From assembly GCF_006345805.1 (NCBI RefSeq), contig NC_042998.1, positions 97,836,001 to 97,900,000 on the forward strand: a stretch of DNA of 64,000 nucleotides, in the 5' to 3' direction. A program made the position numbers and the translations under genes. Numbering within the stretch: the stretch's first letter is position 1; each line of letters begins with the position of its first letter. Origin of the DNA: Octopus sinensis (Eukaryota). The notes beneath the pieces were generated by a model, which made no database searches, had not been told where the DNA came from, and saw only the letters and a list, made by a program, of their open reading frames with translations. Shown piece by piece: positions 1-64,000 of the stretch.

Positions 1-23
1 AGTGTAGAAGATGGACATTAAAA

Positions 24-82
24 GATGATGATGATGACAACGATGACGATGATGATGATGAGGATGAGGAGCAGGAGGAGGA
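24..82 (+). repeat. (GAT/GAC/GAG)n simple repeat, probably the tail of a SINE/LINE that starts before the window
   Basis: The tract follows GGACATTAAAA. A similar GAAGTTAAATG...(GAT)n tail ends the repeat at 4940-5172. Confidence 0.6.
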
Positions 83-1224
83 TTACTTTGATATTTTAAT
101 TTTCACTTCATGTAGTCCTAATCCAAATTTCTGAGCTAACTAACATCTGGGTGTAGAATTGATGAGCATCACTTCTTGGAATCTGTTACTGTCACATTAT
201 GAGACTGTTTCGTCTAGCTTGTTACAGAGTTAGCTCTGATATGGGATGGAAGTATTCCATTTATATTGTTATCAATGTTTGTCTTGAACTTTTTTTGGCT
301 TCTCTATACACTCTGGTTTGATCTGAGTGATTTTATCCAGAGAACTGTATGTATAGGATGAAATCCTGTCCATGCCTTCTCATTTCACTGAATAGAGATA
401 TAAAGAATACATTTCTCATCAGCCATTCTAGATTTGCTGTCAGGATGTCAACTTTTAGCATCTGTTGTTATGAAAGAGTTCTGAGGCACAAGGAGCTTAG
501 TGGCTATAGGTTTCATATAGTGAAAATGGAAAGGTTGTTCCATGTCTCTAATAGATTTTAGTCATAGTACATAGTACAGTATCAAGACAAGGTGGTTATT
601 AGTTGGGCTGTTTGGATGAGTAGTCAACAGTCACCTTCATGCTCTTGTGAATGGAGTTTGCTATTTGCTGTATGCTTTAGCTTACATGTTTCTCTTCTTC
701 TGGCTATCATCAAAACAATCCCACACTCAACCATGACTTGAGTTTGAGTTGGTAATAACAAATTTTGTTGTTACCATGCATTTTATTTTACTTTTGTTAA
801 GGTTCTTATGTAGTCATGAGAAGGCATGCATAAACAAGCACACACACAAACACGCATGCGCGTGCACACACACACACACACACACTTTTGACTCTCACAC
901 TCTTGATCCAGCTGAACATCAAAGCTGTGACAATTGAAGGAAGAGAGTGCCACATTTATCTAACCCATAGGTATTAGCATTATTTATTATAAAGTGACCT
1001 TTACTCAATTTGTCATAACACTGGCATTGAATATGTAAACTTTCTACAGATACAACTATGCTATAAATTAGGTCACTATATCCTAGTAAATAGTGCCTCT
1101 GTTGGGTCATAAGCACTTCTTAGCCATTAATCTAGATTAGTCATAGTTAACCTTTATATCTGTCTAGAGGCCATAATACTGTCTTCCTCTTGTGTAAAAT
1201 CCTTCAGTAGTACAACTCTTCAAA

Positions 1225-1694
1225 GACATACAATACATACATACATGCATGCATACATACATACATACATACATACATACATACATACATACATACATAC
1301 ATACATACATACACATACATACATACATACATACTTCTGTCTGTCTGTCTGCCTTTTAGCATTCACATTATTCTGTCAAAATACTGCTTTTTTATTGACA
1401 TCTTGAATTAATCATTTATTTTCTTGTATTTCAGAGATTTTGATGAGTAACTGTTAATTTTTAGAATGATATTGTAGGGTTGGCATAAGAGGCCAGGTTT
1501 GACCAGTTTGAACATAAAACAACCAGAATACTTTGGCTGGATACAGCCAGTTTAAATGCTAAAGGGACATACATACATACATACATACATACATACATAC
1601 ATACATACATACATACATACATACATACATACATACATACATACATACATACATACATACATACATACATACATACATACATACCTCCCATGCT
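1225..1694. repeat. Two (CATA)n microsatellites (about 1225-1335 and 1567-1684)
   Basis: Seen directly; they explain the MYVC-repeat ORFs. Confidence 0.95.
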
Positions 1695-1699
1695 ATAGT

Positions 1700-2225
1700 T
1701 AGAAAACTGAGAGTGTGGATATACAATTTATGAAAAGACAGAAGCCAGATTGGATGAGAAAAAGGAACCCACTCAAAGGGAGACATTAATAGCAATTGTG
1801 TCTCAGGGAACTGTCTTGGGGCTGTTGCTATTTGTGGCACCCTCTCAAACATGCCATCAGTTATACAGGCAGCCACTCTTACACAAGCAGTCAAGGCTCC
1901 TCTCGATGCTAATCTTCTACAGAAAGATTTAGATACCATATATAAACAGGCTGAAGGAAACAATATGCAATTTAATGCTGGAAAATCTCAACAAGATACT
2001 TTGGACCAAAAGGAGCAGAAATCCCAGAGCTAAATATAGTGAATTACCAAGATGGTGGTAACTTTTCCTGCTGTCGAAGATACCAGGCAAACTTACATTA
2101 CCGCAAGAAACTTAAGCGGGGACAGCAATATCAAACTCCCTCATTCACTAAAAGCCAACTACAATGACTATTGTAAAGTTGACGGTACTGGTGGTGCCCT
2201 AGTATGGCCGTAACCTTGAGGCTAA
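1700..2225 (+). mobile_element. Degenerate non-LTR retrotransposon (CR1/L2/Jockey-like): RT fragment plus 3' end
   Basis: SQGTVLGLLLFV (cf. PQGSVLGPLLF, RT domain 4) and LQKDLDTIYKQAEGNNMQFNAGKS (cf. LQxDLDxIYxWAxxNNMxFNxxK) lie in shifted frames. The 3' part resembles 5960-6070. Confidence 0.75.
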
Positions 2226-2572
2226 AACGCATGTGTTAGTGTGTACAAATATAACAAAAAATTCCTAGTTAAGTAAAACTTTTATTATAAAGGGAAATAA
2301 CTTTGCGAATGTTTTTATAGGTGCTCTCCCCTGATCAATTAAACTTTATTCCTATCAAATTTCAACTAAGATGCATGTATTTTTGGCATTTAGGATCTTT
2401 TTCGTTGTCTTGTCATCGTAGATAAGCTAAATTCAGTTTCATCTACATAATGCGACTTGTTATTACTTTGGTGTCTTTATAAGGGCTGACTCGTGCTACT
2501 TTTCTTTTTATTTGATTGCTCGAGAAAGCGCGCGCGCATGTATGTCTGTATGAGTGCATAAAAGAGAGAGAA

Positions 2573-2709
2573 TTAGCGCGCGCGCGTATTGTATCTGTGT
2601 GGCTGCGTTTGCAAGGAAAAATGTGAGAAAGAGGTACTATAGAAAAGAGAAAGTATGAAATTAATGATAGCTTTTGTTGTGTGCGTGTGTGTATGTGTGT
2701 GTGTGTGTG

Positions 2710-2742
<33 letters not shown>

Positions 2743-3225
2743 TATGGGAAATTAATGTAAATACGTATATGCGTACGTGCGTACGTACAAATGGTATATA
2801 TGCCTGAAAGTAGATATGTATGTACATATGCACATACATATCTACTTACAGTCGTATGTGCATGCACATAGGTATATACTTATGTCGTACGTATGTCTAT
2901 ACGTAGGCATGCATGTCTTTACGTACATCACTATGCCCGTATGCACGTATGTATATACGTATGTACATGTTCGTAAGTACGCCTGTTCATGTGAATGTAC
3001 GTGTTTCTTCACGTGAAAAAGCACGTATGTCTTTATGCACGTCTGCACATATGTATACATATGTACATATGCACGGACGTATTTAGTCACATTATATACA
3101 TACGGCTGTTCGTATATATGTACGTATGTATCTAGTCTGTATATATATTTGTGTACGTCCGTATTATTGTATGTACGATTGCGCATACATATGTGCGTAC
3201 GCATATATACCCAAACATGTAGTGG
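2573..3225. repeat. Degenerate alternating purine-pyrimidine (TA/CA/TG/CG) low-complexity region
   Basis: Seen directly; source of the Y/V/C/H/T-rich spurious ORFs. Confidence 0.85.
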
Positions 3226-3299
3226 AAAGTTCGGCCACCCGCCCAATTCCAACTCCAAACCCCTACCCTATACACATAGCAACCCTAAATCAGGCTTGT

Positions 3300-3655
3300 A
3301 TTCTTTTCTACTGTGGGTACAAGGCCCGAAACCTTTTGGGAAGTGGGGCCAGTCGATTAGATGAAAGGCAAAGTCAACCTCGGTGGAATTTGAACTCAGA
3401 ACATAAAGACAGACGAAATACCTATTTCTTTACTACCCACAAGGGGCTAAACACAGAGGGGACAAACAAGGACAGACAAACGGATTAAGTCTATTATATC
3501 GACCCCAGTGCGTAACTGGTCCTTAATTTATCGAACCCGAAAGGATGAAAGGCAAAGTCGACCTCGGTGGAATTTGAACTCAGAACGTAGCAGCAGACGA
3601 AATACGGCTACGAATTTCGCCCGGCGTGCTAACGTTTCTGCCAGCTCGCCGCCTT
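3300..3655 (-). mobile_element. tRNA-derived SINE family A (dimeric copy)
   Basis: Minus strand: head GGCGGCGAGCTGGCAGAAACGTTAGC, B-box-like GAGTTCAAATTCC, and a conserved central block GTCGACTTTGCCTTTCATCCTTTCGGG..GATAAATTAAG.ACCAG. That block resembles Meta/Nin-type SINE core domains (from memory, unverified). More than 30 copies occur in the window. Confidence 0.85.
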
Positions 3656-3799
3656 ACATCAAGTTTGTATTGTCTCACAACTGAATCAGACGTTTGTAAA
3701 CATAAGAGGCATAACTCAAGATAACTTCCCTCAGTATTAGTTCAATGTAACATAGTGTATTGTGCCAAAAAGACTGCTTCAGTGGATAATAACGAAATA

Positions 3800-3952
3800 T
3801 TCTTTTCTACTCTAGGCACAAGGCTCGAAGTTTTTGGAGAGGGGGTGCAGTCGATTAGTAGATCGACCCCAGTACGCAACTAGTACTTAGTTTATCGACC
3901 CAGAAAGGAGGAAAAGCAAAGTCGACCTCGGCGGAATTTGAACTCAGAACAT
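3800..3952 (-). mobile_element. SINE family A, 5'-truncated
   Basis: Contains AAAGTCGACCTCGGCGGAATTTGAACTCAGAAC, as in the other copies. Confidence 0.8.
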
Positions 3953-4039
3953 AAAAAAATGTTTTCTCGGGACGCATACCGCAGTTTTGTGGCTTTCTAC
4001 TGTATAGCCACGTTAATTAAGATATACATAATGGCTTTT

Positions 4040-4688
4040 TGAATTCAGCCGCTGATAAGGAACAGAGGTTGGAAGCGGTGAAATTGAGGAGGTACAGGAT
4101 TACGTCTACTTAGGGCACAAAGTAAATATGCGCTGAGATATGGATACTGTAATCTCATAGAGAATAAGGGCAGGATGGAAGGCATTGAACTCAATAAAGG
4201 ATGTATTCGTAACAAAGCTAGACAATGCCATACGTGCCAGACTCTTTAATAGCACCGTCCCACTTGCGCTATTGTATGCAAGTGAGACGTGGGCTACTAA
4301 AGAGAGGATAGAATATTAATTTGCTAAGATGCAGAGGCCCATGGAAGGATCCATGCTAGGATTATCATTACAAGAGCATATTCGAAATGAGATAATTCAA
4401 GAACGGAGCGGAGTGAACGATGTAATCGTACAGTACCGAAAGCACAAGTTCCGCTGGATCTGACGTGCCACGTGGTTCACAGACAAATGGTAGATCCAAG
4501 AGATTGGAAAAAGTCACTTTGAAGGCCTCCACGAAGATGGAAAGACGATTTAGTTAAGCAATTTGGGCGAAGATGGAAAAGAGTGACGCAATCAAGACTG
4601 AATTGGAAGCGCATTGTGACCAGCGGTGTATAACATCATGTATATATCACTGTATCGTTGTATGGACCATAGTCCATACAACGATACA

Positions 4689-4690
<2 letters not shown>
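4040..4690 (+). mobile_element. RTE-clade LINE, 3' fragment (pseudogenised RT C-terminus)
   Basis: The frame from 4083 reads IEEVQDYVYLGHKVN..RIRAGWKALNSIK..RARLFNSTVPLALLYASETW..MEGSMLGLSLQEHIRNEIIQERSGVNDVI..KFRW, with stops. These are typical RTE motifs (YLG, YxxETW, RLRW). Confidence 0.85.
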
Positions 4691-4747
<57 letters not shown>

Positions 4748-4904
4748 CCGTTATATCTTGGATATTTCAACTGCAAGACATCTAAGCCTATTTTTCCGTC
4801 CCCCTCTGGTCTCTCAACGCCTTATCTCTCTTGCCAACCCTTCTGTTTAGCGGGGGAGGCTTTTGCCTTTTTTTCTTCCCTTTCTTTTCTTGAATTGCAA
4901 GGAA

Positions 4905-5117
4905 CCTCCTGAGTGTTGGTGGCGCGAGAAAGGCATCCAGTTTACTCTGTTAAATGGTTGGCATTAGAAAAGGCATCCAGCTGTAGAAGACATGCTAAAG
5001 GGGACATCGGAACACCACGCTGCCCCACGGCTCGCCGAGTCCTTCTAAGCAGTTCAACCCATGCCAGAATAAAAAATAGAAGTTAAATGTTGTCATTGTT
5101 TTTGTTGTTGTTGTTGT

Positions 5118-5172
<55 letters not shown>
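4905..5172 (+). mobile_element. Interspersed repeat (SINE/LINE 3' end) with (TGT)/(GAT)n tail
   Basis: TGGTTGGCATTAGAAAAGGCATCCAGCTGTAGAA...AACCCATGCCAG followed by a simple-repeat tail. Confidence 0.55.
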
Positions 5173-5174
<2 letters not shown>

Positions 5175-5373
5175 GATGTAAGTTAATGTACACAGGATTT
5201 AAATGCGAGCTGCTACAAGTTTCATGCTTGTGATAGAACCTGCACAGCGTGCTGCATATTATCGGGCGGCCTTTCCGTCTCAAAATGTATTACAGCTGGC
5301 CACTGAGTAAAAGCGAGAAAGAGCTAGAAGAAAGCGAGAAAACACTAAATAAAGAAGAAAAGCATGTAGGTAG

Positions 5374-5456
5374 GAGTTGTGTCCCGTTGATTGGTTAAAA
5401 CGAGAAATGTCAATAACTAGTTTAAATAATGTTAACGGATCAAGGGGACACAACTC
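5374..5456. repeat. 83-bp miniature inverted-repeat element
   Basis: GAGTTGTGTCCCGTTGAT ... ATCAAGGGGACACAACTC form 18-bp inverted termini with 1 mismatch. Confidence 0.55.
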
Positions 5457-5679
5457 TTACTTCCCTTACCTTGATTCTTTAACCACGCTTTCTTTTTTTA
5501 TTCATATTTTCCCTTCGTTTAGTATTAACGGTCGGAAGAAAAAGTGTACTGAGTACAATAGTAGAGATTGATAATATTCATTTTGGTTGAATCAGTCTGT
5601 AGGTACTCTGTGTTTCACCTGTGGGTAGACAAGATCTTTAGGCAAGCTATATACTCTCCCCAACGCCGCCGGTAACGCT

Positions 5680-6090
5680 AGATCATTTGTGTGATGTGGG
5701 AAATATTCCATCAATGTTGCCACAAATGTTGGCATCAATTTTATAATCCACCCAAGACCGTGCTAATCCGCCCACTATAAAAAATCGAACTCAGGATACA
5801 TAACAACAATACGCCACAACTACTTTAGCTGGTGCAGCTCTCTTTAATATCATACCAAAATACGTCAAAACGGAAACATATCCCATGAAATTCAAAAGTT
5901 CGCCGGGCAAATTTCTTCAAAAAATCCCGGACTAACCTCCTTCACCCGGATATTCTCCAACAATAATAACTCGTTCATAGAGTGGGCCATGGTGCCCCAT
6001 ATATGACTAAAAGAGTTCACCAGGTGGTGCTATTAAGTTTGATATGGTCTGGACCTATACTGGCCGAAACCTATCAAAGTTATTAAAAGT
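5680..6090 (+). mobile_element. CR1/L2-like LINE 3' end
   Basis: Reads AALFNIIPKYVKTETYPMKFKSSPGKFLQKIPD*PPSPGY (cf. LFNxLPxxxxxxxxxxxFKxxLDxFLxxIPDxPxxPGY, an ORF2 C-terminal pattern). Confidence 0.7.
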
Positions 6091-6222
6091 AATCATATAT
6101 TTCTGTGATTTTGATACTATATACACGTTTGTAAGAGATGCTATCTCGAGACAAATACTGTAGTTTACCAAGCTTTCTCCGGTATATATGCATCAAGTAT
6201 GATGCACAGAAGAGAAAACAAA

Positions 6223-6444
6223 TGGCGTTTGAAATTTAAGACAGCTTTTTCGATAGAATTTTAATTATCTATTCATAAATTGCATCATAACATGTCGTCT
6301 ACCATCTTCGGTTAAAATTTTAAACAGGTATGACGTCGAACAGGTGAGATTTCGTACATCGAACATGACGAATATGTTATGATGTAATCTATGAATGCAT
6401 AAATGAAATTCTACCAAAACAGGTGTCGTAAACTTTAAACGCCA
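6223..6444. repeat. Old inverted repeat (arms about 77 bp, roughly 75% identical); MITE or PLE fold-back
   Basis: TGGCGTTTGAAATTTAAGACAGC...CATAACATGTCGTC (6223-6299) matches the reverse complement of 6367-6444. Confidence 0.7.
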
Positions 6445-6677
6445 GTTGCGTTCACTTTATATCTACGTCTCACCTGGAACCAACAGCGGAGTCGACTCTA
6501 CGGTTTAAATTGGATTTCGTACTTACATATCTACGGTATCCTGCCAACACTTAATTCCATATTGTGTACCTCGCTGTGAACTCTATGTTATCGTACCTAG
6601 CTATTTCTGGCGTGTCCAACATATTGATGTAATTAGGTTCCATTAAATCACAAAATCACTTAGCAGTGGTGATGGCA

Positions 6678-6722
6678 TTGCTAAATGCGCATTTCATCAT
6701 CTTTGAGCTTCATCAGTAGCAA
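6678..6722 (-). ncRNA. Minimal type I hammerhead ribozyme motif
   Basis: Minus strand: UUGCUA-CUGAUGA-agcucaaagaugau-GAA-AUGCGCAU-U-UAGCAA. Helix I is a perfect 6 bp, the core is canonical, helix III is palindromic and the cleavage triplet is AUU. Helix II is weak. Confidence 0.7.
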
Positions 6723-6840
6723 GTTTCCACTAGCAACTGCGTGCTAAGACAAAGTTGACTTCAACTGTTATAGAAGAACAGTGATTAAAAAACCACTCCC
6801 GACGCAATTAGCCATCAAGCTAGATTAAAATTCATAACGA

Positions 6841-6895
6841 GCAGTTGCTAGAGGGTACTTGCTACTGATGAAGTTCAAAGAGGCAGAAATACGTA
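6841..6895 (+). repeat. Inverted copy of 6686-6740 containing a degenerate HHR
   Basis: GCAGTTGCTAG...TTGCTA-CTGATGA-agttcaaagaggca-GAAA-tacgta; it diverges near the predicted cleavage site. Confidence 0.65.
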
Positions 6896-7020
6896 AAACC
6901 GCTACTGGACGATTTTCGTCTGCTAGTGATATATTTCTATTTGTTAAGCACTGTATGTCTTTAAGACATAATTTTTCGAGACGACTACCGTAGTTTACCT
7001 GGTTCTCCACGGTGTAAATA

Positions 7021-8303
7021 TTTGGGAAAGTAAAAAATTATCCGCACTTTCACCAAAACTTTCTTTAAGTTGGCCACGCTGCCTTCAATGCTCGCGTACG
7101 ATACTCTTGTGGTTCAGGAACCGAGGTTTGACTTTGATCATTTCATGTTCTGTTTCTTGTGTTACAGAGTAAACACAGCCGCTCATTTGGCAGTGTGCAG
7201 GAAGAACAGATATCAGTGATCCGATTTCTCTGGTCTAAAGTTGTGTCAGGGGCTGAAATTCATCGCAGGTTTCCCGTACAATACGGAGATAGCACTCTAC
7301 CGTATTGAAGTGTGCATGAGTGGATCAAGAATTTTAAAAATGGTTGGACAAGCATAAAGCACAAAGAGGGAGCAGGACCCCCATCAACCTCCACCATTGA
7401 CGTGAAAACTCAAGAAGCTCGAGCGATTACCGATGCTATCTTCTGTGCAGCATACTTGGATAGACGTAATATACCGGGGAAAGCTTGGTAAACTACGGTA
7501 TTTGTCTCGAGATAGCATCTCGATGTGGTGGCAAGTTCTCTGTAAATTAGTCATTGTTCTGCATACGAAATCATCGATACAATAAAGTCTGTGCGAGATG
7601 GGTGTCAAGAGAGCCTACCGAAGTGCATAAACGCAATAGTGTGGTGATCTGCCTATAATTACTTGGCCGCTACAGCGATGAAGGTGAAGTATTTTTTGGA
7701 GATAAGAATCCCAGAAAATAAGACCTGGATCCATTTCTTTGAGCCAGAATCTAGAAAGCAGAGCATGGAGTGGAAACAGCCGGAATTGCCAGCGAAAAAG
7801 AAATTCAAGACTCAACCTTCCGCAGAAAAAGTGATGCTAACTGGTTTTGGGGATGCAAAAAGGCCTTTACTGGAACATTACCTGGAAAGGGGGTCTACAG
7901 TCGACAGTGTAGGCTACAGTGATGCGATGGCCTAAAAAGTTGAAATCAGCAATTCGTATCAAACGCTGAGGTTTATTGTCAAAGCAGGTGTTACTGTTGC
8001 ACGACAACGAATGCCCATATACAGCTGTCCACACCGTTGAAGCCATTGAAAAATTGGATTTCGAGTTGCTGGGATACCCTGTGTACGGTCCAGATCTTGC
8101 TCCTTCCGACTGTGATCACTTTGACGAAGAAGTGGTCCATAAATGGTTACGTAACCAACCAAAAACCTTCTCCAATGGAAGCTTGTAGACCGCAGGATGA
8201 AGTGCATCGAAAAGGAAGATGATTGTTGAAAAATGATGTAATTGTTCAACCCTTTTAATAGATTAGAGAAACAAAAGTACGTATAATTTTCGACGTACAC
8301 TCG
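7021..8303 (+). mobile_element. Full-length but degenerate mariner (DD34D) transposon
   Basis: Flanked by TA at 7019-20 and 8304-05. Imperfect TIRs (..AAAAATTATCCGCACTTT vs AAAGTACGTATAATTTT..). Frameshifted transposase with HTH (SVIRFLWS..GAEIHRR), CARWVSRE (WVPREL-like), KTWIHFFEPESRKQSMEW, KVMLT and HDN-..-PDLAPSD, with 34 residues between the two aspartates. Confidence 0.92.
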
Positions 8304-8404
8304 TACTTTAAGTATAATGCATAGATTTGCTATTTTGAACTAACAATACTTTTATTGCACATAACGAGTACACACACACGTACGCGCGCGCACACACACA
8401 CAGA

Positions 8405-8465
<61 letters not shown>

Positions 8466-8630
8466 TTGTATGTCGTGTGTGTGCGTATATGTATTTAAAT
8501 AATGTCTATACATACATATATCGCTACATAAGGAATACATGTATACTATGGGTACATATACATATATATATATGTATATATGCATATATGTACGTTTTAT
8601 ATGAATTTATTTATACGTTTTATATCTATA

Positions 8631-8797
8631 TAGGTGCTGGAGTGGCTGTGCAGTAAGTAGCTTGCTTATCAACCACATGGTTCCGGGTTCATTCCCACTG
8701 TGTGGCACCTTGGGCAAGTGTCTTCTACTATACCCTCGGGACAACCAAAGCCTTGTGAGTGGATTTGGTAGACGGAAACTGAAAGAAGCCCGTCGTA

Positions 8798-8836
<39 letters not shown>

Positions 8837-9063
8837 TGTGTGTGTATATGTTTGTGTGTCTGTGTTTGTCCCCCCCAACATCGCTTGATAACCGATGGTG
8901 GTGTGTTTACGTCCCCGTAACTTAGCGGTTCGGCAAAATATACCGATAGAATAAGTACTAGGCTTCTAAAGAATAAGTCCGGAGATCGATTTGCTTGACT
9001 AAAGGCGGTGCTCCAGCATGGCCGCAGTCAAATGACTGAAACAAGTAAAAGAGTAAAAGAGAG
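8631..9063 (+). mobile_element. Composite tRNA-derived SINE family B (CORE-like CCTTGGGCAAGTG) with an internal microsatellite
   Basis: Head GGAGTGGCTGTG..GGGTTCATTCCCACTG, CORE-like block, internal (TA)/(TG) tract and a 3' module ending GACTGAAACAAGTAAAAGAG. Other copies at 24490-24898, 33690-34175, 35915-36628, 42985-43120 and 44040-44345. Confidence 0.85.
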
Positions 9064-9066
9064 TAT

Positions 9067-9106
<40 letters not shown>

Positions 9107-9115
<9 letters not shown>

Positions 9116-9876
9116 TTAATAAGGGTGAGAGAATTAGATACTATATCTATTCAACACCAAGTGGCCCAGTGCTTCGAGAACCTGGATTATTATAATATTT
9201 TATTATATATTATAATATTTTATACAAAAATAAATATAAGAGAATGGTCACTATGTGGCTCATTCTAGCACTAGAAAATCCCAAAGGTTGAAACCTTTTG
9301 GATTTTCTAGTGCTAGAATGAGCCACATAGTGACCATTCTCTTATATTTATTTTTGTATAAAATATTATAATATATAATAAAATATTATAATAATCCAGG
9401 TTTCTCGAAGCACTGGGCCACTTGGTGTTGAATAGATATAGTATCTAATTCTCTCACCCTTATTAATTAATTATAATTATGCTACATTTATTTCTAAATG
9501 TGGTATTTGTTTCCATGAAAATTTGGCGCGCTGTTAGTAGGGGCATTTGAATTATAACGTCGGATGTAATCAATTGAACCACACGTGTATTTATCGTTAT
9601 GGTAAAATCTGGCGTGTGATTGAGTGGATTTCATCCAGATAGTTTTGGCCGAGGAGCTACAAGTGGGTTTTTTGTAAGTAAAATTACATTTAATTCATTA
9701 ATAGCGAAACAATTGTCCCAAAATAATCTGTATTTTTGTTATTTTTTATTTGCCCTGTTCGTGTGAGCTAACAATCGTACTGACTTTCACGGGAAACATG
9801 TATTTTTGTGGTTGAAACCTTTTGGATTTTCTAGTGCTAGAATGAGCCACATAGTGACCATTCTCTTATATTTATT
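9107..9876 (+). mobile_element. Non-coding PLE-type/retrozyme-like element: 183-bp inverted copy + 524-bp unit + 67-bp direct terminal repeat
   Basis: 9107-9289 is the reverse complement of 9292-9475 (about 2 differences). 9286-9352 is repeated at 9810-9876. Both flanks are (TA)n, and the unit contains an HHR motif. Confidence 0.8.
9643..9723 (+). ncRNA. Type I hammerhead ribozyme motif (U4C variant)
   Basis: UUUUGG-CCGAGGA-GCUA-(42 nt loop)-UAGC-GAA-ACAAUUGU-C-CCAAAA: 6-bp helix I, 4-bp helix II, palindromic helix III and GUC triplet, with predicted cleavage after 9717. Confidence 0.75.
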
Positions 9877-9881
9877 ATTAT

Positions 9882-9919
<38 letters not shown>

Positions 9920-10029
9920 ATATAATATATATATATATATACGCTCACCTTCCCGAGCATTAAACTAATACACCTGTTTGTTGTTTATACACCTGTCTTC
10001 GTCTTTTGTTTTTCTGTAAATTTCAGTTA

Positions 10030-10231
10030 GATATATATATATATATATATAATATACACACACACACACACACACACACACGCCTGCACACACACACACG
10101 CCTGCACACACACACACGCCTGCACACACACACACACACACGCCCGCACACAGAGTGATAGGTAGATTAATTGGTAAATAGATGGCTACATATCCAACCG
10201 ATAGACATATATGTTTGTGTATATGTGTGTG

Positions 10232-10279
<48 letters not shown>

Positions 10280-10343
10280 ATATAAATGCATATACACACA
10301 GGTAGAAAGAAAGAGAAAGAGAGACAGAGACACACAGACAGAC

Positions 10344-10416
<73 letters not shown>

Positions 10417-10425
10417 CAGATAGAC

Positions 10426-10484
<59 letters not shown>

Positions 10485-10510
10485 CAGATAGATAAATAGA
10501 TAGATAGACT
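10030..10510. repeat. Compound microsatellites (TA, CA, CGCCTG(CA)n minisatellite, GATA)
   Basis: Seen directly. Confidence 0.9.
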
Positions 10511-11186
10511 TCATGCTACGTAAACTCAAATGAAACTGTCGCAAACACAATAGCAATAAGCATCTCAAGCGTGAAATATGAATAATAAGAGTTAATTTGA
10601 TTTTGACTTGGCTAATACACAGCAAGCGCCTGTGTCTCTGTATCCAACGCCACACTCTTGTTGATCTAAAACATGGATATCCACTGTCCCCCAACCCCAC
10701 CCACACACATCGTTTTACACGCTCCGTTCTGTACAGTATTGACTTATAATTCGTTCAACCCATTCATTTCTCCGTTTCCTAAAAGCAAGAGTGGTATTAT
10801 TAAATGATATTTTTGTTCAGACGAAGGGATGGATGGGGGAAATGTACAACCGTTTCATGATTTCAGTTGAAGCAGACGAAATAATTACCAACAATATGCA
10901 GTCAACTATATGGCTTTTCATTATAACATTATAATTTGTTTTTTAAATAATAATAATTATTTTTGTTGTGTTTGCTTTTTTTTCTATACGAGCTGTCCCA
11001 AATCTTACCCAGTGACCTCAAATAACAGCAATTCAGAAATTTTAGAATGAGAGTTATTTATGGTTAGTAATGATATATTTTAGGTAAAAGAGACCAGATT
11101 CTGAGAACTAAAACTCTTTATCAAATTTGTAATATTCCGATTTTTGAAAGAATTTTAAGAGAATCGGATATTTTGTTGTTGTTGTC

Positions 11187-11821
11187 AGACAATACGAAGA
11201 GTGCGATGCGATTACGATAGATATTTTACTGGTTGAACGATATTTTGATAGCTAGCATGTCTTTGTCGAGTTCAAAACGCACCAAACACAACTTGATTTA
11301 TGTTGGTTGTACAACAGAACAATTAAACAAAAGATTCAATGGGCACAGATATGAGGTCAGGCACAATAAGAGTAGTTCGACAGAACTTGCCGAACATTTT
11401 ACATCAGACGGCTGCAATTTTTGAAAAAGACTTGAAAGTGCATATTCTCAGAAAATATTCCGAATATGTTACTCTTTCAATACTCAAAATGCATGAGGAG
11501 AAATATGTTTGCGGGTTATTAACATCACGCCCTGGAGGAATGAATAAAATGACAGGAGAATTTCATCATATTTACACAAAACTGTTTGATTAAATATTCT
11601 TCTTCCTTTTCTTTTTTCTCTTTCTCTTTTTTTTTTGCCATTCCATCAACGTGGGGACGCTGGTTGCTCTTGTTCATATTTTGGATTTGAATTTCTATAA
11701 TTTTGAATTTTTATCACTTTTCATTTTGAACTCGACACTCGACAAAGACACACTAGTTGTCGAAATATCGTTCAACCAATAAAATATCTATTGCAATCGC
11801 ATCGCGCTCTTCGTATTGTCT
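11187..11821 (+). mobile_element. 5'-truncated Penelope-like element: GIY-YIG endonuclease fragment with inverted terminal repeat
   Basis: LIYVGCTTEQLNKRFNGHR..ELAEHF / LKVHIL..MHEEKYVCGLLTSRPGGMN (frameshifted GIY-YIG). 11187-11277 is the reverse complement of 11724-11821. Confidence 0.88.
11726..11775 (+). ncRNA. Minimal HHR variant (U3-A8 covariation) in the PLE terminal repeat
   Basis: UUGAAC-[7-nt duplication]-UCGACAA-A-GACA-cacuagu-UGUC-GAA-AUAU-C-GUUCAA. The inverted copy (about 11233-11275, minus strand) lacks the duplication but has GAAA changed to AAAA. Confidence 0.6.
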
Positions 11822-11857
11822 ATTTACCTTTGTGAAAAGTTACGTCAATCCTTTAAA

Positions 11858-11888
<31 letters not shown>

Positions 11889-11898
11889 TATTATTATT

Positions 11899-12095
11899 AA
11901 GGCGGCAAGCAGGCAGAATCGTTAGCACGCCGGGCGAAATGCTTAGCGGCATTTCGTCTGTCGTTATATTCTAAGTTCAAATTCCACCGAGGTCAACTTT
12001 GCCTCTCATCCTTTCGGGGTCGATAAATTAAATACCAGTTGAGTACTGAGGTCGATCTAATCGATTGGCTCTTTCTCCAAAAATTTCGGGCCTTT
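11899..12095 (+). mobile_element. SINE family A, full-length, between (TTA)n tracts
   Basis: Head AAGGCGGCAAGCAGGCAGAATCGTTAGC, central block and (TTA/TTG)n tail. Confidence 0.85.
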
Positions 12096-13249
12096 TATTA
12101 TTATTGTTGTTGTTGTTGCTGTTGCTGCTGCTGCTGCTGTTGTTGTTGTTGTTGTTATTGTTCCAAACTCAGAGATTAAGTGACGCAGTTGATGAGAATG
12201 CACGGTTTATTAGCAGTGTTCGTATAATGTGAAAATTGTGGTTCAATGCTTAAGGAAAGCAAATACCTAGAAGTGTATCTGGGAAGAAGGGGACAGGGCG
12301 TTCTTCTCCCGACGACGCTTTAACAGAGGGCGGCACTTGAATCTGCTGTATTAACCCTGTTTAGGGAGCGACAAATTCAGGAGCTGCATCGGGCGGCACA
12401 TACTCTAGTTGCACCCCTACAAATACGCCATTGCTGTTAAGGAAATTTGTTACAGGTCTGAATTCGTGAGTGCAGGACTATCTAGAGCAGAGTCCTCAAA
12501 TACCGAACCGCATAGAAAGAATAAATTTTGGAATTTTATTTCTATTTTATTGACCGTCACAATCTACAGAATTTTTTTTGTATTATGCATGTACTGTACA
12601 TGTAATAATTAAATTATATATTATGTACCTTATTGTGTTTTGTTATGCACCTAAAAAATCTTATAATTTCTTTCAAAGGTTACATAGCAAATACAAAATA
12701 TTGGTATATCGTACTTGTGATGTTTAGATGCTGCATCCGAGGGTACCTTCTACGAAATTATAATTGTTACAGACGTTTCGCTTCACACAAATATTATCAT
12801 TTTTCTGATTGGTTAAAATGTCATTTATAATATATATTCAACGAAAAATATATTTCTTTCAATTTTATTGTATAAAATTCTTCTCCTTTACTATACGACA
12901 TTTTATAAAGTAAAGCCACTGCTATCTGCTGATATGTCACTAGCCAGAGGTAAAAAGCTGGTCGGAGCATTGGCTTAAAAGTAGACGGCAGTGTGGAAGT
13001 ATATCAGAATCAAATATTGTTTCTGCAGTCTGTCATCGATATGATTCCGCTTTCATCACGTAAATGAATCAGGAGTGTACATGATATCTTCCGGATGATT
13101 CTACATCAGAGAGATCGATGATACACAGTTTTTACCCATCAAACCTTTCCTCCCCCTTTTCTTATGCAATATGTGGGAATATACATTTGTATAAATACAC
13201 GTTTACGTATCCTAAGTGGCACATGCATATGGCTTCTTATAAGATTATG

Positions 13250-13269
13250 TATCACACACACACACACAC

Positions 13270-13302
<33 letters not shown>

Positions 13303-13399
13303 TATATCTAAAACTTGTATGTGTATATATATGCTTACCTATGTGATATACATATATATATGTATGCATATATATATATACACACACACATATATATAC

Positions 13400-13439
<40 letters not shown>

Positions 13440-14002
13440 TGTATGTATGTATGTATATATGTGTATATATGTATGTATATGTATATATAATATATATATA
13501 TATATAATGTGTGTGTGAGCGCGCACTTATGTAAATATGTACGTAAGTATTGTATGCATATATATATGCGTATATAGATATAACATGCATGTGTGTGTGT
13601 GTGTGTTGTGTGTGTGTGTACCTGCCTGCATACGTAAGATTCAATAATCTGTGAAATCCTATCATATTTCCTCATCGAAGTTGATGTTTGCTTCTGAATA
13701 ATGTCGAAATCAATTTCCTGTTCGATTACTTAAGATCCTCAATTATGTGTAATGCATTCTTTGAATAGACTTTCCATCAAAATACTGTTGTGTGGTAAAG
13801 GATGGTGTGTGTGTGTATGTGTGTGTGCGTGAAAATGTATGCATGTATATATATATACACACATATATATATATATACAACTATATACATACATACATAC
13901 ATACATATCTATCTATATATCTATATATCTATCTATATATATATATATATATCTATATATATATATATATCTATATATATATATTATATATATATATATA
14001 TA

Positions 14003-14035
<33 letters not shown>

Positions 14036-14077
14036 ATATATATATATATCTATATATATATATATATCTATATATAT

Positions 14078-14126
<49 letters not shown>

Positions 14127-14133
14127 TATATAT

Positions 14134-14196
<63 letters not shown>

Positions 14197-14315
14197 GAAC
14201 GTATGTACGCATGTATGCATATATGCATATTGTAATCTTATGTTCCAATTAAGAAATGATGAATTTTGCGATATGAGGTATTTCTGTATTTCTGTGATTA
14301 TGATAACCGTCAGAG

Positions 14316-14388
<73 letters not shown>

Positions 14389-14400
14389 TGTCTGTATGTA
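13250..14400. repeat. Large (TA)n/(CA)n/(GATA)n microsatellite cluster
   Basis: Seen directly; includes an (AT)n tract of about 350 bp at 13840-14200. Confidence 0.95.
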
Positions 14401-14605
14401 TCTCAAACTATGATTGGAGTTCAATACATACGTCAATATAATTTTCTATGATCTATTTGTGTTCAATACTACTTGAAAAACCATTCTAATGTTAAAACCT
14501 AGCACTTGAAACATTGTTATTCAAAATAAGCGTATATCCGGTTCAGCGAGAATCAAACAAGAATTAAGTTTCTTTTATTTTTTTATTATTATTTTTTTAT
14601 TTTAG

Positions 14606-14693
14606 GCAAGAAAATAGAAATAGTGTGATGTTGGAATTCATAATGGTCAATCTGAATTATCATGAATGACTTACTGAATGGAAAAAGCAGAAG
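14606..14693 (+). other. Candidate 88-nt exon (non-coding or 5' UTR)
   Basis: T-rich tract + TTTTAG|G acceptor and a perfect AAG|GTAAGT donor. All three frames have stops, but an internal ATG opens MNDLLNGKSR to the donor. Confidence 0.3.
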
Positions 14694-15344
14694 GTAAGTG
14701 AAGAATTCAGAAAGATTAAGTGATATGAAAGCGGCACGGTGAAGATATTTTGGCACAAGAGTAAGACACAGTAAATACGATGAAAGATTAGGCAGGGATT
14801 AAGAGTTTAACTGAGAACATTGTGAGAGAAATAAAGACCGTGGTGACCTTCTTACTCTATCAGTGAATGGGAAATGTATCCTTTATAAAATGTAGAAAAG
14901 TGCATGTGTGTGCATGTGCTTTACGGAAATTCAGTACTGGATATATCTGCGTTATTTTATCCACGTCTTATGTTTTGTATAACTGTTCCGGATTCCTGAT
15001 TTCCTAATTCTGCAGGAGAAACTCAATACTTGTGTGTTGTCATCAAAACCACACCAATAGTTTCGAGTAGCCATGTAAGTAAGTCTCTTGGACATTACTG
15101 TTTCTATACGGAATAAAAGCGCTTAGCAGTGATATGTATAAGTAGAAATTTGTTACCAGTTCAAATATGATTGCGACGTATTCGAACCTGCAAGAAAGCC
15201 ATTTACTGTATTTTGTCATGGGAAAAATTTCTGGCTGAAGACTGATAGGTGTGAACACACCGTGTCAGTTCGCAGCGCTCCCTAACCAAACTGGTGGATG
15301 CATGCATTTCGGAGTGAATAAAGAAATAGCATGCATTTCGGAGT

Positions 15345-15585
15345 GGTTATCTCCTCTTCGGTACTAGCGTACATAGGGCCTGTTACTCGGTTTCCATGGC
15401 GTATAGGTGACCGAGAACCTAATATTCCCCTGAACAGGACTATTCATTTACAACTAATTGGACTGGAGAAACGTGAAATGAAGTATTTTACTCAAGAATT
15501 CAACGCATCGCCCGGTCTAGGAAACAAAACCACAATCTTGTGATCATGAGTGAAACTCCCCAACCACTAGGCTATGTGCCTTCAC
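15345..15585 (-). mobile_element. Degenerate tRNA-derived SINE (related to families C/D)
   Basis: AACCACTAGGCTATGTGCCTTCAC head, as at 28931-28954. Confidence 0.6.
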
Positions 15586-16756
15586 TGATATCCATCTGAA
15601 GCTATCAAAGATTGTTCAGGCTAAAATCTGTGTTGCTCATGAATATGTTATGTAGTGTTGTAGATTTGTTTGCCCGAGTATCTGTGTTAGTGTGATCCTT
15701 TTACATAACTAAGGAACCTAAAATTTATAGATGGGGAGAAAGAAAGGTTTACATCTTTTCCATAGGTGCAGGCATGGCTGCATGGTTAAGAAGTTCGCTG
15801 AGCAACCACGTGATTTCAGGTTCAGTCCCACTGCGCGGTACTTTGGGTGTCATCTACAAATTAGCCCCAGTGTTTGACAACTGGGTATTAGTTTGTTCAT
15901 ATCGTCAACTACCTTCTTTTGTATGCTTTATTGGCTTATTTCTTTTTCTATTTCTTAAATTTTTTTGCTGCCCCCTTCCCGATGGTTTTTTTTTTACTTC
16001 ATCATCAGTGTAAGATGATGGAGTGGTAACACTAGCTTGTCGACTGTACGCTGAACAACTAGATCGCTCGACTTTTTGATACTCCACCTATTCGCTGGTC
16101 CATGCTACCTATGGTCAAGATCAAGAAACGATTTGTTCTACTTTGGTTGTTTGCATTGCTCTTTCAACTGTTCTCTGCTTCCTTCTTTCATCCTCTGCTT
16201 GTTTTCCTCTGAGCAGAAAAGCCACAAGTAGTTCTATTCAAGCGAAATTACAGCCAAGAGCACAGGTTTGGATAGATCAGCGGGGAAGTAGAACTTATTG
16301 AGCTTGACACTTGTCCAGTTTGTGATGGCACACGGTTGGCGTAGCATAGGTGGCAGTATTCGCATTGCTCCGTGCAGGCCACCAGCCTCGGCGATGTCGT
16401 TGTTTCCTCACAGGCCATGCGTCGACGATCTACCAGACACGCGCCATGTTGTCGTCCGATCTGTCCTTACATTGTAGTTATTCCAGCAAAGTCTTGAGTT
16501 CTTTGAGCTCCGTTAGATTTCACATATCCATGTATACCCAGTCGCCTGCATATTGTTGTCAGTTACTTCTGCACTTCACTTATATAAGCACATCGCCTGA
16601 AATTTCGTGGGAGATGTCTAGGCAATTACATCAACCCGGAAAGGATGAAAGGTAAAGTCGACCTCGGCGGAATTTGAACTCAGAACGTAAAGACGGACGG
16701 AATGCTGCTGAACATTTTGCTCGGCATGCTAACGATTTTGCCAGCTCGCCGCCTTC

Positions 16757-16800
<44 letters not shown>

Positions 16801-16835
16801 TGATGATGATGATAACAACAACAACAACAACAAAG

Positions 16836-17270
16836 ACGGGCTACAGCAAATATTCTGCTCAATACCACAGATTTGCTTGCCAGTTGTTTGACCGTAACTA
16901 GTTGAGCATATCCCTTAGTGGCTGACGATATGCGCATCTCTGATCACGAGCAGAAGTACAGGGGGAGCGTCATAGCCATGTGTTGAGAGGAATTCTTTGG
17001 AGTTTGGATAATTCACCTTTGAAAACATGTGGTGTTTCGTTCAGCATCCTTAAACAACCCATATTCAGGGGTCCTTTGAGCGGGATGGGCTACTCAACCT
17101 GAATAAAATTCTAACTGGGCCCCACTTGCAAGGTTAAGCGCTATTTATTTTGATATGAGATCACCATGTGGCGCACATATGGTTGTGATGCATGTGTCTG
17201 GTGTACCCTTGTCCGACTTCGTATATTTTACCCCAGTGTCATTTTGATGGTATCCAGTGCTTTCTCACAC
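16836..17270. mobile_element. Unclassified interspersed repeat embedded in (TAA)n
   Basis: GGGCTACAGCAAATATTCTGCTCAATAC...TACTCAACCTGAA recurs at 56635-56905. Both copies are bounded by (TAA)n. Confidence 0.75.
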
Positions 17271-17318
<48 letters not shown>

Positions 17319-17889
17319 CCTTTCTACTATAGGCACAAGACCTGAAATACTGGGGGCGAGGACTAGTCGATTACATCGACTCCAATGCTCGGCTGGTACT
17401 TAATTTATCGACCTCGGCAGAACATGAATTCAGAGCGTAAAGACAGACGAAGTGTTGCTAAACATTTTGCCTGGCGTGTTAACGATTCTGCCAACTCACT
17501 GCCTTACCTAACTTGAAATATCGAAAGATGAATGGATGGATGAAAAGATGAATGGATATGTAACAGATTAGATTCTTGACTAGATGGTCGGAGAAAGAAA
17601 TTATAGATACAAGAGTAGCTGTCCTTTCAGATCATTTGATACAAAAATATAATCCATTGAGATACAAATATCTAAAGTTATCTGTAAACAGGTCAGTGAA
17701 AATGCTTTCATTGTTAATTAAAAGAAAGAAAGAATTATAAACCCGTATAAGCAAGAGTAATATAGCTTTGCGCTTTACCTATGGAGGCAATACATACGTA
17801 ATACACACACACACACACACACATATATACATACATACATAACATACATACATACATACATAAATACATACACACACACAAACACACAC

Positions 17890-18615
17890 ACATATATATA
17901 TACATATGTACACTTATACATGTACACACACATACATACACATACATACAAATGACATACATATATACATACGTACGTACGCAATTGCATACATACATAT
18001 GGGTATGTGTGCGTATGTGCTTCACATACACCATACACAACATATACAGTCTTATGCACAAACACACAAAGACAGTTTCATGCGCATTGTGTGTGTGTAT
18101 GTGTATGTGTTTGTGTATATGTGTGTGTATGAGTGTGTGTGTGTGTATGTTCCTATAGATGTACGCGAGTCTCTATAATGTTCTATCTGATTAACTCACA
18201 TTATCAAGACCCTTCAAAACAAGATCGCTAAGTGTCGTATGATTAACCTCCATCTTTTGATACGCTTAAAATCAAATAGAAAATAACCGGAGTAAAATAG
18301 CAGAGTCGCTGGAAACGGCTTACACCAGTAATAAAAGATATATTACCAATTGCAATATATTTATCCTTTTGTATTCCTTTTTCATCATTGCTTAGTCATA
18401 TCATAATTATATCCATAATCATCACCTCATCATCTCTTTTTCATTTCTTCGCCATCGTCCTACACAACAGTGCCATCATCAGCATTTAACTTCTACATTG
18501 ATACCAGTCTTATTTGTCGATTCCTCTATTGATTTCATCGTTGCCAATACCGAATTTTTTTCTCATTGTTGCGTACACATATAAACGCATACAAACTTAA
18601 TACATACATACATAA

Positions 18616-18647
<32 letters not shown>

Positions 18648-19420
18648 CATACATACATACATACATACATACATACACACAAACACACACACATATATAT
18701 ATATACATATGTACACTTATACATGTACACACACATACATACACATACATACAAATGACATACATATATACATACGTACGTACGCAATTGCATACATACA
18801 TATGGGTATGTGTGCGTATGTGCTTCACATACACCATACACAACATATACAGTCTTATGCACAAACACACAAAGACAGTTTCATGCGCATGTGTGTGTGT
18901 GTATGTGTATGTGTTTGTGTATATGTGTGTGTATGAGTGTGTGTGTGTGTATGTTCTATAGATGTACGCGAGTCTCTATAATGTTCTATCTGATTAACTC
19001 ACATTATCAAGACCCTTCAAAACAAGATCGCTAAGTTGTCGTATGATTAACCTCCATCTTTTGATACGCTTAAAACAAATAGAAAATAACCGGAGTAAAA
19101 TAGCAGAGTCGCTGGAAACGGCTTACACCAGTAATAAAAGATATATTACCAATTGCAATATATTTATCCTTTTGTATTCCTTTTTCATCATTGCTTAGTC
19201 ATATCATAATTATATCCATAATCATCACCTCATCATCTCTTTTTCATTTCTTCGCCATCGTCCTACACAACAGTGCCATCATCAGCATTTAACTTCTACA
19301 TTGATACCAGTCTTATTTGTCGATTCCTCTATTGATTTCATCGTTGCCAATACCGAATTTTTTTCTCATTGTTGCGTACACATAGAAACGCATAAACGCA
19401 TACAAACTTAATACATACAT
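17890..19420 (+). repeat. Tandem duplication, about 800-810 bp period
   Basis: 17890-18610 is nearly identical to 18693-19420. Differences are mostly 1-nt indels, and the junctions lie in (CATA)n/(CA)n. Confidence 0.92.
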
Positions 19421-19723
19421 ACATACATACATACATACATACATACATACATACATACATACATACATACATACATACATACATACATACATGCATATAT
19501 CTCACTCTGTGTGTGTGTGTAGACAGTTCTCAGATACATATACATAAGGATAGATAAAATTTGTGAAAGTGAAATGAAAGTAACTGGAATTTACTATGCC
19601 CAAGATTTAAATGTAATTGATGAGCTTTAAAGAGAGATGTTTCACTTCAATCAGTATGGATTTTTATTCAACATTGTAAAGCATTCATTGTGAATGGCGA
19701 ATCGTATATGGTCTTTAGTGTTT

Positions 19724-20325
19724 TTATAGCGAAGTCAGACGTGGTCTGTATTTTTTAATAAACGAATTTCTTTTATTTATACGTGCTTGATCCACTGATA
19801 AAGTGGAAGGACTAGGAATTTGAGAGATTTGGTTATCAAAATGTTCACTGAATGATACTTTTCTAGTACTGGGATCTCCAATTTGTAGCTGACAACTCGT
19901 TAATCTCATTCTCAAAGTTAGTTTGCTTTGTACAGCGTAATTTTCACTGCATCCATTGCATTTAATGGTTAACATTAAATTTTTGATGAACAAGTGGTTT
20001 GTCACAGAAAAAACTTATCCCAATATAAATTTATATGATGTATCCTCAATAAGGTTGATACAAGTTCCGCAATTGGAGTGGCCACACTTTTTAACTGTTG
20101 GGATTGCATTTTGGTAGTTTTACGCTGATATGTAGATCTTTAGGGATTTTGGTTGTCTTTTTTGCATTTGATTATTTGGTATGATTCAAGTGCCTTTTTA
20201 TTCTTGGCTCTTGGTTCTGTTTAGAGTCCGTTGGTTTGTAATGGATATCGGTTTTGATGTTTGTGTCAGTCTTTATGATCAAAATGCCTGAGAGATAGTT
20301 AGTTTTTGGCTATATTCCCTCGTAA
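19724..20325 (-). mobile_element. Penelope-like element fragment (Neptune-like): RT C-terminus, Cys linker, GIY-YIG
   Basis: Minus-strand frames: ILIIKTDTNIKTDIHYKPTDSK (cf. TDIYYKPTD), CGHSNCGTC (Cys-rich linker) and NLMLTIKCNGCSENY..LTLRMRL..SEHFD..FIKKYRPRL. Confidence 0.75.
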
Positions 20326-20692
20326 AATGAAACGTTGTTCACTCACATACACACACAAGTTTATAATTCCAGCTTATAGCTCAGAATTTCACACCCTTTG
20401 TTTCATTCTTCAGACAGCCCCAGCAAATGGAACAAATTATTCACACAGTCTATTATTCACATTTGTCTGACGCATCATTTTTACAGTGTATCGCAATGGA
20501 TTGGGATGAAGTAGACTGGCAGAAACTCTGAGTAACATGTAGAGTAAACTGTAACTATAACAACTTTACAATTCAATTTTTCTTTTTACTTTATACGTTG
20601 GACCGACGCTCATCTAAACCGGTTTACAAACACACTACGGTGCGCGCGCGCCAGTGTACCTGTGTCTGACTGTCTGTCTGTCTGTATGTATG

Positions 20693-20860
20693 TAAAGGCG
20701 CGTGGCTTAGTGGTTAGGATATTCAGCTCAAGATCATAAGGTCATGAGTTCGATTCCCGGCAGTGCGTTAAGTTCTTAACCAAGACGCTTTATGTCACGT
20801 TGTCCAGTCCGCTCAGCTGGCAAAAAATGAGAAGTGCCTGTAATTCAAAGGGCCAGTTTT
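20693..20860 (+). mobile_element. tRNA-derived SINE family D, partial
   Basis: A box TGGCTTAGTGG and B box GAGTTCGATTCC, followed by CAAGACGCTTTATGTCACGTTG as in the 23118 copy. Confidence 0.75.
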
Positions 20861-20884
20861 GTCACAATTCTGCTAATCCAATGC

Positions 20885-21375
<491 letters not shown>

Positions 21376-21616
21376 TTCGTATATTGTTCACATGTGTTAT
21401 CATAAACAGAAATTATAGTGAAGACGGCGTGGTATTGTGATGAGACTAATTAAAAATTCTATGCAGTAGAAGATTAAAAGCTTAAGTTTGAATAACTGGA
21501 AATAGTAAAAGACAAATCCGATGCCTATTTGTGAGAAAAATTTACAATAACAGCCACCACTCCACAAGTAGTTCCCACAATAATTATCTCGATTATCACC
21601 ATTGCTGCAGCTGCTG

Positions 21617-21671
<55 letters not shown>

Positions 21672-23117
21672 CACTACCACCACCATCATGCGCCGCCGCC
21701 GCCGCCACCACCACCACACCGACAATCATCGTTCATTATCACGAGAACCACGGTGAGGCCCATCGTTAACAAGGAGGAGGTCTCTACATCAGTGCGCCTC
21801 AAATTTTTTTCACTTAGCGCCCCACATTTTTTTACTAACATTTTTTGCAACTTCAGCTTTGCTTTACATGCACATACACATAATGGTTTCATATTTTGGC
21901 ACAGGGTTAGTAATTTATGAGGAGGGACAAGTCAACTACATCGATCCCCAAATAGTCTAGAACTTATTTTATCGACCCCGAAAACAATGAAAGATAAAGT
22001 TGACCTCGGCAAGATTTGAACTTAGAACATATAGAGCCAAAAATGGACATGTATATCATATCAAAGAAAAGTAATTAATTCTAGGTTCGTGTTTGACGTG
22101 AGAGCAATATTGTCCACATTGAGAAGCACGTTCTATATGGTCATCCTAATCAAAGATAATACCATAAATTCAGACTTTGGCTGAGTATATTCATACCTTG
22201 CGACCTATCTATTTTGCCTGGTATTTTATCAGGTATATATAGATTTCTTCTTTAAAGTAAACCATCGACAGATATGCCTTCTGTAAACCAGTTTTCGCAG
22301 AGATGTTTACTGAGGATCCATATAATATTTCATTTATATTGCGATAGACTGTATTCACATTATTTTATATGCTTGTCTAAATGAAATATTGTTTCTTCTG
22401 TGCTTTTATGCATCTGTATTCTATGTATAAGAAAAAACATTATGTTTCTTTATATGTGATTAAATGTTCGAGATGTGATACATTAAGTGGATGACCTTAA
22501 ATTTGTTGTTTGTTATACACACACCAAAGTTTATTATACACACACACATATATAAATAATATATATATTTAGAATAACACCTACGCAAATTTTATAAACA
22601 AAACATTCAAAAGAGATGTTTCATGAATTGAACAGTGACTACTACCATCCACAGCGGGTCATTTTCGGGGCAGCTGACCATTCAACATACTACTGTCATG
22701 GCACTCCCACATTCTTCTTCTTCTTCTTCTTCTCTTCTTCTTCTTCTTCGTCTTCCCTACCAAGAATTCACAACGACCTCGAACCCACAAGAGTAAACAA
22801 GAGAGACAGAGACAGGCAGAAACAAGGAAAATGCCACTTGTATTTGAACACTATGCAAATATTCTTTAAAAAAAAAACTTTTCTTTGAATTTTTTCCAAA
22901 TTTAATTGTTTTCCATACTTACAGTTGAAACAGTCTCAATGACTGAAACCGGTACTGAAATGGGATCTTTTCATTTTGAAGGCCAGATTTTCCTAGTTAA
23001 CTAAACAATTTGAAACTTCGTATACTGGTAGAATATGTATATACATGCATATATACATACATACATACATATATATATGCATATATACATACATATATAT
23101 ATATATGTACGTATGTG

Positions 23118-23442
23118 TGAAGGTGCATGGCTCCGTGGTTACAGCGGATCGTGAGGTTGTGAGTTCGAATCTCGGACCGGGTTGCGTGTTGTGTTCTTGA
23201 GCAAGACACTTTATTTTACGTTGCTCCAGTTCACTCAGCTGTAGAAATGAGTTGCGACGTCACTGGTGCTAAGTTGTATCGGCCTTTGTCTTTCCCTTGG
23301 ATAGCACTGGTGGCGTGGAGAGGGGAGGCTGGTATGCATGGGTGACTGCTGGTCTTCCATAAACAACCTTACCTGGACTTGTGCCTGGGAGTGTAACTTT
23401 CTAGGTGTAATCCCATGGTCAGTCATGACCGAAGGGGGTCTC
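23118..23442 (+). mobile_element. tRNA-derived SINE family D
   Basis: Head GTGAAGGTGCATGGCTCCGTGGTTA, B box GAGTTCGAATCTC, CORE-like GTGTTCTTGAGCAAGACACTTTA block. An antisense copy lies at about 36150-36425. Confidence 0.82.
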
Positions 23443-23884
23443 AAGATGTATGTATGTATGTATGTATGTATGTACGTACGTATGTATGTATGTATGTATG
23501 TATGTATGTATGTATGTATGTATGTATGTATGTATGTATGTATGTATGTATGTACGCGCGTTTTTAGTCGCATTTTACAAAGTAGAGAGAGTAAAAAGAG
23601 AGATACAGAGAGATTTAACCTATGAGGTGCAGAGTTAATGCATATACTAGGCTTGGTGGCAGGCAACGAATAAAAGAACGCTAATCATACATCGTTAGAC
23701 AGAATCAGAAGGGGGGCAGTAATGAATATTTTTTCTTTTAAAAATTAGTATTCATTTCATCATTTTGTATAAGCACCAATAAAACAACAACAAACTGTTA
23801 TAACTATATGAACACGCATAAATATTCCTCGCAACAACATCATGATACCATCGCATAAAAGTACTACGAACAGACATACATATG

Positions 23885-24065
23885 TATTTCCTTACTGCCC
23901 ACAAGGGGCTAAACATAGAGGGGACAAACAAGGACAGACAAAGGGATTAAGTTGATTACATCAACCCCAGTGCGTAACTGGTACTTAAATTATCGACCCC
24001 GAAAGGATGAAAGGCAAAGCCGACCTCGGCAGAATTTGAACTCAGAACATAACGACAGACGAAAT
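23885..24065 (-). mobile_element. 181-bp headless SINE A module with 16-bp target-site duplication
   Basis: AACAGACATACATATG at both 23869-23884 and 24066-24081. Confidence 0.85.
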
Positions 24066-24489
24066 AACAGACATACATATGGAGAGTCCAAAAGGGTACT
24101 ATGAACAAACACGGTCAAATAGCGTACATATACACGCAAGGATCACATATGGGCACTTGCGCACACGCACATACACAGTACATATAAATATGCATACTAG
24201 ATTCACCATACAGGCACTAACACTGAAAGAAACATACACACATATACAGCTCCATAATACACCGCCTGCACACACGAATACGCGCACATGCATGCACACA
24301 GTATGTTTCGTACGCACGCAGCCTCTTTCCTTTTCTTAACTGTCAGTCATTTCTCATTATCCCCAGGAGGGTGTTGGAAGTAGAATACTTAGATACTTCC
24401 TGCATAAGTTCTATCACAAGCAATGTCCGTTAGATTTTCCGGCTGGATTCCCAGGCGTGATCATCTAGGACTTTTTTCTCTCTTTCCGT

Positions 24490-24898
24490 TTTTCTTTTTT
24501 TTTTGTTCTTTTATTTGTTTCAGTCATTTGACTTCGGCCATGCTGGAGCACCGCCTTTAGTCGAGTAAATCGACCCCAAGACTTATTCTTTGTAAGCCTA
24601 GTACTTATTCTATCGGTCTCTCTTGCCGAACCACTAAGTGACGGGGACGTAAAAACACACCAGCATCGGTTGTCAAGCGATGTTGGGGGGACAAACACAG
24701 ACACACAAACACACACACACACACACACATATACGACGGGCTTCTTTCAGTTTCCGTCTACCGAATCCACTCATAAGGCTTTGGTCAGCCTGAGGCTATA
24801 GTAGAAGACACTTGCCCAAGGTGCTACGCAGTAGGACTGAACCTGGAACCATGTGGGTGGTAAGCAAGCCACTTACCACACAGCCACTCCTGCGCCTA
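24490..24898 (-). mobile_element. SINE family B
   Basis: Reverse-complement match to 8631-9063, with an internal (CA)n. Confidence 0.85.
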
Positions 24899-25190
24899 TG
24901 GATATTATCCGACCATTTCGCTCTTGGTCCACATCCAGGACTCATGCTAGTTGGATGGGCTTGAAGAATCTGTCTTACGATTCTTTCTTGCGACATTTTT
25001 ATCTCATGTCCGTAGTAGCAGAGCTGTGAACCCTCAATGCAGAGAAGTAGCGGCTCGACCGAGAGAGTTCCTGATCTCCGTGCTACGCATCCTGTGAGGT
25101 AACGTACTCCAGAAATATTTCTGAAGAGCCCCATTGCGACTGTTTGTATTCGTGATCATGCCCTTTCGGTCATTGCCCAATTTTCATGTG
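24899..25190 (-). mobile_element. RTE-like LINE, 3' fragment
   Basis: LSVEPLLLCIEGSQLCYYGHEIKMSQERIVRQILQAHPT..PGCGPRAKWSDNI (cf. IERSQLRWxGHVxRM..RPRGRPRxRWxD). Confidence 0.8.
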
Positions 25191-25324
25191 GAGAACTTGC
25201 GCTCGAAATGTTAATGAAAGATTTATTCTTTCCAATTCTTGAGTGTCAACTTATCAATTACACTTTGTTTTCAACTTAAGCTGTTATTTCGCGTTGCCAT
25301 TTTCTTCGTAAATTTTGCGTTGTG

Positions 25325-25359
<35 letters not shown>

Positions 25360-26083
25360 ATATCTAACTATCTATCTATCTATCTATCTGTATGTATGTA
25401 TGTATGTATAAATATATATATATGTATAAACAAGTGTAAATATATTTATGTATAAATATATATGTATATATATATATATAATATATATATATATTATATA
25501 TATATATATATATATACACATGAGAGTGTGTGTGTGCGTGTGTTGAGTGCGTGCGTGTATGTATGTGTGTAAACATTTGCTCAAAACTTAGAGATGTTTT
25601 CAACATGTGGCACATCTCAATTTCTATAATATATTTTCCTTTCTTTTCTACATTTCTCCCACTTTATCCATGATATTCTTTCCTTCTTAAAATGTCTTTG
25701 TTTCTGCCGTTATTCTGGATCTCATTCTAAAACGTTTAATCCAATTCACGTAACAACTTCGCCTGTCTTTCTCAGTTGTATTTCTTACTTGAGGAGAAAT
25801 AAATCACAAAAGAAGGCAACATCAACATCCGTAAGAGCTGGCGTCTGTTTTCCTCACCATCTGCTAAATACACAAATTTAATTCACTCCGAGCTTTACCA
25901 AATCTCCGGTTTACACCTTTTCTGCCACTGTTAATAATATGCATACTTGCATGAACACATGTTTATATCCATCTATGAGTATACATATGTATATATAGTA
26001 TACATACATACACACACGCACACACTTATATATACATAGTAATTATATACATAAACAAACATGTGTGTTAAAGTTATTGTGTA

Positions 26084-26114
<31 letters not shown>

Positions 26115-26762
26115 TATATATATATAATATATATATATAAACACATACATACACATTTGTGCGTGTTCAAATACATATGTATACATAGATATATATATAT
26201 ATATACATGTATATAATGTATATACATATATTGTATGTACGCATGCTTGTACTTATATACACACTCATATGTGTGTGTGTGTGTTAAAATACACATGTAT
26301 ATATATATGTACGTGTTTGTGTGTATATGTATGTATGTAAATCTATACGTGTACGAATTTAAGCACGCACACACACACACACACACACACACGCGCGCAA
26401 TATGCACACACCTACGCTGCCTGGAATATATAGGATTCTTTCATTTCCGTTCAGTTTCCACGCAGATGCAATATCACTAATTTATTTTGAATTTCTTATT
26501 GAGCCATCTCCTGATTGATATCTGGTAGCCGTTTTTTTAAAACCATTATCGATGAATTGAAATATGTGCGTAAAGCATGTGCGTGTTTATTCTATTGTGT
26601 ATGTGTGTACACACATACACACACACACACACATGTATGTAAGTATACACACACACACACACACACATGTATCTATGTATATATACACACACACACACAT
26701 ACATGAATGTATGTATATATACGCAAACACACACACACATGAATGTATGTATATATACGCAC

Positions 26763-26801
<39 letters not shown>

Positions 26802-26827
26802 ACACACACACACACATATATATATAT

Positions 26828-27250
26828 AATGCAAAATGGGACAAGAACACAAAACATCCGGGCAACAAGGTGATACAAAAAGGGACAACAAAATATCCAA
26901 ATAGACGATACAAAGAAAATAAGGAGGGGTCATTCGAAGTTTTCTATCTTCAGTCAAGAACCATATTATCCTCGCAATTTCGGTTGATTATTCTTGAGAT
27001 TGCTCCAATCTGGCCAGTCCTAAGGAAAAAACTAAGCTAAGAGCATTAGATTCCTTGGACGAAAGCAGCGAATGTATACAAAAACAAGGGCGAAAAAAAC
27101 GGACAATGTTACACAAATATAAATACAATAAAAATAATAACAGGACATAACAGGTGTCTTTCGACTAAGGACGAATTGAATTAAGCTGGCGCGTGTGGAA
27201 ATGAAGCCTTTCAGCAGAGATACAAAAATTTCACAAACAGGGAAGAATAT
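26828..27250. mobile_element. Unclassified non-coding repeat inserted in TA/CA microsatellite
   Basis: Complex sequence with internal tandem subrepeats (GGGACAA..CATCC..GATACAAA), flanked by microsatellites; no ORF. Confidence 0.35.
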
Positions 27251-27430
27251 CGATGTTGCACATACACATATATGCATGTAAATATATATACCTATATATA
27301 ATACTGTTATATTCGGGTATACACCTATATAAACATTACTACCTGTAATATGCATACAAATATAAATATTTTGAACAAAAAATTTCCCGGGTAAAAACCA
27401 CTGGAAAATATATTTTCATACACACACACA

Positions 27431-27466
<36 letters not shown>

Positions 27467-27498
27467 CACCTGTCTACATATACATATATACACACACG

Positions 27499-27554
<56 letters not shown>

Positions 27555-27677
27555 CACCTATCTATCTATCCACCTATCTATCTATCCACCTATCTATCCA
27601 CCTATCTATCTATCCACCTATCTATCCACCTATCTATCTATCCACCTATCTATCTATCCACCTATCTATCTATCCAC

Positions 27678-27756
<79 letters not shown>
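27499..27756. repeat. (TATC)n with interspersed CCAC variant units
   Basis: Seen directly. Confidence 0.95.
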
Positions 27757-27757
<1 letters not shown>

Positions 27758-28525
27758 ATGTGTGTGTATCATAGTATATACGCAAATATGCACGTGTATG
27801 TATGTATTTTATGCATTTTGATGTATTCAAGTGCGCGTGCGCGTGTGTGTGCGTGTCTATGTGTGTGTAGCTCAAGGAAATCATGCCGCTGACTTAAATA
27901 ACAATCACAAGTCGTTCACCTAAAGTACATACACTTAATGGGAATAATTTCCATGCATCTCTAAAGACTAGAATTTCGCGTGATTTTTTCCTTGTATTCA
28001 TCGATGGCATTCTCAAATATCAAACACAATAATACTAAACGACTGATTTATTTGCATTTTCATAGAACGTTTTAAGTCCACATGAAATTCGCTTCTCTTA
28101 TTTACATTTATCTTCCATGTCTCTGATAAGAAGAGAAAATTACAGCTTGTTTATAAACGTTAGAGGTTGTTTAAGAATGCAATGATGATGTGAAACATTT
28201 GAGCAATATGTAAATGAGGGGATACTCGTTCGAGATGTTTATGTTTGGTCATTAGTATGGCTACATAGGTAAGCAGAGAATGAAACTTTGATCAGTAAGA
28301 GTTTCTGATTGTGAATCAAAGCTCTTAATTTCAGAGATAAAACATCCAAACTTCTGTTTTGCATTTATTTATTGCTTTTACTTTGCAATTTAAATGTTGA
28401 AGCATAATGGCTAAATGAATCGGATGGCTCGTGAGTTGAAAATTTGTATCCAAACCATTGTTGCAGTGATCATTTTAAATTTTGAAATAATCTTGATTAA
28501 AAATGTATTTCTTTTTTTTTTGTAG

Positions 28526-28576
28526 AAAAGAAGATTGAAGGAGATTTAACAGAAATTATGTGGCTCTATATTACTG
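28526..28576 (+). other. Candidate 51-nt phase-1/phase-1 exon (KKIEGDLTEIMWLYIT)
   Basis: Poly-T + GTAG| acceptor and CTG|GTACGC donor; only the symmetric frame is open. No homology recognised. Confidence 0.2.
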
Positions 28577-28657
28577 GTACGCGAGTTTTAATGAAAACTT
28601 ATGGCAATGCAAGTAAAAAATAAGACGGAATAAAATATGGCGTTGTCAATAAATAAT

Positions 28658-28954
28658 TGTTTGTTCCTTCTCGAGCCATGCCTGGCTCATAAGGACCGGT
28701 TTCCCGTTTTCCTTGGCGTATAGGTTCCCCACCTGGACGGGACGCCTGTCCGTCGCAGGTGAGCTGCAAGATGCAGGAGGAGAGAGTGAGAGAAAGTTGT
28801 AGCAAAAGAGTCAGCAGAAGTTTGCCATTACCTTCTGCCTGAGCCGCGTGGAGCTTAGGTGTTTTGCTCATAAACACACACATCGCCCGGTCTGAGATTC
28901 GAACCCGCGATCCCTCGACTCCGCTGCTCTAACCACTAGGCCATGTGCCTCCAC
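28658..28954 (-). mobile_element. tRNA-derived SINE family C
   Basis: Minus-strand head GTGGAGGCACATGGCCTAGTGGTTAGAGC..GGGTTCGAATCTC. Flanked by CAATA(A/G)ATAAT (TSD-like). Near-identical copy at 53700-54004. Confidence 0.88.
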
Positions 28955-29274
28955 TCCAATAGATAATAAATATGTGAAAATACCTTACATTCCGTTTATA
29001 AACTGACTCGGAAAACTCTCCTCACGCTACCCGACGAAGGGATTTTTTATCCCCAAAATATTGAAATATAAAAAATGGGATTTTAGCTATTTCTACATAT
29101 TTGCCTTTCTGTTATTTATTGGTAACGCTGTATTTTATCCCGTTTTTTTCTTCCTCGCTCGCATTGCCATAAAGTTTTATTAAAACTCACCATTTTGCTC
29201 ACGCATCGCAATGCTTCAAACATCGCAATTGCTGACACATCGCAATACCTCAAACGGATTTTTAAACACTGAAC

Positions 29275-29468
29275 CGTTAGCACGCCGGGCAAAATGCTTA
29301 GCGGCATTTCGTCAGTCTGTACGTTCTGAGTTCAAATTCCACCGAGGTCGACTCTGCCTCTCATCTTTTCGGGGTCGATAAAATAAGTACCAGCTAAATA
29401 CTGGGGTCGATGTAATCGACTAGTTCCCTACTCCAAAATTTCAGGCCTTGTGCCTTTAGTAGAAAAGA
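29275..29468 (+). mobile_element. SINE family A
   Basis: CGTTAGCACGCCGGGC..GAGTTCAAATTCC..central block..GCCTTGTGCCTTTAGTAGAAAAG. Confidence 0.85.
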
Positions 29469-29753
29469 TTTTCAAACACTTACGTTGGTATTTTATTTTT
29501 GTTATCTACTCCCGGAGGATAATAGACAGAAACAAGTTTGGTGAGATTTAAATACAAAACAATGGCAGATGGATAATAAAAGAAGTTAAGCATCACGCAA
29601 AATAGTTTGTGGCACTTGGTTGCCTCCTTGCATGTTTTGAGTTCAAAATACTCCTACTTCCACTTTGTTTTTCATCGTTTGGATGTCAATAAAATTGGTA
29701 TCAATCGATAATGAAAAAAAAATGTGGTCATTGTAACCGATTATACTCTAGAC

Positions 29754-29891
29754 CAGGCATGAGCAACCTTTTTCTAGAAGTGGGCCGCATGAGATATGAC
29801 CGATAATCTGGTGGGCCGCACTACTAAAAATATCCAAGGTAATTTTTCGCTTAAGTTTTCAGAAACTTGGGCTGCAGTTTGCCCTTAACTG
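29754..29891. mobile_element. Possible hAT (Charlie-like) non-autonomous element
   Basis: CAGGCATGAGCAAC...GTTTGCCCTTAACTG imperfect TIRs, internal GGGCCGCA subterminal repeats, and a left flank CTCTAGAC resembling the NTCTAGAN target. Confidence 0.5.
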
Positions 29892-30579
29892 GTCTGAACA
29901 GAGATGCTTCAATATCAGCACAATCCAATGACTGAAGCCTGTAAAAGAATGCAATGAAACTATTTCTAAAGCTTTTTGTGCCGCATTGTCTCTGTCTCCT
30001 CTTCTACTTACTTATTGTTTGATAATAAACATTTCGATAACAATTAACATTTCGATAAGAAACGTTTATTAGCGATCATTAAAGTTTCTATTTACAACCA
30101 CTATCGAAACTTATAGCAGTATAAAACATTTCTACCAATGGCTTCTAGATGCTAAAAGGTTGGTCGTAGGTTTCTGAAGTCTATATACCTGCTAACAATT
30201 TACACCAACTCTTATTCAAGTGTTCACTTCATAAATGTTTAGAGGACGTGTTATTTATAACACACCGTATGGAACTGTAAAACTGCCAAATTCCTTTTTC
30301 AAACTCATATACCAGGAACCTATACTATTACAGTTAAGCATTTAAAGGTCTTTGAGAAAAAGTTGTGTAACTGCCATGAAAGGTATTACCGAACATGACT
30401 ATAGTTCGTCTGACTGAGACTTTTAACAGTATCTAGATACATTTCTCTCAAATGTAGCAGATCAGCCGTCTACAAAAGACAACATCCAAAGCAGGACAAC
30501 CTCTATCAATTATTGATTTACTAAATAGTGGTGCCACAGACAGAAAAAAAAACCCAACAAAAACATCGAATCAGTGCTT

Positions 30580-31168
30580 CATTAGTATTTATTTATCGAT
30601 CGCAGAAATATGAACGGCAAAGATGACCTAGGCGGGATTTATCTGAGAATGAAAACAACAGGAACAAATACTACAAGGTATTGAGCTCATCCCACTTCCG
30701 ATTCTGTCATACCACCGCCTTATATTGGGATAATAGTTTTCTACTAAAGGCACAAGGCCTAAAATTTGGTAGGAAGGAGCTCGACGGTTACATCAACTCC
30801 AGTGCTCGACTGGTACTTGTTTCACCGACCTCGAAATGAAGAAGAGTAAAATCGACCTCGGTGGTGTTTGACCCCAGAACGTAAAGCCGCAAGAAATGCA
30901 GCTAAACATTGTTGTCCGGCGTACTAACGATTCTTATTTCTTTATTGCTCACAAGGGGGCTAAACATAGAGGGGATAAACAAGGACAGGCAAACGGATTA
31001 AGTCGATTACATCGACCCCAGTGCGTAACTGGTACTTAATTTATCGACCCCGAAAGGATGAAAGGCAAAGTCGACCTCGGCGGAATTTGAACTCAGACCG
31101 TAACGGCAGACGAAATGCCGCTAAGTATTTCGCCCGGCGTGCTAACGATTCTGCCAGCTCATCACCTT
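30580..31168 (-). mobile_element. Three head-to-tail SINE A copies
   Basis: Repeated central block and heads at about 30720, 30930 and 31165. Confidence 0.8.
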
Positions 31169-31692
31169 TATATTGTGATAAAATAACACCAGTTAGATAC
31201 TGTATTGAATTGAATTGATAAGATCCCTTTCTTCTCGAAGAAGAAAGCCAGAATTATTAAACAAACAATAAATCCTTAATGTAATATAAATTGAGAAGCA
31301 CAACTAGATATAAACGTATAATGTTGCTTTTTATTGTTTAGCTTCTAGTCAACCTTGACTAAATACATCTATTCCACACCGTCTTTTAAGATTATGTCTA
31401 GAATTACATTATACAATGTGTCCTTCCCTTAAGACAATGGCGGTTTAGCTGTTATTTTTAATGCGTGAATAGATCATTTAGATGCTTTCTCATTTTTCTC
31501 GATACGTTCGTATTTATCGAAGCTTTATCGATTATTGGACATGAAAAAGCAATGTTAAAATGTTGAAATGTGTAGGTTGCTGCGAAATCAAACAATTTAT
31601 TGTCTTGAGTCATGGTGCAGAAAGCTTGACACAGGCGTTGGGCATTTATTTTAGTACTTCATCAACCCGACACAAATTTACATGCACAAACA

Positions 31693-31728
<36 letters not shown>

Positions 31729-32004
31729 TTGTGTGAATTGAACAAATGCGTCAAAAAGTACTTTGCATGTATAAAGCTACATCAATTTTGACATATTTCG
31801 CACCCACATGTAACAGTTACTTTTCTTATGCACGCTAAATTTAAGTAGTGAAAAATATACAATGTATAAATTTATTGCAAAACATCATCTGGATAGATAA
31901 ACTGTAAAGATAGATACGATACATTCAATACACGGTCAATTTGATTACACAAATACAAGATCATACCAAACAAACACTAAAACGGCAAACACACACACAC
32001 ACAC

Positions 32005-32071
<67 letters not shown>

Positions 32072-32229
32072 TTACTCAGCTGAAACCTTTGACTTAGTAT
32101 AGTGGAAAAATCATTTCCGATAATGAACAAAGTAACCACCCCGACTCTAAGTAAATGCTTAAAATGTAGCTTCAAAACAATAATTATTTTATTTAGAATA
32201 TTGAATATTTTAAAGATACTACTTTGGGA

Positions 32230-33148
32230 TGTTGAATTGGCAGAATTGTTCGCATGCCGGATAAAATGCTTAGCGGCATTTCTTCCAGTTTTAAATTCTG
32301 AATTCAAGTTCTGCCAAGATCGACTTTGCCTTTCGTCCTTTCGGAGTTCGATAAAATAAATACTAGTCAGGAGCTGGGGTCAGTAAAATTGACTAGTCCC
32401 CGTCATCTTAATTTCAGGCCTTGTGCCCATAGAAGATAAGATTTTAAAGACGCAACAATAACAGCAGCAATGATTGTTTCAAGTTTAAGCACAAGAAGAG
32501 CAATTTTTGAAATTAGGAATTTAGTCGATTACATCAAGTCTAGTACTTGAGTGGTACTTCATTTTATCGATGCCGAAGAGATGAAAGGCAAAGATGATCT
32601 TAGTGGAATTTGAACTCAAAATGTAAAAAGCCGGAACAAATACTAAAAGATATTTTCAACATTATGACGATTCAGCAAATTCACCACCTTTGATAATAAT
32701 GGTTTCAAATTTTAGCACAGAGCCAGGGATTTAAGTGGGGTGGTAAAGTAGATTACATCGATCTCAATGCTCAACTGATACTTATTTTATCGATCTCAAA
32801 AGGATGAAAGGTCAAGAGGACCTTAGCGGAATTTGAACTCAGAACGTAAAAAGGTGGGAGAAATGCCGCTAAGCGTTTTATCTGATGCACAAACGATTCT
32901 GCTAACCTGGCCATTTACCACCATAAATAATAATGGTTTCAAATTTTGGCGCAAGGCCAGCAAATTCAGGGGAGGGGATATGTCGATTACGTCGACCCCA
33001 GTGCTTAACTGGTACTTATCTTATCGACCCTGAGAGGATGAAAGGCAAAGTCGACCTCGGCAGCATTTGAACTTAGAACATGAAAACGGACGAAATGCTG
33101 CTAGGCATTTTGTCCGGCGGGCTAGCGATTCTGCCAGCTCACCGCCTT
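32230..33148. mobile_element. SINE A cluster: one plus copy followed by three minus copies
   Basis: Plus copy at 32230-32435; minus copies at about 32475-32690, 32700-32915 and 32935-33148. Confidence 0.8.
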
Positions 33149-33464
33149 CACCATTAATAATAACGATTATCCTTTCCTTATTGCATGTGAATATTTTATT
33201 ATATATATATGAGGCCCCAAGTACTCATTCATATATACAATACAAATATGTCATTCAAAAAGAGCTGAGAAATAATGTAAGAATAACATATATGTAAAAA
33301 TTGTAGTGTGGGGCAAGGAGTTAACGCAGATTGAAGCTAGGTCAAAAATTTAGCACACACAACAAATATAGGCATTCCGCCCACAGAAGAGTGGGAGCCC
33401 CTATCTAACCAGGATCGAGGCTTTTTATAACTCCAACCACCTTCCTCTCCCATCACCTTCTATC

Positions 33465-33508
33465 AACTAGATTCGCCGAACTTGCCTGTCAGCATCTTCA
33501 GTTTTGGC
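33465..33508 (-). ncRNA. Degenerate HHR-like motif
   Basis: CUGAAGA-U-GCUGA-caggcaagu-UCGGC-GAA-U(not A)CUAGU-U: helix II is 5 bp, but no helix I partner follows the cleavage site. Confidence 0.4.
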
Positions 33509-33855
33509 CTGACTCCAATTTTTCTCCATCATCTCAGCAGGTCATCTTTAGTAGATAATAAATTTCTGGTGTGATTTTCAAAATTACAAAATTTTCCATT
33601 TCGTAAGTGTCTGTGCTTCTCTCTCTCTCTCTCTCTCTCTCTACTCTTTTCTGAAACACATCCTCACACAGGCAAACCGGTAAAGCATACAGGTACAGGC
33701 ATAGCTGGTTAAGAAGCTTGATTTGAAACCACTTAGTTTTGGTTTCAGTTCCATCATACGGCACCTTGACCAAATATCTTCTACTATAACTGCGAGCTAA
33801 TCAATGCCTGCATTGTGAATGAATTTAGTATGCGGAAATTGTGTGGAAACCCGTC

Positions 33856-33918
<63 letters not shown>

Positions 33919-34429
33919 CGCGCGCGTGTTTGTGCGCGTGTGTGTGTGTGCGCGCTCTCGCGCTTGTGTATGTCTTTGTGTTCGTGGTTATTCTTCAGCT
34001 GCTTGACAATTATTGTTGCCTTGTTTACATCACCGTAAATAAGTGGTTCGGCAAAAGGGAACGAGAAAGTACAAGACCTAAAAGTAAGTACGGGGATCAG
34101 TTCAACGAAACCTTTTAAATCAGTACCCCAACATGGCCGCAGTCCAATGACTGAAATAAATAAAAGATAAAAGATATATTTTAAATTTCGCTACCTTGGG
34201 AAAGAATCAACACCTTATATTCATATACGCCATTTTTAATGCTTCGTCAGCTGGTTGGTCATTTCGGTTGTACACATATCCTGTATGTGGTATGTTCTCG
34301 TTATCTATTCAGTCATATTTTGGACACATTATAGGAACGTTTAAATCTCCACAATACTTGACGGGTATTGAGATGAAAGGCAAACTTAACCTCAATGGGA
34401 TATTAACTGTAAAGAATCGTAACTAAATA

Positions 34430-34965
34430 TTGGTTTCAAATTTTGGTACAAGGTCAGTAAGTTTGGGCGAGAGGTAAATGAATTACATCGACCCCGAAAG
34501 GACGAAAGGCGAAATTTGATCTCAGAAAGTGAAGACGGATGAAATACCTATTTCTTTACTACCCACTACGGGCTAAACACAGAGAGGACAAACAAGGACA
34601 GACAAATGGATTAAGTCGATTACATCGACCCCAGTGCGTAACTGGTACTTAATTTATCGACCCCGAAAGGATGAAAGGCAAAGTCGACCTCGGCGGAATT
34701 TGAACCCAGAACATAACGGCAGACGAAATACTGCTAAGCATTTCGCCCGGAATACTAACAATACTGCCAGCTCGCCGCCTTAATTGTAATTTTGGCAAAA
34801 GGCCAGCAACTTTGGGATTACATCAACCCCAGTGCTCAACTGGTACTTATTTTATCGACCCAGATCAGAAGAAAGGCAAAGTCAGCTTCGGCGTAATTTG
34901 AATCATAGCTAAATATTGTTAGAATTTTGTTCGACGCTCTAATTATTCAACCAATTCACCACCTA
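34430..34965 (-). mobile_element. SINE A array including the dimeric arrangement seen at 3300
   Basis: GAAATACC|TATTTCTTTACTACCC junction at about 34548, identical to 3421. Confidence 0.8.
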
Positions 34966-35914
34966 CTCAACAATTAAGTGCTCGCTTTTCCAAACGAGCA
35001 CTTAGAATCAAAAGATAACTGTTGAACTAATATGAAATCAAATTTTCTGTGAAGATAAATTGAAATGAATAGCTGAGTGAGAAATAGTGACACACGTCAA
35101 CGAGATTTGCTTCTTGATTTTCGCTTTAACTGCGTGATGGAAGCACATTTAAGGCACACCAGCAAACGTTGCTATAGAAACATCTGTATGACAAACCAAA
35201 TGACTGACCAGGTATTGGCTAGCGTTTGACAGCTCTCTTCTGTAAATCAGGTTAAGGGTTAATTGTATAGCAAAGTAGGTTTCCGGGAGAACTAGGATTC
35301 GTTCTATTAACAAGACAAACGACATTTGAAGTGTGTGAAGAATAATGAGTGTCATCAATTACTTTCCTTCCCATTTATAGAAATCCAATAATGTCATTAT
35401 CATGACATGGCTGTAGAATCAGTTTTCTAGCAAGCAGGATCGTTGGCGCGAAGGGAAAAATACTCTACATTATATCTTCCAGTTTTTTATAAACAGAGTT
35501 CAAATCCCACCGAAGTCAATTTTGCTTATCAGCTCTCTGAGGTCAATAAAATGAAATACCAACCAAGTACAAGGGTCGGTAGTATCAACAAACCCTCTCC
35601 CATCAAAATTACTGGTATTATATTTAAATTTAGAAACTATGGATTTTTCGAACTGGTGAAGTCGTCAGAACATCAAGGCAAATTATTTGCAGTAAATCTG
35701 GTTATTTACATTGTGAGTTCGCATCTCATTCAAACCATCTTTATCGATAAAATAAAATACCAATGAAGTACTGGAGCCGATGTGATCGACTAACCCTTCG
35801 CCCTAAAATTGCCTTCACTGACAATTAAAACCTCATCTTTACATAAAAAATTTAACATTTATTTAGCTAATTCAATTATTACTTTACATTTCTGCATCGT
35901 TTCATCTACTATCT

Positions 35915-36080
35915 TTTTCGTGTTTCAGTCATTAGACTGCGGCCATGCTGGGTTATCGCCTTGAAGAATTTTAGTATTACTGTTTTTTAAGCCAGGTAAT
36001 TATTCTATTGGTGTTTTTCGCCGAACTGCAAAGTTACGGGAACGTAAACTTATCACCACCGGTTGTCAAGCGATGGTGGA

Positions 36081-36135
<55 letters not shown>

Positions 36136-36628
36136 AAGTAATGGGTAAAGACCCTTTTCGGTCACGAATGACCATGAGATTGCACTTAGAAAGCCCCGAG
36201 GCATAACTCCAGGCAAGATTGTTTATGGAAGACCAGTAGTTGCCCATGCATACCAGCCTCCCGTCTCCCCACCACCGATGTTATCCAAAGGAAAAGTAGA
36301 AGCCAATACAGTCTGACACCAGTGATGTCGCAACTCATTTCTACAACTGATTGAACTGGTATAACGTGAAATAAATTGGCTTGCTCAAGAACACAACACA
36401 GCTCGGTCCAGGAATCGAACTCACGACATCGTGTATAGATAGGTTTTTTTCAGTTTCTCAGCATCGTGTATATATAGGCTTTTTTCAGTTTCCGCCAACC
36501 AAATCCATTCAGACGGCATTCTCTGGGGCTATAGTAGAGGATACTTGCCCCAGATGTCCCGCAGTGGGACCAAACCAAGAACCAAGGTTGGGAAGCAAAC
36601 TTCTTACTACGAGGCTACACCTGCGCCT
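35915..36628 (-). mobile_element. SINE B with a SINE D nested at its internal microsatellite
   Basis: B 3' module 35915-36085, (CA)n, D at about 36150-36425, B head 36480-36628. Confidence 0.75.
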
Positions 36629-37793
36629 TATATGGTTTTTGAATAATTAAATTCAATAGTTTAGATTAGATCGATCTGGAAATTATGATAAAGGCGATAT
36701 AAACAAACTGAGAGTGCGATCTATGGACATTTCCGATTTTAGATATGGTAGATGGAGTCAGTTCATTGACGAGCAACTATCACATGCTATATTATCCAAC
36801 ACTTGAATTCTTAAGACGGCTACTATGTGATTTGAGAGAAATTTGACTGCTACTTCTAGAGGTCTAGGACTACGCAGAGACTTCCCTGTTTGCTCGTATT
36901 AATGACAGCATTCAAATGAAGAATCATTTCCCGTACTTAAAGAAGATGATGTTGTCATCAATAGCAAAGAAAAGAAAAAAGAAAAAGAAAAAACGCAAAT
37001 AGAGTCAAGATAATCAGGCTGAAGAAAATTGGGTCTATACGAAAACTGAGTATATCTGCAATCAATTTAAGAATTTAGATATGTTTCCCGCCCACCAAAA
37101 AAATACAACTTTCATTTTCCATCAGGAACAATAAAACTAACTATGAAGAAAAATACAAAGAATTCGATTAAGCGAACAATCTATTTCATGGTGTATTCTT
37201 TTAACTTTATACCTTATCTGACTGACTTTAAAGTACCATACGCCAAAGAGTCTATTAACATCGATTTAATACAATAGATAGATTTTTCTATACTGACCAG
37301 GAGACAAAAAGGAATTCAAAGAGTACTTAAGCTTTTTTCTTGAAACTCAAATTAATATGGATCAAGATGAATAGTGACATTCTAAATTCTACAACATATA
37401 TTACCATTTGTAGCTTCGTTGAACAAAAGGTACATTGTTAGGTCATTTTTACAGCGAAGAAAGAATACGTTCAATAATTCTCAAAAGAAGTCTTACAGCT
37501 TCTGTGAGGAATTACTGAATGTACTGGTCAATAAATAAAATGTCGTCTACAGTAATCAAAAATCATGAGTTCGTATATTGACTCTGGCAGTTTATTTTGC
37601 TCAGAATAAGGTTTACGTTTCCTGTTGCACTTATATGATAGCAGAAAAAAAAGTATGAGCGAGAAAGATTCAATATCTAATCATTGAAACTACTGGTTTG
37701 ATCGTTTACAGAGTTGGGATAGAATACAACCCCCCCCCACACACACACACCGCAGTTGATATTGAAGTTGTGTTACTATTGACTGGAGACATA

Positions 37794-38673
37794 TTGTGTT
37801 GAGTCAAAAATTTTGATAACTTGCTTTATTCAAGTTACAGCAAAAGCAGCCTAGCATTCAAAGTAGTGGCTATCCTCTCCGAAGTCACCTTTCTGTCAGT
37901 TCCTTTTCCCATGCTGATACCAGTTCTTGTCCTTCGAGTCGAAGAACTCTTTCACTGAAGCTTCCCCCTCCTCTTGATTGACGAAGCATCGTGAACGCAG
38001 GAAGTGAGGTATAGATCGGAACGAGTAATAATCTGAGATGAATATTTTTCTGCAATCCTAATGTGCATAGGCAGTGGTTAAGCAAAGGCCAGCTTCTGGA
38101 ACCTGTCGCTAAACATGGATGTTTACAGTACATCGTGATGCACTGTATCCAGTGGAATTATGAGGGGATAATTCATTACGAGTTCGTTCCGAACGGTTGA
38201 ACCATTGATGCCAACCTGTACTCCTAACAGCTGGAGCCATTGTGCGGCATAAATACCCGGCATTGTGTAACAGAAAGCAAGCTCTTCTTGCAGCAAGACA
38301 AAGCAAGACCTCATACCGCTCGAACGACCCGTAATAAATTCCAGGAACTTAAAGGAAACGAACTGACGTCATACCCAGTATACAGTCCGAACCTAGCTCC
38401 TTCGGGTTATTACTTGTCCCGATCCATGGTTCACTTACTGCATACGTGACGCTTCATCAACCAAGAGGAGGTGGAAGCTTCAGTGAAGGAATTCTTCGCC
38501 TCGAAGGGCAGGAACTGGTATCACCATGAAATCAAAGAACTGGCAGAAAGGTGTATCAGAAATGGTGTATCAGATGACCTCTACTTTGAATGCTAGGTTA
38601 CTTTTGTTGTAACTCGACGAACAAAGCGAATAGGCTACCACCAGAATATTACAAAACTTTTGACTCAACACAG
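37794..38673 (+). mobile_element. Internally rearranged mariner relic with two 3' ends
   Basis: TA-flanked TIRs (TGTGTTGAGTCAAAA / TTTTGACTCAACACAG). Transposase remnant QQDKARPHTA..YPVYSPNLAPSGYYL. 37794-38040 is an inverted copy of 38399-38673. Confidence 0.88.
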
Positions 38674-40587
38674 TATGATGGCGATGCTTTAACAAACTGA
38701 ATTTACGAGACTTTATCTAGGTTTTAACTACTTTCCAAAAATTGCTGCTGTAACTGTGTTTACTTGTAGCAGTTGTGATTAGTTCAAACTCGGTCGTTTT
38801 ATAACGAAACACCACGACTATAGACTATTGCACTTCAGTAAATTTCGAACAATGAATCAGCTGGATTAAAATGAAGACTAGAAAACACAAATGAAAATTT
38901 AGTAGAATGTTTACCAGTTTTGTATAAACCAATGACGTGCGCTAATGCGTGAAATCCAAGGCGTTCACCTGAGTATAATTTGAAAAACCTGTTATCTTTC
39001 ATTTACACAGTACTAAAGGTGTGGTTTATATAGGAAATCAAAATCGATTAACATATTAATAAACTGAGTATGTTAGTAAAAGAAATGAGGGCATACAAAT
39101 TCAGTATTGACGCAGCTGAAGGACAATTGATCAGTTATGAAAGGTAACTAACCTAGAATACATTTTTAAAAAGACGGTCTTCGTATTTCCCTTTCTGCTT
39201 ACAAACAACTGTTTTTGATACGTTGAGTAAGTTCTTTTCAGATGAAAGGTTTATTAAAAAAAATTTAAATATTGAAAACGCCTCAAGTCGTTACGACCCC
39301 GCAACGTTAACTTCCTCATTTAAGTACATACACAAAATCTTCGCCTTGGGGCCGAAATTTGAGAGGAAGGGCTAGTCGATCACATCGACCCCAGTGCTCA
39401 TCTGGTACTTATTTTGTCAATCCGGCATGCTAACGGCTCTTCAAGCCGCCACCTTACAACGACAACATAATAAAATAAATCATTGAACAGGCTTCTGATC
39501 AAAAGTACTCCAGCCGTGACTATCCTGATTGTTCCCTGTGTGAAGAGTATAAAAGACTACATTATCCAACACTACATTATTCGATGTGTTCTGTTCGAAG
39601 ACGTGCAAATAATTTTGGTGTTCCAGGAAACGTTTAGCAAAAAACGTCTAGATTGCATGTTTCAAAAAATTTATTAGCTTTTTTTTTTTGTGCGTGTTAG
39701 TGCAACTAAGATTTTGTTGACGAAGAAAATTATGATAATGATGACGAATGTGTTGCTTCTGCTGCTGTTGATGGTGATGTTGAAAGAGATAAGTTAACCA
39801 CGAAAACAGCAAAATGAACAAAAAGAGGATAGAAAAAAGATGCAGGACAAAAATGAATGTAAAAATAAAAACAAATACATTAAGAACTTGATTACTCCCC
39901 ACACCCAACCACCATTCCTTACGTTTCTTGCAAGTGCTTTATAAATAACACCAAATATGAGGCCGGTAACTATTCAATACATTGATAAAATTATCATTAA
40001 CTTTCTCATAGAAGTGGTTAAAATTCGTAGAAGTAAACACATAGCGACTAAATATTTGAATGGCATAGAAAGAAAGAAAGAAAGAGAGGCATGGAGAGGA
40101 ATTATTGCTTACCAGCATTCAATTCCGCAAGGAGACATTCAATGGAGAAATAAAGAAAGGTTCATTCCAGTAAACTTTCCATTATTACTAAATTATTCTC
40201 TTCAATGAAATCCATTTCTTCTATTAACCTTACAGCGACGATAGACGTAAGTATTGATGAACCAACCAAGCTACATCTAAGTGATCTCTCGCCTTGCAAG
40301 AAATAGCAGATAAACAAATAACACACGGCCCCGCTTTAAAATAAAAGGAAAGGTCACATCAGGTATAAACAGTGAAAAAACACGGTGAGGTCGACAAAGT
40401 TGGAACGACTTGATCCTAAGTCTGGTCAATATTTGAAAGAAGCAACGCGGTAGTCTTTGTTTGCGAGAGACAGCAACGAATTCTCCTTCAAATTAAACCT
40501 TATAGTCTGAAAGAAGAATGATATACACAGTGAATTATAGCGCTCTTTTCATCAGCTCTGTGATATAGCCAGTGCCACACGTTTCTC

Positions 40588-40618
<31 letters not shown>

Positions 40619-40828
40619 CATACATACATCACTACAAATGATCACGATATCTGGAACAATTAAAATCTGCAAGACTTTCTTAAAATTTAAAGGATGATGA
40701 AGAAAACAAGATGCATTCCTTCACATCCTTGCTGCCAAGAAGGTGGCCAATCAAAATTAGCTCTAAATAAAAAAAAGAGAGCAGGAAAACATACACACAC
40801 ACACACATACACACACACACACACACAC

Positions 40829-42980
40829 ATTGTTGACTGCACCGTTCCAAAAAGATATATGCGTGTATCTCTTATGATAAAAGGCAGATTTTCTCTGCCT
40901 GTTCCCATGTTTCTTTTTAATACAATTCTACAATATAGAATTTCTTCAATTGGAATTTACCTATGATTTTTCCAAGTAGATTCGATTGGTTCATGGCATG
41001 TAAAGTTTTTTCAATTTGACCCCCAATTAAGCAAAAATTCGAGAAAACTCAATATTTTACGATTTGCCTCTCTCATTTCAAGTGTTTCACTCCTTCCATT
41101 ACCACCACACTTTCTCCTACTTTCTCTTTGCAAGTGTACAACAATTAAAGTGAAAGTATTTATATAAGAGGGATGAGCCATTAATACTGGTCATCCTTTT
41201 TGCTAGAGGAAGATCCGCTATGGTCTTATATGCTACACCACTGGTTTTCAATTCATATTAATCAAATTAATATTCAATTTTTCACCCTTATTATGTGTGT
41301 GTGTGTGTATTAGCAATTCGTATAAAATTGCATCAATGACTTGAACTTGAATAAGTGGTTTCACATAAATGGAGATAAATTAAAAAGGTTTGTTATTATT
41401 ATTAGTTTGACTATTGTAATCACGTTTGTTGGTTCCTCGTCAGGGAAACGTTGTTGTGTTTCATTTGTTAAATAATTGTAAACCGTAACCCTACCCTTTC
41501 GGAGAAGGGGCTTTGGTTATTGTTTAAAAATTGAATTGTGTCCCTGTTTGGGGAACTTCACAATATTTTCACCGTCTTTACGGGAGCATTTTTGTTAAAA
41601 TGCCTTCGATAGAAGAAAGTCCAAAAATGAATTTCGCTGCAGCCGTACACTTCTATACAAGAGGGAGGACAAGATGCAATTGATCGAAATTGCAAGATAC
41701 GGGCCTACAATTCCAGTCTGTTATATATTTTGAGTATTGTTATCACTAGCGATATCAAGATATAACTTTGTATTTTGTATATTTTATGTGTAGATGTATA
41801 TATATAGATGTACATGTAATATGTACACATATATATATACACATATATACATGCATAATATATCTACCCATACACACATACACACACACACACACCACAC
41901 ACACACATTGTTGACTGCACCGTTCCAAAAAGATATATGCGTGTATCTCTTATGATAAAAGGCAGATTTTCTCTGCCTGTTCCCATGTTTCTTTTTAATA
42001 CAATTCTACAATATAGAATTTCTTCAATTGGAATTTACCTATGATTTTTCCAAGTAGATTCGATTGGTTCATGGCATGTAAAGTTTTTTCAATTTGACCC
42101 CCAATTAAGCAAAAATTCGAGAAAACTCAATATTTTACGATTTGCCTCTCTCATTTCAAGTGTTTCACTCCTTCCATTACCACCACACTTTCTCCTACTT
42201 TCTCTTTGCAAGTGTACAACAATTAAAGTGAAAGTATTTATATAAGAGGGATGAGCCATTAATACTGGTCATCCTTTTTGCTAGAGGAAGATCCGCTATG
42301 GTCTTATATGCTACACCACTGGTTTTCAATTCATATTAATCAAATTAATATTCAATTTTTCACCCTTATTATGTGTGTGTGTGTGTATTAGCAATTCGTA
42401 TAAAATTGCATCAATGACTTGAACTTGAATAAGTGGTTTCACATAAATGGAGATAAATTAAAAAGGTTTGTTATTATTATTAGTTTGACTATTGTAATCA
42501 CGTTTGTTGGTTCCTCGTCAGGGAAACGTTGTTGTGTTTCATTTGTTAAATAATTGTAAACCGTAACCCTACCCTTTCGGAGAAGGGGCTTTGGTTATTG
42601 TTTAAAAATTGAATTGTGTCCCTGTTTGGGGAACTTCACAATATTTTCACCGTCTTTACGGGAGCATTTTTGTTAAAATGCCTTCGATAGAAGAAAGTCC
42701 AAAAATGAATTTCGCTGCAGCCGTACACTTCTATACAAGAGGGAGGACAAGATGCAATTGATCGAAATTGCAAGATACGGGCCTACAATTCCAGTCTGTT
42801 ATATATTTTGAGTATTGTTATCACTAGCGATATCAAGATATAACTTTGTATTTTGTATATTTTATGTGTAGATGTATATATATAGATGTACATGTAATAT
42901 GTACACATATATATATACACATATATACATGCATAATATATCTACCCATACACACATACACACACACACACACACACACA
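40829..42980 (+). repeat. Apparently identical tandem duplication, 1078-bp period
   Basis: ATTGTTGACTGCACCGTTCC at 40829 and 41907. The sequences track each other to the (CA)n junctions. Confidence 0.95.
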
Positions 42981-45614
42981 TACATAGGGGCAGGTGTGGC
43001 TGTGTGGTAACAAACTACGTTCCAAACACATGGTCCTGGGTTCAGTCCCACTGTGTGGTGACTTGGCATGTGTCTTCTGCTGTAGCTTCAGACCAACAAA
43101 AGCCTTCTCAGTGGATTTTGTATATATACACAGGCATACATACATATATATACATGCATGTTCTATATTTTATAAATTACCCATATTTACTTATCCATGC
43201 TTCATTCCCCTCTTGCCTACATAGGGCATCCATTCTCTTTTAACACAGCATGAAGTTTTGTAACAGCACATCCGCTGCCGTTCGTGGAAAACGAAGAGAC
43301 CCTATTCACCTGCGAACGTTTTACACCGCCTTCCACGACTATCAAATTCTTACAATTATGAGAACAATAACATGGCTCTTTTCAAGGCAACCTCGCATTC
43401 AATTCTTACACCATTCTACGAGGGGATAGGAGCCCCTTTACACGGCTTTCTATACACTTACAAATACATTCATTCGCCGTAAACTTATATCAATATTTGC
43501 CTGAATAATCATCATAATTCAGTGCAATCATTAACAGTACTTTCAAGCAATTCAGCCCCAAGCATCGCCGGGCAGTTCTGCTAGTGTATATATAAATGTG
43601 TGTGTGTGCTAATCACTACTTAGGCTAAAAAGAATACACTTCATTAAAGAGGCACAATAAGATCGAAACGTCTGTTGTTCTTACCACTCAGCTTTAGAGA
43701 CATGATTCACTCAATTACACTGACTATATTTTCAAAAACGTCGGTTGGCCGATATTATTGGAGTTATGCTTTCATGCTTGTTGTTTTGATTTTATAAAGG
43801 TCATTTTGTTCACTAATTGTAGAGTAATCTCAGTTAATCGAGGTTTTTCAACTTCTTATATATGTCAGTTATATCAGACTCTATATTTTGTGTATTAAGC
43901 ATGCAAAGCATTCCCTAGAAGCATTTCTTTCCGCCGTATTGCTGATCGCCACAAGTGAACTTTGGCTGCAATCATGGGTTAGTCTGTTGAGAACTAACGT
44001 ATGGGTAACAAAAATAGACAACGAACTTCTTAACCACATGGTTATGTAGTTAAGAAGCTCGAGTTGTAACCACGTGTTTCGGGCTCAGTCCCACAGCGTG
44101 GCACCTTGGGAAACTGTCTTCTACCATAATAGTCTCAGTCAGGCCGACTAATGTATGGATTATTCAGTAGAGAGGAACTGCGCGGAAGCCGATCGTACAT
44201 ATATATATGTGTGCGTGTGTACATACATAAGTGTGTGTGTGTGTTTTTTTTTTCCCGAGTTTGACAACCGGTGTTGGTTTGTTTACGTCCCCGTACTTTA
44301 GCAGTTAGGCAAAAAAAAAAGGATGAAATAAGTATCAGACTTTTAAAAAGATGATGACAACCTCACAGAACTGAATATTTTTTTCGTTACTACTTTGTCA
44401 GGTTAATGTTCTAACTTCCAGGTTTGGTTAATTTTCTAAAAAATGAGGAACTATAACTGAAGTTCACAGATACGGTTAAGGTAAGACACAAGTTTATTTC
44501 TCAACAGCCACACTTTGGTTACGAGCTAGGAGTAAAGAAGGCACTTACTTAATCAGTAATGCCAGGACTTTTCACAAACGTCATACACATACTCATTTGA
44601 ACACGTGTTCTACTAGTCTGCTATGTTGGGTATTTTTGTAGAGTAACTAATTCAATTGGAAATACTAAAGTCATGATCATTTAAGCACTTTATATAATTC
44701 AATGTTAAATGTTTCAATGAAAGTCAATGATGAACGAGCGGCTGTCGAAGAAAAAGCTATAAATTTTGCTATAGCTCCTCGTATTTTTGGAAACTGTTTA
44801 GGGCGGTTTGAAGAAAACGGGAGATTTATAAACTTTTGACAAAAATGTATTAACGTTTACTGAAAAAAAAAGAACATGGCAATTAAGCTTAACCCCTCTT
44901 TATATAAATATTATCAATGTTGTTATATATTGATTTCAAATTTTGACACAAGGCCAGCAAGTTCAAAGGAGGTTGTAAGTCGCTTACAATGACCCTAGTG
45001 TTCAACTGGTACTTATTTTATCGAGCTGGAAAAGTTGACCTCGGTGGCATATGAACTCAGACCGTAACAACAGACGAAATGCCGTTAAGCATCTTATTGT
45101 TGCTAATATATTAACTTTTTTGTGTTCATTTATTTTTCTTTATAATAATTCAGTTTATTCATATAACATACAAAAAGTTAATTTCGGAGATATTTTTCAG
45201 TCTGGTGAAGAGCATTTCTTAAAACGTTAGGATTCTCATCTCTCTGAGGCATACAAAACTTATCTAAATATACCGTCTTCACTAAATACCTTTTGATGAG
45301 CCGTTTCCGCTAGTTTCTTCGAGCTACGTTTTCACTTAAAATAAGGTTCATTAGTCCCAAAATTATCTAAGGATATTATTTACCTTACTGAATCACAAAA
45401 CTCATCACCGGAGTCTGTATAAATCCTCCTAAGATTTTCTATCCTTTGATGCCCCATTAGGTACTTTTATGCCAGAGAGAAAGTATTAAAATATGCATAA
45501 ATAAATCTATTACATCTATCACCTTATTTTCTGTCATTTATAGTGCTTTGACATGCCTCCCGTACCCACATATCTCACGCACCTCCGCTTGTATGTATGT
45601 ATACAAATAAATAA

Positions 45615-45692
<78 letters not shown>

Positions 45693-46272
45693 AACACGTA
45701 CATTTATAGCTAAGGTCTTCAATATTTTTCGGAGACTATTCCTGTCACAAAAAAAATTCATATATTGTTGAGGGAACATGAAACATGAGTGTAACTTGCT
45801 TTTGTAAATTTGTCATGACCTATTCAATATTATTAGGTATTGCTGTTGAAGGAGTTTGCTTTTTTTTTGTTGCTATATTTTATATTGTTTGAGTTTGGTA
45901 TGTATGGGTTTCTTCCTTATTGTAGGGCTGCTCTAATTTCTCAATTCGCGAGTTTTATCCAATGACAAAATTATATTTTCTACTTTAATCTGTTCTTTGG
46001 ATTATTGTTTAATTATGGAATTAGCGGCAGAAATTGAAGGAAAGCGAACAAAATGATTTATATTGTTTAGTTTTGTTCCGTATATTTTAAACTCGCTTTC
46101 CAAAGAAGTTGACATTGCTCTGCATACCTTTGGTTAATCGACAAAATAAAGGCCAACCAAGTTTAGAGTCGATAAAATAAACACCAACCATGTATTCTAT
46201 TTGATTGTTTGAACTTCATCTAACCGTTATAAATGTGTGGCCTTTGTGCCAATGCGAGAAATGATAATCTTA

Positions 46273-48178
46273 ATGGTTTCAAATTTTGGCACTAGGTCAA
46301 CAATTTTAGAAGAGGAGTTAAGTCGATTACATCAAACCCCAGTGCTCATCTGGTATTCATTTTATCGACCTTGAAAGGATGAAAGGTGAAGTAAACCTCG
46401 GTGGAATTTAAACTCGAAACGTTAAGGGTCGCAAGAACTGCTTCTAAGAATTTATCCCGATACGTTAACGATTCGGCCATTTCGCTGTCTTAGAAATAAT
46501 AATCATAACATTTTCAAATTTTCGAACCAGGCCAAAAATTTTGAGAAGAAGGGAAAATCGATGGCACTTTATTTCATCAATCCTGAAAGGATGAAGGTCA
46601 AAGTCGATCTTAGTAGGATTGGACTCAAATCGAAAATTGTCAGAAGAAATGCTGCTAAGCAGTTTTCTTGAGACGCCAACAACTCCGTTAACACATCGCC
46701 TTAGAAATAATAACCATAATAATTGTTTCTAAAATGAGCACAAGGCCAGAAATCAGGGGATGTCAGCATCAGTATTTGATTGGTACTTATTTTATTTGAC
46801 CCTGGAGAGATGAAAGGCAGAGTTTTCCGGGGCAGAAATTAATCAAAACGGAGAAGACTATGATTGAATACCGAAAGGTATGTTGTCTGACATTTTCACG
46901 ATGTTGCCAGTCAACCATCTTGTATAATAATTTTGTATAACCAAAGATTTGTGGGATGGGTCTGGACCATTAGATCGCCACATGTTCTTCACTGATACTT
47001 ATTTTATTGATCCTGAAAGGATGAAAGATAATGTTGATCTCGGTGAAATCACCGTTGAATTCAGAATTTAAGGAGCCGTAAATAAATACGGTAAGGTATT
47101 TTTTGTCTGACACTCTACTAATTCTATCAAACCACCGCTATAAATAATCCTTTCTACCATAGGTTCAAGGCTTGAAATTTTATGGGGAGAGGATTAGTCG
47201 ATTACATCGACCCCAGTGCCTATTTTAATCGGTACCTATTTTAATCGACTCCGAAAGGGTGAAAGGCAAAAATCGACCTCAGCGAAATTTGAACTCAGAA
47301 GAGCTAACGATTCTTTTCTATTTTAGGTACAATGCCTGAAATTTGTGGGGAGGGGCCAGTCGATTAGATCGACCCCAGGACGCAATTGGTACTTAATTTA
47401 TCGACCCTGAAGGGATGAAAGGCAAAGTCGATCTTGGTGGAGTTTGAACTCAGAACGTAGTGACAAATGAAATACAGCTAAGCATTTTGCCCGGCGTGCT
47501 AACGTTTCTGCCAGCTCGCTACCCCCACCGATCTAAATCATAACCATAACTGTTTTCAATATTGGTTTCAAATTTCGGTACAATATCAGTAATTTCTGGC
47601 CGAGGTTAAGCCAATTACATCAACCCCATGGAATTTATTTTATCGACCCGAAAGAAAGAAAGGTAAGGTTGATCGCAGCGGAATTTGAACTCAGAACATG
47701 AAGACGGACGGAATGCCGCTAAGTATCTTGCCCGGCGTGCTAACAATTTCGCCTGCTCGCTGCGTTTTAAATAATTATCATAATTGTTTTTAATATTAAT
47801 AAGGTGGCAAATTAGCTGAATCATTAGCACATCAAACAAAATGCTTAGCGGCATTTTGTTTGTCTTTACGTTCTGAGTTCAAGTTCCGCCGATATTGACT
47901 TTGTCTTTCGTCCATTTAGGGTCGATAAAATAATTACCAATTGAGCACTGGGATCGCTGTAATCGCGTAGCCTGTTTTCTTGAAATTACTTGTTTTGTGC
48001 CAAAATTTGAAACCAGTGTTAGGTGGCAAGCTAGCGGAATCTTTAACATGCCGGACAAAATGTTGAGCGGAATTTCGTAAAATGTTGAACGGTGTCTTTT
48101 AAAACGTTCTGAGTTCAAATTCCTTCGAGGTCGATTTTATCTTTCATCTTTTAGGGGTCGATAAAATAAGTACCAGCG
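46273..48178. mobile_element. SINE A array: about 7 minus copies then 2 plus copies, period about 200-230 bp
   Basis: Repeated GGTACTTATTTTATCGAC..GGATGAAAGG..GACCTCGG..GAACTCAGAA blocks of varying divergence, separated by short AATAAT spacers. Confidence 0.85.
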
Positions 48179-51100
48179 GGTGAAACTGTTGACAATTAGA
48201 TAAACATCGAAAAGAGATTTTCACATTCTTCTTAAGTGATAACTAGAATTATCGGAATGCCGCTTTTATAAAAGACTCCTTACATGGTGTTAGAGGGAAG
48301 CGAGAAAAAAGAAAAACAGCTCTTCGCATAAAGAGAAAGCATTCCATCTTGAACTTGAAAATAATAGCATTAGTCTTTCAGGGAAATTTAGCGTAACAGC
48401 TATCGAAACAATTTTTCTTGTCACTTATAGTTGAATCGTTGTCTTGAATTTTCTTCTTCAAAGCGTTAACGCCTACTTCACAGGGGAATAATTTAAAAAT
48501 AGATAATGAAATCAAGCAGTAAAATAAAGAAAATGTTACGAAAATAATACAACAAAATAGCTGAAGTCATTTTTCAAATATTTTCCTTTTTTTTTTTTTT
48601 TTTTGATTGAAAGAAATAATGTGTGAACAAAGTTTTTTTTAAAACAATTTGTCTTTAAGGAAAAACAAAAATCACCAACGTTTTTATCAAGCTGTAGAAT
48701 AAGGTATGTATTTTTTTGATACTCTTATCTCGAAAATGTTAATACAAAACAAAGTGTCAACGTATTTCGTGATGTTATCTTTTCATTATACATAGTCTTG
48801 TTTTATTCATAACATTTTTCTACAATACAATTTAGGTATCCTGACCATTATTTTCATTATTTTCAGCCGTCTGTAAATTCTAAAGAATTGTTTTATATTA
48901 AATCTGTTCCGGAAACGGTGTTTATTCTGACACTGACAGTTGGATTTTTAATTTTTCAACTGAAACCGTATATAAAGTTTATAAAACTTGTATTACGGTT
49001 ACAGCAACAGTAATTACTGGTTAAACAAAATGAAATTATTGTTTTATCAAAAATAATGAAATCAAGTAAAAACCTAACGTAAAACTATGCATTTTTCTTT
49101 TTATGAAGCTGATCTGTATAATTTACAGCAAAACCACAATCAGAAAAAGCTGTTTATTTCATGCTATCAATAGATATATTTTAAACAGAAATAACATAAA
49201 AGTACATGTTTAACACGCAAAAAGATAATTTCAACGCAAGCATCGGTAAATATATTTAAATAAGTTACATTATCTTCAGTAAATGTTTATAGACGTTAAT
49301 ATATAGCAATAAGTTTTTATCATTGCAAACATTAAAACAATCCTCCCCACACACTGTCTTATTCACTTTTACATCAAAAGTAATTTTTGATAATATATAA
49401 TATTAAGTATAAAACTCTTTCGTTGTGCGCCTTTGACTTCCTAACTTGATGCTTTACTTTCATACATAAATTATTGTAAAATAATAATAAAAATGAATAT
49501 AACAGTGCGTATCTGTATTTCTATGGCTACAATGACTCTACTACGGTGTAACTGTTTGATCAAAATATTTCATCAAAACACACACACACACACACACGTG
49601 CACTTCATACAAATGCTGTCCAATGATTGAGTATCTGAAAATTGCTAGCGTAGCTTAATTTTGTTACCAAAGTAACACTACAGAAGCTGCTGTAAAGAAG
49701 AGAAAATGAAATTATGATTTGCGTCAAAGACAACAAAATAGAGATAAATACACCTGGACTGAAAATGATTAGTATGGGTTCTTTAGTTTTAATAAGTACA
49801 GTGACTCTCCAACAAAGCAATTATTTTTGTCCTAATAATGAGTTCAAATACCGCCAAGGCTAACTTTGCCTGCATCCTTCCGGGGTCGAAAAGATATAGT
49901 ACTAGTCAAGTATTGGAGTTAATGTAATCAACTAACCTTTTCTCCATAAAGATTTCTGGCTTTGGTGTGGCATCAGTCTCAGATAGATTCACTTGCCAAG
50001 TATTTGCAATTTGAAAATAGGTTACCGAATTAGATTCTCTTAAATTTAAAAAAAAATCATTGATTTCTTTTGATTAAGTACAAGGTAAAATTTAAATGGA
50101 GAACGTTATGCAAGTAGTATCTGAACTCGTAAAAATGAGTGCTAGAATTTTGAAAAACATATCTAACTAGTAGGCTACTGTGGACGGAAGCTCACAGCTT
50201 GCAAAAACTATGCTTCTGAACGATTTTATACATCTTTGCGGGGTCAGACACAATCGATTGAGTCAGTTACATGTGAATCTGATACAAATCTGATAGACAA
50301 AATTACTGCAGGCGAAATTTGAACTCAGAATATAAAGGTACTGACTGTGTGAAGTGCTATGGAGCTAAATTGGCCAAAGTGTTTAGCAATATGCATTGCA
50401 ACACTTATTCTAGCTCTTTGTGTTCTGAGTTCAAATCCCACCGAAATTAACCTTTCTTTCATCCTTGCAAAGTCGATAAATAAAGTATTAGTTTACGGCG
50501 GGTGGACTGACAAAACAATTAGAATTAGAACTAAAACAACAAAAATAAGAAACAAATAAGTGGCAGCGGGAGCCACTACATGGTTTCTCGGGGTGTTGGG
50601 TAGGAGCAAAGACATGTGGTTTAGCGGTGAGGGTGTTCAACTCCTGACTGTAAACTCACAAGTTTCATTTCTGGACTGGGAAGTACGTTGTGTTCTTCAA
50701 CAAGGCACCTCATTTCATGTTACCCCAGTCTACTCAGCTGTAATTGTGTACCAGTCCGGTTCTAATGCAGTACTCTCCCTCGCAAACTGTAACATACTGG
50801 ATGTGCCGCTGGACCAAAAAATAACCACGATAACAAATTTCAATTCAAAGTGAACTACTGCATGCAGTCTGACTTGCTAACAGCCATATCTCATTCAAAT
50901 TACACACTGAAATCCTAAAAAAAAAGGACACAGTGGACAATGCGGTCTTGATCTTCTTGATTAGAGCGGCTCTAGAGCTCAACAACAATAACACCAACAA
51001 CTAAAAATGATATATGTTGCCAAAATCGGAAATCAGCTGTAAAGAGAAAGGTTATAAACGAGTGAATCTACTTATTTTATCTGGAACCATGAACAAATAC

Positions 51101-51248
51101 TATGTAATATCTATTATGACTACTGGGCCACAATTGAAATCATTTTTATTGATAACTTCTATCATGATAATACAGTTCTATATTTAAGAGATGAGGAATT
51201 ATGCACATTATTTACATTTGACGGATATTTGTCCTCATCTTGTTTGTT

Positions 51249-51294
51249 AACACAACGCTTCGGCTGATATACCCTCCAGTCTTCATCGGGAGTC
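51249..51294 (-). ncRNA. Minimal type I HHR motif, mutated
   Basis: GACUC-CCGAUGA-A-GACUG-gaggguauau-CAGCC-GAA-G(not A)CGU-U-GUGUU. Helices I and II each have one mismatch. Confidence 0.6.
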
Positions 51295-51357
51295 TTGGGG
51301 GAAATTTCGAACCTGGGTTCTCATTCCTAAGGAATTTTTCGATGTTATTATTATTAG

Positions 51358-51428
51358 GTCACTGCCTTGAAACGAACTCAAAATCTTGGGGTTAGTAGCC
51401 CACGCTCTTAACCACGAAGGCATTTGCT
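51358..51428 (-). other. tRNA-like segment with Pol III A/B boxes inside the PLE 3' region
   Basis: GCCTTCGTGGTTAAGAGCGTGGG-CTACTAA-CCCCAAGATTTTGAGTTCGTTTCAAGGC: D-arm/A box, a 7-nt anticodon-like loop and a degenerate B box. Confidence 0.6.
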
Positions 51429-51466
51429 CATGGGCAATTATGGAGTGAATTTTAGATTTTATAAAT

Positions 51467-52096
51467 TTATATTTTCCTATCCTTCCTTAATACCGGTTCC
51501 CATATGTTATTCATATCTGCACTCGGTCTGCTTAGGAGGTTGTTGAGTCCTAGCATATATGCTGCTGATTTTAGTTTTCGTATTTTCCAGTGGTGTTCTC
51601 TGTTTATTATTTTAACTTCATCCCACAGTGGGAGGTAGTCTCCATTTTTCCATACATGATCAGCTATACCCGATTTATCAATATGTCCTCGTGTCACAGT
51701 TTTGCGATGTTCCTCTACCCTTATTGTGAGGGGGCGGCATGTTTTGTCTTTGTATAAGCTACCACAGCTGCATGGGATGGAGTACACGCAGTTTTTGGTC
51801 ATATTCTCTTCTGTTGGTGGTTTTACCCGAAGGAGATATTTGCGAAGTGTTGTATTACTCTTGAATACTGTCCTGATGTCATATGGGCCGCATATCTTTT
51901 GTATCTTTTCGGAGAGGCCTTTCACATAGGGCAGACAGACTGTAGACAGTTTATTGGTTTCATTCCCTCTTTTCTTCATAATTAGAGTAGATAGTATGTT
52001 TTTGGGGTAGTTGTTGCTTATTAGATTGTTACTGAGCTTGATCATTTCTTCGTGGTGGGTATCACGATCGCTGGTTATATTCTTTGCTCGATGCAC
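51467..52096 (-). pseudogene. PLE ORF C-terminal portion: RT thumb/linker + GIY-YIG endonuclease (209 aa open, catalytic motifs damaged)
   Basis: NNYP, LPYVKGLSEKI, VYSIPCSCGSLYKDKTCRPLTIRVEEH (GIY-YIG; YxG mutated), SGIADHVW and RKLKSA (E mutated). Confidence 0.9.
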
Positions 52097-53488
52097 TGAG
52101 CAATCCCTCTCTTTACACCGTAGGGATGGTGGGAATTGAAGTTAAGGTGTCGTCCAATGAAGGTCTGCTTGCAGTATACGACCTTCACTGGACGATACCT
52201 TAACTTCGATGCCTTAGCTTTTCTGGAGTACCACTTTTGAACTAGATCGTATTTTATTAAGTAGTTATATAACTGATTTCTGAATGTTTGGATATGCTGA
52301 AAGTTCGCAGCTCTGGATTTAATAGCATGCCTTCATTTTATTGAAATCTACTACCAATGCTTCTGGGGATCTCTGGGCTATAAATTGGTGGCGGTGTTTG
52401 TGATAATGATTATTATGATTACAATAATGATGTTAATATGAACGTGACAAGGAAGTAAAATAAGCATTAACCATTCCATCAATTTAGAAGGAATAAAAGG
52501 CAATACTATATATTATCTTTTCTTAGATCCTTTCCCAAATAGATGAGAGCACTTATGTGAGCTCAGCGTGTTAATCCACTCAACCTAAAGTTTCGAAAGC
52601 TATCTTAGCTATAAAAACATACAGAATATTATTTCTTGTTAATGTATTAATAACCCTATCTATCACCCCCGTGAACTTCTAAATTATTGTGTTCTAGCAT
52701 AGTAAAATGTAAGAAAATTGGTGCAAAACCGCAATGAAAGACTTCAGATAATGACAATAAACATGGTACACCAAATATAATAGATATCGTTATTCCATAT
52801 TCGACATCCTGTTCCGTTCTATAAAAGGTTATCCACCATGTAAGTGATGTTATGAACTCATCATAGGCCAATCCACTTTCTCACATTGATCTTTATTCCT
52901 GCTATGTCATGCTGAACCACTAATGAAAAATCTTGTCATCAATGCCAATACTTTCCTATAATTTGATCAATAAAAGTATAGTTTGTATACTGTATATAGA
53001 AAAATATAGAAATAAAGCAAGCTCAAATTAATCCGCTCTATCACTAAACAGCAAAAATATATTAAGCACTATATATGCCTGTAATGAAAAAGGAAAGAAA
53101 AACATCCCAAATACTCCAGTTTAGGATTATGTAATGGTTAAAACTGAAATTAGGGCCAATTGATTACTTTTTTAAACGACAGTAAATGATAATTCACGAA
53201 ACAAATATACAAATCATTTTAGGTGTTATATTAATAAATGTATAGATTATAAAACAAAATGAAGGCATGTTTTTTTCTGAGACGCCATGATACATACAAA
53301 TAGCAGGTCAACAACGGAAGAAAAACCCAAATACGAAAAAAAACAGAAGTCCAAGAGATGTTCTCAGTTAATATTATTAGGTTGACGCTGAAAGAAAGAC
53401 AAAAAGTTATAAAATTAAAGTTGTAGAGTAAAATCATAACGCTTTGGAAGTCCTTCATGAGATATACAGAGGAAAGTCCAGGGAAGAA

Positions 53489-53524
<36 letters not shown>

Positions 53525-53699
53525 AGGGGGATTAAAAAAAACTTGTTCCATCTCTGACTAAACCGAAGAGTTTTAAAGACAGGAGAGTGCTTATTATTAT
53601 GCGTGCGTTTGTGGGTGATAGAATGTATGCCTTTGCGTGCACACACATGCATATATGTATACGTGTGTGTGTGTGTATTCTAATCCTTACAATTCATTT

Positions 53700-54004
53700 G
53701 TTGTTTGTTCCTTCTCGAGCCACACCTGGCTCATAAGGGCCGGTTTCCCGGTTTCCTTGGCATATAGGCTCCCCACCTGGACGGGACACCGGCCCGTCGC
53801 AGGTGAGCTGCAAGACGCAGGAGGAGAGAGTGAGAGAAAGTTGTGGCGAAAGAGTCAGCAGAAGTTCGCCATTACTTTCTGCCGGAGCCGCGTGGAGCTT
53901 AGGCGTTTCGCTCATAAACACACACATCGCTCGGTCTGAGATTCGAACCCGCGATCTCTCGATCGCGAGTCTGCTGCTCTAACCACTAGGCCATGTGCCT
54001 CCAC
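53700..54004 (-). mobile_element. SINE family C with 12-bp TSD
   Basis: TACAATTCATTT at 53688-53699 and 54005-54016; intact A/B boxes. Confidence 0.92.
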
Positions 54005-54817
54005 TACAATTCATTTAGATACCTAAAATTACAACCAAGCAGACGTCACCAAATCCTAGTTGTAGATTGGAAAACAAAAGAAACTCCAACATTTTTTCAA
54101 TATCTTTATTTTAATGTATTTTTCTGATCTTTTTTAAAGTATTCTTCAAATGTATTATATTCTGTATTTAACATTTCTAACATTTACAGTGTTTTACAGG
54201 CTTTATATAAATTATGTGATTATATTTTGCTTTATATTTTAAGCTGTATTCTATCAATTTTACTGCCTTTCAGTATTTCCCTGCGTTCCTTTTCACGAAA
54301 CAGAAATGTGCCTGATTCTTTTTTCTTTATCACTTATCGTCATTTAATTGTATATGCTTGTTTCAGCACATCAAATTGTAGAGAAATAAAATCATCCATC
54401 CATCCATCCATCCGTCCGTCCGTCCGTCTGTCTGTCTGTTTTTATTTATTAATTTATTTCATAATTAACCAAATTCAGGCATAGTAAATCTTATATTTCA
54501 CAATAATGGAGCTAGCTTATGACCAGCAAACTTATGCTGCCTCTAGTTCTACTATTGTTTTCTTGTTTGTGATGTTTAGCCTCATGTTTTATATCTAAAT
54601 GATATATTTCGTTTTAATTATTGTATGTTTCATGTCGTCGCATACCTTTTCTGATTTAAATTTATATCAAAGTTTTGACGTTCATTGCACAGTATTCTTA
54701 TTCCTTTCTCTTCTTTTATACAAGTTTGTCTCGACTATTCCAATATGATTTTCGCAAATCCCATATAAAACATTATAATCGTACAAATGTATGGCTCCAT
54801 GTTCCCAATAAAGGCAC

Positions 54818-54852
<35 letters not shown>

Positions 54853-54864
54853 CAACAATAATAA

Positions 54865-55508
54865 TCCTTTCTACTATATGCATAGGGCCTGAAATTTTGG
54901 GGAAGGGGGATAATCGATTACATCGACCTCAGTACTCAACCAGTGCTTATTTCATCCCAAAGGAGGAAAGGCAAATTTGAACTCAGAGCGTAAAGAACCG
55001 GAAGAAACGCGGCTAAGCATTTTATCTAGAATGCTAACAATTCTGCTAGCTCGCTGCCATAATAATAATAATAATAATAATCCTTTCTACTGAAGACACA
55101 AGACCTGGAATTTGGGGGAAGGTAACTCGATTACATCAACCACAGTGTTTCACTGGTACTTAATTTACCAACCCCGAAAGATAAAAAGCGAAGTCGACCT
55201 CGGTGGAATTTGAACTCAAAACGTGAAGACGGAAGAAATACTGCTAAGCATTTTGCCCAGCGTGCTAACGATTCTGCCAGCACACCACCTTAATAATGAT
55301 AATAATAATCCTTTCTTTTATAGGCACAAAGCCTGAAATTTTGAGGGAGGGGACCAGTCGATTAAATCGATCTAGTACGCAACGTCGAACCCGAAAGGAT
55401 GAACGGCAAAATCGACCTCGGCAGAATTTGAACTCAAAATATAGCGACGGGCGAAATACCGCCAAGCATTTTGTCCAGCGTGCTAATGATTCTACCTGCT
55501 CACCGCTT
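54865..55508 (-). mobile_element. Three head-to-tail SINE A copies separated by (TAA)n
   Basis: Each copy begins ATAATCCTTTCT and ends GCCAGCTC/ACC..TAATAAT on the plus strand. Confidence 0.85.
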
Positions 55509-55520
55509 TAATAATAATGA

Positions 55521-55558
<38 letters not shown>

Positions 55559-55779
55559 AACGCTATAAAAACGAGTTCATAACAAAACTAACCGAAAGAG
55601 AAAGAGCGGGGACAGATAACCATAAATACTGTGAAATAGTTGATTTATGATTTACACACACTACTATGCAGCAGCACTCTTCCAAAAATATACAGAAATA
55701 AACTTAAATCGTAAATACCCAGCAAAATGAACAAAGCCCACAACATGTACCATAGAAGGCCGATAAGAAAAGTAACTTG

Positions 55780-56378
55780 GTGAAAGAGAAAGGATTTGGG
55801 ACAGTAATAGAAGAGTTTAAACAGCGTATCATAGCAGTAGCAGGCAAGCTCTCCAGATATCAGAAAAGAATAGATCGGTATTAACAGAATAGATTATTTG
55901 AGACACACAAGAGGAGATTTTATAACCAAATAAATAGTGGAGAACGAAGTACTGAAGATGAGAAATCTAATGCAGAAGAAGCTAGAAAGTTCCGGAGTAA
56001 TATTTGGGATAAGCAAATCAATCATAATGGGGGTGCAGTATGGTTAAAGGAAGTGAAGGAAGAAGCAGTGAGTGAGAAGCATCCAGATATAAGACTAATT
56101 AGTGCATTAATGAGTAAAGTGTTAGGGAAATTGCCGAATTGGAAGAGCCTAGGACCAGATTTAGTTCAAAGGTACTGGCTAAAGAAATTTAGTAGTCTAC
56201 ATGAGAGGCTGAGCGAACAACTTCAGGATTGCCTTAATAGAAGAATAACACCAGACTGGATAACTACAGTGGGGACAATACTCACCATTAAAGATAAGAG
56301 CAAGGATAATACAGGTAACAACTATAGACCAATCACTTACTTAGTGTGGAAGCTGTTAACAGGAATGCTTTCAGAAAA
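55780..56378 (+). mobile_element. R4/Dong-clade non-LTR retrotransposon, RT N-terminal fragment
   Basis: EEFKQRIIAVAGKLSRYQKRIDRY*QNRLF..RRFY..IW..HN..AVWL..KLPNWKSLGPDLVQRYWLKKF..PDW..GTILTIKDKSK..NYRPIT..WKLLTG. Confidence 0.82.
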
Positions 56379-56520
56379 CGTTCTGAGTTTAAATTCGTCC
56401 GAGGTCGACTTTGCCTTTCATTCTTTCGGGGTCGATAAAATAAGTACCAGTTGAACACTGGGGTCGATGTAATCCACTCATCCCCACCTCCCCCAAGCTG
56501 CCCATGTGGTAAAAAATTGA
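56378..56520 (+). mobile_element. SINE A, 5'-truncated, abutting the LINE
   Basis: Perfect central block GTCGACTTTGCCTTTCATTCTTTCGGGGTCGATAAAATAAGTACCAG. Confidence 0.85.
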
Positions 56521-56539
56521 AATAATAATAACAATAAAA

Positions 56540-56904
56540 TGCCCTGATTCAGTGCCAGGCAGTGGCTCTCATGGCCTCTGATCTTAACTGATTGACAGTG
56601 TTATCAAGTACATTGTTTTGTCTTGGTATTAAAGATGGGCTACAGCAAATATTCTGCTCAATACTAAAGATTTGCTTGTCAGTTGCTTGACCTTAACCAG
56701 TTGAGCATGTTCCTTAGTGGCTGGCGATATGTTCATCTCTGATCACGAGCACAAGTAGTCGGGGAGCACCATATCCATGTGTTGAGAGGAATTCTTTGTG
56801 GTTTGGATAATTGACTTTTGGAAGCATGAGTGTTTTGTTCGACATCTTTAAACAACCCTTATTCAGGGATCTTTTGAGCAGGATGGGTTACTCAACCTGA
56901 AGAA

Positions 56905-56905
<1 letters not shown>
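56540..56905. mobile_element. Second copy of the (TAA)n-embedded repeat
   Basis: Aligns to 16836-17110. Confidence 0.75.
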
Positions 56906-56936
<31 letters not shown>

Positions 56937-57109
56937 TAATAATAATGATAATAATAATAATAATGATAATAATAATAATAATGATAATAATAATGATAAT
57001 AATAATAATGATGATGATGATAATAGTAATAATAATAATAATAGTAATAATAATAATAGTAATAATAATAGTAATGATAATAGTAATAATAATAATAATA
57101 ATAACTGTA

Positions 57110-57150
<41 letters not shown>
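56906..57150. repeat. (AAT)n switching to (ATT)n, a simple-repeat fold-back
   Basis: Strand switch at about 57105. Confidence 0.85.
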
Positions 57151-57213
57151 TACTTTTTGGTCAATGAATGAAGTTGAAATCCTGTTGGGATCAGTTTAAG
57201 CATACACGCTCTC

Positions 57214-57258
<45 letters not shown>

Positions 57259-59311
57259 AATTTCTGACTTAATACTCTTGTAAGGAATCGTTATTAATAA
57301 ATATCTTTTATGACAGGTTTCGCGTCTTACTTCACCTGACATTATTAAGGACATTGTGAGAGTCTCGGCTACTTATCTTTTCTGAACGCGTCAGCGTTCT
57401 TGCCGCTTATAGAAGAAATGGATATTTTCTGATAATGAGAGCTGTGCTGTTACTGCAAGATTCCAATACGAATCCATGATCCAATTTCGATTGCTAGTTG
57501 CAATTCTTTCACTTAGATTGTAATCTTTACAGCAAAGGCGTACAGATTACAATTTTCTGATTATTCCACTTTAAAATTAAAGCTTTTATGTTTATGGAAT
57601 ACAGTTTTATAATTTTCCCGATACATATATGAAGGCGATGAGCGGGAAAATCATTAAAACGCATCGAAGACAAAGCTAAGCGGCATTTCTTCCGTTTTTA
57701 TGTTGTGAGTTCAAATTCCACTAAGGTTGACTTTGCCTTTTATTCTTTCAAAGTCGATAAAATAAGTAGCAGTCAAGTATTGGGGCCAATATAATCGATT
57801 AAGCCTTCCCAACAAAAATTTCAGACCGGAAAATTAGAGAAAAGAATAAGAAATAATGATAATTTATTCTATGTAGCTGACCAACATCGCCCCTTCTTTC
57901 AGTTGGTAAATTTTGGTGCAAGTAACTCATATCGTATTAATTATAAATTATGCAATTATGCGGTTAAAAGCAAATATTAATAAAATGTAGGTTTTAATTT
58001 TCTAAAATAAACTATTACAATTTGAAAATATTGATTTCTGTCACATAAATGTATTTTCAAATCAAATTCGTATGAGGAATGTCGCAAGTTTATTATCTAA
58101 TGGGATGAGGTGAGGACATTCTACAGAAATTCATTATATGACTGACGCTTCATTGTTGCTGTTTACCATTAAAGCAGCCTTCTAATGGAGCAGACGTATG
58201 ATCAAAGAGTTCTACCTGTGACCATCCTGCCTTTAATGTGGATTTACACAATAATATTATCTGAAGGAATGGTCTTTATTTTTTTCAAGACTAAAGTAGA
58301 TGAGGGAAATAGGCTTCTATTTCTAGTAGATCAGACGACCATGTGGAGTTTACATTGTTGGTGTGCCGTACTGAATTGAAATCCTGCTTTGAGCTTACAG
58401 TAGCAAGAAATGGTAACCACCAGTCTGATGTGTTTGAGATAAGCTACATGAAACAAAATAATCAGGGATGCAGTAAATACTCACTGTATAACGGTGTATT
58501 ATTTCAACTTCGAAATGAATAGCCTAAAGCACAACATTTATGTTATAAAGTCTATTAACATATTTTAATGAAATATTATATTTAGCCTACTATTAGAGTG
58601 GGAGATAGATATATATATATATAGAGAGAGAGAGAGAAGGAAAACACTATATTGAAGAAGAAAGATGTGATGATGCCTTAATACGTTGCAGCTTTAATTG
58701 ATGAGTAAATATTTATGATGTATAAATGATTTCCCTTGAGTTACCACCATATTAATTTTTTCTTTTACTCTGGGACAAGGCTACACATTTGTATGGGAGA
58801 AGTATAATCTGAAATTGAACTATTCTGTGGAAGGATGACGACCAAGTTGAACCTGTCGAGATGTACTCATATAATTTAGGCGAGCTGAATTAAATAGGAC
58901 AAGGCTTTTAATCTAGCATTCTTCGTTTCTGTCTATCGTAGTTTATTTATCAATATATTAGACAATATAATGGTCGATTGAATAAACGATTTTACAGCCA
59001 GTTCCATCTAAAGCCGTTAATTGGAAGAATATAGCCACTTTGATGTAAAAGAACTGACTGCATAGTTAGTTAATTGTAGCTCTAATACCCCTCTTGATAA
59101 AGCTGAGAAATTAATATTCGCTGTTTGTAGATTTGTAGCAGTGATACCGTTGGATTGAAATCTCTATTCCTGGAAAAATTACATACTTGTTGTACACTAT
59201 GTGGATACTCTATATACAAAGACGGGAAGCTAACGGATTTGTCTGAGATAGCAGCAAATCTCTATTAGATATTATCCTGCCTCCTTAAAAGAAAAAAACA
59301 CATTTTTATAT

Positions 59312-59908
59312 ATTCCGACCACCGGCCCAGTATACGTGTGGAGACAGCCAAAAGAAGCATTTGACCCAGACTGCCTTCTTGTTTAACATGGAGGAGGATC
59401 TGTGATGATCTAGGGGGATACATCTTAGAAATCCGCCGGCCCAATGGTTTCCTTTCATGACAGAATTAATAGTCAAGACTCTTTAAGCATTTTATCTGAT
59501 CAAATTCATTCTATGGTTGCGGAACTGTTTCCGGAGGGAAATGCAATCTTTCAGGATGATAATGCACCAATTCACACAGCTAAAGTTGTTACTGAATGGC
59601 ATTAGGAACATTCTAGTGAAATTGAACATCTTATCTGGCACCACAGTTCCAAGATCTCAATATTATTGAACATTTATGGTGCATTTAAGAGAAAAAATGA
59701 AGGAGTTGATATCCTCCACCGTCATCACTACAAGAAGTGGAGACTGTTTTAGCTGAAGAATGGACAAAAATTCCTTTGGAAACAATTCAAACTTTGTACG
59801 AGTTCATACCTCATTGATTTCAAACTGTAAGTACTGCCAAAGGCGGTCCTACATATTAAAATAAATTTGTTTGAAATTTTAAGATGTTTCCATTATTTTG
59901 TCCAACCC

Positions 59909-59911
<3 letters not shown>
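59312..59911 (+). mobile_element. Tc1-family transposon, 3' half
   Basis: YVWRQPKEAFDPDCL..HGGGSVMI..IFQDDNAPIHTAKVVTEW..DLNIIEHLW. Right TIR GTTTCCATTATTTTGTCCAACCCCTG followed by TA. Confidence 0.9.
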
Positions 59912-59962
<51 letters not shown>

Positions 59963-59968
<6 letters not shown>

Positions 59969-60202
59969 TGTTGTGTCTGGGGAGTGTAATTTTCTTTTTG
60001 TACCTTATAATATAACACACACACCGGTAAAATTTCCACTTTTTTCTTATTTTTATTTTTCTAAAAGTTTCGTTGCGCCTTGCAACCGGTGAGTGTGTTA
60101 TATTATAAGGCACAAAAAGAAAATGACTCTCCCCAGACACAACAGAATATGCTTCAACACACGAACTCATATAAAGAATCTTGCAAACCAAATCCAAAAG
60201 CG

Positions 60203-60203
<1 letters not shown>
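59963..60203. mobile_element. Non-coding fold-back repeat (66-bp arms) in (TA)n, PLE-like
   Basis: 59963-60028 matches the reverse complement of 60085-60150. The spacer holds GUUGC-aaggc-GCAAC-GAAA on the minus strand. Confidence 0.7.
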
Positions 60204-60238
<35 letters not shown>

Positions 60239-60584
60239 CGTACAGAAAAATTCAGCTTATGTAGTCAATTAAGAAAAAAAAAAAAGACACAGAGTGGGTG
60301 AAGGAGAGAGAGGGGGGAGAGGAAGAGAGACTGTAGCTTTCACGAAAAACACATCTAGTTAAGCAAAAGTGTATAGAGAAGAAATATTAATGAGAATGTT
60401 TATAAAATTTTCTTAAATATTTAAGCACACACATATACATATCTTAACAAAGTGATAAAGAACAAATGTTTGAAGTAGATATAACTATACACTTCATCAG
60501 ACATTTTAAAATTAACTACTGGAAAATTATGCAGAAAATTGAGTCGAATATGAAAATATTTAACAAATAATTGTATTTAATGGA

Positions 60585-60792
60585 TATATATGTATATATA
60601 TATATATACATATATATACACATATATACATATATATACACATATATACATATATATACATATATATACATATATATGCATACATATACATATATATATA
60701 TATGCATATATACATATATATACATATATATACATATATATGTATACATATACATATATATGTATACATATACATACATATACATATATATG

Positions 60793-60853
<61 letters not shown>

Positions 60854-60865
60854 TATATATATATT
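60585..60865. repeat. (TA)n/(TATATACA)n microsatellite
   Basis: Seen directly. Confidence 0.95.
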
Positions 60866-61327
60866 CTTAACCTTTTGCAAAGAAGATATATGAAATGTTT
60901 ATAGAACAATTATGAATCCGAGATGAATTTATACGGAAATATTTTGTCTGTGTCTGTTTAATTGGAATATTAGGATGAATGCAATAAAGAGCTAATATTG
61001 ACTGTGTTTATTGGTTTCTAACATGATTTCTGAATGCATTTATTGGTTTCTAACTTTATGCTTAATATTTGAATATAATGTAATAGTGATGATGAAGTTA
61101 GAAGAAAACTAATATGCACAGCCACCGTTATTAATAATAAGGAGCTTATGAATCATAGTAACATATGCACATACGCATGCGTATGTAAAGTTTAAGTACA
61201 CTGTATTGTGTACGATTAATCCGAAGAAAGAGAAAATACAATATATTTATAGCGTAATAATTTTATTATGGGTACTGGGAAGTTCAATATCTTACATTGT
61301 CTTATAATTTCATTCCTAAAGGTAATC

Positions 61328-61364
61328 CACCGTCCGAAGATTCCTAAGGATACTAGTCACTGTG
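61328..61364 (+). ncRNA. HHR relic with the GAA core deleted
   Basis: CACCGU-CCGAAGA-U-UCC-uaa-GGA-u-ACUAGU-C-ACUGUG, inside the old inverted repeat 61262-61296 / 61361-61396. Confidence 0.45.
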
Positions 61365-61769
61365 AAGTATTGAACTTTCAAATATCCACAATAGTATAGT
61401 AAGAGTGTTATCTTCCATCCCGCTTTGTGTCATTCATACGAATAAAGCCTAAAAGAACATAATATAAGGAAATCTAAATAGCTAAGGAGTAAATCATCGA
61501 TTACATACATGGAATGCGCATTTTCTAATTTGTAACTGTAAACGTAAATGTATACAGATACAGGCACACACGCAATCACACGTATGCAAAAGCACATACA
61601 CATATACTAGGTAACAAGATATATACGTATGCCACAGAGTGTACCATAATTAGTCTAAGTGAATTGTTGTCACCAAATACTTTCAACAAATATTTCTAAA
61701 ATAATTGTGAATCATTGATACCTGTTACATATCTATAGGATGAAAGACTAAACGAAAATAGTTAACTTT

Positions 61770-62467
61770 GCTTCTAACCCCAACTGCCATCTGGTCAACC
61801 CGGCGAAATCGGAGAGCGGTCTGGCGAGCAAACACATACTAAGGAAACTCAATGATAACATAAAGACGGCTTCCAATCGCTCTTTATGCGTAGCACCAAT
61901 TAAGTGATTTCAAGGTTCACCCAATTCGATATAGTCGATTTTTACCTGTCTGTATCAATAGGGCTGCTGGTAAAGGCTTCACAAACATTAACGACAAAGA
62001 CATTGAAGTAATTAAGCATGTCAGAAAAACACTGCTCTTTAATAAAAGGTGGACCTAGATCAAGCAAACTGACCCAATGAGCTCTTTTGATGTAGCGATG
62101 GGAGCCTACGACATATGTGACTTTATAGGGCTGTATATTTTAGACACCTTAAAGAAGATTTTCCCATCAGTTCTCTTTGGTCTCTACAGAGATGATGCCC
62201 GAGCCATCTCTAGATGAGCTAACGGGCATACCCTCGATAGGTTTAAGAAGGACATAGTTAGCATTTTGGCTCCATAGGGTTCGAATATCACCAAGGCCGG
62301 AGCCTGCACTACAGACGTTTACAAACCAACAAGCTGTTATGTATTTATTCCTCTAGTTGTAGAGGGGTTATGCGCTTTCAGTCATTTGAGTTGCCTTTAT
62401 TGCTAAACACTTTATATGTGCCAAAGCAATGATCACTCACTCACTCACTCACTCACTCACTCACTCA

Positions 62468-62500
<33 letters not shown>

Positions 62501-62501
62501 C

Positions 62502-62533
<32 letters not shown>

Positions 62534-62800
62534 CCCACACATACATACATAAATTTCTCAAAAATAACTGTAACTTTCACATTTTATTTGAAACCGACAC
62601 CAAAATAGCCAACTTCCTCGATGTTACACTGAATTTAAATACCGAGCCATACCAGTCATATCATAAGCCGAATCAAGCATTACAGCATATCAACATTCTC
62701 TCTAATCATCCTACAAGCACCAAAAAAAAAGTATTGTAACTGGAATTGCAATAAGAATCTCGAATTTATCTGCTAACGAGACAATATTTAACAACCATCA
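61770..62800 (+). mobile_element. Naiad/Chlamys-type Penelope-like RT fragment, split by an insertion at about 62296-62590
   Basis: NPNCHLVNPAKSESGLASKHIL, FTQFDIVDFYLSVS, FDVAMGAYD, FIGLYIL, GLYRDD, then ANFLDVTLNL..YHKPN..HINILSNHP. Confidence 0.85.
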
Positions 62801-63563
62801 ATCTTCGAAAGCACAATCTATCGCATCTAAACAAATTGTCGGACGTGGTTTTTTCATGCAAATATAAAATTTACACAACATTTTTACACTTTAATGAACT
62901 AAGATACATTTTAAAACAAATTTTCATTCCTTGCCATGAATATTTTATTGGAATATATTTAATTCTCTTTCTTCCCCCACCCATACCTCCTATCTATAAA
63001 AAAACCTAACCTCTAGTACTTGTCATTGTCAAATTGCAAATGTAAAACCTGCTATCCTGAAAAAGGAGGAATTGCTAAATAATGGGTTCTATATCCCCTT
63101 ATTTTCACCGGCAATTAACCTCTAGAAACGGGCGTTAGTATCCTATTTTAACAATTCTTAACTATCCTGGCTTTTAATTTCTTTCCTCCTTCTATCTTTT
63201 ATTTCACTTTCATCACTACTTCAGACCTTCTTCAATATATTTACGCATACATTTATGATTTTATATATTTATGCTTACATCTAATTTTTTAAAAATCTAT
63301 TATCTTACATATATATTTTTAATATAATTATTTTAAAAAGATGTGTATGTATTTATGTTTTTAATGTATCATGTATATACTTCTTCTTTAAATTCATCTG
63401 AAATTGGAGTCATCTTTATGAATTAAATTACCTGGTCTTATGTTTCTTCATTTTATATATTTTTATCTTTTGTCTCAAGTTCCTCTTGAGCACTTCTGAG
63501 TGCAAGCCTTAACTCTGTGAGAGAATTTCAAATTAATCATATTCTTTCTCAAAACAGTTATAT

Positions 63564-63610
<47 letters not shown>

Positions 63611-64000
63611 AGAGAGAGGAAGAGAGATAAAGGGTAATTAGATCTAATAGAAAAATATCTGTACACACACACATACATACATATACACGTATATATACAT
63701 ATATGTGTGTGCCTGTGTGTGAATGTATACACACACACACACATATATATATAATGTAATTTCATACTATACAATACGTTTATGCACAAATAAATAGCCA
63801 TACTATGGAAACGCACATAACATAATTAAAAGAGCTACACTCTATTCATATTCTTGTATTCACCCACGCACCCACACACACGCGTGCGCGCACACAATTT
63901 TGAAAGTGTATCATGTGTACATTGCTCTTCATTTACAGAATATGTCCCAAAAGTGAGGTCTAGAGGAAAATACACGTGCTTGGTCGTGACATAGTAGCAA

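Follow-up and report, generated by a model that had tools for sequence, protein, structure and literature searches.

A hammerhead-bearing, most likely non-autonomous Penelope-like insertion with a long 5' hairpin in an Octopus TA microsatellite

What is a 770-base insert that lies within a TA repeat, opens with a long and nearly perfect hairpin and closes by repeating the start of its own unit, and how did it come to have this form? The insert (9107-9876) was analysed within a 64-kb stretch of Octopus DNA, referred to here as the window, which is microsatellite-rich and eukaryote-like. The insert belongs to a familiar class of parasitic DNA and is most likely non-autonomous, Penelope-like and retrozyme-like. 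Since such an architecture is textbook for Penelope-like elements (PLEs), its hairpin comes as no surprise. An earlier note on this DNA had described the hairpin, the terminal repeat and the TA target and had named the partial-tandem and inverted termini as hallmarks of PLE integration; it lacked the decisive feature, a hammerhead motif within the repeated unit, which raises confidence in the identity of the insert.

Geometry and age of the insert

The insert contains just over one copy (1.13) of a 524-bp unit. Its left arm, 9107-9289 (183 bp), aligns as the reverse complement of 9292-9475 (184 bp) around a 2-nt loop (9290-9291), with two differences: a substitution (9282/9299) and a 1-nt indel near 9178/9403. 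Both fall in short homopolymer stretches, where they may reflect errors of sequencing. Exact inverted matching extends to 103 bp, compared to a maximum of 18 across 200 mononucleotide shuffles, and the RNA fold of 9107-9475 has z = -42.8 (0/100 shuffles). Positions 9286-9352 recur at 9810-9876 with 67/67 identity, which gives the period of 524; the lack of differences in this direct repeat is uninformative (P 0.48). (TA)n tracts occur at 9064-9110 and 9867-9941 (Tandem Repeats Finder). The alignment thus agrees with the earlier note on a 183-bp inverted copy with a 2-nt loop and about two differences, on a 524-bp unit followed by its first 67 bp, and on a (TA)n target, which is present on both flanks. 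Its term "permuted" for the 67-bp repeat is dropped here: this is a plain direct terminal repeat, and a single copy shows no permutation. Feature coordinates are collected in Table 1.

Table 1. Features of the insert and its flanks (window positions)
Feature	Positions	Strand	Evidence or remark
Dispersed SINE-like repeat, left flank, outside the insert	8632..9063	+	the insert lies in its (TA)n tail
Left (TA)n target	9064..9110	.	last 4 bases common with outer end of inverted arm
Fold-back arm or inverted pseudo-LTR: unit positions 7-190 in inverse orientation	9107..9289	-	2 differences from 9292-9475
Fold-back junction, native 4-bp stem and 2-nt loop	9286..9295	.	unchanged at 9810-9819
Non-coding repeat unit, 524 bp, 32% GC, T-rich on +	9286..9809	+	period; ORF check
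Hairpin template arm, 5' part of unit	9292..9475	+	
Predicted Y-shaped RNA fold: outer stem 9508-9559/9737-9798, arm 9562-9636, hammerhead arm 9637-9729	9508..9798	+	most helix probabilities exceed 0.9
Type I hammerhead ribozyme motif	9642..9724	+	descriptor match; Rfam Hammerhead_1; fold z -4.26
Direct terminal repeat of first 67 bp (3' pseudo-LTR)	9810..9876	+	67/67 identical
Right (TA)n target	9867..9941	.	array call overlaps A/T-only end of insert

The inverted arm and the unit overlap at 9286-9289, the first 4 bp of the 67-bp repeat, inside a 10-bp palindrome (9286-9295). The fold-back loop has no foreign bases. The ten junction bases recur at 9810-9819 after different upstream sequence and the stem is therefore native to the unit. 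Stems of this kind start at 37 of the 524 unit positions (~7%); with so modest a chance figure, the use of a native stem for the fold-back is suggestive. At the outer ends, the insert stops at unit positions 190 (left) and 67 (right), which are offset by 123 nt. At the left outer end, 4 nt belong equally to the (TA)n tract, and mirror symmetry goes no further (9106/9476), while the right end passes via an A/T-only stretch into (TA)n. A target-site duplication is unreadable because it is located inside (TA)n.

These ends bear on whether the insert could be a DNA transposon or a tyrosine-recombinase element, that is, a MITE, a KolobokP solo repeat or a DIRS derivative. (TA) targets are common for Tc1/mariner MITEs, and 9229-9289 and 9816-9876 make an inverted pair. 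KolobokP repeats fall into classes of about 450 and 660 bp (PMC9587614), and the unit is intermediate in length. However, the outer terminal inverted repeats of a transposon with terminal inverted repeats, a MITE or KolobokP are absent because the outer ends are different unit positions. DIRS elements combine inverted terminal repeats with an internal region complementary to their joined ends (PMC8969392), whereas the internal copy here is the colinear start of the unit and does not follow that pattern. A hammerhead is not expected in any of these elements, and an origin of this type is hardly credible.

The insert is young: its near-identical arms support the suggestion, already made in the earlier note, of a recent insertion. 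At the octopus rate in PMC13282606, two differences in 184 bp correspond to roughly 1.5 million years, an upper bound that assumes an octopus host. The insert is also younger than the dispersed repeat on its left because it was inserted in the (TA)n tail of that repeat. The two halves of this repeat match six and four other places in the window, at best with 88-90% identity, and we take it to resemble an octopus-type SINE. Other copies of the 524-bp unit were not found within the window. To the right of the insert, ~90 bp lie between two (TA)n tracts (9942-10030), again with no further copy in the window; this segment presumably resembles a PLE 3' end.

A hammerhead motif in a non-coding unit

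ORFs of at least 100 amino acids are absent from the unit and stops interrupt all six frames. What the unit does contain is a type I hammerhead motif. Stem I (9642-48/9718-24) has 7 bp and is extendable, the core (9649-55) differs from CUGAnGA only by U4C, stem II (9656-59/9702-05) carries a long extension and is followed by GAA at 9706-08, and stem III (9709-16) is an 8-nt palindrome; cleavage is predicted after 9717. The descriptor was also run on the unit after dinucleotide shuffling: of 5000 shuffles, 23 contained a relaxed match of any kind and 0 matched as well. The whole window has two relaxed matches on both strands together and only 9642-9724 has these stems. Rfam Hammerhead_1 is the top match at 25.4 bits, below the gathering score of 34 (E 1.3e-4), on a 116-nt stretch chosen post hoc. 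Rfam reports no hammerhead in the unit when given 5000-13000, 9292-9876 or the whole window, probably because of the long stem II, and a motif scan with a 45-nt limit between core and GAAA finds none, the actual distance being 50 nt. The motif is single, lies outside the duplicated 67 bp and is 159 nt from the 3' end of the insert. Its position on the + strand makes + the sense strand. U4C is a natural variant that lowers in vitro activity yet suffices in a viroid (PMC3088659). A second hammerhead-like stretch at 9780-9800 was rejected: G8/A9 are wrong, stem I is missing and the descriptor does not match.

The + strand body of the unit, with the Y-shaped fold predicted around the motif, folds better than its shuffles, with z from -4.2 to -6.2 depending on the shuffle set and 0/400 in the largest set. 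For 9500-9805, one shuffle set gave -6.2 and repeats gave -4.15 and -4.8 (0/400). Circular folds of the whole unit have z of -4.4 (+) and -4.0 (-), a level of -4 that 4 of 29 control windows also reach. Among 306-nt windows, -4 was reached by 2/95, both of them known DNA hairpins; this control covered 95 of 131 eligible windows with 12 shuffles each. The second arm of the Y (9560-9638) folds as well as the hammerhead arm (z -4.0, 1/300 shuffles) and could be an RT-binding or tertiary-contact element.

Several other identities and signals were considered for the unit and set aside. ARAGORN calls no tRNA gene in five of six settings and Rfam finds no tRNA; the sixth setting (mitochondrial, relaxed) covers the unit with a row of 13 calls that are implausible. 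The tRNA-related head that marks a tRNA-derived SINE is thus missing. An embedded MITE was rejected since the DNA-level inverted repeat in the body is not significant (310/500 shuffles as good). A splice-donor-like site at 9674 and an acceptor-like site at 9303 are at chance level, and a rolling-circle nonamer, with one 1-mismatch copy per strand, is taken as chance. An HDV-like descriptor matches neither strand. Along the hairpin, Rfam matches to miRNA families stay under the gathering score and are explained by its perfect stem. A bacterial promoter scan is not above shuffles and is irrelevant here. Similarity searches of the unit against phages and plasmids find nothing, and a 24-mer of the unit has no exact match in bacterial and archaeal genomes; neither result has any bearing on animal genomes.

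Identity, integration and competing origins

An inverted 5' copy, a partial tandem, a hammerhead and a (TA)n target together make up the published architecture of PLEs, and the insert is therefore most likely a non-autonomous PLE derivative. On these sequence features we regard that identity as very probable. Features of non-autonomous PLEs that are present include a 67-bp pseudo-LTR (pLTR), an inverted 5' arm with a junction palindrome, the (TA)n target, and a type I hammerhead with a short palindromic stem III on the sense strand, albeit below the Rfam gathering score. The feature of autonomous PLEs, a single ORF with RT and GIY-YIG endonuclease, is absent from the insert. The PLE hallmarks named in the earlier note are thus strengthened by the hammerhead, the published pLTR layout and the known (TA)n preference. 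The unit matches none of the PLE fragments in the window, so there is no autonomous partner there, and a Pfam scan of three window proteins gives no PLE domain. Compared by eye with the ends of three octopus Naiad consensus sequences and part of Hydra-1_Obim, all from the supplement of PMC8557442, the unit has no resemblance to them.

The explanation that we consider likely as a whole, as far as sequence can indicate, is that a retrozyme-like hammerhead monomer was probably reverse-transcribed by a PLE enzyme into (TA)n. A source locus would yield + RNA of more than one unit or a hammerhead-cut, circularized monomer. A PLE GIY-YIG endonuclease would nick (TA)n and the nick would prime cDNA at 9876, the inferred start of reverse transcription, which is 159 nt downstream of the predicted ribozyme cleavage site. 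The RT would copy 591 nt past the intact cleavage site and overshoot the unit by 67 nt; an overshoot beyond unit length needs a circle or an uncleaved multimer, and U4C would slow cleavage. The 3' end of the cDNA would then fold onto the 4-bp stem and copy 183 nt of itself, and the self-copied strand would join the other target end via 4-nt TA microhomology. The template proposed earlier, a circular or tandem RNA, fits a copy that crosses the predicted cleavage site and exceeds the unit by 67 nt, although a single locus does not separate a circle from an uncleaved tandem. The self-primed snap-back, also proposed earlier, is plausible but had already been suggested in the literature (PMC3846280), and the junction would look no different after priming on two strands. 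With just 2 nt, the loop leaves too little room for all 4 bp of the stem to form, so that the priming hairpin would be weak. Given a non-autonomous PLE identity, self-priming is the somewhat favoured route.

In two-strand priming, both target strands would be nicked, two cDNAs would be primed at unit positions 67 and 190, and their ends would be joined via 4-bp microhomology; the 123-nt offset would then be a long PLE "tail" between two initiation sites. Purified Anolis PLE protein cuts and extends both strands, and the tail is set by the two internal sites of the RNA at which it initiates (PMC11167929), and two RNA templates would account for the two arm differences. The location of these differences in homopolymer runs counts against this, as does a tail three to four times the published length. 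Two further inserts in the window speak to the question. In the first, 51467-52213(-) is a 5'-truncated PLE-type coding fragment: 51470-52141(-) resembles, with a score of 0.97, clusters that carry GIY-YIG and HTH_animal domains (GIY-YIG on 24% and HTH_animal on 48% of the members of the top cluster), and the frame reaches up to a fold-back with 34-bp arms (52132-52165/52180-52213), four mismatches and a 14-nt loop. Being well within coding sequence and distant from any 3' initiation site, this fold-back favours self-copying; judged on its sequence, it looks like true self-copying. In the second, another (TA)n insert at 59963-60204 has 66-bp inverted arms with four mismatches, a 56-nt spacer and outer ends ~54 nt apart, an offset that counts for two-strand priming. 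It is probably a truncated PLE end and fits self-priming and two-strand priming alike. On balance, two-strand priming is an unlikely but serious competitor to the self-primed route.

The same inserts bear on two origins that involve no retrotransposition at this site. A fold-back read or an amplification chimera could in principle produce near-perfect arms, and both arm differences fall in homopolymer runs, as consensus errors often do. The earlier note had offered a long-read fold-back artefact as its alternative. This is weak: it would take two chimeric joins because the left flank, (TA)n followed outward by an intact dispersed repeat, mirrors neither the unit nor the right flank beyond microsatellite matches, and the absence of foreign loop bases, the direct repeat and the hammerhead are left unexplained. 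Moreover, the fold-backs elsewhere in the window are diverged; diverged arms cannot be read artefacts and therefore the Octopus genome does make such structures, once beside PLE-type coding sequence. A sequencing or assembly artefact is thus very improbable. An origin at the DNA level, in which template-switching repair (fold-back and re-copying) would have filled a (TA)n break from a hammerhead satellite or an array of solo pLTRs with no RNA step, is improbable to a somewhat lesser degree. It would draw on the microhomology at the inner and left junctions and on the break-prone nature of long (TA)n tracts. Local amplification of pLTRs into tandem arrays is known (bioRxiv 2026.07.22.740005). 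Nevertheless, the polarity of the insert fits retrotransposition, with the fold-back at the 5' end and the hammerhead 159 nt from the 3' end, and two other PLE-type inserts within 64 kb show 5' inversions. Non-autonomous PLE integration remains the preferred reading.

The window has further repeats and remnants. A degenerate hammerhead-like core near 51289(-), within 51170-52213, also has C at position 4; it was rejected, being unsupported by Rfam. A short frame-broken remnant follows (TA)n at 62560-62830(+), and by eye its translation resembles the RT thumb of Hydra-clade PLEs. The 189-aa stop-free frame at 55885-56454(+) resembles, again by eye, an RT-adjacent remnant of a non-LTR retrotransposon and has no Pfam match. 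An element at 6135-7521 has 53-83-bp terminal inverted repeats and long imperfect internal inverted repeats (6210-6457, 6688-6893); we take it for an old Tc1/mariner derivative from its appearance. Within it, 6661-6732(-) gives a weak Rfam Hammerhead_HH9 match (E 0.97). Near-identical tandem duplications span 1119 bp at 99.6% (40790-42985) and about 900 bp at 96.7% (17790-19491); the former may be either a recent event or a product of the assembly. At 29271-34902 and 44928-48176, direct and inverted repeats (100-600 bp, 63-89% identity) are nested in clusters and probably represent old dispersed elements in both orientations.

Significance and comparison with known systems

Mobilization of animal retrozymes by PLEs has been proposed (PMC7229834) and is supported by phylogeny, with its mechanism stated to be open (bioRxiv 2026.07.22.740005), and the formation of the inverted ends of PLEs is likewise stated to be open (PMC8557442, PMC3846280). 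Both questions can be tested on the copy ends of a family such as this one, which is short, young and without an ORF and in which the hammerhead serves as an internal landmark. A bolder reading, which we hold only tentatively, sees in the insert a recent member of a hitherto undescribed family of circular hammerhead RNAs of 524 nt, with the full PLE integration signature: a (TA)n target, copying beyond unit length across an uncut ribozyme site, and a self-primed hairpin. If true, it would be direct structural evidence for in-trans mobilization of animal retrozymes by PLEs, with a circle as template, and the ends of copies would decide between snap-back and priming on both strands. The 524-bp family may already be contained in the supplements of bioRxiv 2026.07.22.740005 or in the O. 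vulgaris repeat library (PMC13282606). RNA editing and small-RNA pathways would find a substrate in the nearly perfect 183-bp hairpin if it is transcribed; cruciform and dsRNA effects of the hairpin are possible.

Metazoan non-LTR retrozymes (PMC7229834; bioRxiv 10.64898/2026.07.22.740005) resemble the insert in being non-coding and low in GC, with a type I hammerhead, more than unit length and a strongly self-paired predicted RNA. The unit agrees with the definition of a non-LTR retrozyme unit in PMC7229834 (non-coding, type I hammerhead, GC below about 45-50%), and its 524 bp lie inside the range of 51-972 bp in bioRxiv 2026.07.22.740005 but exceed the 170-400 nt typical of invertebrates (PMC7229834). 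With 1.13 units and one hammerhead, the insert is not "active" under the rule of the preprint, which asks for at least two units, each with a complete hammerhead. It further differs from retrozymes in its PLE-type 5' inversion. The main texts of PMC7229834 and bioRxiv 2026.07.22.740005 make no mention of such an inversion, with "inverted" occurring in one reference title, and no retrozyme-like copy with a PLE-type inversion was found in the literature, most subscription journals aside.

Non-autonomous Chlamys PLEs such as MRC1 (PMC8557442; PMC9977147) share with the insert the lack of an ORF, pLTRs, insertion into microsatellites and an autonomous partner. They are, however, green-algal and mostly hammerhead-less, and their partner is known by shared 3' ends, whereas the partner of the insert is putative. 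Naiad PLEs (PMC8557442) are alike in their (TA)n target, inverted 5' copies and presence in cephalopods, but they are without canonical hammerheads and are old remnants in cephalopods.

The closest comparison is with endonuclease-bearing (EN+) PLEs, which include Pen2a_Av and the Penelope/Poseidon, Neptune and Hydra clades. The insert differs from these in having no RT-EN ORF, a period of 524 bp instead of about 3 kb, and an outer-end offset of 123 nt compared to 30-40 nt, the length of the canonical PLE "tail", which is an optional feature (PMC8557442). Its hammerhead lies outside the duplicated part, carries U4C and has an unusually long stem II. Unrelated non-coding DNA can be carried between pLTRs (PMC3846280). 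PLE inserts as described in PMC8557442 have partial tandems (pLTR), an adjacent inverted 5' copy, a (TA)n bias and unreadable target-site duplications, and the hammerheads tabulated in its supplement are of type I, near the 3' end and with a short palindromic stem III, a feature also described in PMC6765202. The insert shares with them a pLTR, a (TA)n target, an unreadable target-site duplication and, close to its 3' end, a type I hammerhead whose stem III is palindromic. Pen2a_Av has a 181-bp inverted pLTR that overlaps its direct pLTR by 15 bp, and self-priming from junction palindromes was proposed for PLEs in 2013 (PMC3846280). The insert, too, has an inverted 5' copy that overlaps a direct repeat at a palindrome.

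What the first reader, a model, noticed from the sequence alone, without database searches (positions are those of the whole stretch)
9643..9723. Intact-looking hammerhead inside a 524-nt non-coding, retrozyme-like unit
Seen: UUUUGG/CCAAAA helix I, CCGAGGA core, GCUA/UAGC helix II with an unusually long 42-nt loop, GAA, ACAAUUGU helix III and a GUC cleavage triplet. The unit has no ORF. A second 3'-half (GAAACAUGUA, about 9793-9802) may be a decayed second motif. Inference: a young non-autonomous element whose RNA is self-cleaved, and possibly circularised, and mobilised by PLE reverse transcriptase, like metazoan non-LTR retrozymes.
Basis: partly seen in the sequence, partly recalled or inferred. 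Interest (0 to 1): 0.85.

Follow-up and report, generated by a model that had tools for sequence, protein, structure and literature searches.

The report
Hammerhead-bearing non-coding Penelope-type mobile element
A real self-cutting RNA motif sits in a short, many-copy, protein-free jumping element that inserted the way Penelope-like retrotransposons do; it is a new member of a known kind, and this copy's ribozyme is probably weakened.

Summary
The hammerhead is real (1 of 30,000 shuffles), but three details need correcting. The '42-nt loop' is a paired extension of helix II. The core carries U4C, while most relatives have canonical CUGA. The 'second half' at 9793-9802 is one strand of a long-range helix, not a decayed ribozyme.

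The 524-nt ORF-less unit has a 67-nt exact terminal repeat, a 98%-identical inverted arm with a one-sided tail, and (TA)n flanks. This is the published Penelope-like (PLE) insertion footprint. Related contigs were laid from three organisms, and their variants tend to preserve the RNA fold (P about 0.006, with caveats).

Best reading: a non-autonomous PLE-type element of the non-LTR retrozyme kind, copied in trans from more-than-unit RNA. This locus holds one ribozyme, so it cannot release a circle by itself. Cleavage, transcription, circles, tandem arrays and the helper element are not shown. Verdict: new member of a known kind.

The parts
9064..9106 (.). (TA)n microsatellite, left flank (target; no target-site duplication can be told)
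9107..9290 (-). Inverted arm: reverse complement of 9291-9475 (one substitution, one 1-nt indel), head-to-head with the main arm
   Evidence: 98.4% over the palindrome
9286..9295 (+). Inversion junction at a small palindrome (GGTT-GA-AACC); 4 nt shared by both arms
9286..9809 (+). 524-nt non-coding repeat unit, 32% GC
9286..9352 (+). Upstream copy of the 67-nt terminal redundancy (pseudo-LTR-like)
9353..9475 (+). 123-nt 'tail' present at the end of the inverted arm but not at the right end; 9475 is also an end followed by (TA)n in one contig each of X14 and X16
   Evidence: table 7
9480..9505 (+). Hairpin with an A-U to G-C double change (9484/9501) in relatives; the neighbouring pair is broken at the same depth (9502)
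9508..9523 (+). 5' strand of a long-range helix closing the ribozyme-bearing rod; two A.C mismatches here are G-C in nearly all relatives (9515, 9521)
9636..9730 (+). Type I hammerhead: helix I 7+5 bp, extended helix II 4+8+5 bp, palindromic helix III
9649..9655 (+). Core CCGAGGA: U4C variant; most relatives read CUGA(G/C)GA
   Evidence: table 3
9656..9705 (+). Extended helix II; G.U pairs at 9663 and 9667 are A-U in many relatives
9709..9717 (+). Self-complementary helix III (8 nt) and predicted cut after C17 = 9717
9782..9798 (+).
9810..9876 (+). Downstream copy of the 67-nt redundancy; right end of the insertion
9877..9941 (.). (TA)n microsatellite, right flank

Best explanation
A young copy of a multi-copy, non-coding, non-autonomous Penelope-type retroelement (non-LTR-retrozyme kind). 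Steps: (1) INFERRED: a tandem or partial-tandem source locus is transcribed into a more-than-unit RNA that folds into a rod topped by the hammerhead. (2) INFERRED from PMC11167929: the RT/GIY-YIG protein of an autonomous PLE nicks both strands of a (TA)n tract and starts cDNA inside the RNA, downstream of the ribozyme, at two AU-only stretches (ends at 9352/9876 and 9475). (3) SHOWN as anatomy: one arm ran 591 nt, across the uncut ribozyme site and 67 nt into the next unit; the other covers about 185 nt; they meet head-to-head at a small palindrome. (4) The ribozyme is real and maintained at family level, but should cut well only as a dimer through its palindromic helix III. This copy belongs to a minority U4C lineage and holds one motif, so it is a poor cutter and cannot make a unit-length circle. 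Cleavage is probably not required for spreading.
For: Footprint: matching the structure described in PMC3846280 (direct + inverted pLTR, palindrome at the junction, one-sided tail; passages) and PMC8557442. Family: 227, 30 and 13 contigs laid from X4, X14 and X16 (three organisms, three studies). Overlapping pieces cover 9394-9809, and the share running on into unlike sequence is 0.01 in X4 (0.1 in X14 and X16). The 9475/9476 and 9809/9810 junctions also occur in relatives with other letters, so they are not private to this locus (tables 3, 7, 8). Structure kept: 24 variants sum to -2.4 kcal/mol against 21.9 +/- 9.6 for type-matched random changes, P = 0.006; the 11 majority variants give P = 0.013. 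N7 varies while 12 other core positions show no variant row. Dimer fold -56.2 against 2 x -25.5 kcal/mol, with both cores free. U4C is shared: X4 record 20 (depth 1270.5) keeps C at 9650. U4C lowers activity in vitro yet stays viable in a viroid (PMC3088659, passage). Hammerhead mutants do not impair PLE insertion in vitro (PMC11167929).
Against: No helper element found: 12 short probes from the unit gave no match in the octopus Naiad/Hydra consensus sequences of PMC8557442 (10 absent, 2 only inside coding regions of other entries), and no other copy lies in the window. 9286-9393 was skipped by the read tool, and 23 of 41 loose ends were not shown, so a branch into an ORF is not excluded. The junction at 9475/9476 is crossed with only about 22 nt on its left, under the tool's 31-nt bridging standard. 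Three of nine variant rows inside the hammerhead break pairs (9644 in 91 of 130 depth in X14; 9636; 9730). The C4 contig also lacks one base in helix II. The folding z-score is not distinctive: 6 of 37 control windows reach -4.4 or lower. Variants share ancestry, so the P values are optimistic. The tail (123 nt) is longer than the usual 30-40 nt. Priming at AU-only stretches differs from the non-homologous start reported for the anole element.
Confidence: 0.55

Rival explanations
1. Same element, but spread by the classic retrozyme route: multimers self-cleave (as dimers), a host ligase closes about 524-535-nt circles, and a PLE RT goes more than once round the circle.
For: The copy is 1.13 units long and crosses the cut site. 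The long-range helix would clamp the two ends of a cleaved monomer. Most relatives keep the canonical core. Circles are shown for mussel, coral and axolotl retrozymes (PMC7229834).
Against: Circular and linear folds score alike, as does the minus strand (z -5.2, -4.6, -5.1). A U4C lineage is well represented. In PMC11167929 uncleaved RNA is the dominant substrate, and no RNA-seq ends lie at the cut. Only 1 of 9 Xenopus dimers cleaved in 10.64898/2026.07.22.740005.
Confidence: 0.27
2. The unit is only the terminal, non-coding piece (3' UTR, ribozyme, 5' UTR) of an autonomous PLE, or a rare internal deletion of it, and does not spread as a family of its own.
For: Most PLE insertions are 5'-truncated (PMC8557442). 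X4 depth falls from about 30,000 (9448-9465) to 3,600-5,100 (9484-9537), so most copies may end at 9475 or begin further right (the tool warns depth is no copy number). The first 108 nt were not examined.
Against: No ORF remnant recognised in six frames. Two different variant contigs in X16 and one at depth 1766 in X4 cross 9475/9476 as here. The conserved helix joins 9508-9523 to 9782-9798. Only 0.01 of laid X4 sequence runs on unlike.
Confidence: 0.13
3. A DNA-level foldback/MITE-like or satellite repeat with a chance hammerhead look-alike, or an assembly fold-back artefact.
For: AT-rich hairpins fold on both strands. Rfam finds nothing. The inverted arms are nearly identical.
Against: Chance rate 1 to 4 in 30,000. 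Relatives are closer to the canonical core than this copy. The inverted repeat is sub-terminal, not a TIR pair. The outer end of the inverted arm recurs with (TA)n in two other runs.
Confidence: 0.05

Closest known systems
Non-LTR retrozymes of animals (Cervera and de la Pena 2020, PMC7229834; Li, Clavereau and Pollet 2026, 10.64898/2026.07.22.740005)
   Same: Non-coding, GC under 50%, one type I hammerhead per unit, self-paired RNA, solo 'monomers' common, PLE proposed as helper; molluscan example in Mytilus.
   Different: 524 nt (above the 150-450 bp of the 2020 paper, inside the 51-972 bp of the 2026 one). No array of two or more ribozymes seen here. A PLE-type inverted arm, tail and (TA)n target are present; the 2020 main text has 0 occurrences of 'inverted', 'microsatellite', 'octopus' or 'cephalopod'. 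Helix II is far longer. Circles are not shown.
EN+ Penelope-like elements: pLTR, inverted arm, tail (PMC3846280, PMC8557442, PMC11167929)
   Same: Partial tandem, head-to-head inversion at a palindrome, one-sided tail, ends downstream of the hammerhead, microsatellite target.
   Different: No ORF. The tail is 123 nt, not 30-40. The ribozyme lies 92 nt upstream of the repeated part rather than inside it.
Hydra-clade PLE hammerheads (PMC8557442 File S2)
   Same: (TA)n preference, presence in octopus, 4-bp helix III with a tiny loop, and in two entries the same GGAG...CGAAACA frame around helix II (compared by eye).
   Different: Helix II is 3-7 bp there. No sequence match of this unit to Hydra-1_Obim was found with 12 probes. 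A lead, not an assignment.
Minimal PLE hammerheads (PMC4209133) and non-autonomous Chlamys elements such as MRC1 (PMC8557442)
   Same: Palindromic helix III implying dimer cleavage; non-autonomous PLEs with pLTRs already exist.
   Different: This motif is extended rather than minimal; most Chlamys elements lack a canonical hammerhead.

Membership tests
Type I hammerhead ribozyme | Three helices around CUGANGA / GAAA / NUH, helix I open | tested here: met
   family majority has U4
Type I hammerhead ribozyme | Fully canonical core in this copy | tested here: not met
   U4C at 9650
Type I hammerhead ribozyme | Core and helices conserved among relatives | tested here: inconclusive
   No variant row in 9672-9729 (post hoc P 0.027); 2 pair-keeping, 3 pair-breaking rows
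Type I hammerhead ribozyme | Self-cleavage after H17 | not testable with these tools
   needs in vitro assay
Non-LTR retrozyme | Short non-coding unit, GC under 50%, no LTR/PBS/PPT | tested here: met
   32% GC, no ORF, no tRNA; PBS/PPT not searched for separately
Non-LTR retrozyme | Multi-copy family | tested here: met
   227, 30, 13 contigs with many variants in 3 of 4 runs laid
Non-LTR retrozyme | Two or more tandem units each with a ribozyme ('active') | tested here: not met
   This locus has 1.13 units and one ribozyme; arrays elsewhere could not be examined (no genome held)
Non-LTR retrozyme | Expressed as linear monomers and circles | not testable with these tools
   no holder on record as RNA; contigs cannot show ends
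Non-LTR retrozyme | Highly self-paired monomer | tested here: inconclusive
   69% paired, 0 of 100 shuffles as stable, but 6 of 37 control windows score as well
Non-autonomous PLE | Partial tandem plus inverted 5'-truncated arm, optional tail | tested here: met
Non-autonomous PLE | Sequence similarity to the ends of an autonomous PLE | tested here: inconclusive
   none with 12 exact probes in the PMC8557442 supplement nor within the window; Repbase/Dfam not available
Non-autonomous PLE | PLEs present in the same genome | tested here: inconclusive
   decayed GIY-YIG fragment at 11245-11421, Pfam E 0.0016, below the cut-off, with inverted arms; no intact element seen
Autonomous PLE | RT and GIY-YIG ORF | tested here: not met

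The most novel reading that the evidence does not exclude
The family makes abundant roughly 530-nt circles closed by a conserved rod and an unusually long (17-bp) helix II, and this locus is a direct footprint of a (TA)n-targeting PLE (possibly Hydra clade) copying such an RNA in trans. It would be primed on both target strands by pairing to AU-only stretches, as telomeric PLEs do with telomere repeats. The co-existing U4 and C4 lineages would then be a natural experiment on whether ribozyme cleavage helps or hinders spread.
Probability: 0.25. Interest if true: 0.65.

Novelty: new member of a known kind. Interest (0 to 1): 0.42.

Why it matters
That PLE enzymes move animal retrozymes rests, in the two papers read, on co-occurrence and sequence kinship. 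Here an ORF-less, hammerhead-bearing unit carries the PLE insertion footprint itself. The family also offers canonical and U4C lineages side by side, which makes the open question of what PLE hammerheads are for testable. I found no report of a cephalopod retrozyme (searches; text searches). The 2020 paper's supplement was unreadable, one of three files of the 2014 paper was not searched, bioRxiv supplements are closed, and repeat libraries were not available, so the family may already sit there unnamed.

Tried and rejected
Own genome: none held. Rfam: 0 matches at gathering level; 32 weak matches, mostly hairpin/miRNA models, no hammerhead. Collection scans: 0 hits in metagenome, genome (24) and viral (25) contigs. 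No RNA holder listed; X14 and X16 are only guessed to be RNA, so expression is neither shown nor denied. X21 (raw DNA, organism A): 0 of 12,895,792 reads laid, marked 'no test' by the tool; unexplained. I laid 4 of the 24 listed runs; unlaid rows are not used as evidence. No joints and no end pile-ups were reported, which contigs cannot show. The shuffle counts were discarded: my pattern had a bug and missed the real motif; redone. Second ribozyme: rejected (see observation check). One X16 loose end behind 9782 holds a CUGAUGA but no helix II by eye. tRNA module: none. Naiad as parent, suggested by 'HHR_half_core' spacing of 35-50 nt in octopus Naiads: no match by probes or by eye. The neighbouring GIY-YIG element shares no DNA similarity with the unit. 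Whole-unit folding as a sign of a circle: rejected, as it is neither circle- nor strand-specific nor unique (37 of 84 control windows folded before the time limit). Search of earlier findings by sequence and place: nothing.

Full report
OBSERVATION. The motif is at the stated place. A type I descriptor finds it as the only loose-setting hit in the 64-kb window, with C17 at 9717. It is met by 4 (loose) and 1 (strict) of 30,000 shuffles of the unit, and by 9 and 0 of 150 block-shuffled windows. Helix I is 7 bp plus 5 bp beyond a mismatch. The supposed 42-nt loop is an 8-bp and a 5-bp stem with pair probabilities of 0.91-1.0. Helix III has probability 0.0 in the monomer, whose best fold pairs part of the core with it. 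Two copies fold with an 8-bp intermolecular helix III and free cores (-56.2 against 2 x -25.5 kcal/mol). Rfam does not detect it.

ANATOMY. Left to right: (TA)n; an inverted copy of 9291-9475 (98.4%); the unit 9286-9809; an exact 67-nt repeat of its start; (TA)n. The arms meet at a small palindrome sharing 4 nt. The left arm ends 123 nt further into the element than the right arm. There is no ORF and no tRNA. PMC3846280 (passages) and PMC8557442 (passages and introduction) describe this arrangement for Penelope-like elements: direct pLTRs, an adjacent head-to-head inverted copy with a palindrome at the junction, an optional one-sided tail, and microsatellite targets.

RELATIVES. No genome is held, and the prokaryote, viral and metagenome scans were empty. 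Of 24 listed runs, 20 hold part of the stretch and 5 hold half or more. I laid 4: X4 227 contigs, X14 30, X16 13, X21 0 reads ('no test'). The tool skipped 9286-9393, showed 18 of 41 loose ends and 24 of 273 pieces, and warns that depth is no copy number.

Four results matter. (i) U is the majority at core position 4 in all three runs, but one X4 contig of depth 1270.5 and one X14 contig of depth 3.7 keep C, so U4C is a shared minority lineage. (ii) The free position N7 varies; no row falls in 9672-9729 (post hoc P 0.027). Changes at 9663 and 9667 turn G.U into A-U in the helix II extension. Against this, 9644, 9636 and 9730 break pairs, mainly in X14. (iii) One contig each in X14 and X16 ends at 9475 followed by (TA)n, like the inverted arm here. 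(iv) Pieces overlap along 9394-9809, and little runs on into foreign sequence (0.01, 0.1, 0.1).

STRUCTURE BEYOND THE RIBOZYME. The unit folds into a rod topped by the hammerhead. Its outer helix, 9508-9523 with 9782-9798, has two A.C mismatches in this copy that are G-C in nearly all relatives. Scored against the window fold alone, 8 of 24 variants kept a pair, 6 broke one and 10 were unpaired, no better than the 201 of 360 expected for transitions. Scored by energy, the 24 variants were less destabilising than type-matched random changes (P 0.006; 11 majority variants P 0.013; background 20-40 sites per type). The variants are not independent and were pre-filtered by likeness, so this is moderate support. 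The overall z-score (-5.2 circular, -4.6 linear, -5.1 minus strand) is matched by 6 of 37 control windows and says nothing about circles.

MECHANISM. Both outer ends are element 3' ends downstream of the ribozyme (159 and 282 nt past the cut), both at AU-only stretches. PMC11167929 (main text, parts 1-2 of 4) shows a PLE protein cutting and extending both target strands, starting inside the RNA at two sites that define the tail, preferring uncleaved RNA, and working with dead ribozymes. That accounts for this anatomy without a circle. A re-ligated circle would give the same DNA, so the template stays open: 0.55 linear, 0.27 circular. Snap-back of one cDNA could also build the inverted arm; the recurrence of the 9475 end favours separate priming. 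U4C lowers activity but need not abolish it (PMC3088659, passages). Palindromic helix III implies dimer cleavage (PMC4209133, parts 1-2 of 4 and two supplementary files). With one ribozyme, this locus cannot release a monomer. Read-through would instead form a 185-bp double-stranded hairpin (inference).

COMPARISON. It works like a non-LTR retrozyme (PMC7229834, parts 2-4 of 6 and term search), which 10.64898/2026.07.22.740005 (parts 1-3 of 5 and term search) argues are non-autonomous PLE derivatives. This locus fails their two-ribozyme criterion, so I file it as a solo copy of a non-autonomous PLE-type family, with retrozyme membership of the family untested. The helper is unknown. Hydra-clade elements share the (TA)n target and a similar helix III (supplement of PMC8557442), and a Hydra-like RT remnant lies in the window, but 12 probes found no match. 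PMC8967140 (passages) only confirms Penelope expansions in octopus. Other papers were seen as search listings only. Earlier AI notes describe similar PLE end-pieces elsewhere; they are leads, not support.

VERDICT. A real feature, read largely correctly but overrated: new member of a known kind, interest 0.42.

Noticed in passing
window 6680-6905: Two hammerhead-like cores on opposite strands (6716 minus, with 6-bp helix I and palindromic helix III but no clear helix II; 6865 plus) inside a 53-bp, 85% inverted repeat; probably another PLE end-piece.
   Followed up: partly
window 11020-11870: Decayed PLE-like 3' end: frameshifted GIY-YIG fragment (Pfam E 0.0016, below cut-off) with 89% inverted arms at 11187-11271 and 11737-11821; unrelated in DNA to the unit.
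   Followed up: partly
window 62530-62736: Short frame resembling the RT thumb region of Hydra-1_Obim, by eye; Pfam gave only a weak match I take as chance.
   Followed up: partly
window 51467-52213: 224-aa minus-strand frame that I recall as Penelope/Poseidon-like, next to an 83-bp palindrome; no Pfam match.
   Followed up: partly
window 7100-8200: Decayed frames that I recall as mariner transposase; 83-bp inverted match between 6135-6213 and 7439-7521.
   Followed up: no
window 3341-55531 (families D17-D20): Dispersed SINE-like family, at least 15 partial copies.
   Followed up: no
window 9438: An X16 contig carries 11 more bases here, and loose ends in X14 and X16 point the same way; both arms of this insertion lack them, so the deletion was already in the template.
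   Followed up: partly
PMC8557442 supplement, 8 Naiad families marked HHR_half_core: Their core halves lie 35-50 nt apart, like the 50 nt here; some might be full ribozymes with long helices missed by short-stem descriptors. Not tested.
   Followed up: no

Follow-up and report, generated by a model that had tools for sequence, protein, structure and literature searches.

In the anole Poseidon element PAc, a Penelope-like element (PLE), the available account places a hammerhead ribozyme across the start of the open reading frame (ORF), a recognition signal in the first 172 nt of that ORF and an internal start of reverse transcription at two sites, and it reports that uncut RNA is the substrate of the reverse transcriptase (RT) in vitro (PMC11167929). 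The promoter of Drosophila virilis Penelope is described as lying in the pLTR and as internal, LINE-like and TATA-less, with an intron (PMC2377424). The minimal hammerheads of metazoan PLEs are reported to cleave weakly, as dimers (PMC4209133), and non-LTR retrozymes are described as deriving from PLE pLTRs (bioRxiv 10.64898/2026.07.22.740005; PMC7229834).

In the schistosome repeats Sm-alpha and Sj-alpha a Pol III promoter is followed by a hammerhead, and the upstream unit is said to transcribe the next (PMC6765202). The TRIMp3 elements Cassandra, Helenus and Ajax carry a small-RNA-derived Pol III promoter in their terminal repeat, for which a SINE insertion has been proposed as the origin; the author of that account expects Pol II for the autonomous partners, and Penelope is not mentioned in the accessible sections (PMC10886601). 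The terms tRNA, Pol III and promoter are absent from the available portion of the retrozyme preprint (10.64898/2026.07.22.740005), and the accessible parts of PMC8557442 and of the octopus repeat annotation PMC13282606 make no mention of a tRNA-headed PLE. In the full texts searched we found no description of such an element; Repbase, Dfam, subscription papers and supplements lie outside these texts and may show the head.

Here we compare with these systems a PLE copy in a stretch of 64,000 nt from Octopus sinensis (the window; contig NC_042998.1, positions 97,836,001 to 97,900,000), together with the family to which it belongs in the 2.72 Gb of genome searched. The arrangement is real and family-wide: in this Penelope element the RNA started at a tRNA head that had been captured, and we infer Pol III as the polymerase.

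Results

The window copy and its family

The window copy (Table 1) is 92.7% identical to the family consensus. The earlier note had described the locus as ORF end, tRNA-like segment, (AAT)n and hammerhead; that order stands, and the position of the stop codon is corrected, the one first marked being the product of a deletion in this copy. A spacer of 60 nt separates (AAT)n from the hammerhead. The A box carries three changes, A58 is missing from the B box, and two substitutions, U4C and A15.1G, fall in the hammerhead core; because all three are broken, the copy is dead.

Table 1. Features of the Penelope-like copy in the window. Positions are those of the window; numbers with a sign are counted in the family unit.
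Feature	Position	Strand	Remarks
5'-truncated Penelope-like copy	51166..52180	-	3' 1.0 kb of 2.65-kb unit
Short inverted arm at the copy's 5' end, as usual in Penelope insertions	52179..52213	+	
RT thumb end and GIY-YIG endonuclease of 835-aa ORF	51459..52180	-	
ORF remnant, C-terminus GIY-YIG-like	52180-51467	-	
Family stop codon	51461-51459	-	29 nt before tRNA position 1
Early stop in window copy	51469-51467	-	due to 1-nt deletion in window copy
TATA-like octamer	51458..51465	-	-30..-23 from inferred RNA start; overlaps stop codon; by sequence, compatible with Pol II or Pol III
Inferred RNA start, G(-6)	51435	-	13 nt before A box; within hairpin 51436-51425
4-bp tetraloop hairpin, frequent cDNA fold-back site	51436-51425	-	covers -7..+4
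tRNA-derived head without acceptor stem	51356..51429	-	
A box	51422-51412	-	damaged in window copy
B box	51379-51368	-	damaged in window copy
(AAT)n	51345..51355	-	length differs among copies
ATG opening the 835-aa ORF when the repeat is upstream of a full-length copy	51322..51324	-	
Minimal type I hammerhead (predicted) within first codons	51249..51294	-	features as described in PMC4209133
Predicted ribozyme cut	between 51254 and 51253	-	
Penelope 'tail' between two clustered 3' ends, likely both RT start sites	51166..51205	-	compare the account in PMC11167929

When extended, the family consensus is a unit of 2,652 nt with the order RNA start, tRNA-derived head (75 nt), (AAT)n, ATG at +115, hammerhead, 835-aa ORF, stop, 23 nt and next head, the hammerhead lying in the first 25 codons of the ORF. 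In full-length copies the upstream repeat is joined head to tail (221 pLTR-ORF junction matches), and copies end 3' in two clusters about 35 nt apart. Since the unit read in tandem puts the head 5' of the ORF, the head is the leader of the transcription unit, not a 3' appendage. The internal (AAT)n is frequently expanded or interrupted by other insertions (L070, L072, L086-L089), with a Dong/R4-type LINE in L088.

The tRNA segment is a fixed part of the family. All 30 copies picked by a 20-mer upstream of the tRNA continue into it, and no separate TSD flanking the segment is evident; the cassette is thus the family consensus, one of two possibilities that had been left standing, and the other, a chance SINE insertion in the window copy, is ruled out by the linkage. 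Among 30 copies picked by a tRNA 20-mer, 25 have the hammerhead part at most 1.4 kb away, the remaining five being inverted arms or interrupted copies, and 30 copies retrieved with the whole region, a query biased toward that arrangement, align end to end. Exact genome-wide matches number 5,394 for a hammerhead 24-mer and 5,754 for a 25-mer behind the hammerhead. Solo tRNA and hammerhead copies, which the earlier note had suggested looking for, exist without the ORF in the thousands, as judged by exact 20-mer matches genome-wide (4,938 inside the tRNA against 863 immediately upstream); at about 4.5% non-CpG divergence we estimate some 12,000 tRNA-bearing arms and 2,000 ORF-side arms. Family sequence is also present in sequencing runs under five organism labels.

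The consensus 835-aa protein gives RVT_1 matches and aligns full length to PLE proteins, endonuclease region included. Its identity to an Anolis protein is 42% (91% of a 431-aa query aligned), the best unnamed match reaches 54% identity, and the N-terminal peptide encoded by the hammerhead also aligns in the closest relative. The Pfam GIY-YIG model has no match in the window fragment. The structural traits of PLEs are present as well, namely a partial-tandem pLTR, inverted 5' arms and an optional tail, as seen in the junctions and the two 3' end clusters. Going by sequence and structure, the family is an EN+ PLE of the Penelope/Poseidon type, with a single ORF for RT and, at the C-terminus, a GIY-YIG endonuclease. 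A search of the same genome with the Anolis protein yielded no second Poseidon-type family as a control, 30 of 30 loci belonging to this one. Elsewhere in the window, positions 55885-56454 (+) hold a 189-aa frame that resembles an RT fragment of a non-LTR retrotransposon, a label given by eye and without a Pfam match.

By score, the tRNA likeness of the head is low. RF00005 aligns to positions 8-63 of the near-consensus copy L078 at 13.3 bits (gathering 29, E 7.9), ARAGORN at default finds no tRNA in the window or in the consensus, and Rfam at default finds neither tRNA nor hammerhead in the window. The consensus has a full A box and a full B box at the correct spacing; the acceptor stem is missing. 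Across 80 related Penelope loci the same A/B pattern occurs once, in a true tRNA-Leu gene unlinked to a hammerhead, and a B box follows the ORF in none of the five relatives in which a hammerhead core was seen there. None of the tRNAs from 30 loci could be named as the parent, the best match, Arg(TCT), being weak. Other SINE heads in the examined loci have little in common with the head except the boxes; one of another family, a tRNA-type SINE at 53700-54000 (-) of the window, likewise has only the boxes in common with it. The probable origin of the head is an ancestral tRNA-SINE or tRNA retrocopy, tailed by (AAT)n, that inserted into the repeat. Separately, we note LINE-like open frames adjoining tRNA genes on small contigs (L438, L449), possibly a retrotransposon associated with tRNA genes.

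Copy ends cluster at the tRNA head

We scored 5' ends on arms anchored inside the tRNA, using three samples unselected for the 5' part (132 arms) and counting the arms of a single insertion separately. Thirty arms end at +9..+31, 72 at -9..+8 and 30 farther upstream (72/102 of those reaching +8), and in an independent replicate with 52 further arms the same classes numbered 10, 33 and 9 (33/42 of those reaching +8). Pooled, 105 of the 144 arms that reach the head (+8) end within -9..+8, a stretch of 18 nt (about 73%); ends upstream of the head are spread from -43 to beyond -759 (30 copies), at a per-base rate about 35-fold lower. In a loose-end consensus from the assemblies of three other organisms, the family sequence is lost at the same boundary of the head. 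A second apparent end hot spot, at 52180, proved to be an artefact of the query boundary, as did one at another seed boundary.

The 105 head ends comprise 69 inverted joins, one short fold-back and 35 ends without an inverted arm (26 + 9). In the 132-arm samples clean ends fall most often exactly on G(-6), with seven arms from six loci; clean ends of the replicate are less sharp, at -7 (3), -5, -2, 0 (3) and +4, and those at -7 would result from a single untemplated base. A(-2), a minor end, is like G(-6) a purine preceded by a pyrimidine. Most G(-6) ends are direct joins from ORF positions +300..+990 onto -6, which a hairpin could not produce and which we take as the mark of an RT that reached the 5' end of the RNA and jumped. 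Insertions with such direct joins onto the RNA start are L307, L343, L347, L363, L373, L382, L383 and L384. We also note that joins of this kind, from +300..+990 of the ORF to the start, may represent either template jumps or circular RNA intermediates, and that they may show how partial tandems originate.

Templates that start at the head also run on into the ORF. Among 15 arms in which the head is joined to the ORF start, eight start at -8..+7, a further one is a fold-back and three reach beyond -20; one long copy (L412) starts at -2 and spans the whole ORF into the 3' head, and another (L297) starts at about +3 and was traced for about 1.1 kb into the ORF. Of the uses first envisaged for the cassette, transcription of the next tandem copy, presumably by Pol III, is therefore borne out, in that the template RNA started at the head and extended into the ORF that followed. 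Cleavage by RNase P at the tRNA-like structure was considered as a source of the 5' ends and set aside, as that structure has no acceptor stem and position 1 is preceded by many of the ends, at a distance of 2-7 nt upstream.

The polymerase

We think it reasonably likely, on balance, that the tRNA head served as an internal Pol III promoter that placed the start of the RNA 13 nt ahead of the A box, family copies mostly stopping at the head. A start 13 nt before the A box is the usual Pol III geometry. The proposal that the PLE had captured an internal Pol III promoter is thus upheld as regards a fixed head with complete boxes and an RNA start at the head, whereas Pol III itself we infer.

Rather unlikely, in our estimation, is that Pol II makes an RNA starting at -6, either via an upstream TATA-like box or via a TATA-less internal promoter like that of Drosophila Penelope, with the tRNA head as a passive remnant in the leader. 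The TATA-like octamer at -30..-23, the internal LINE-like promoter described for Penelope pLTRs (PMC2377424) and the need to translate an 835-aa ORF, for which an uncapped Pol III RNA would require another route, all speak for Pol II. However, the start coincides with the head and lies at a SINE-like distance from the A box, and both boxes are intact although the remaining tRNA fold has decayed. The extra G before -6 that is expected from cap copying was seen in only one of six loci, which is a weak point.

The composition of the unit bears on both polymerases. It contains no T4 runs, where 2.9 are expected by codon shuffle (p 0.024-0.028). Among related ORFs of at least 400 aa, 38 of 38 have at least one T4 run, and among those of at least 780 aa, 15 of 15 have at least four; this comparison set started from 80 related loci, of which 42 were dropped for lack of an ORF of at least 400 aa. 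T runs are just as scarce in Dong-type LINE fragments from the same genome (0.30 and 1.22 per kb, with a TT O/E of 0.80-0.85, versus 0.42 and 0.80 in the Penelope family), and after this control with host LINEs we dropped the absence of T4 as proof of Pol III. Since T-run poverty is common to host LINEs, a point in favor of Pol II, it implies only that Pol III could read through the unit. On their sense strands, Dong-type LINEs show a depletion of TT and T runs like that of the Penelope family and unlike that of related elements of other hosts. Among the indexed runs that carry the family, none is listed as RNA. Raw RNA reads from a related organism fall equally on both strands, with no pile-ups at starts or ends, in data that are unstranded and dominated by passive copies.

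Hairpins, hammerhead and short copies

We regard it as improbable that no RNA starts at the head and that the pile-up is a hot spot of fold-back or truncation, caused in a longer RNA by the tetraloop hairpin and the tRNA structure. Fold-back on the hairpin at -7..+4, with 443 perfect junctions genome-wide, does account for many head ends, and because 69 of the 105 are inverted joins and a similar palindrome at +119 gathers 8 of 96 ends (about 8%), hairpins inflate the pile-up. Nevertheless, 35 ends have no inverted arm, several exact joins at -6 come from unrelated ORF positions, and copies that span a stronger hairpin at about +457 show no clear pile-up there; moreover, about 73% of arms stop at the head as against 8% at +119. 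An RNA start at the head, with its ends multiplied by fold-back, remains our preferred reading.

The predicted hammerhead, judged by its sequence, is of the minimal PLE type, situated in the pLTR and overlapping the ORF start. The Rfam hammerhead models match neither the window nor a near-consensus copy. The core that had been predicted for the consensus, CUGAUGA..GAAACGUU, is indeed the commonest form among 286 copies; it is exact in 49, and both core boxes are kept in 152. A second, unrelated family of minimal-hammerhead repeats, with a T-rich upstream region, was met at L112, L122 and L304; it probably represents the terminal repeat belonging to a different Penelope-like family.

Cutting of the RNA at the ribozyme has left no trace in the copies: of 82 arms with their anchor behind the hammerhead, 0 have a start at most 2 nt from the predicted cut, which agrees with the uncut substrate reported in vitro (PMC11167929). 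Short copies run 50-85 nt past the cut to both usual Penelope ends, and copies are dispersed or inverted, not tandem monomers bounded by the cut. Between 160 short and 128 ORF-side arms, a pool that includes query-biased loci, there are no diagnostic non-CpG sites, and divergence is equal in the two groups (0.041-0.049). Because they are without diagnostic changes, we class the short copies as terminal repeats standing alone and not as a SINE of their own, and the suggested SINE-retrozyme hybrid lineage finds no support in these sites, in the equal age or in the extension of the copies past the cut. That the short copies nonetheless form an independent Penelope-mobilised SINE or retrozyme lineage spreading from solo masters of its own seems to us very improbable: tRNA-bearing arms are about six times as numerous as ORF-side arms, solo copies contain the promoter boxes and the presumed protein-binding region, and L254, L243 and L620 have the inverted hairpin loop without a first arm, as fold-back daughters would, but short and ORF-side arms are alike in sites and divergence, many head-starting templates run on into the ORF and no ends are marked by the ribozyme cut. 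As an observation in its own right, five solo copies (L254, L243, L620, L116 and L137) have an inverted hairpin loop and little or no first arm, and could be fold-back daughters acting as sources.

Discussion

The junction copies, along with both long copies whose start lies at the head, suggest that the RNA begins at the tRNA head and runs into the ORF. By analogy with anole Penelope, as described in PMC11167929, reverse transcription by the encoded protein would be initiated internally, some 120-155 nt downstream of the ORF start. A start in the 5' repeat could then give the abundant solo copies of 270 nt that end at the RNA start, and a start in the 3' repeat could give ORF-bearing, 5'-truncated copies such as that in the window. 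At the 5' end of the RNA the cDNA would fold back on the small hairpin or jump to another template, a mechanism suggested by structures that we observe in the copies. Uncut RNA would be the template, the hammerhead cut leaving no mark.

A bolder and more tentative proposal, which we hold to be possible and yet doubtful, is that an autonomous coding element ran wholly on Pol III, its captured tRNA promoter giving a terminator-free 2.7-kb RNA that was both mRNA for the 835-aa RT-endonuclease, with no normal cap, and template for about 12,000 SINE-like solo copies. If this is true, it would be a one-step route from a Penelope element to a SINE.

Pol III promoters are already known from SINEs and, as described in PMC10886601, from small non-autonomous LTR elements; a successful autonomous Penelope family with RNA starting at a tRNA head would be an exception to the expected need for Pol II. 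Two matters become testable with the 330-nt leader, namely expression of a long ORF from Pol III RNA in an animal and the role of the Penelope hammerhead when placed between a promoter and an ORF. In addition, the copy ends amount to genome-scale confirmation in vivo of internal RT initiation and of an uncut RNA template, previously seen in vitro for one element. By our estimate, moreover, some 12,000 arms resemble a tRNA-SINE but are Penelope terminal repeats.

Compared with tRNA-derived SINEs, the family has the same 5' tRNA-derived head with A and B boxes, at a score below the Rfam cut-off, but its short copies do not form an independent non-autonomous lineage, having no diagnostic sites and the same age. 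The family's putative Pol III promoter ahead of a hammerhead, and the probable transcription of a unit from the one upstream, have counterparts in Sm-alpha and Sj-alpha, which are described as non-coding tandem repeats cut to monomers (PMC6765202), whereas the octopus cassette leads an autonomous ORF and has dispersed copies with no ends at the cut. Retrozymes, too, are hammerhead elements related to PLE pLTRs, but as described they are non-coding tandem arrays (10.64898/2026.07.22.740005; PMC7229834). The octopus repeat resembles TRIMp3 in having a small-RNA-derived promoter in a terminal repeat, its promoter activity being putative; TRIMp3 are described as non-autonomous LTR elements of 0.3-1.3 kb with PBS and PPT (PMC10886601), and the octopus repeat belongs to an autonomous 2.65-kb PLE with partial tandems.

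The closest likeness is to PLEs themselves. With metazoan PLE hammerheads as described in PMC4209133, the predicted octopus hammerhead has in common a short helix I, an extra base before helix II, G10.1-C11.1, a palindromic 15.2-16.2, no helix III and a predicted need for dimers; unlike the PLE hammerheads of that description, it is accompanied by a tRNA head. Like the Penelope/Poseidon elements described in PMC11167929 and PMC2377424, the family has an ORF with RT and C-terminal GIY-YIG, a partial-tandem pLTR, inverted 5' arms and two 3' ends, as well as a predicted hammerhead that overlaps the ORF start, a putative promoter in the pLTR and, probably, an uncut RNA template. Unlike known Penelope, as far as its description in PMC2377424 goes, the octopus family has at the front of its pLTR, where the RNA is inferred to start, a tRNA-derived head with A and B boxes.
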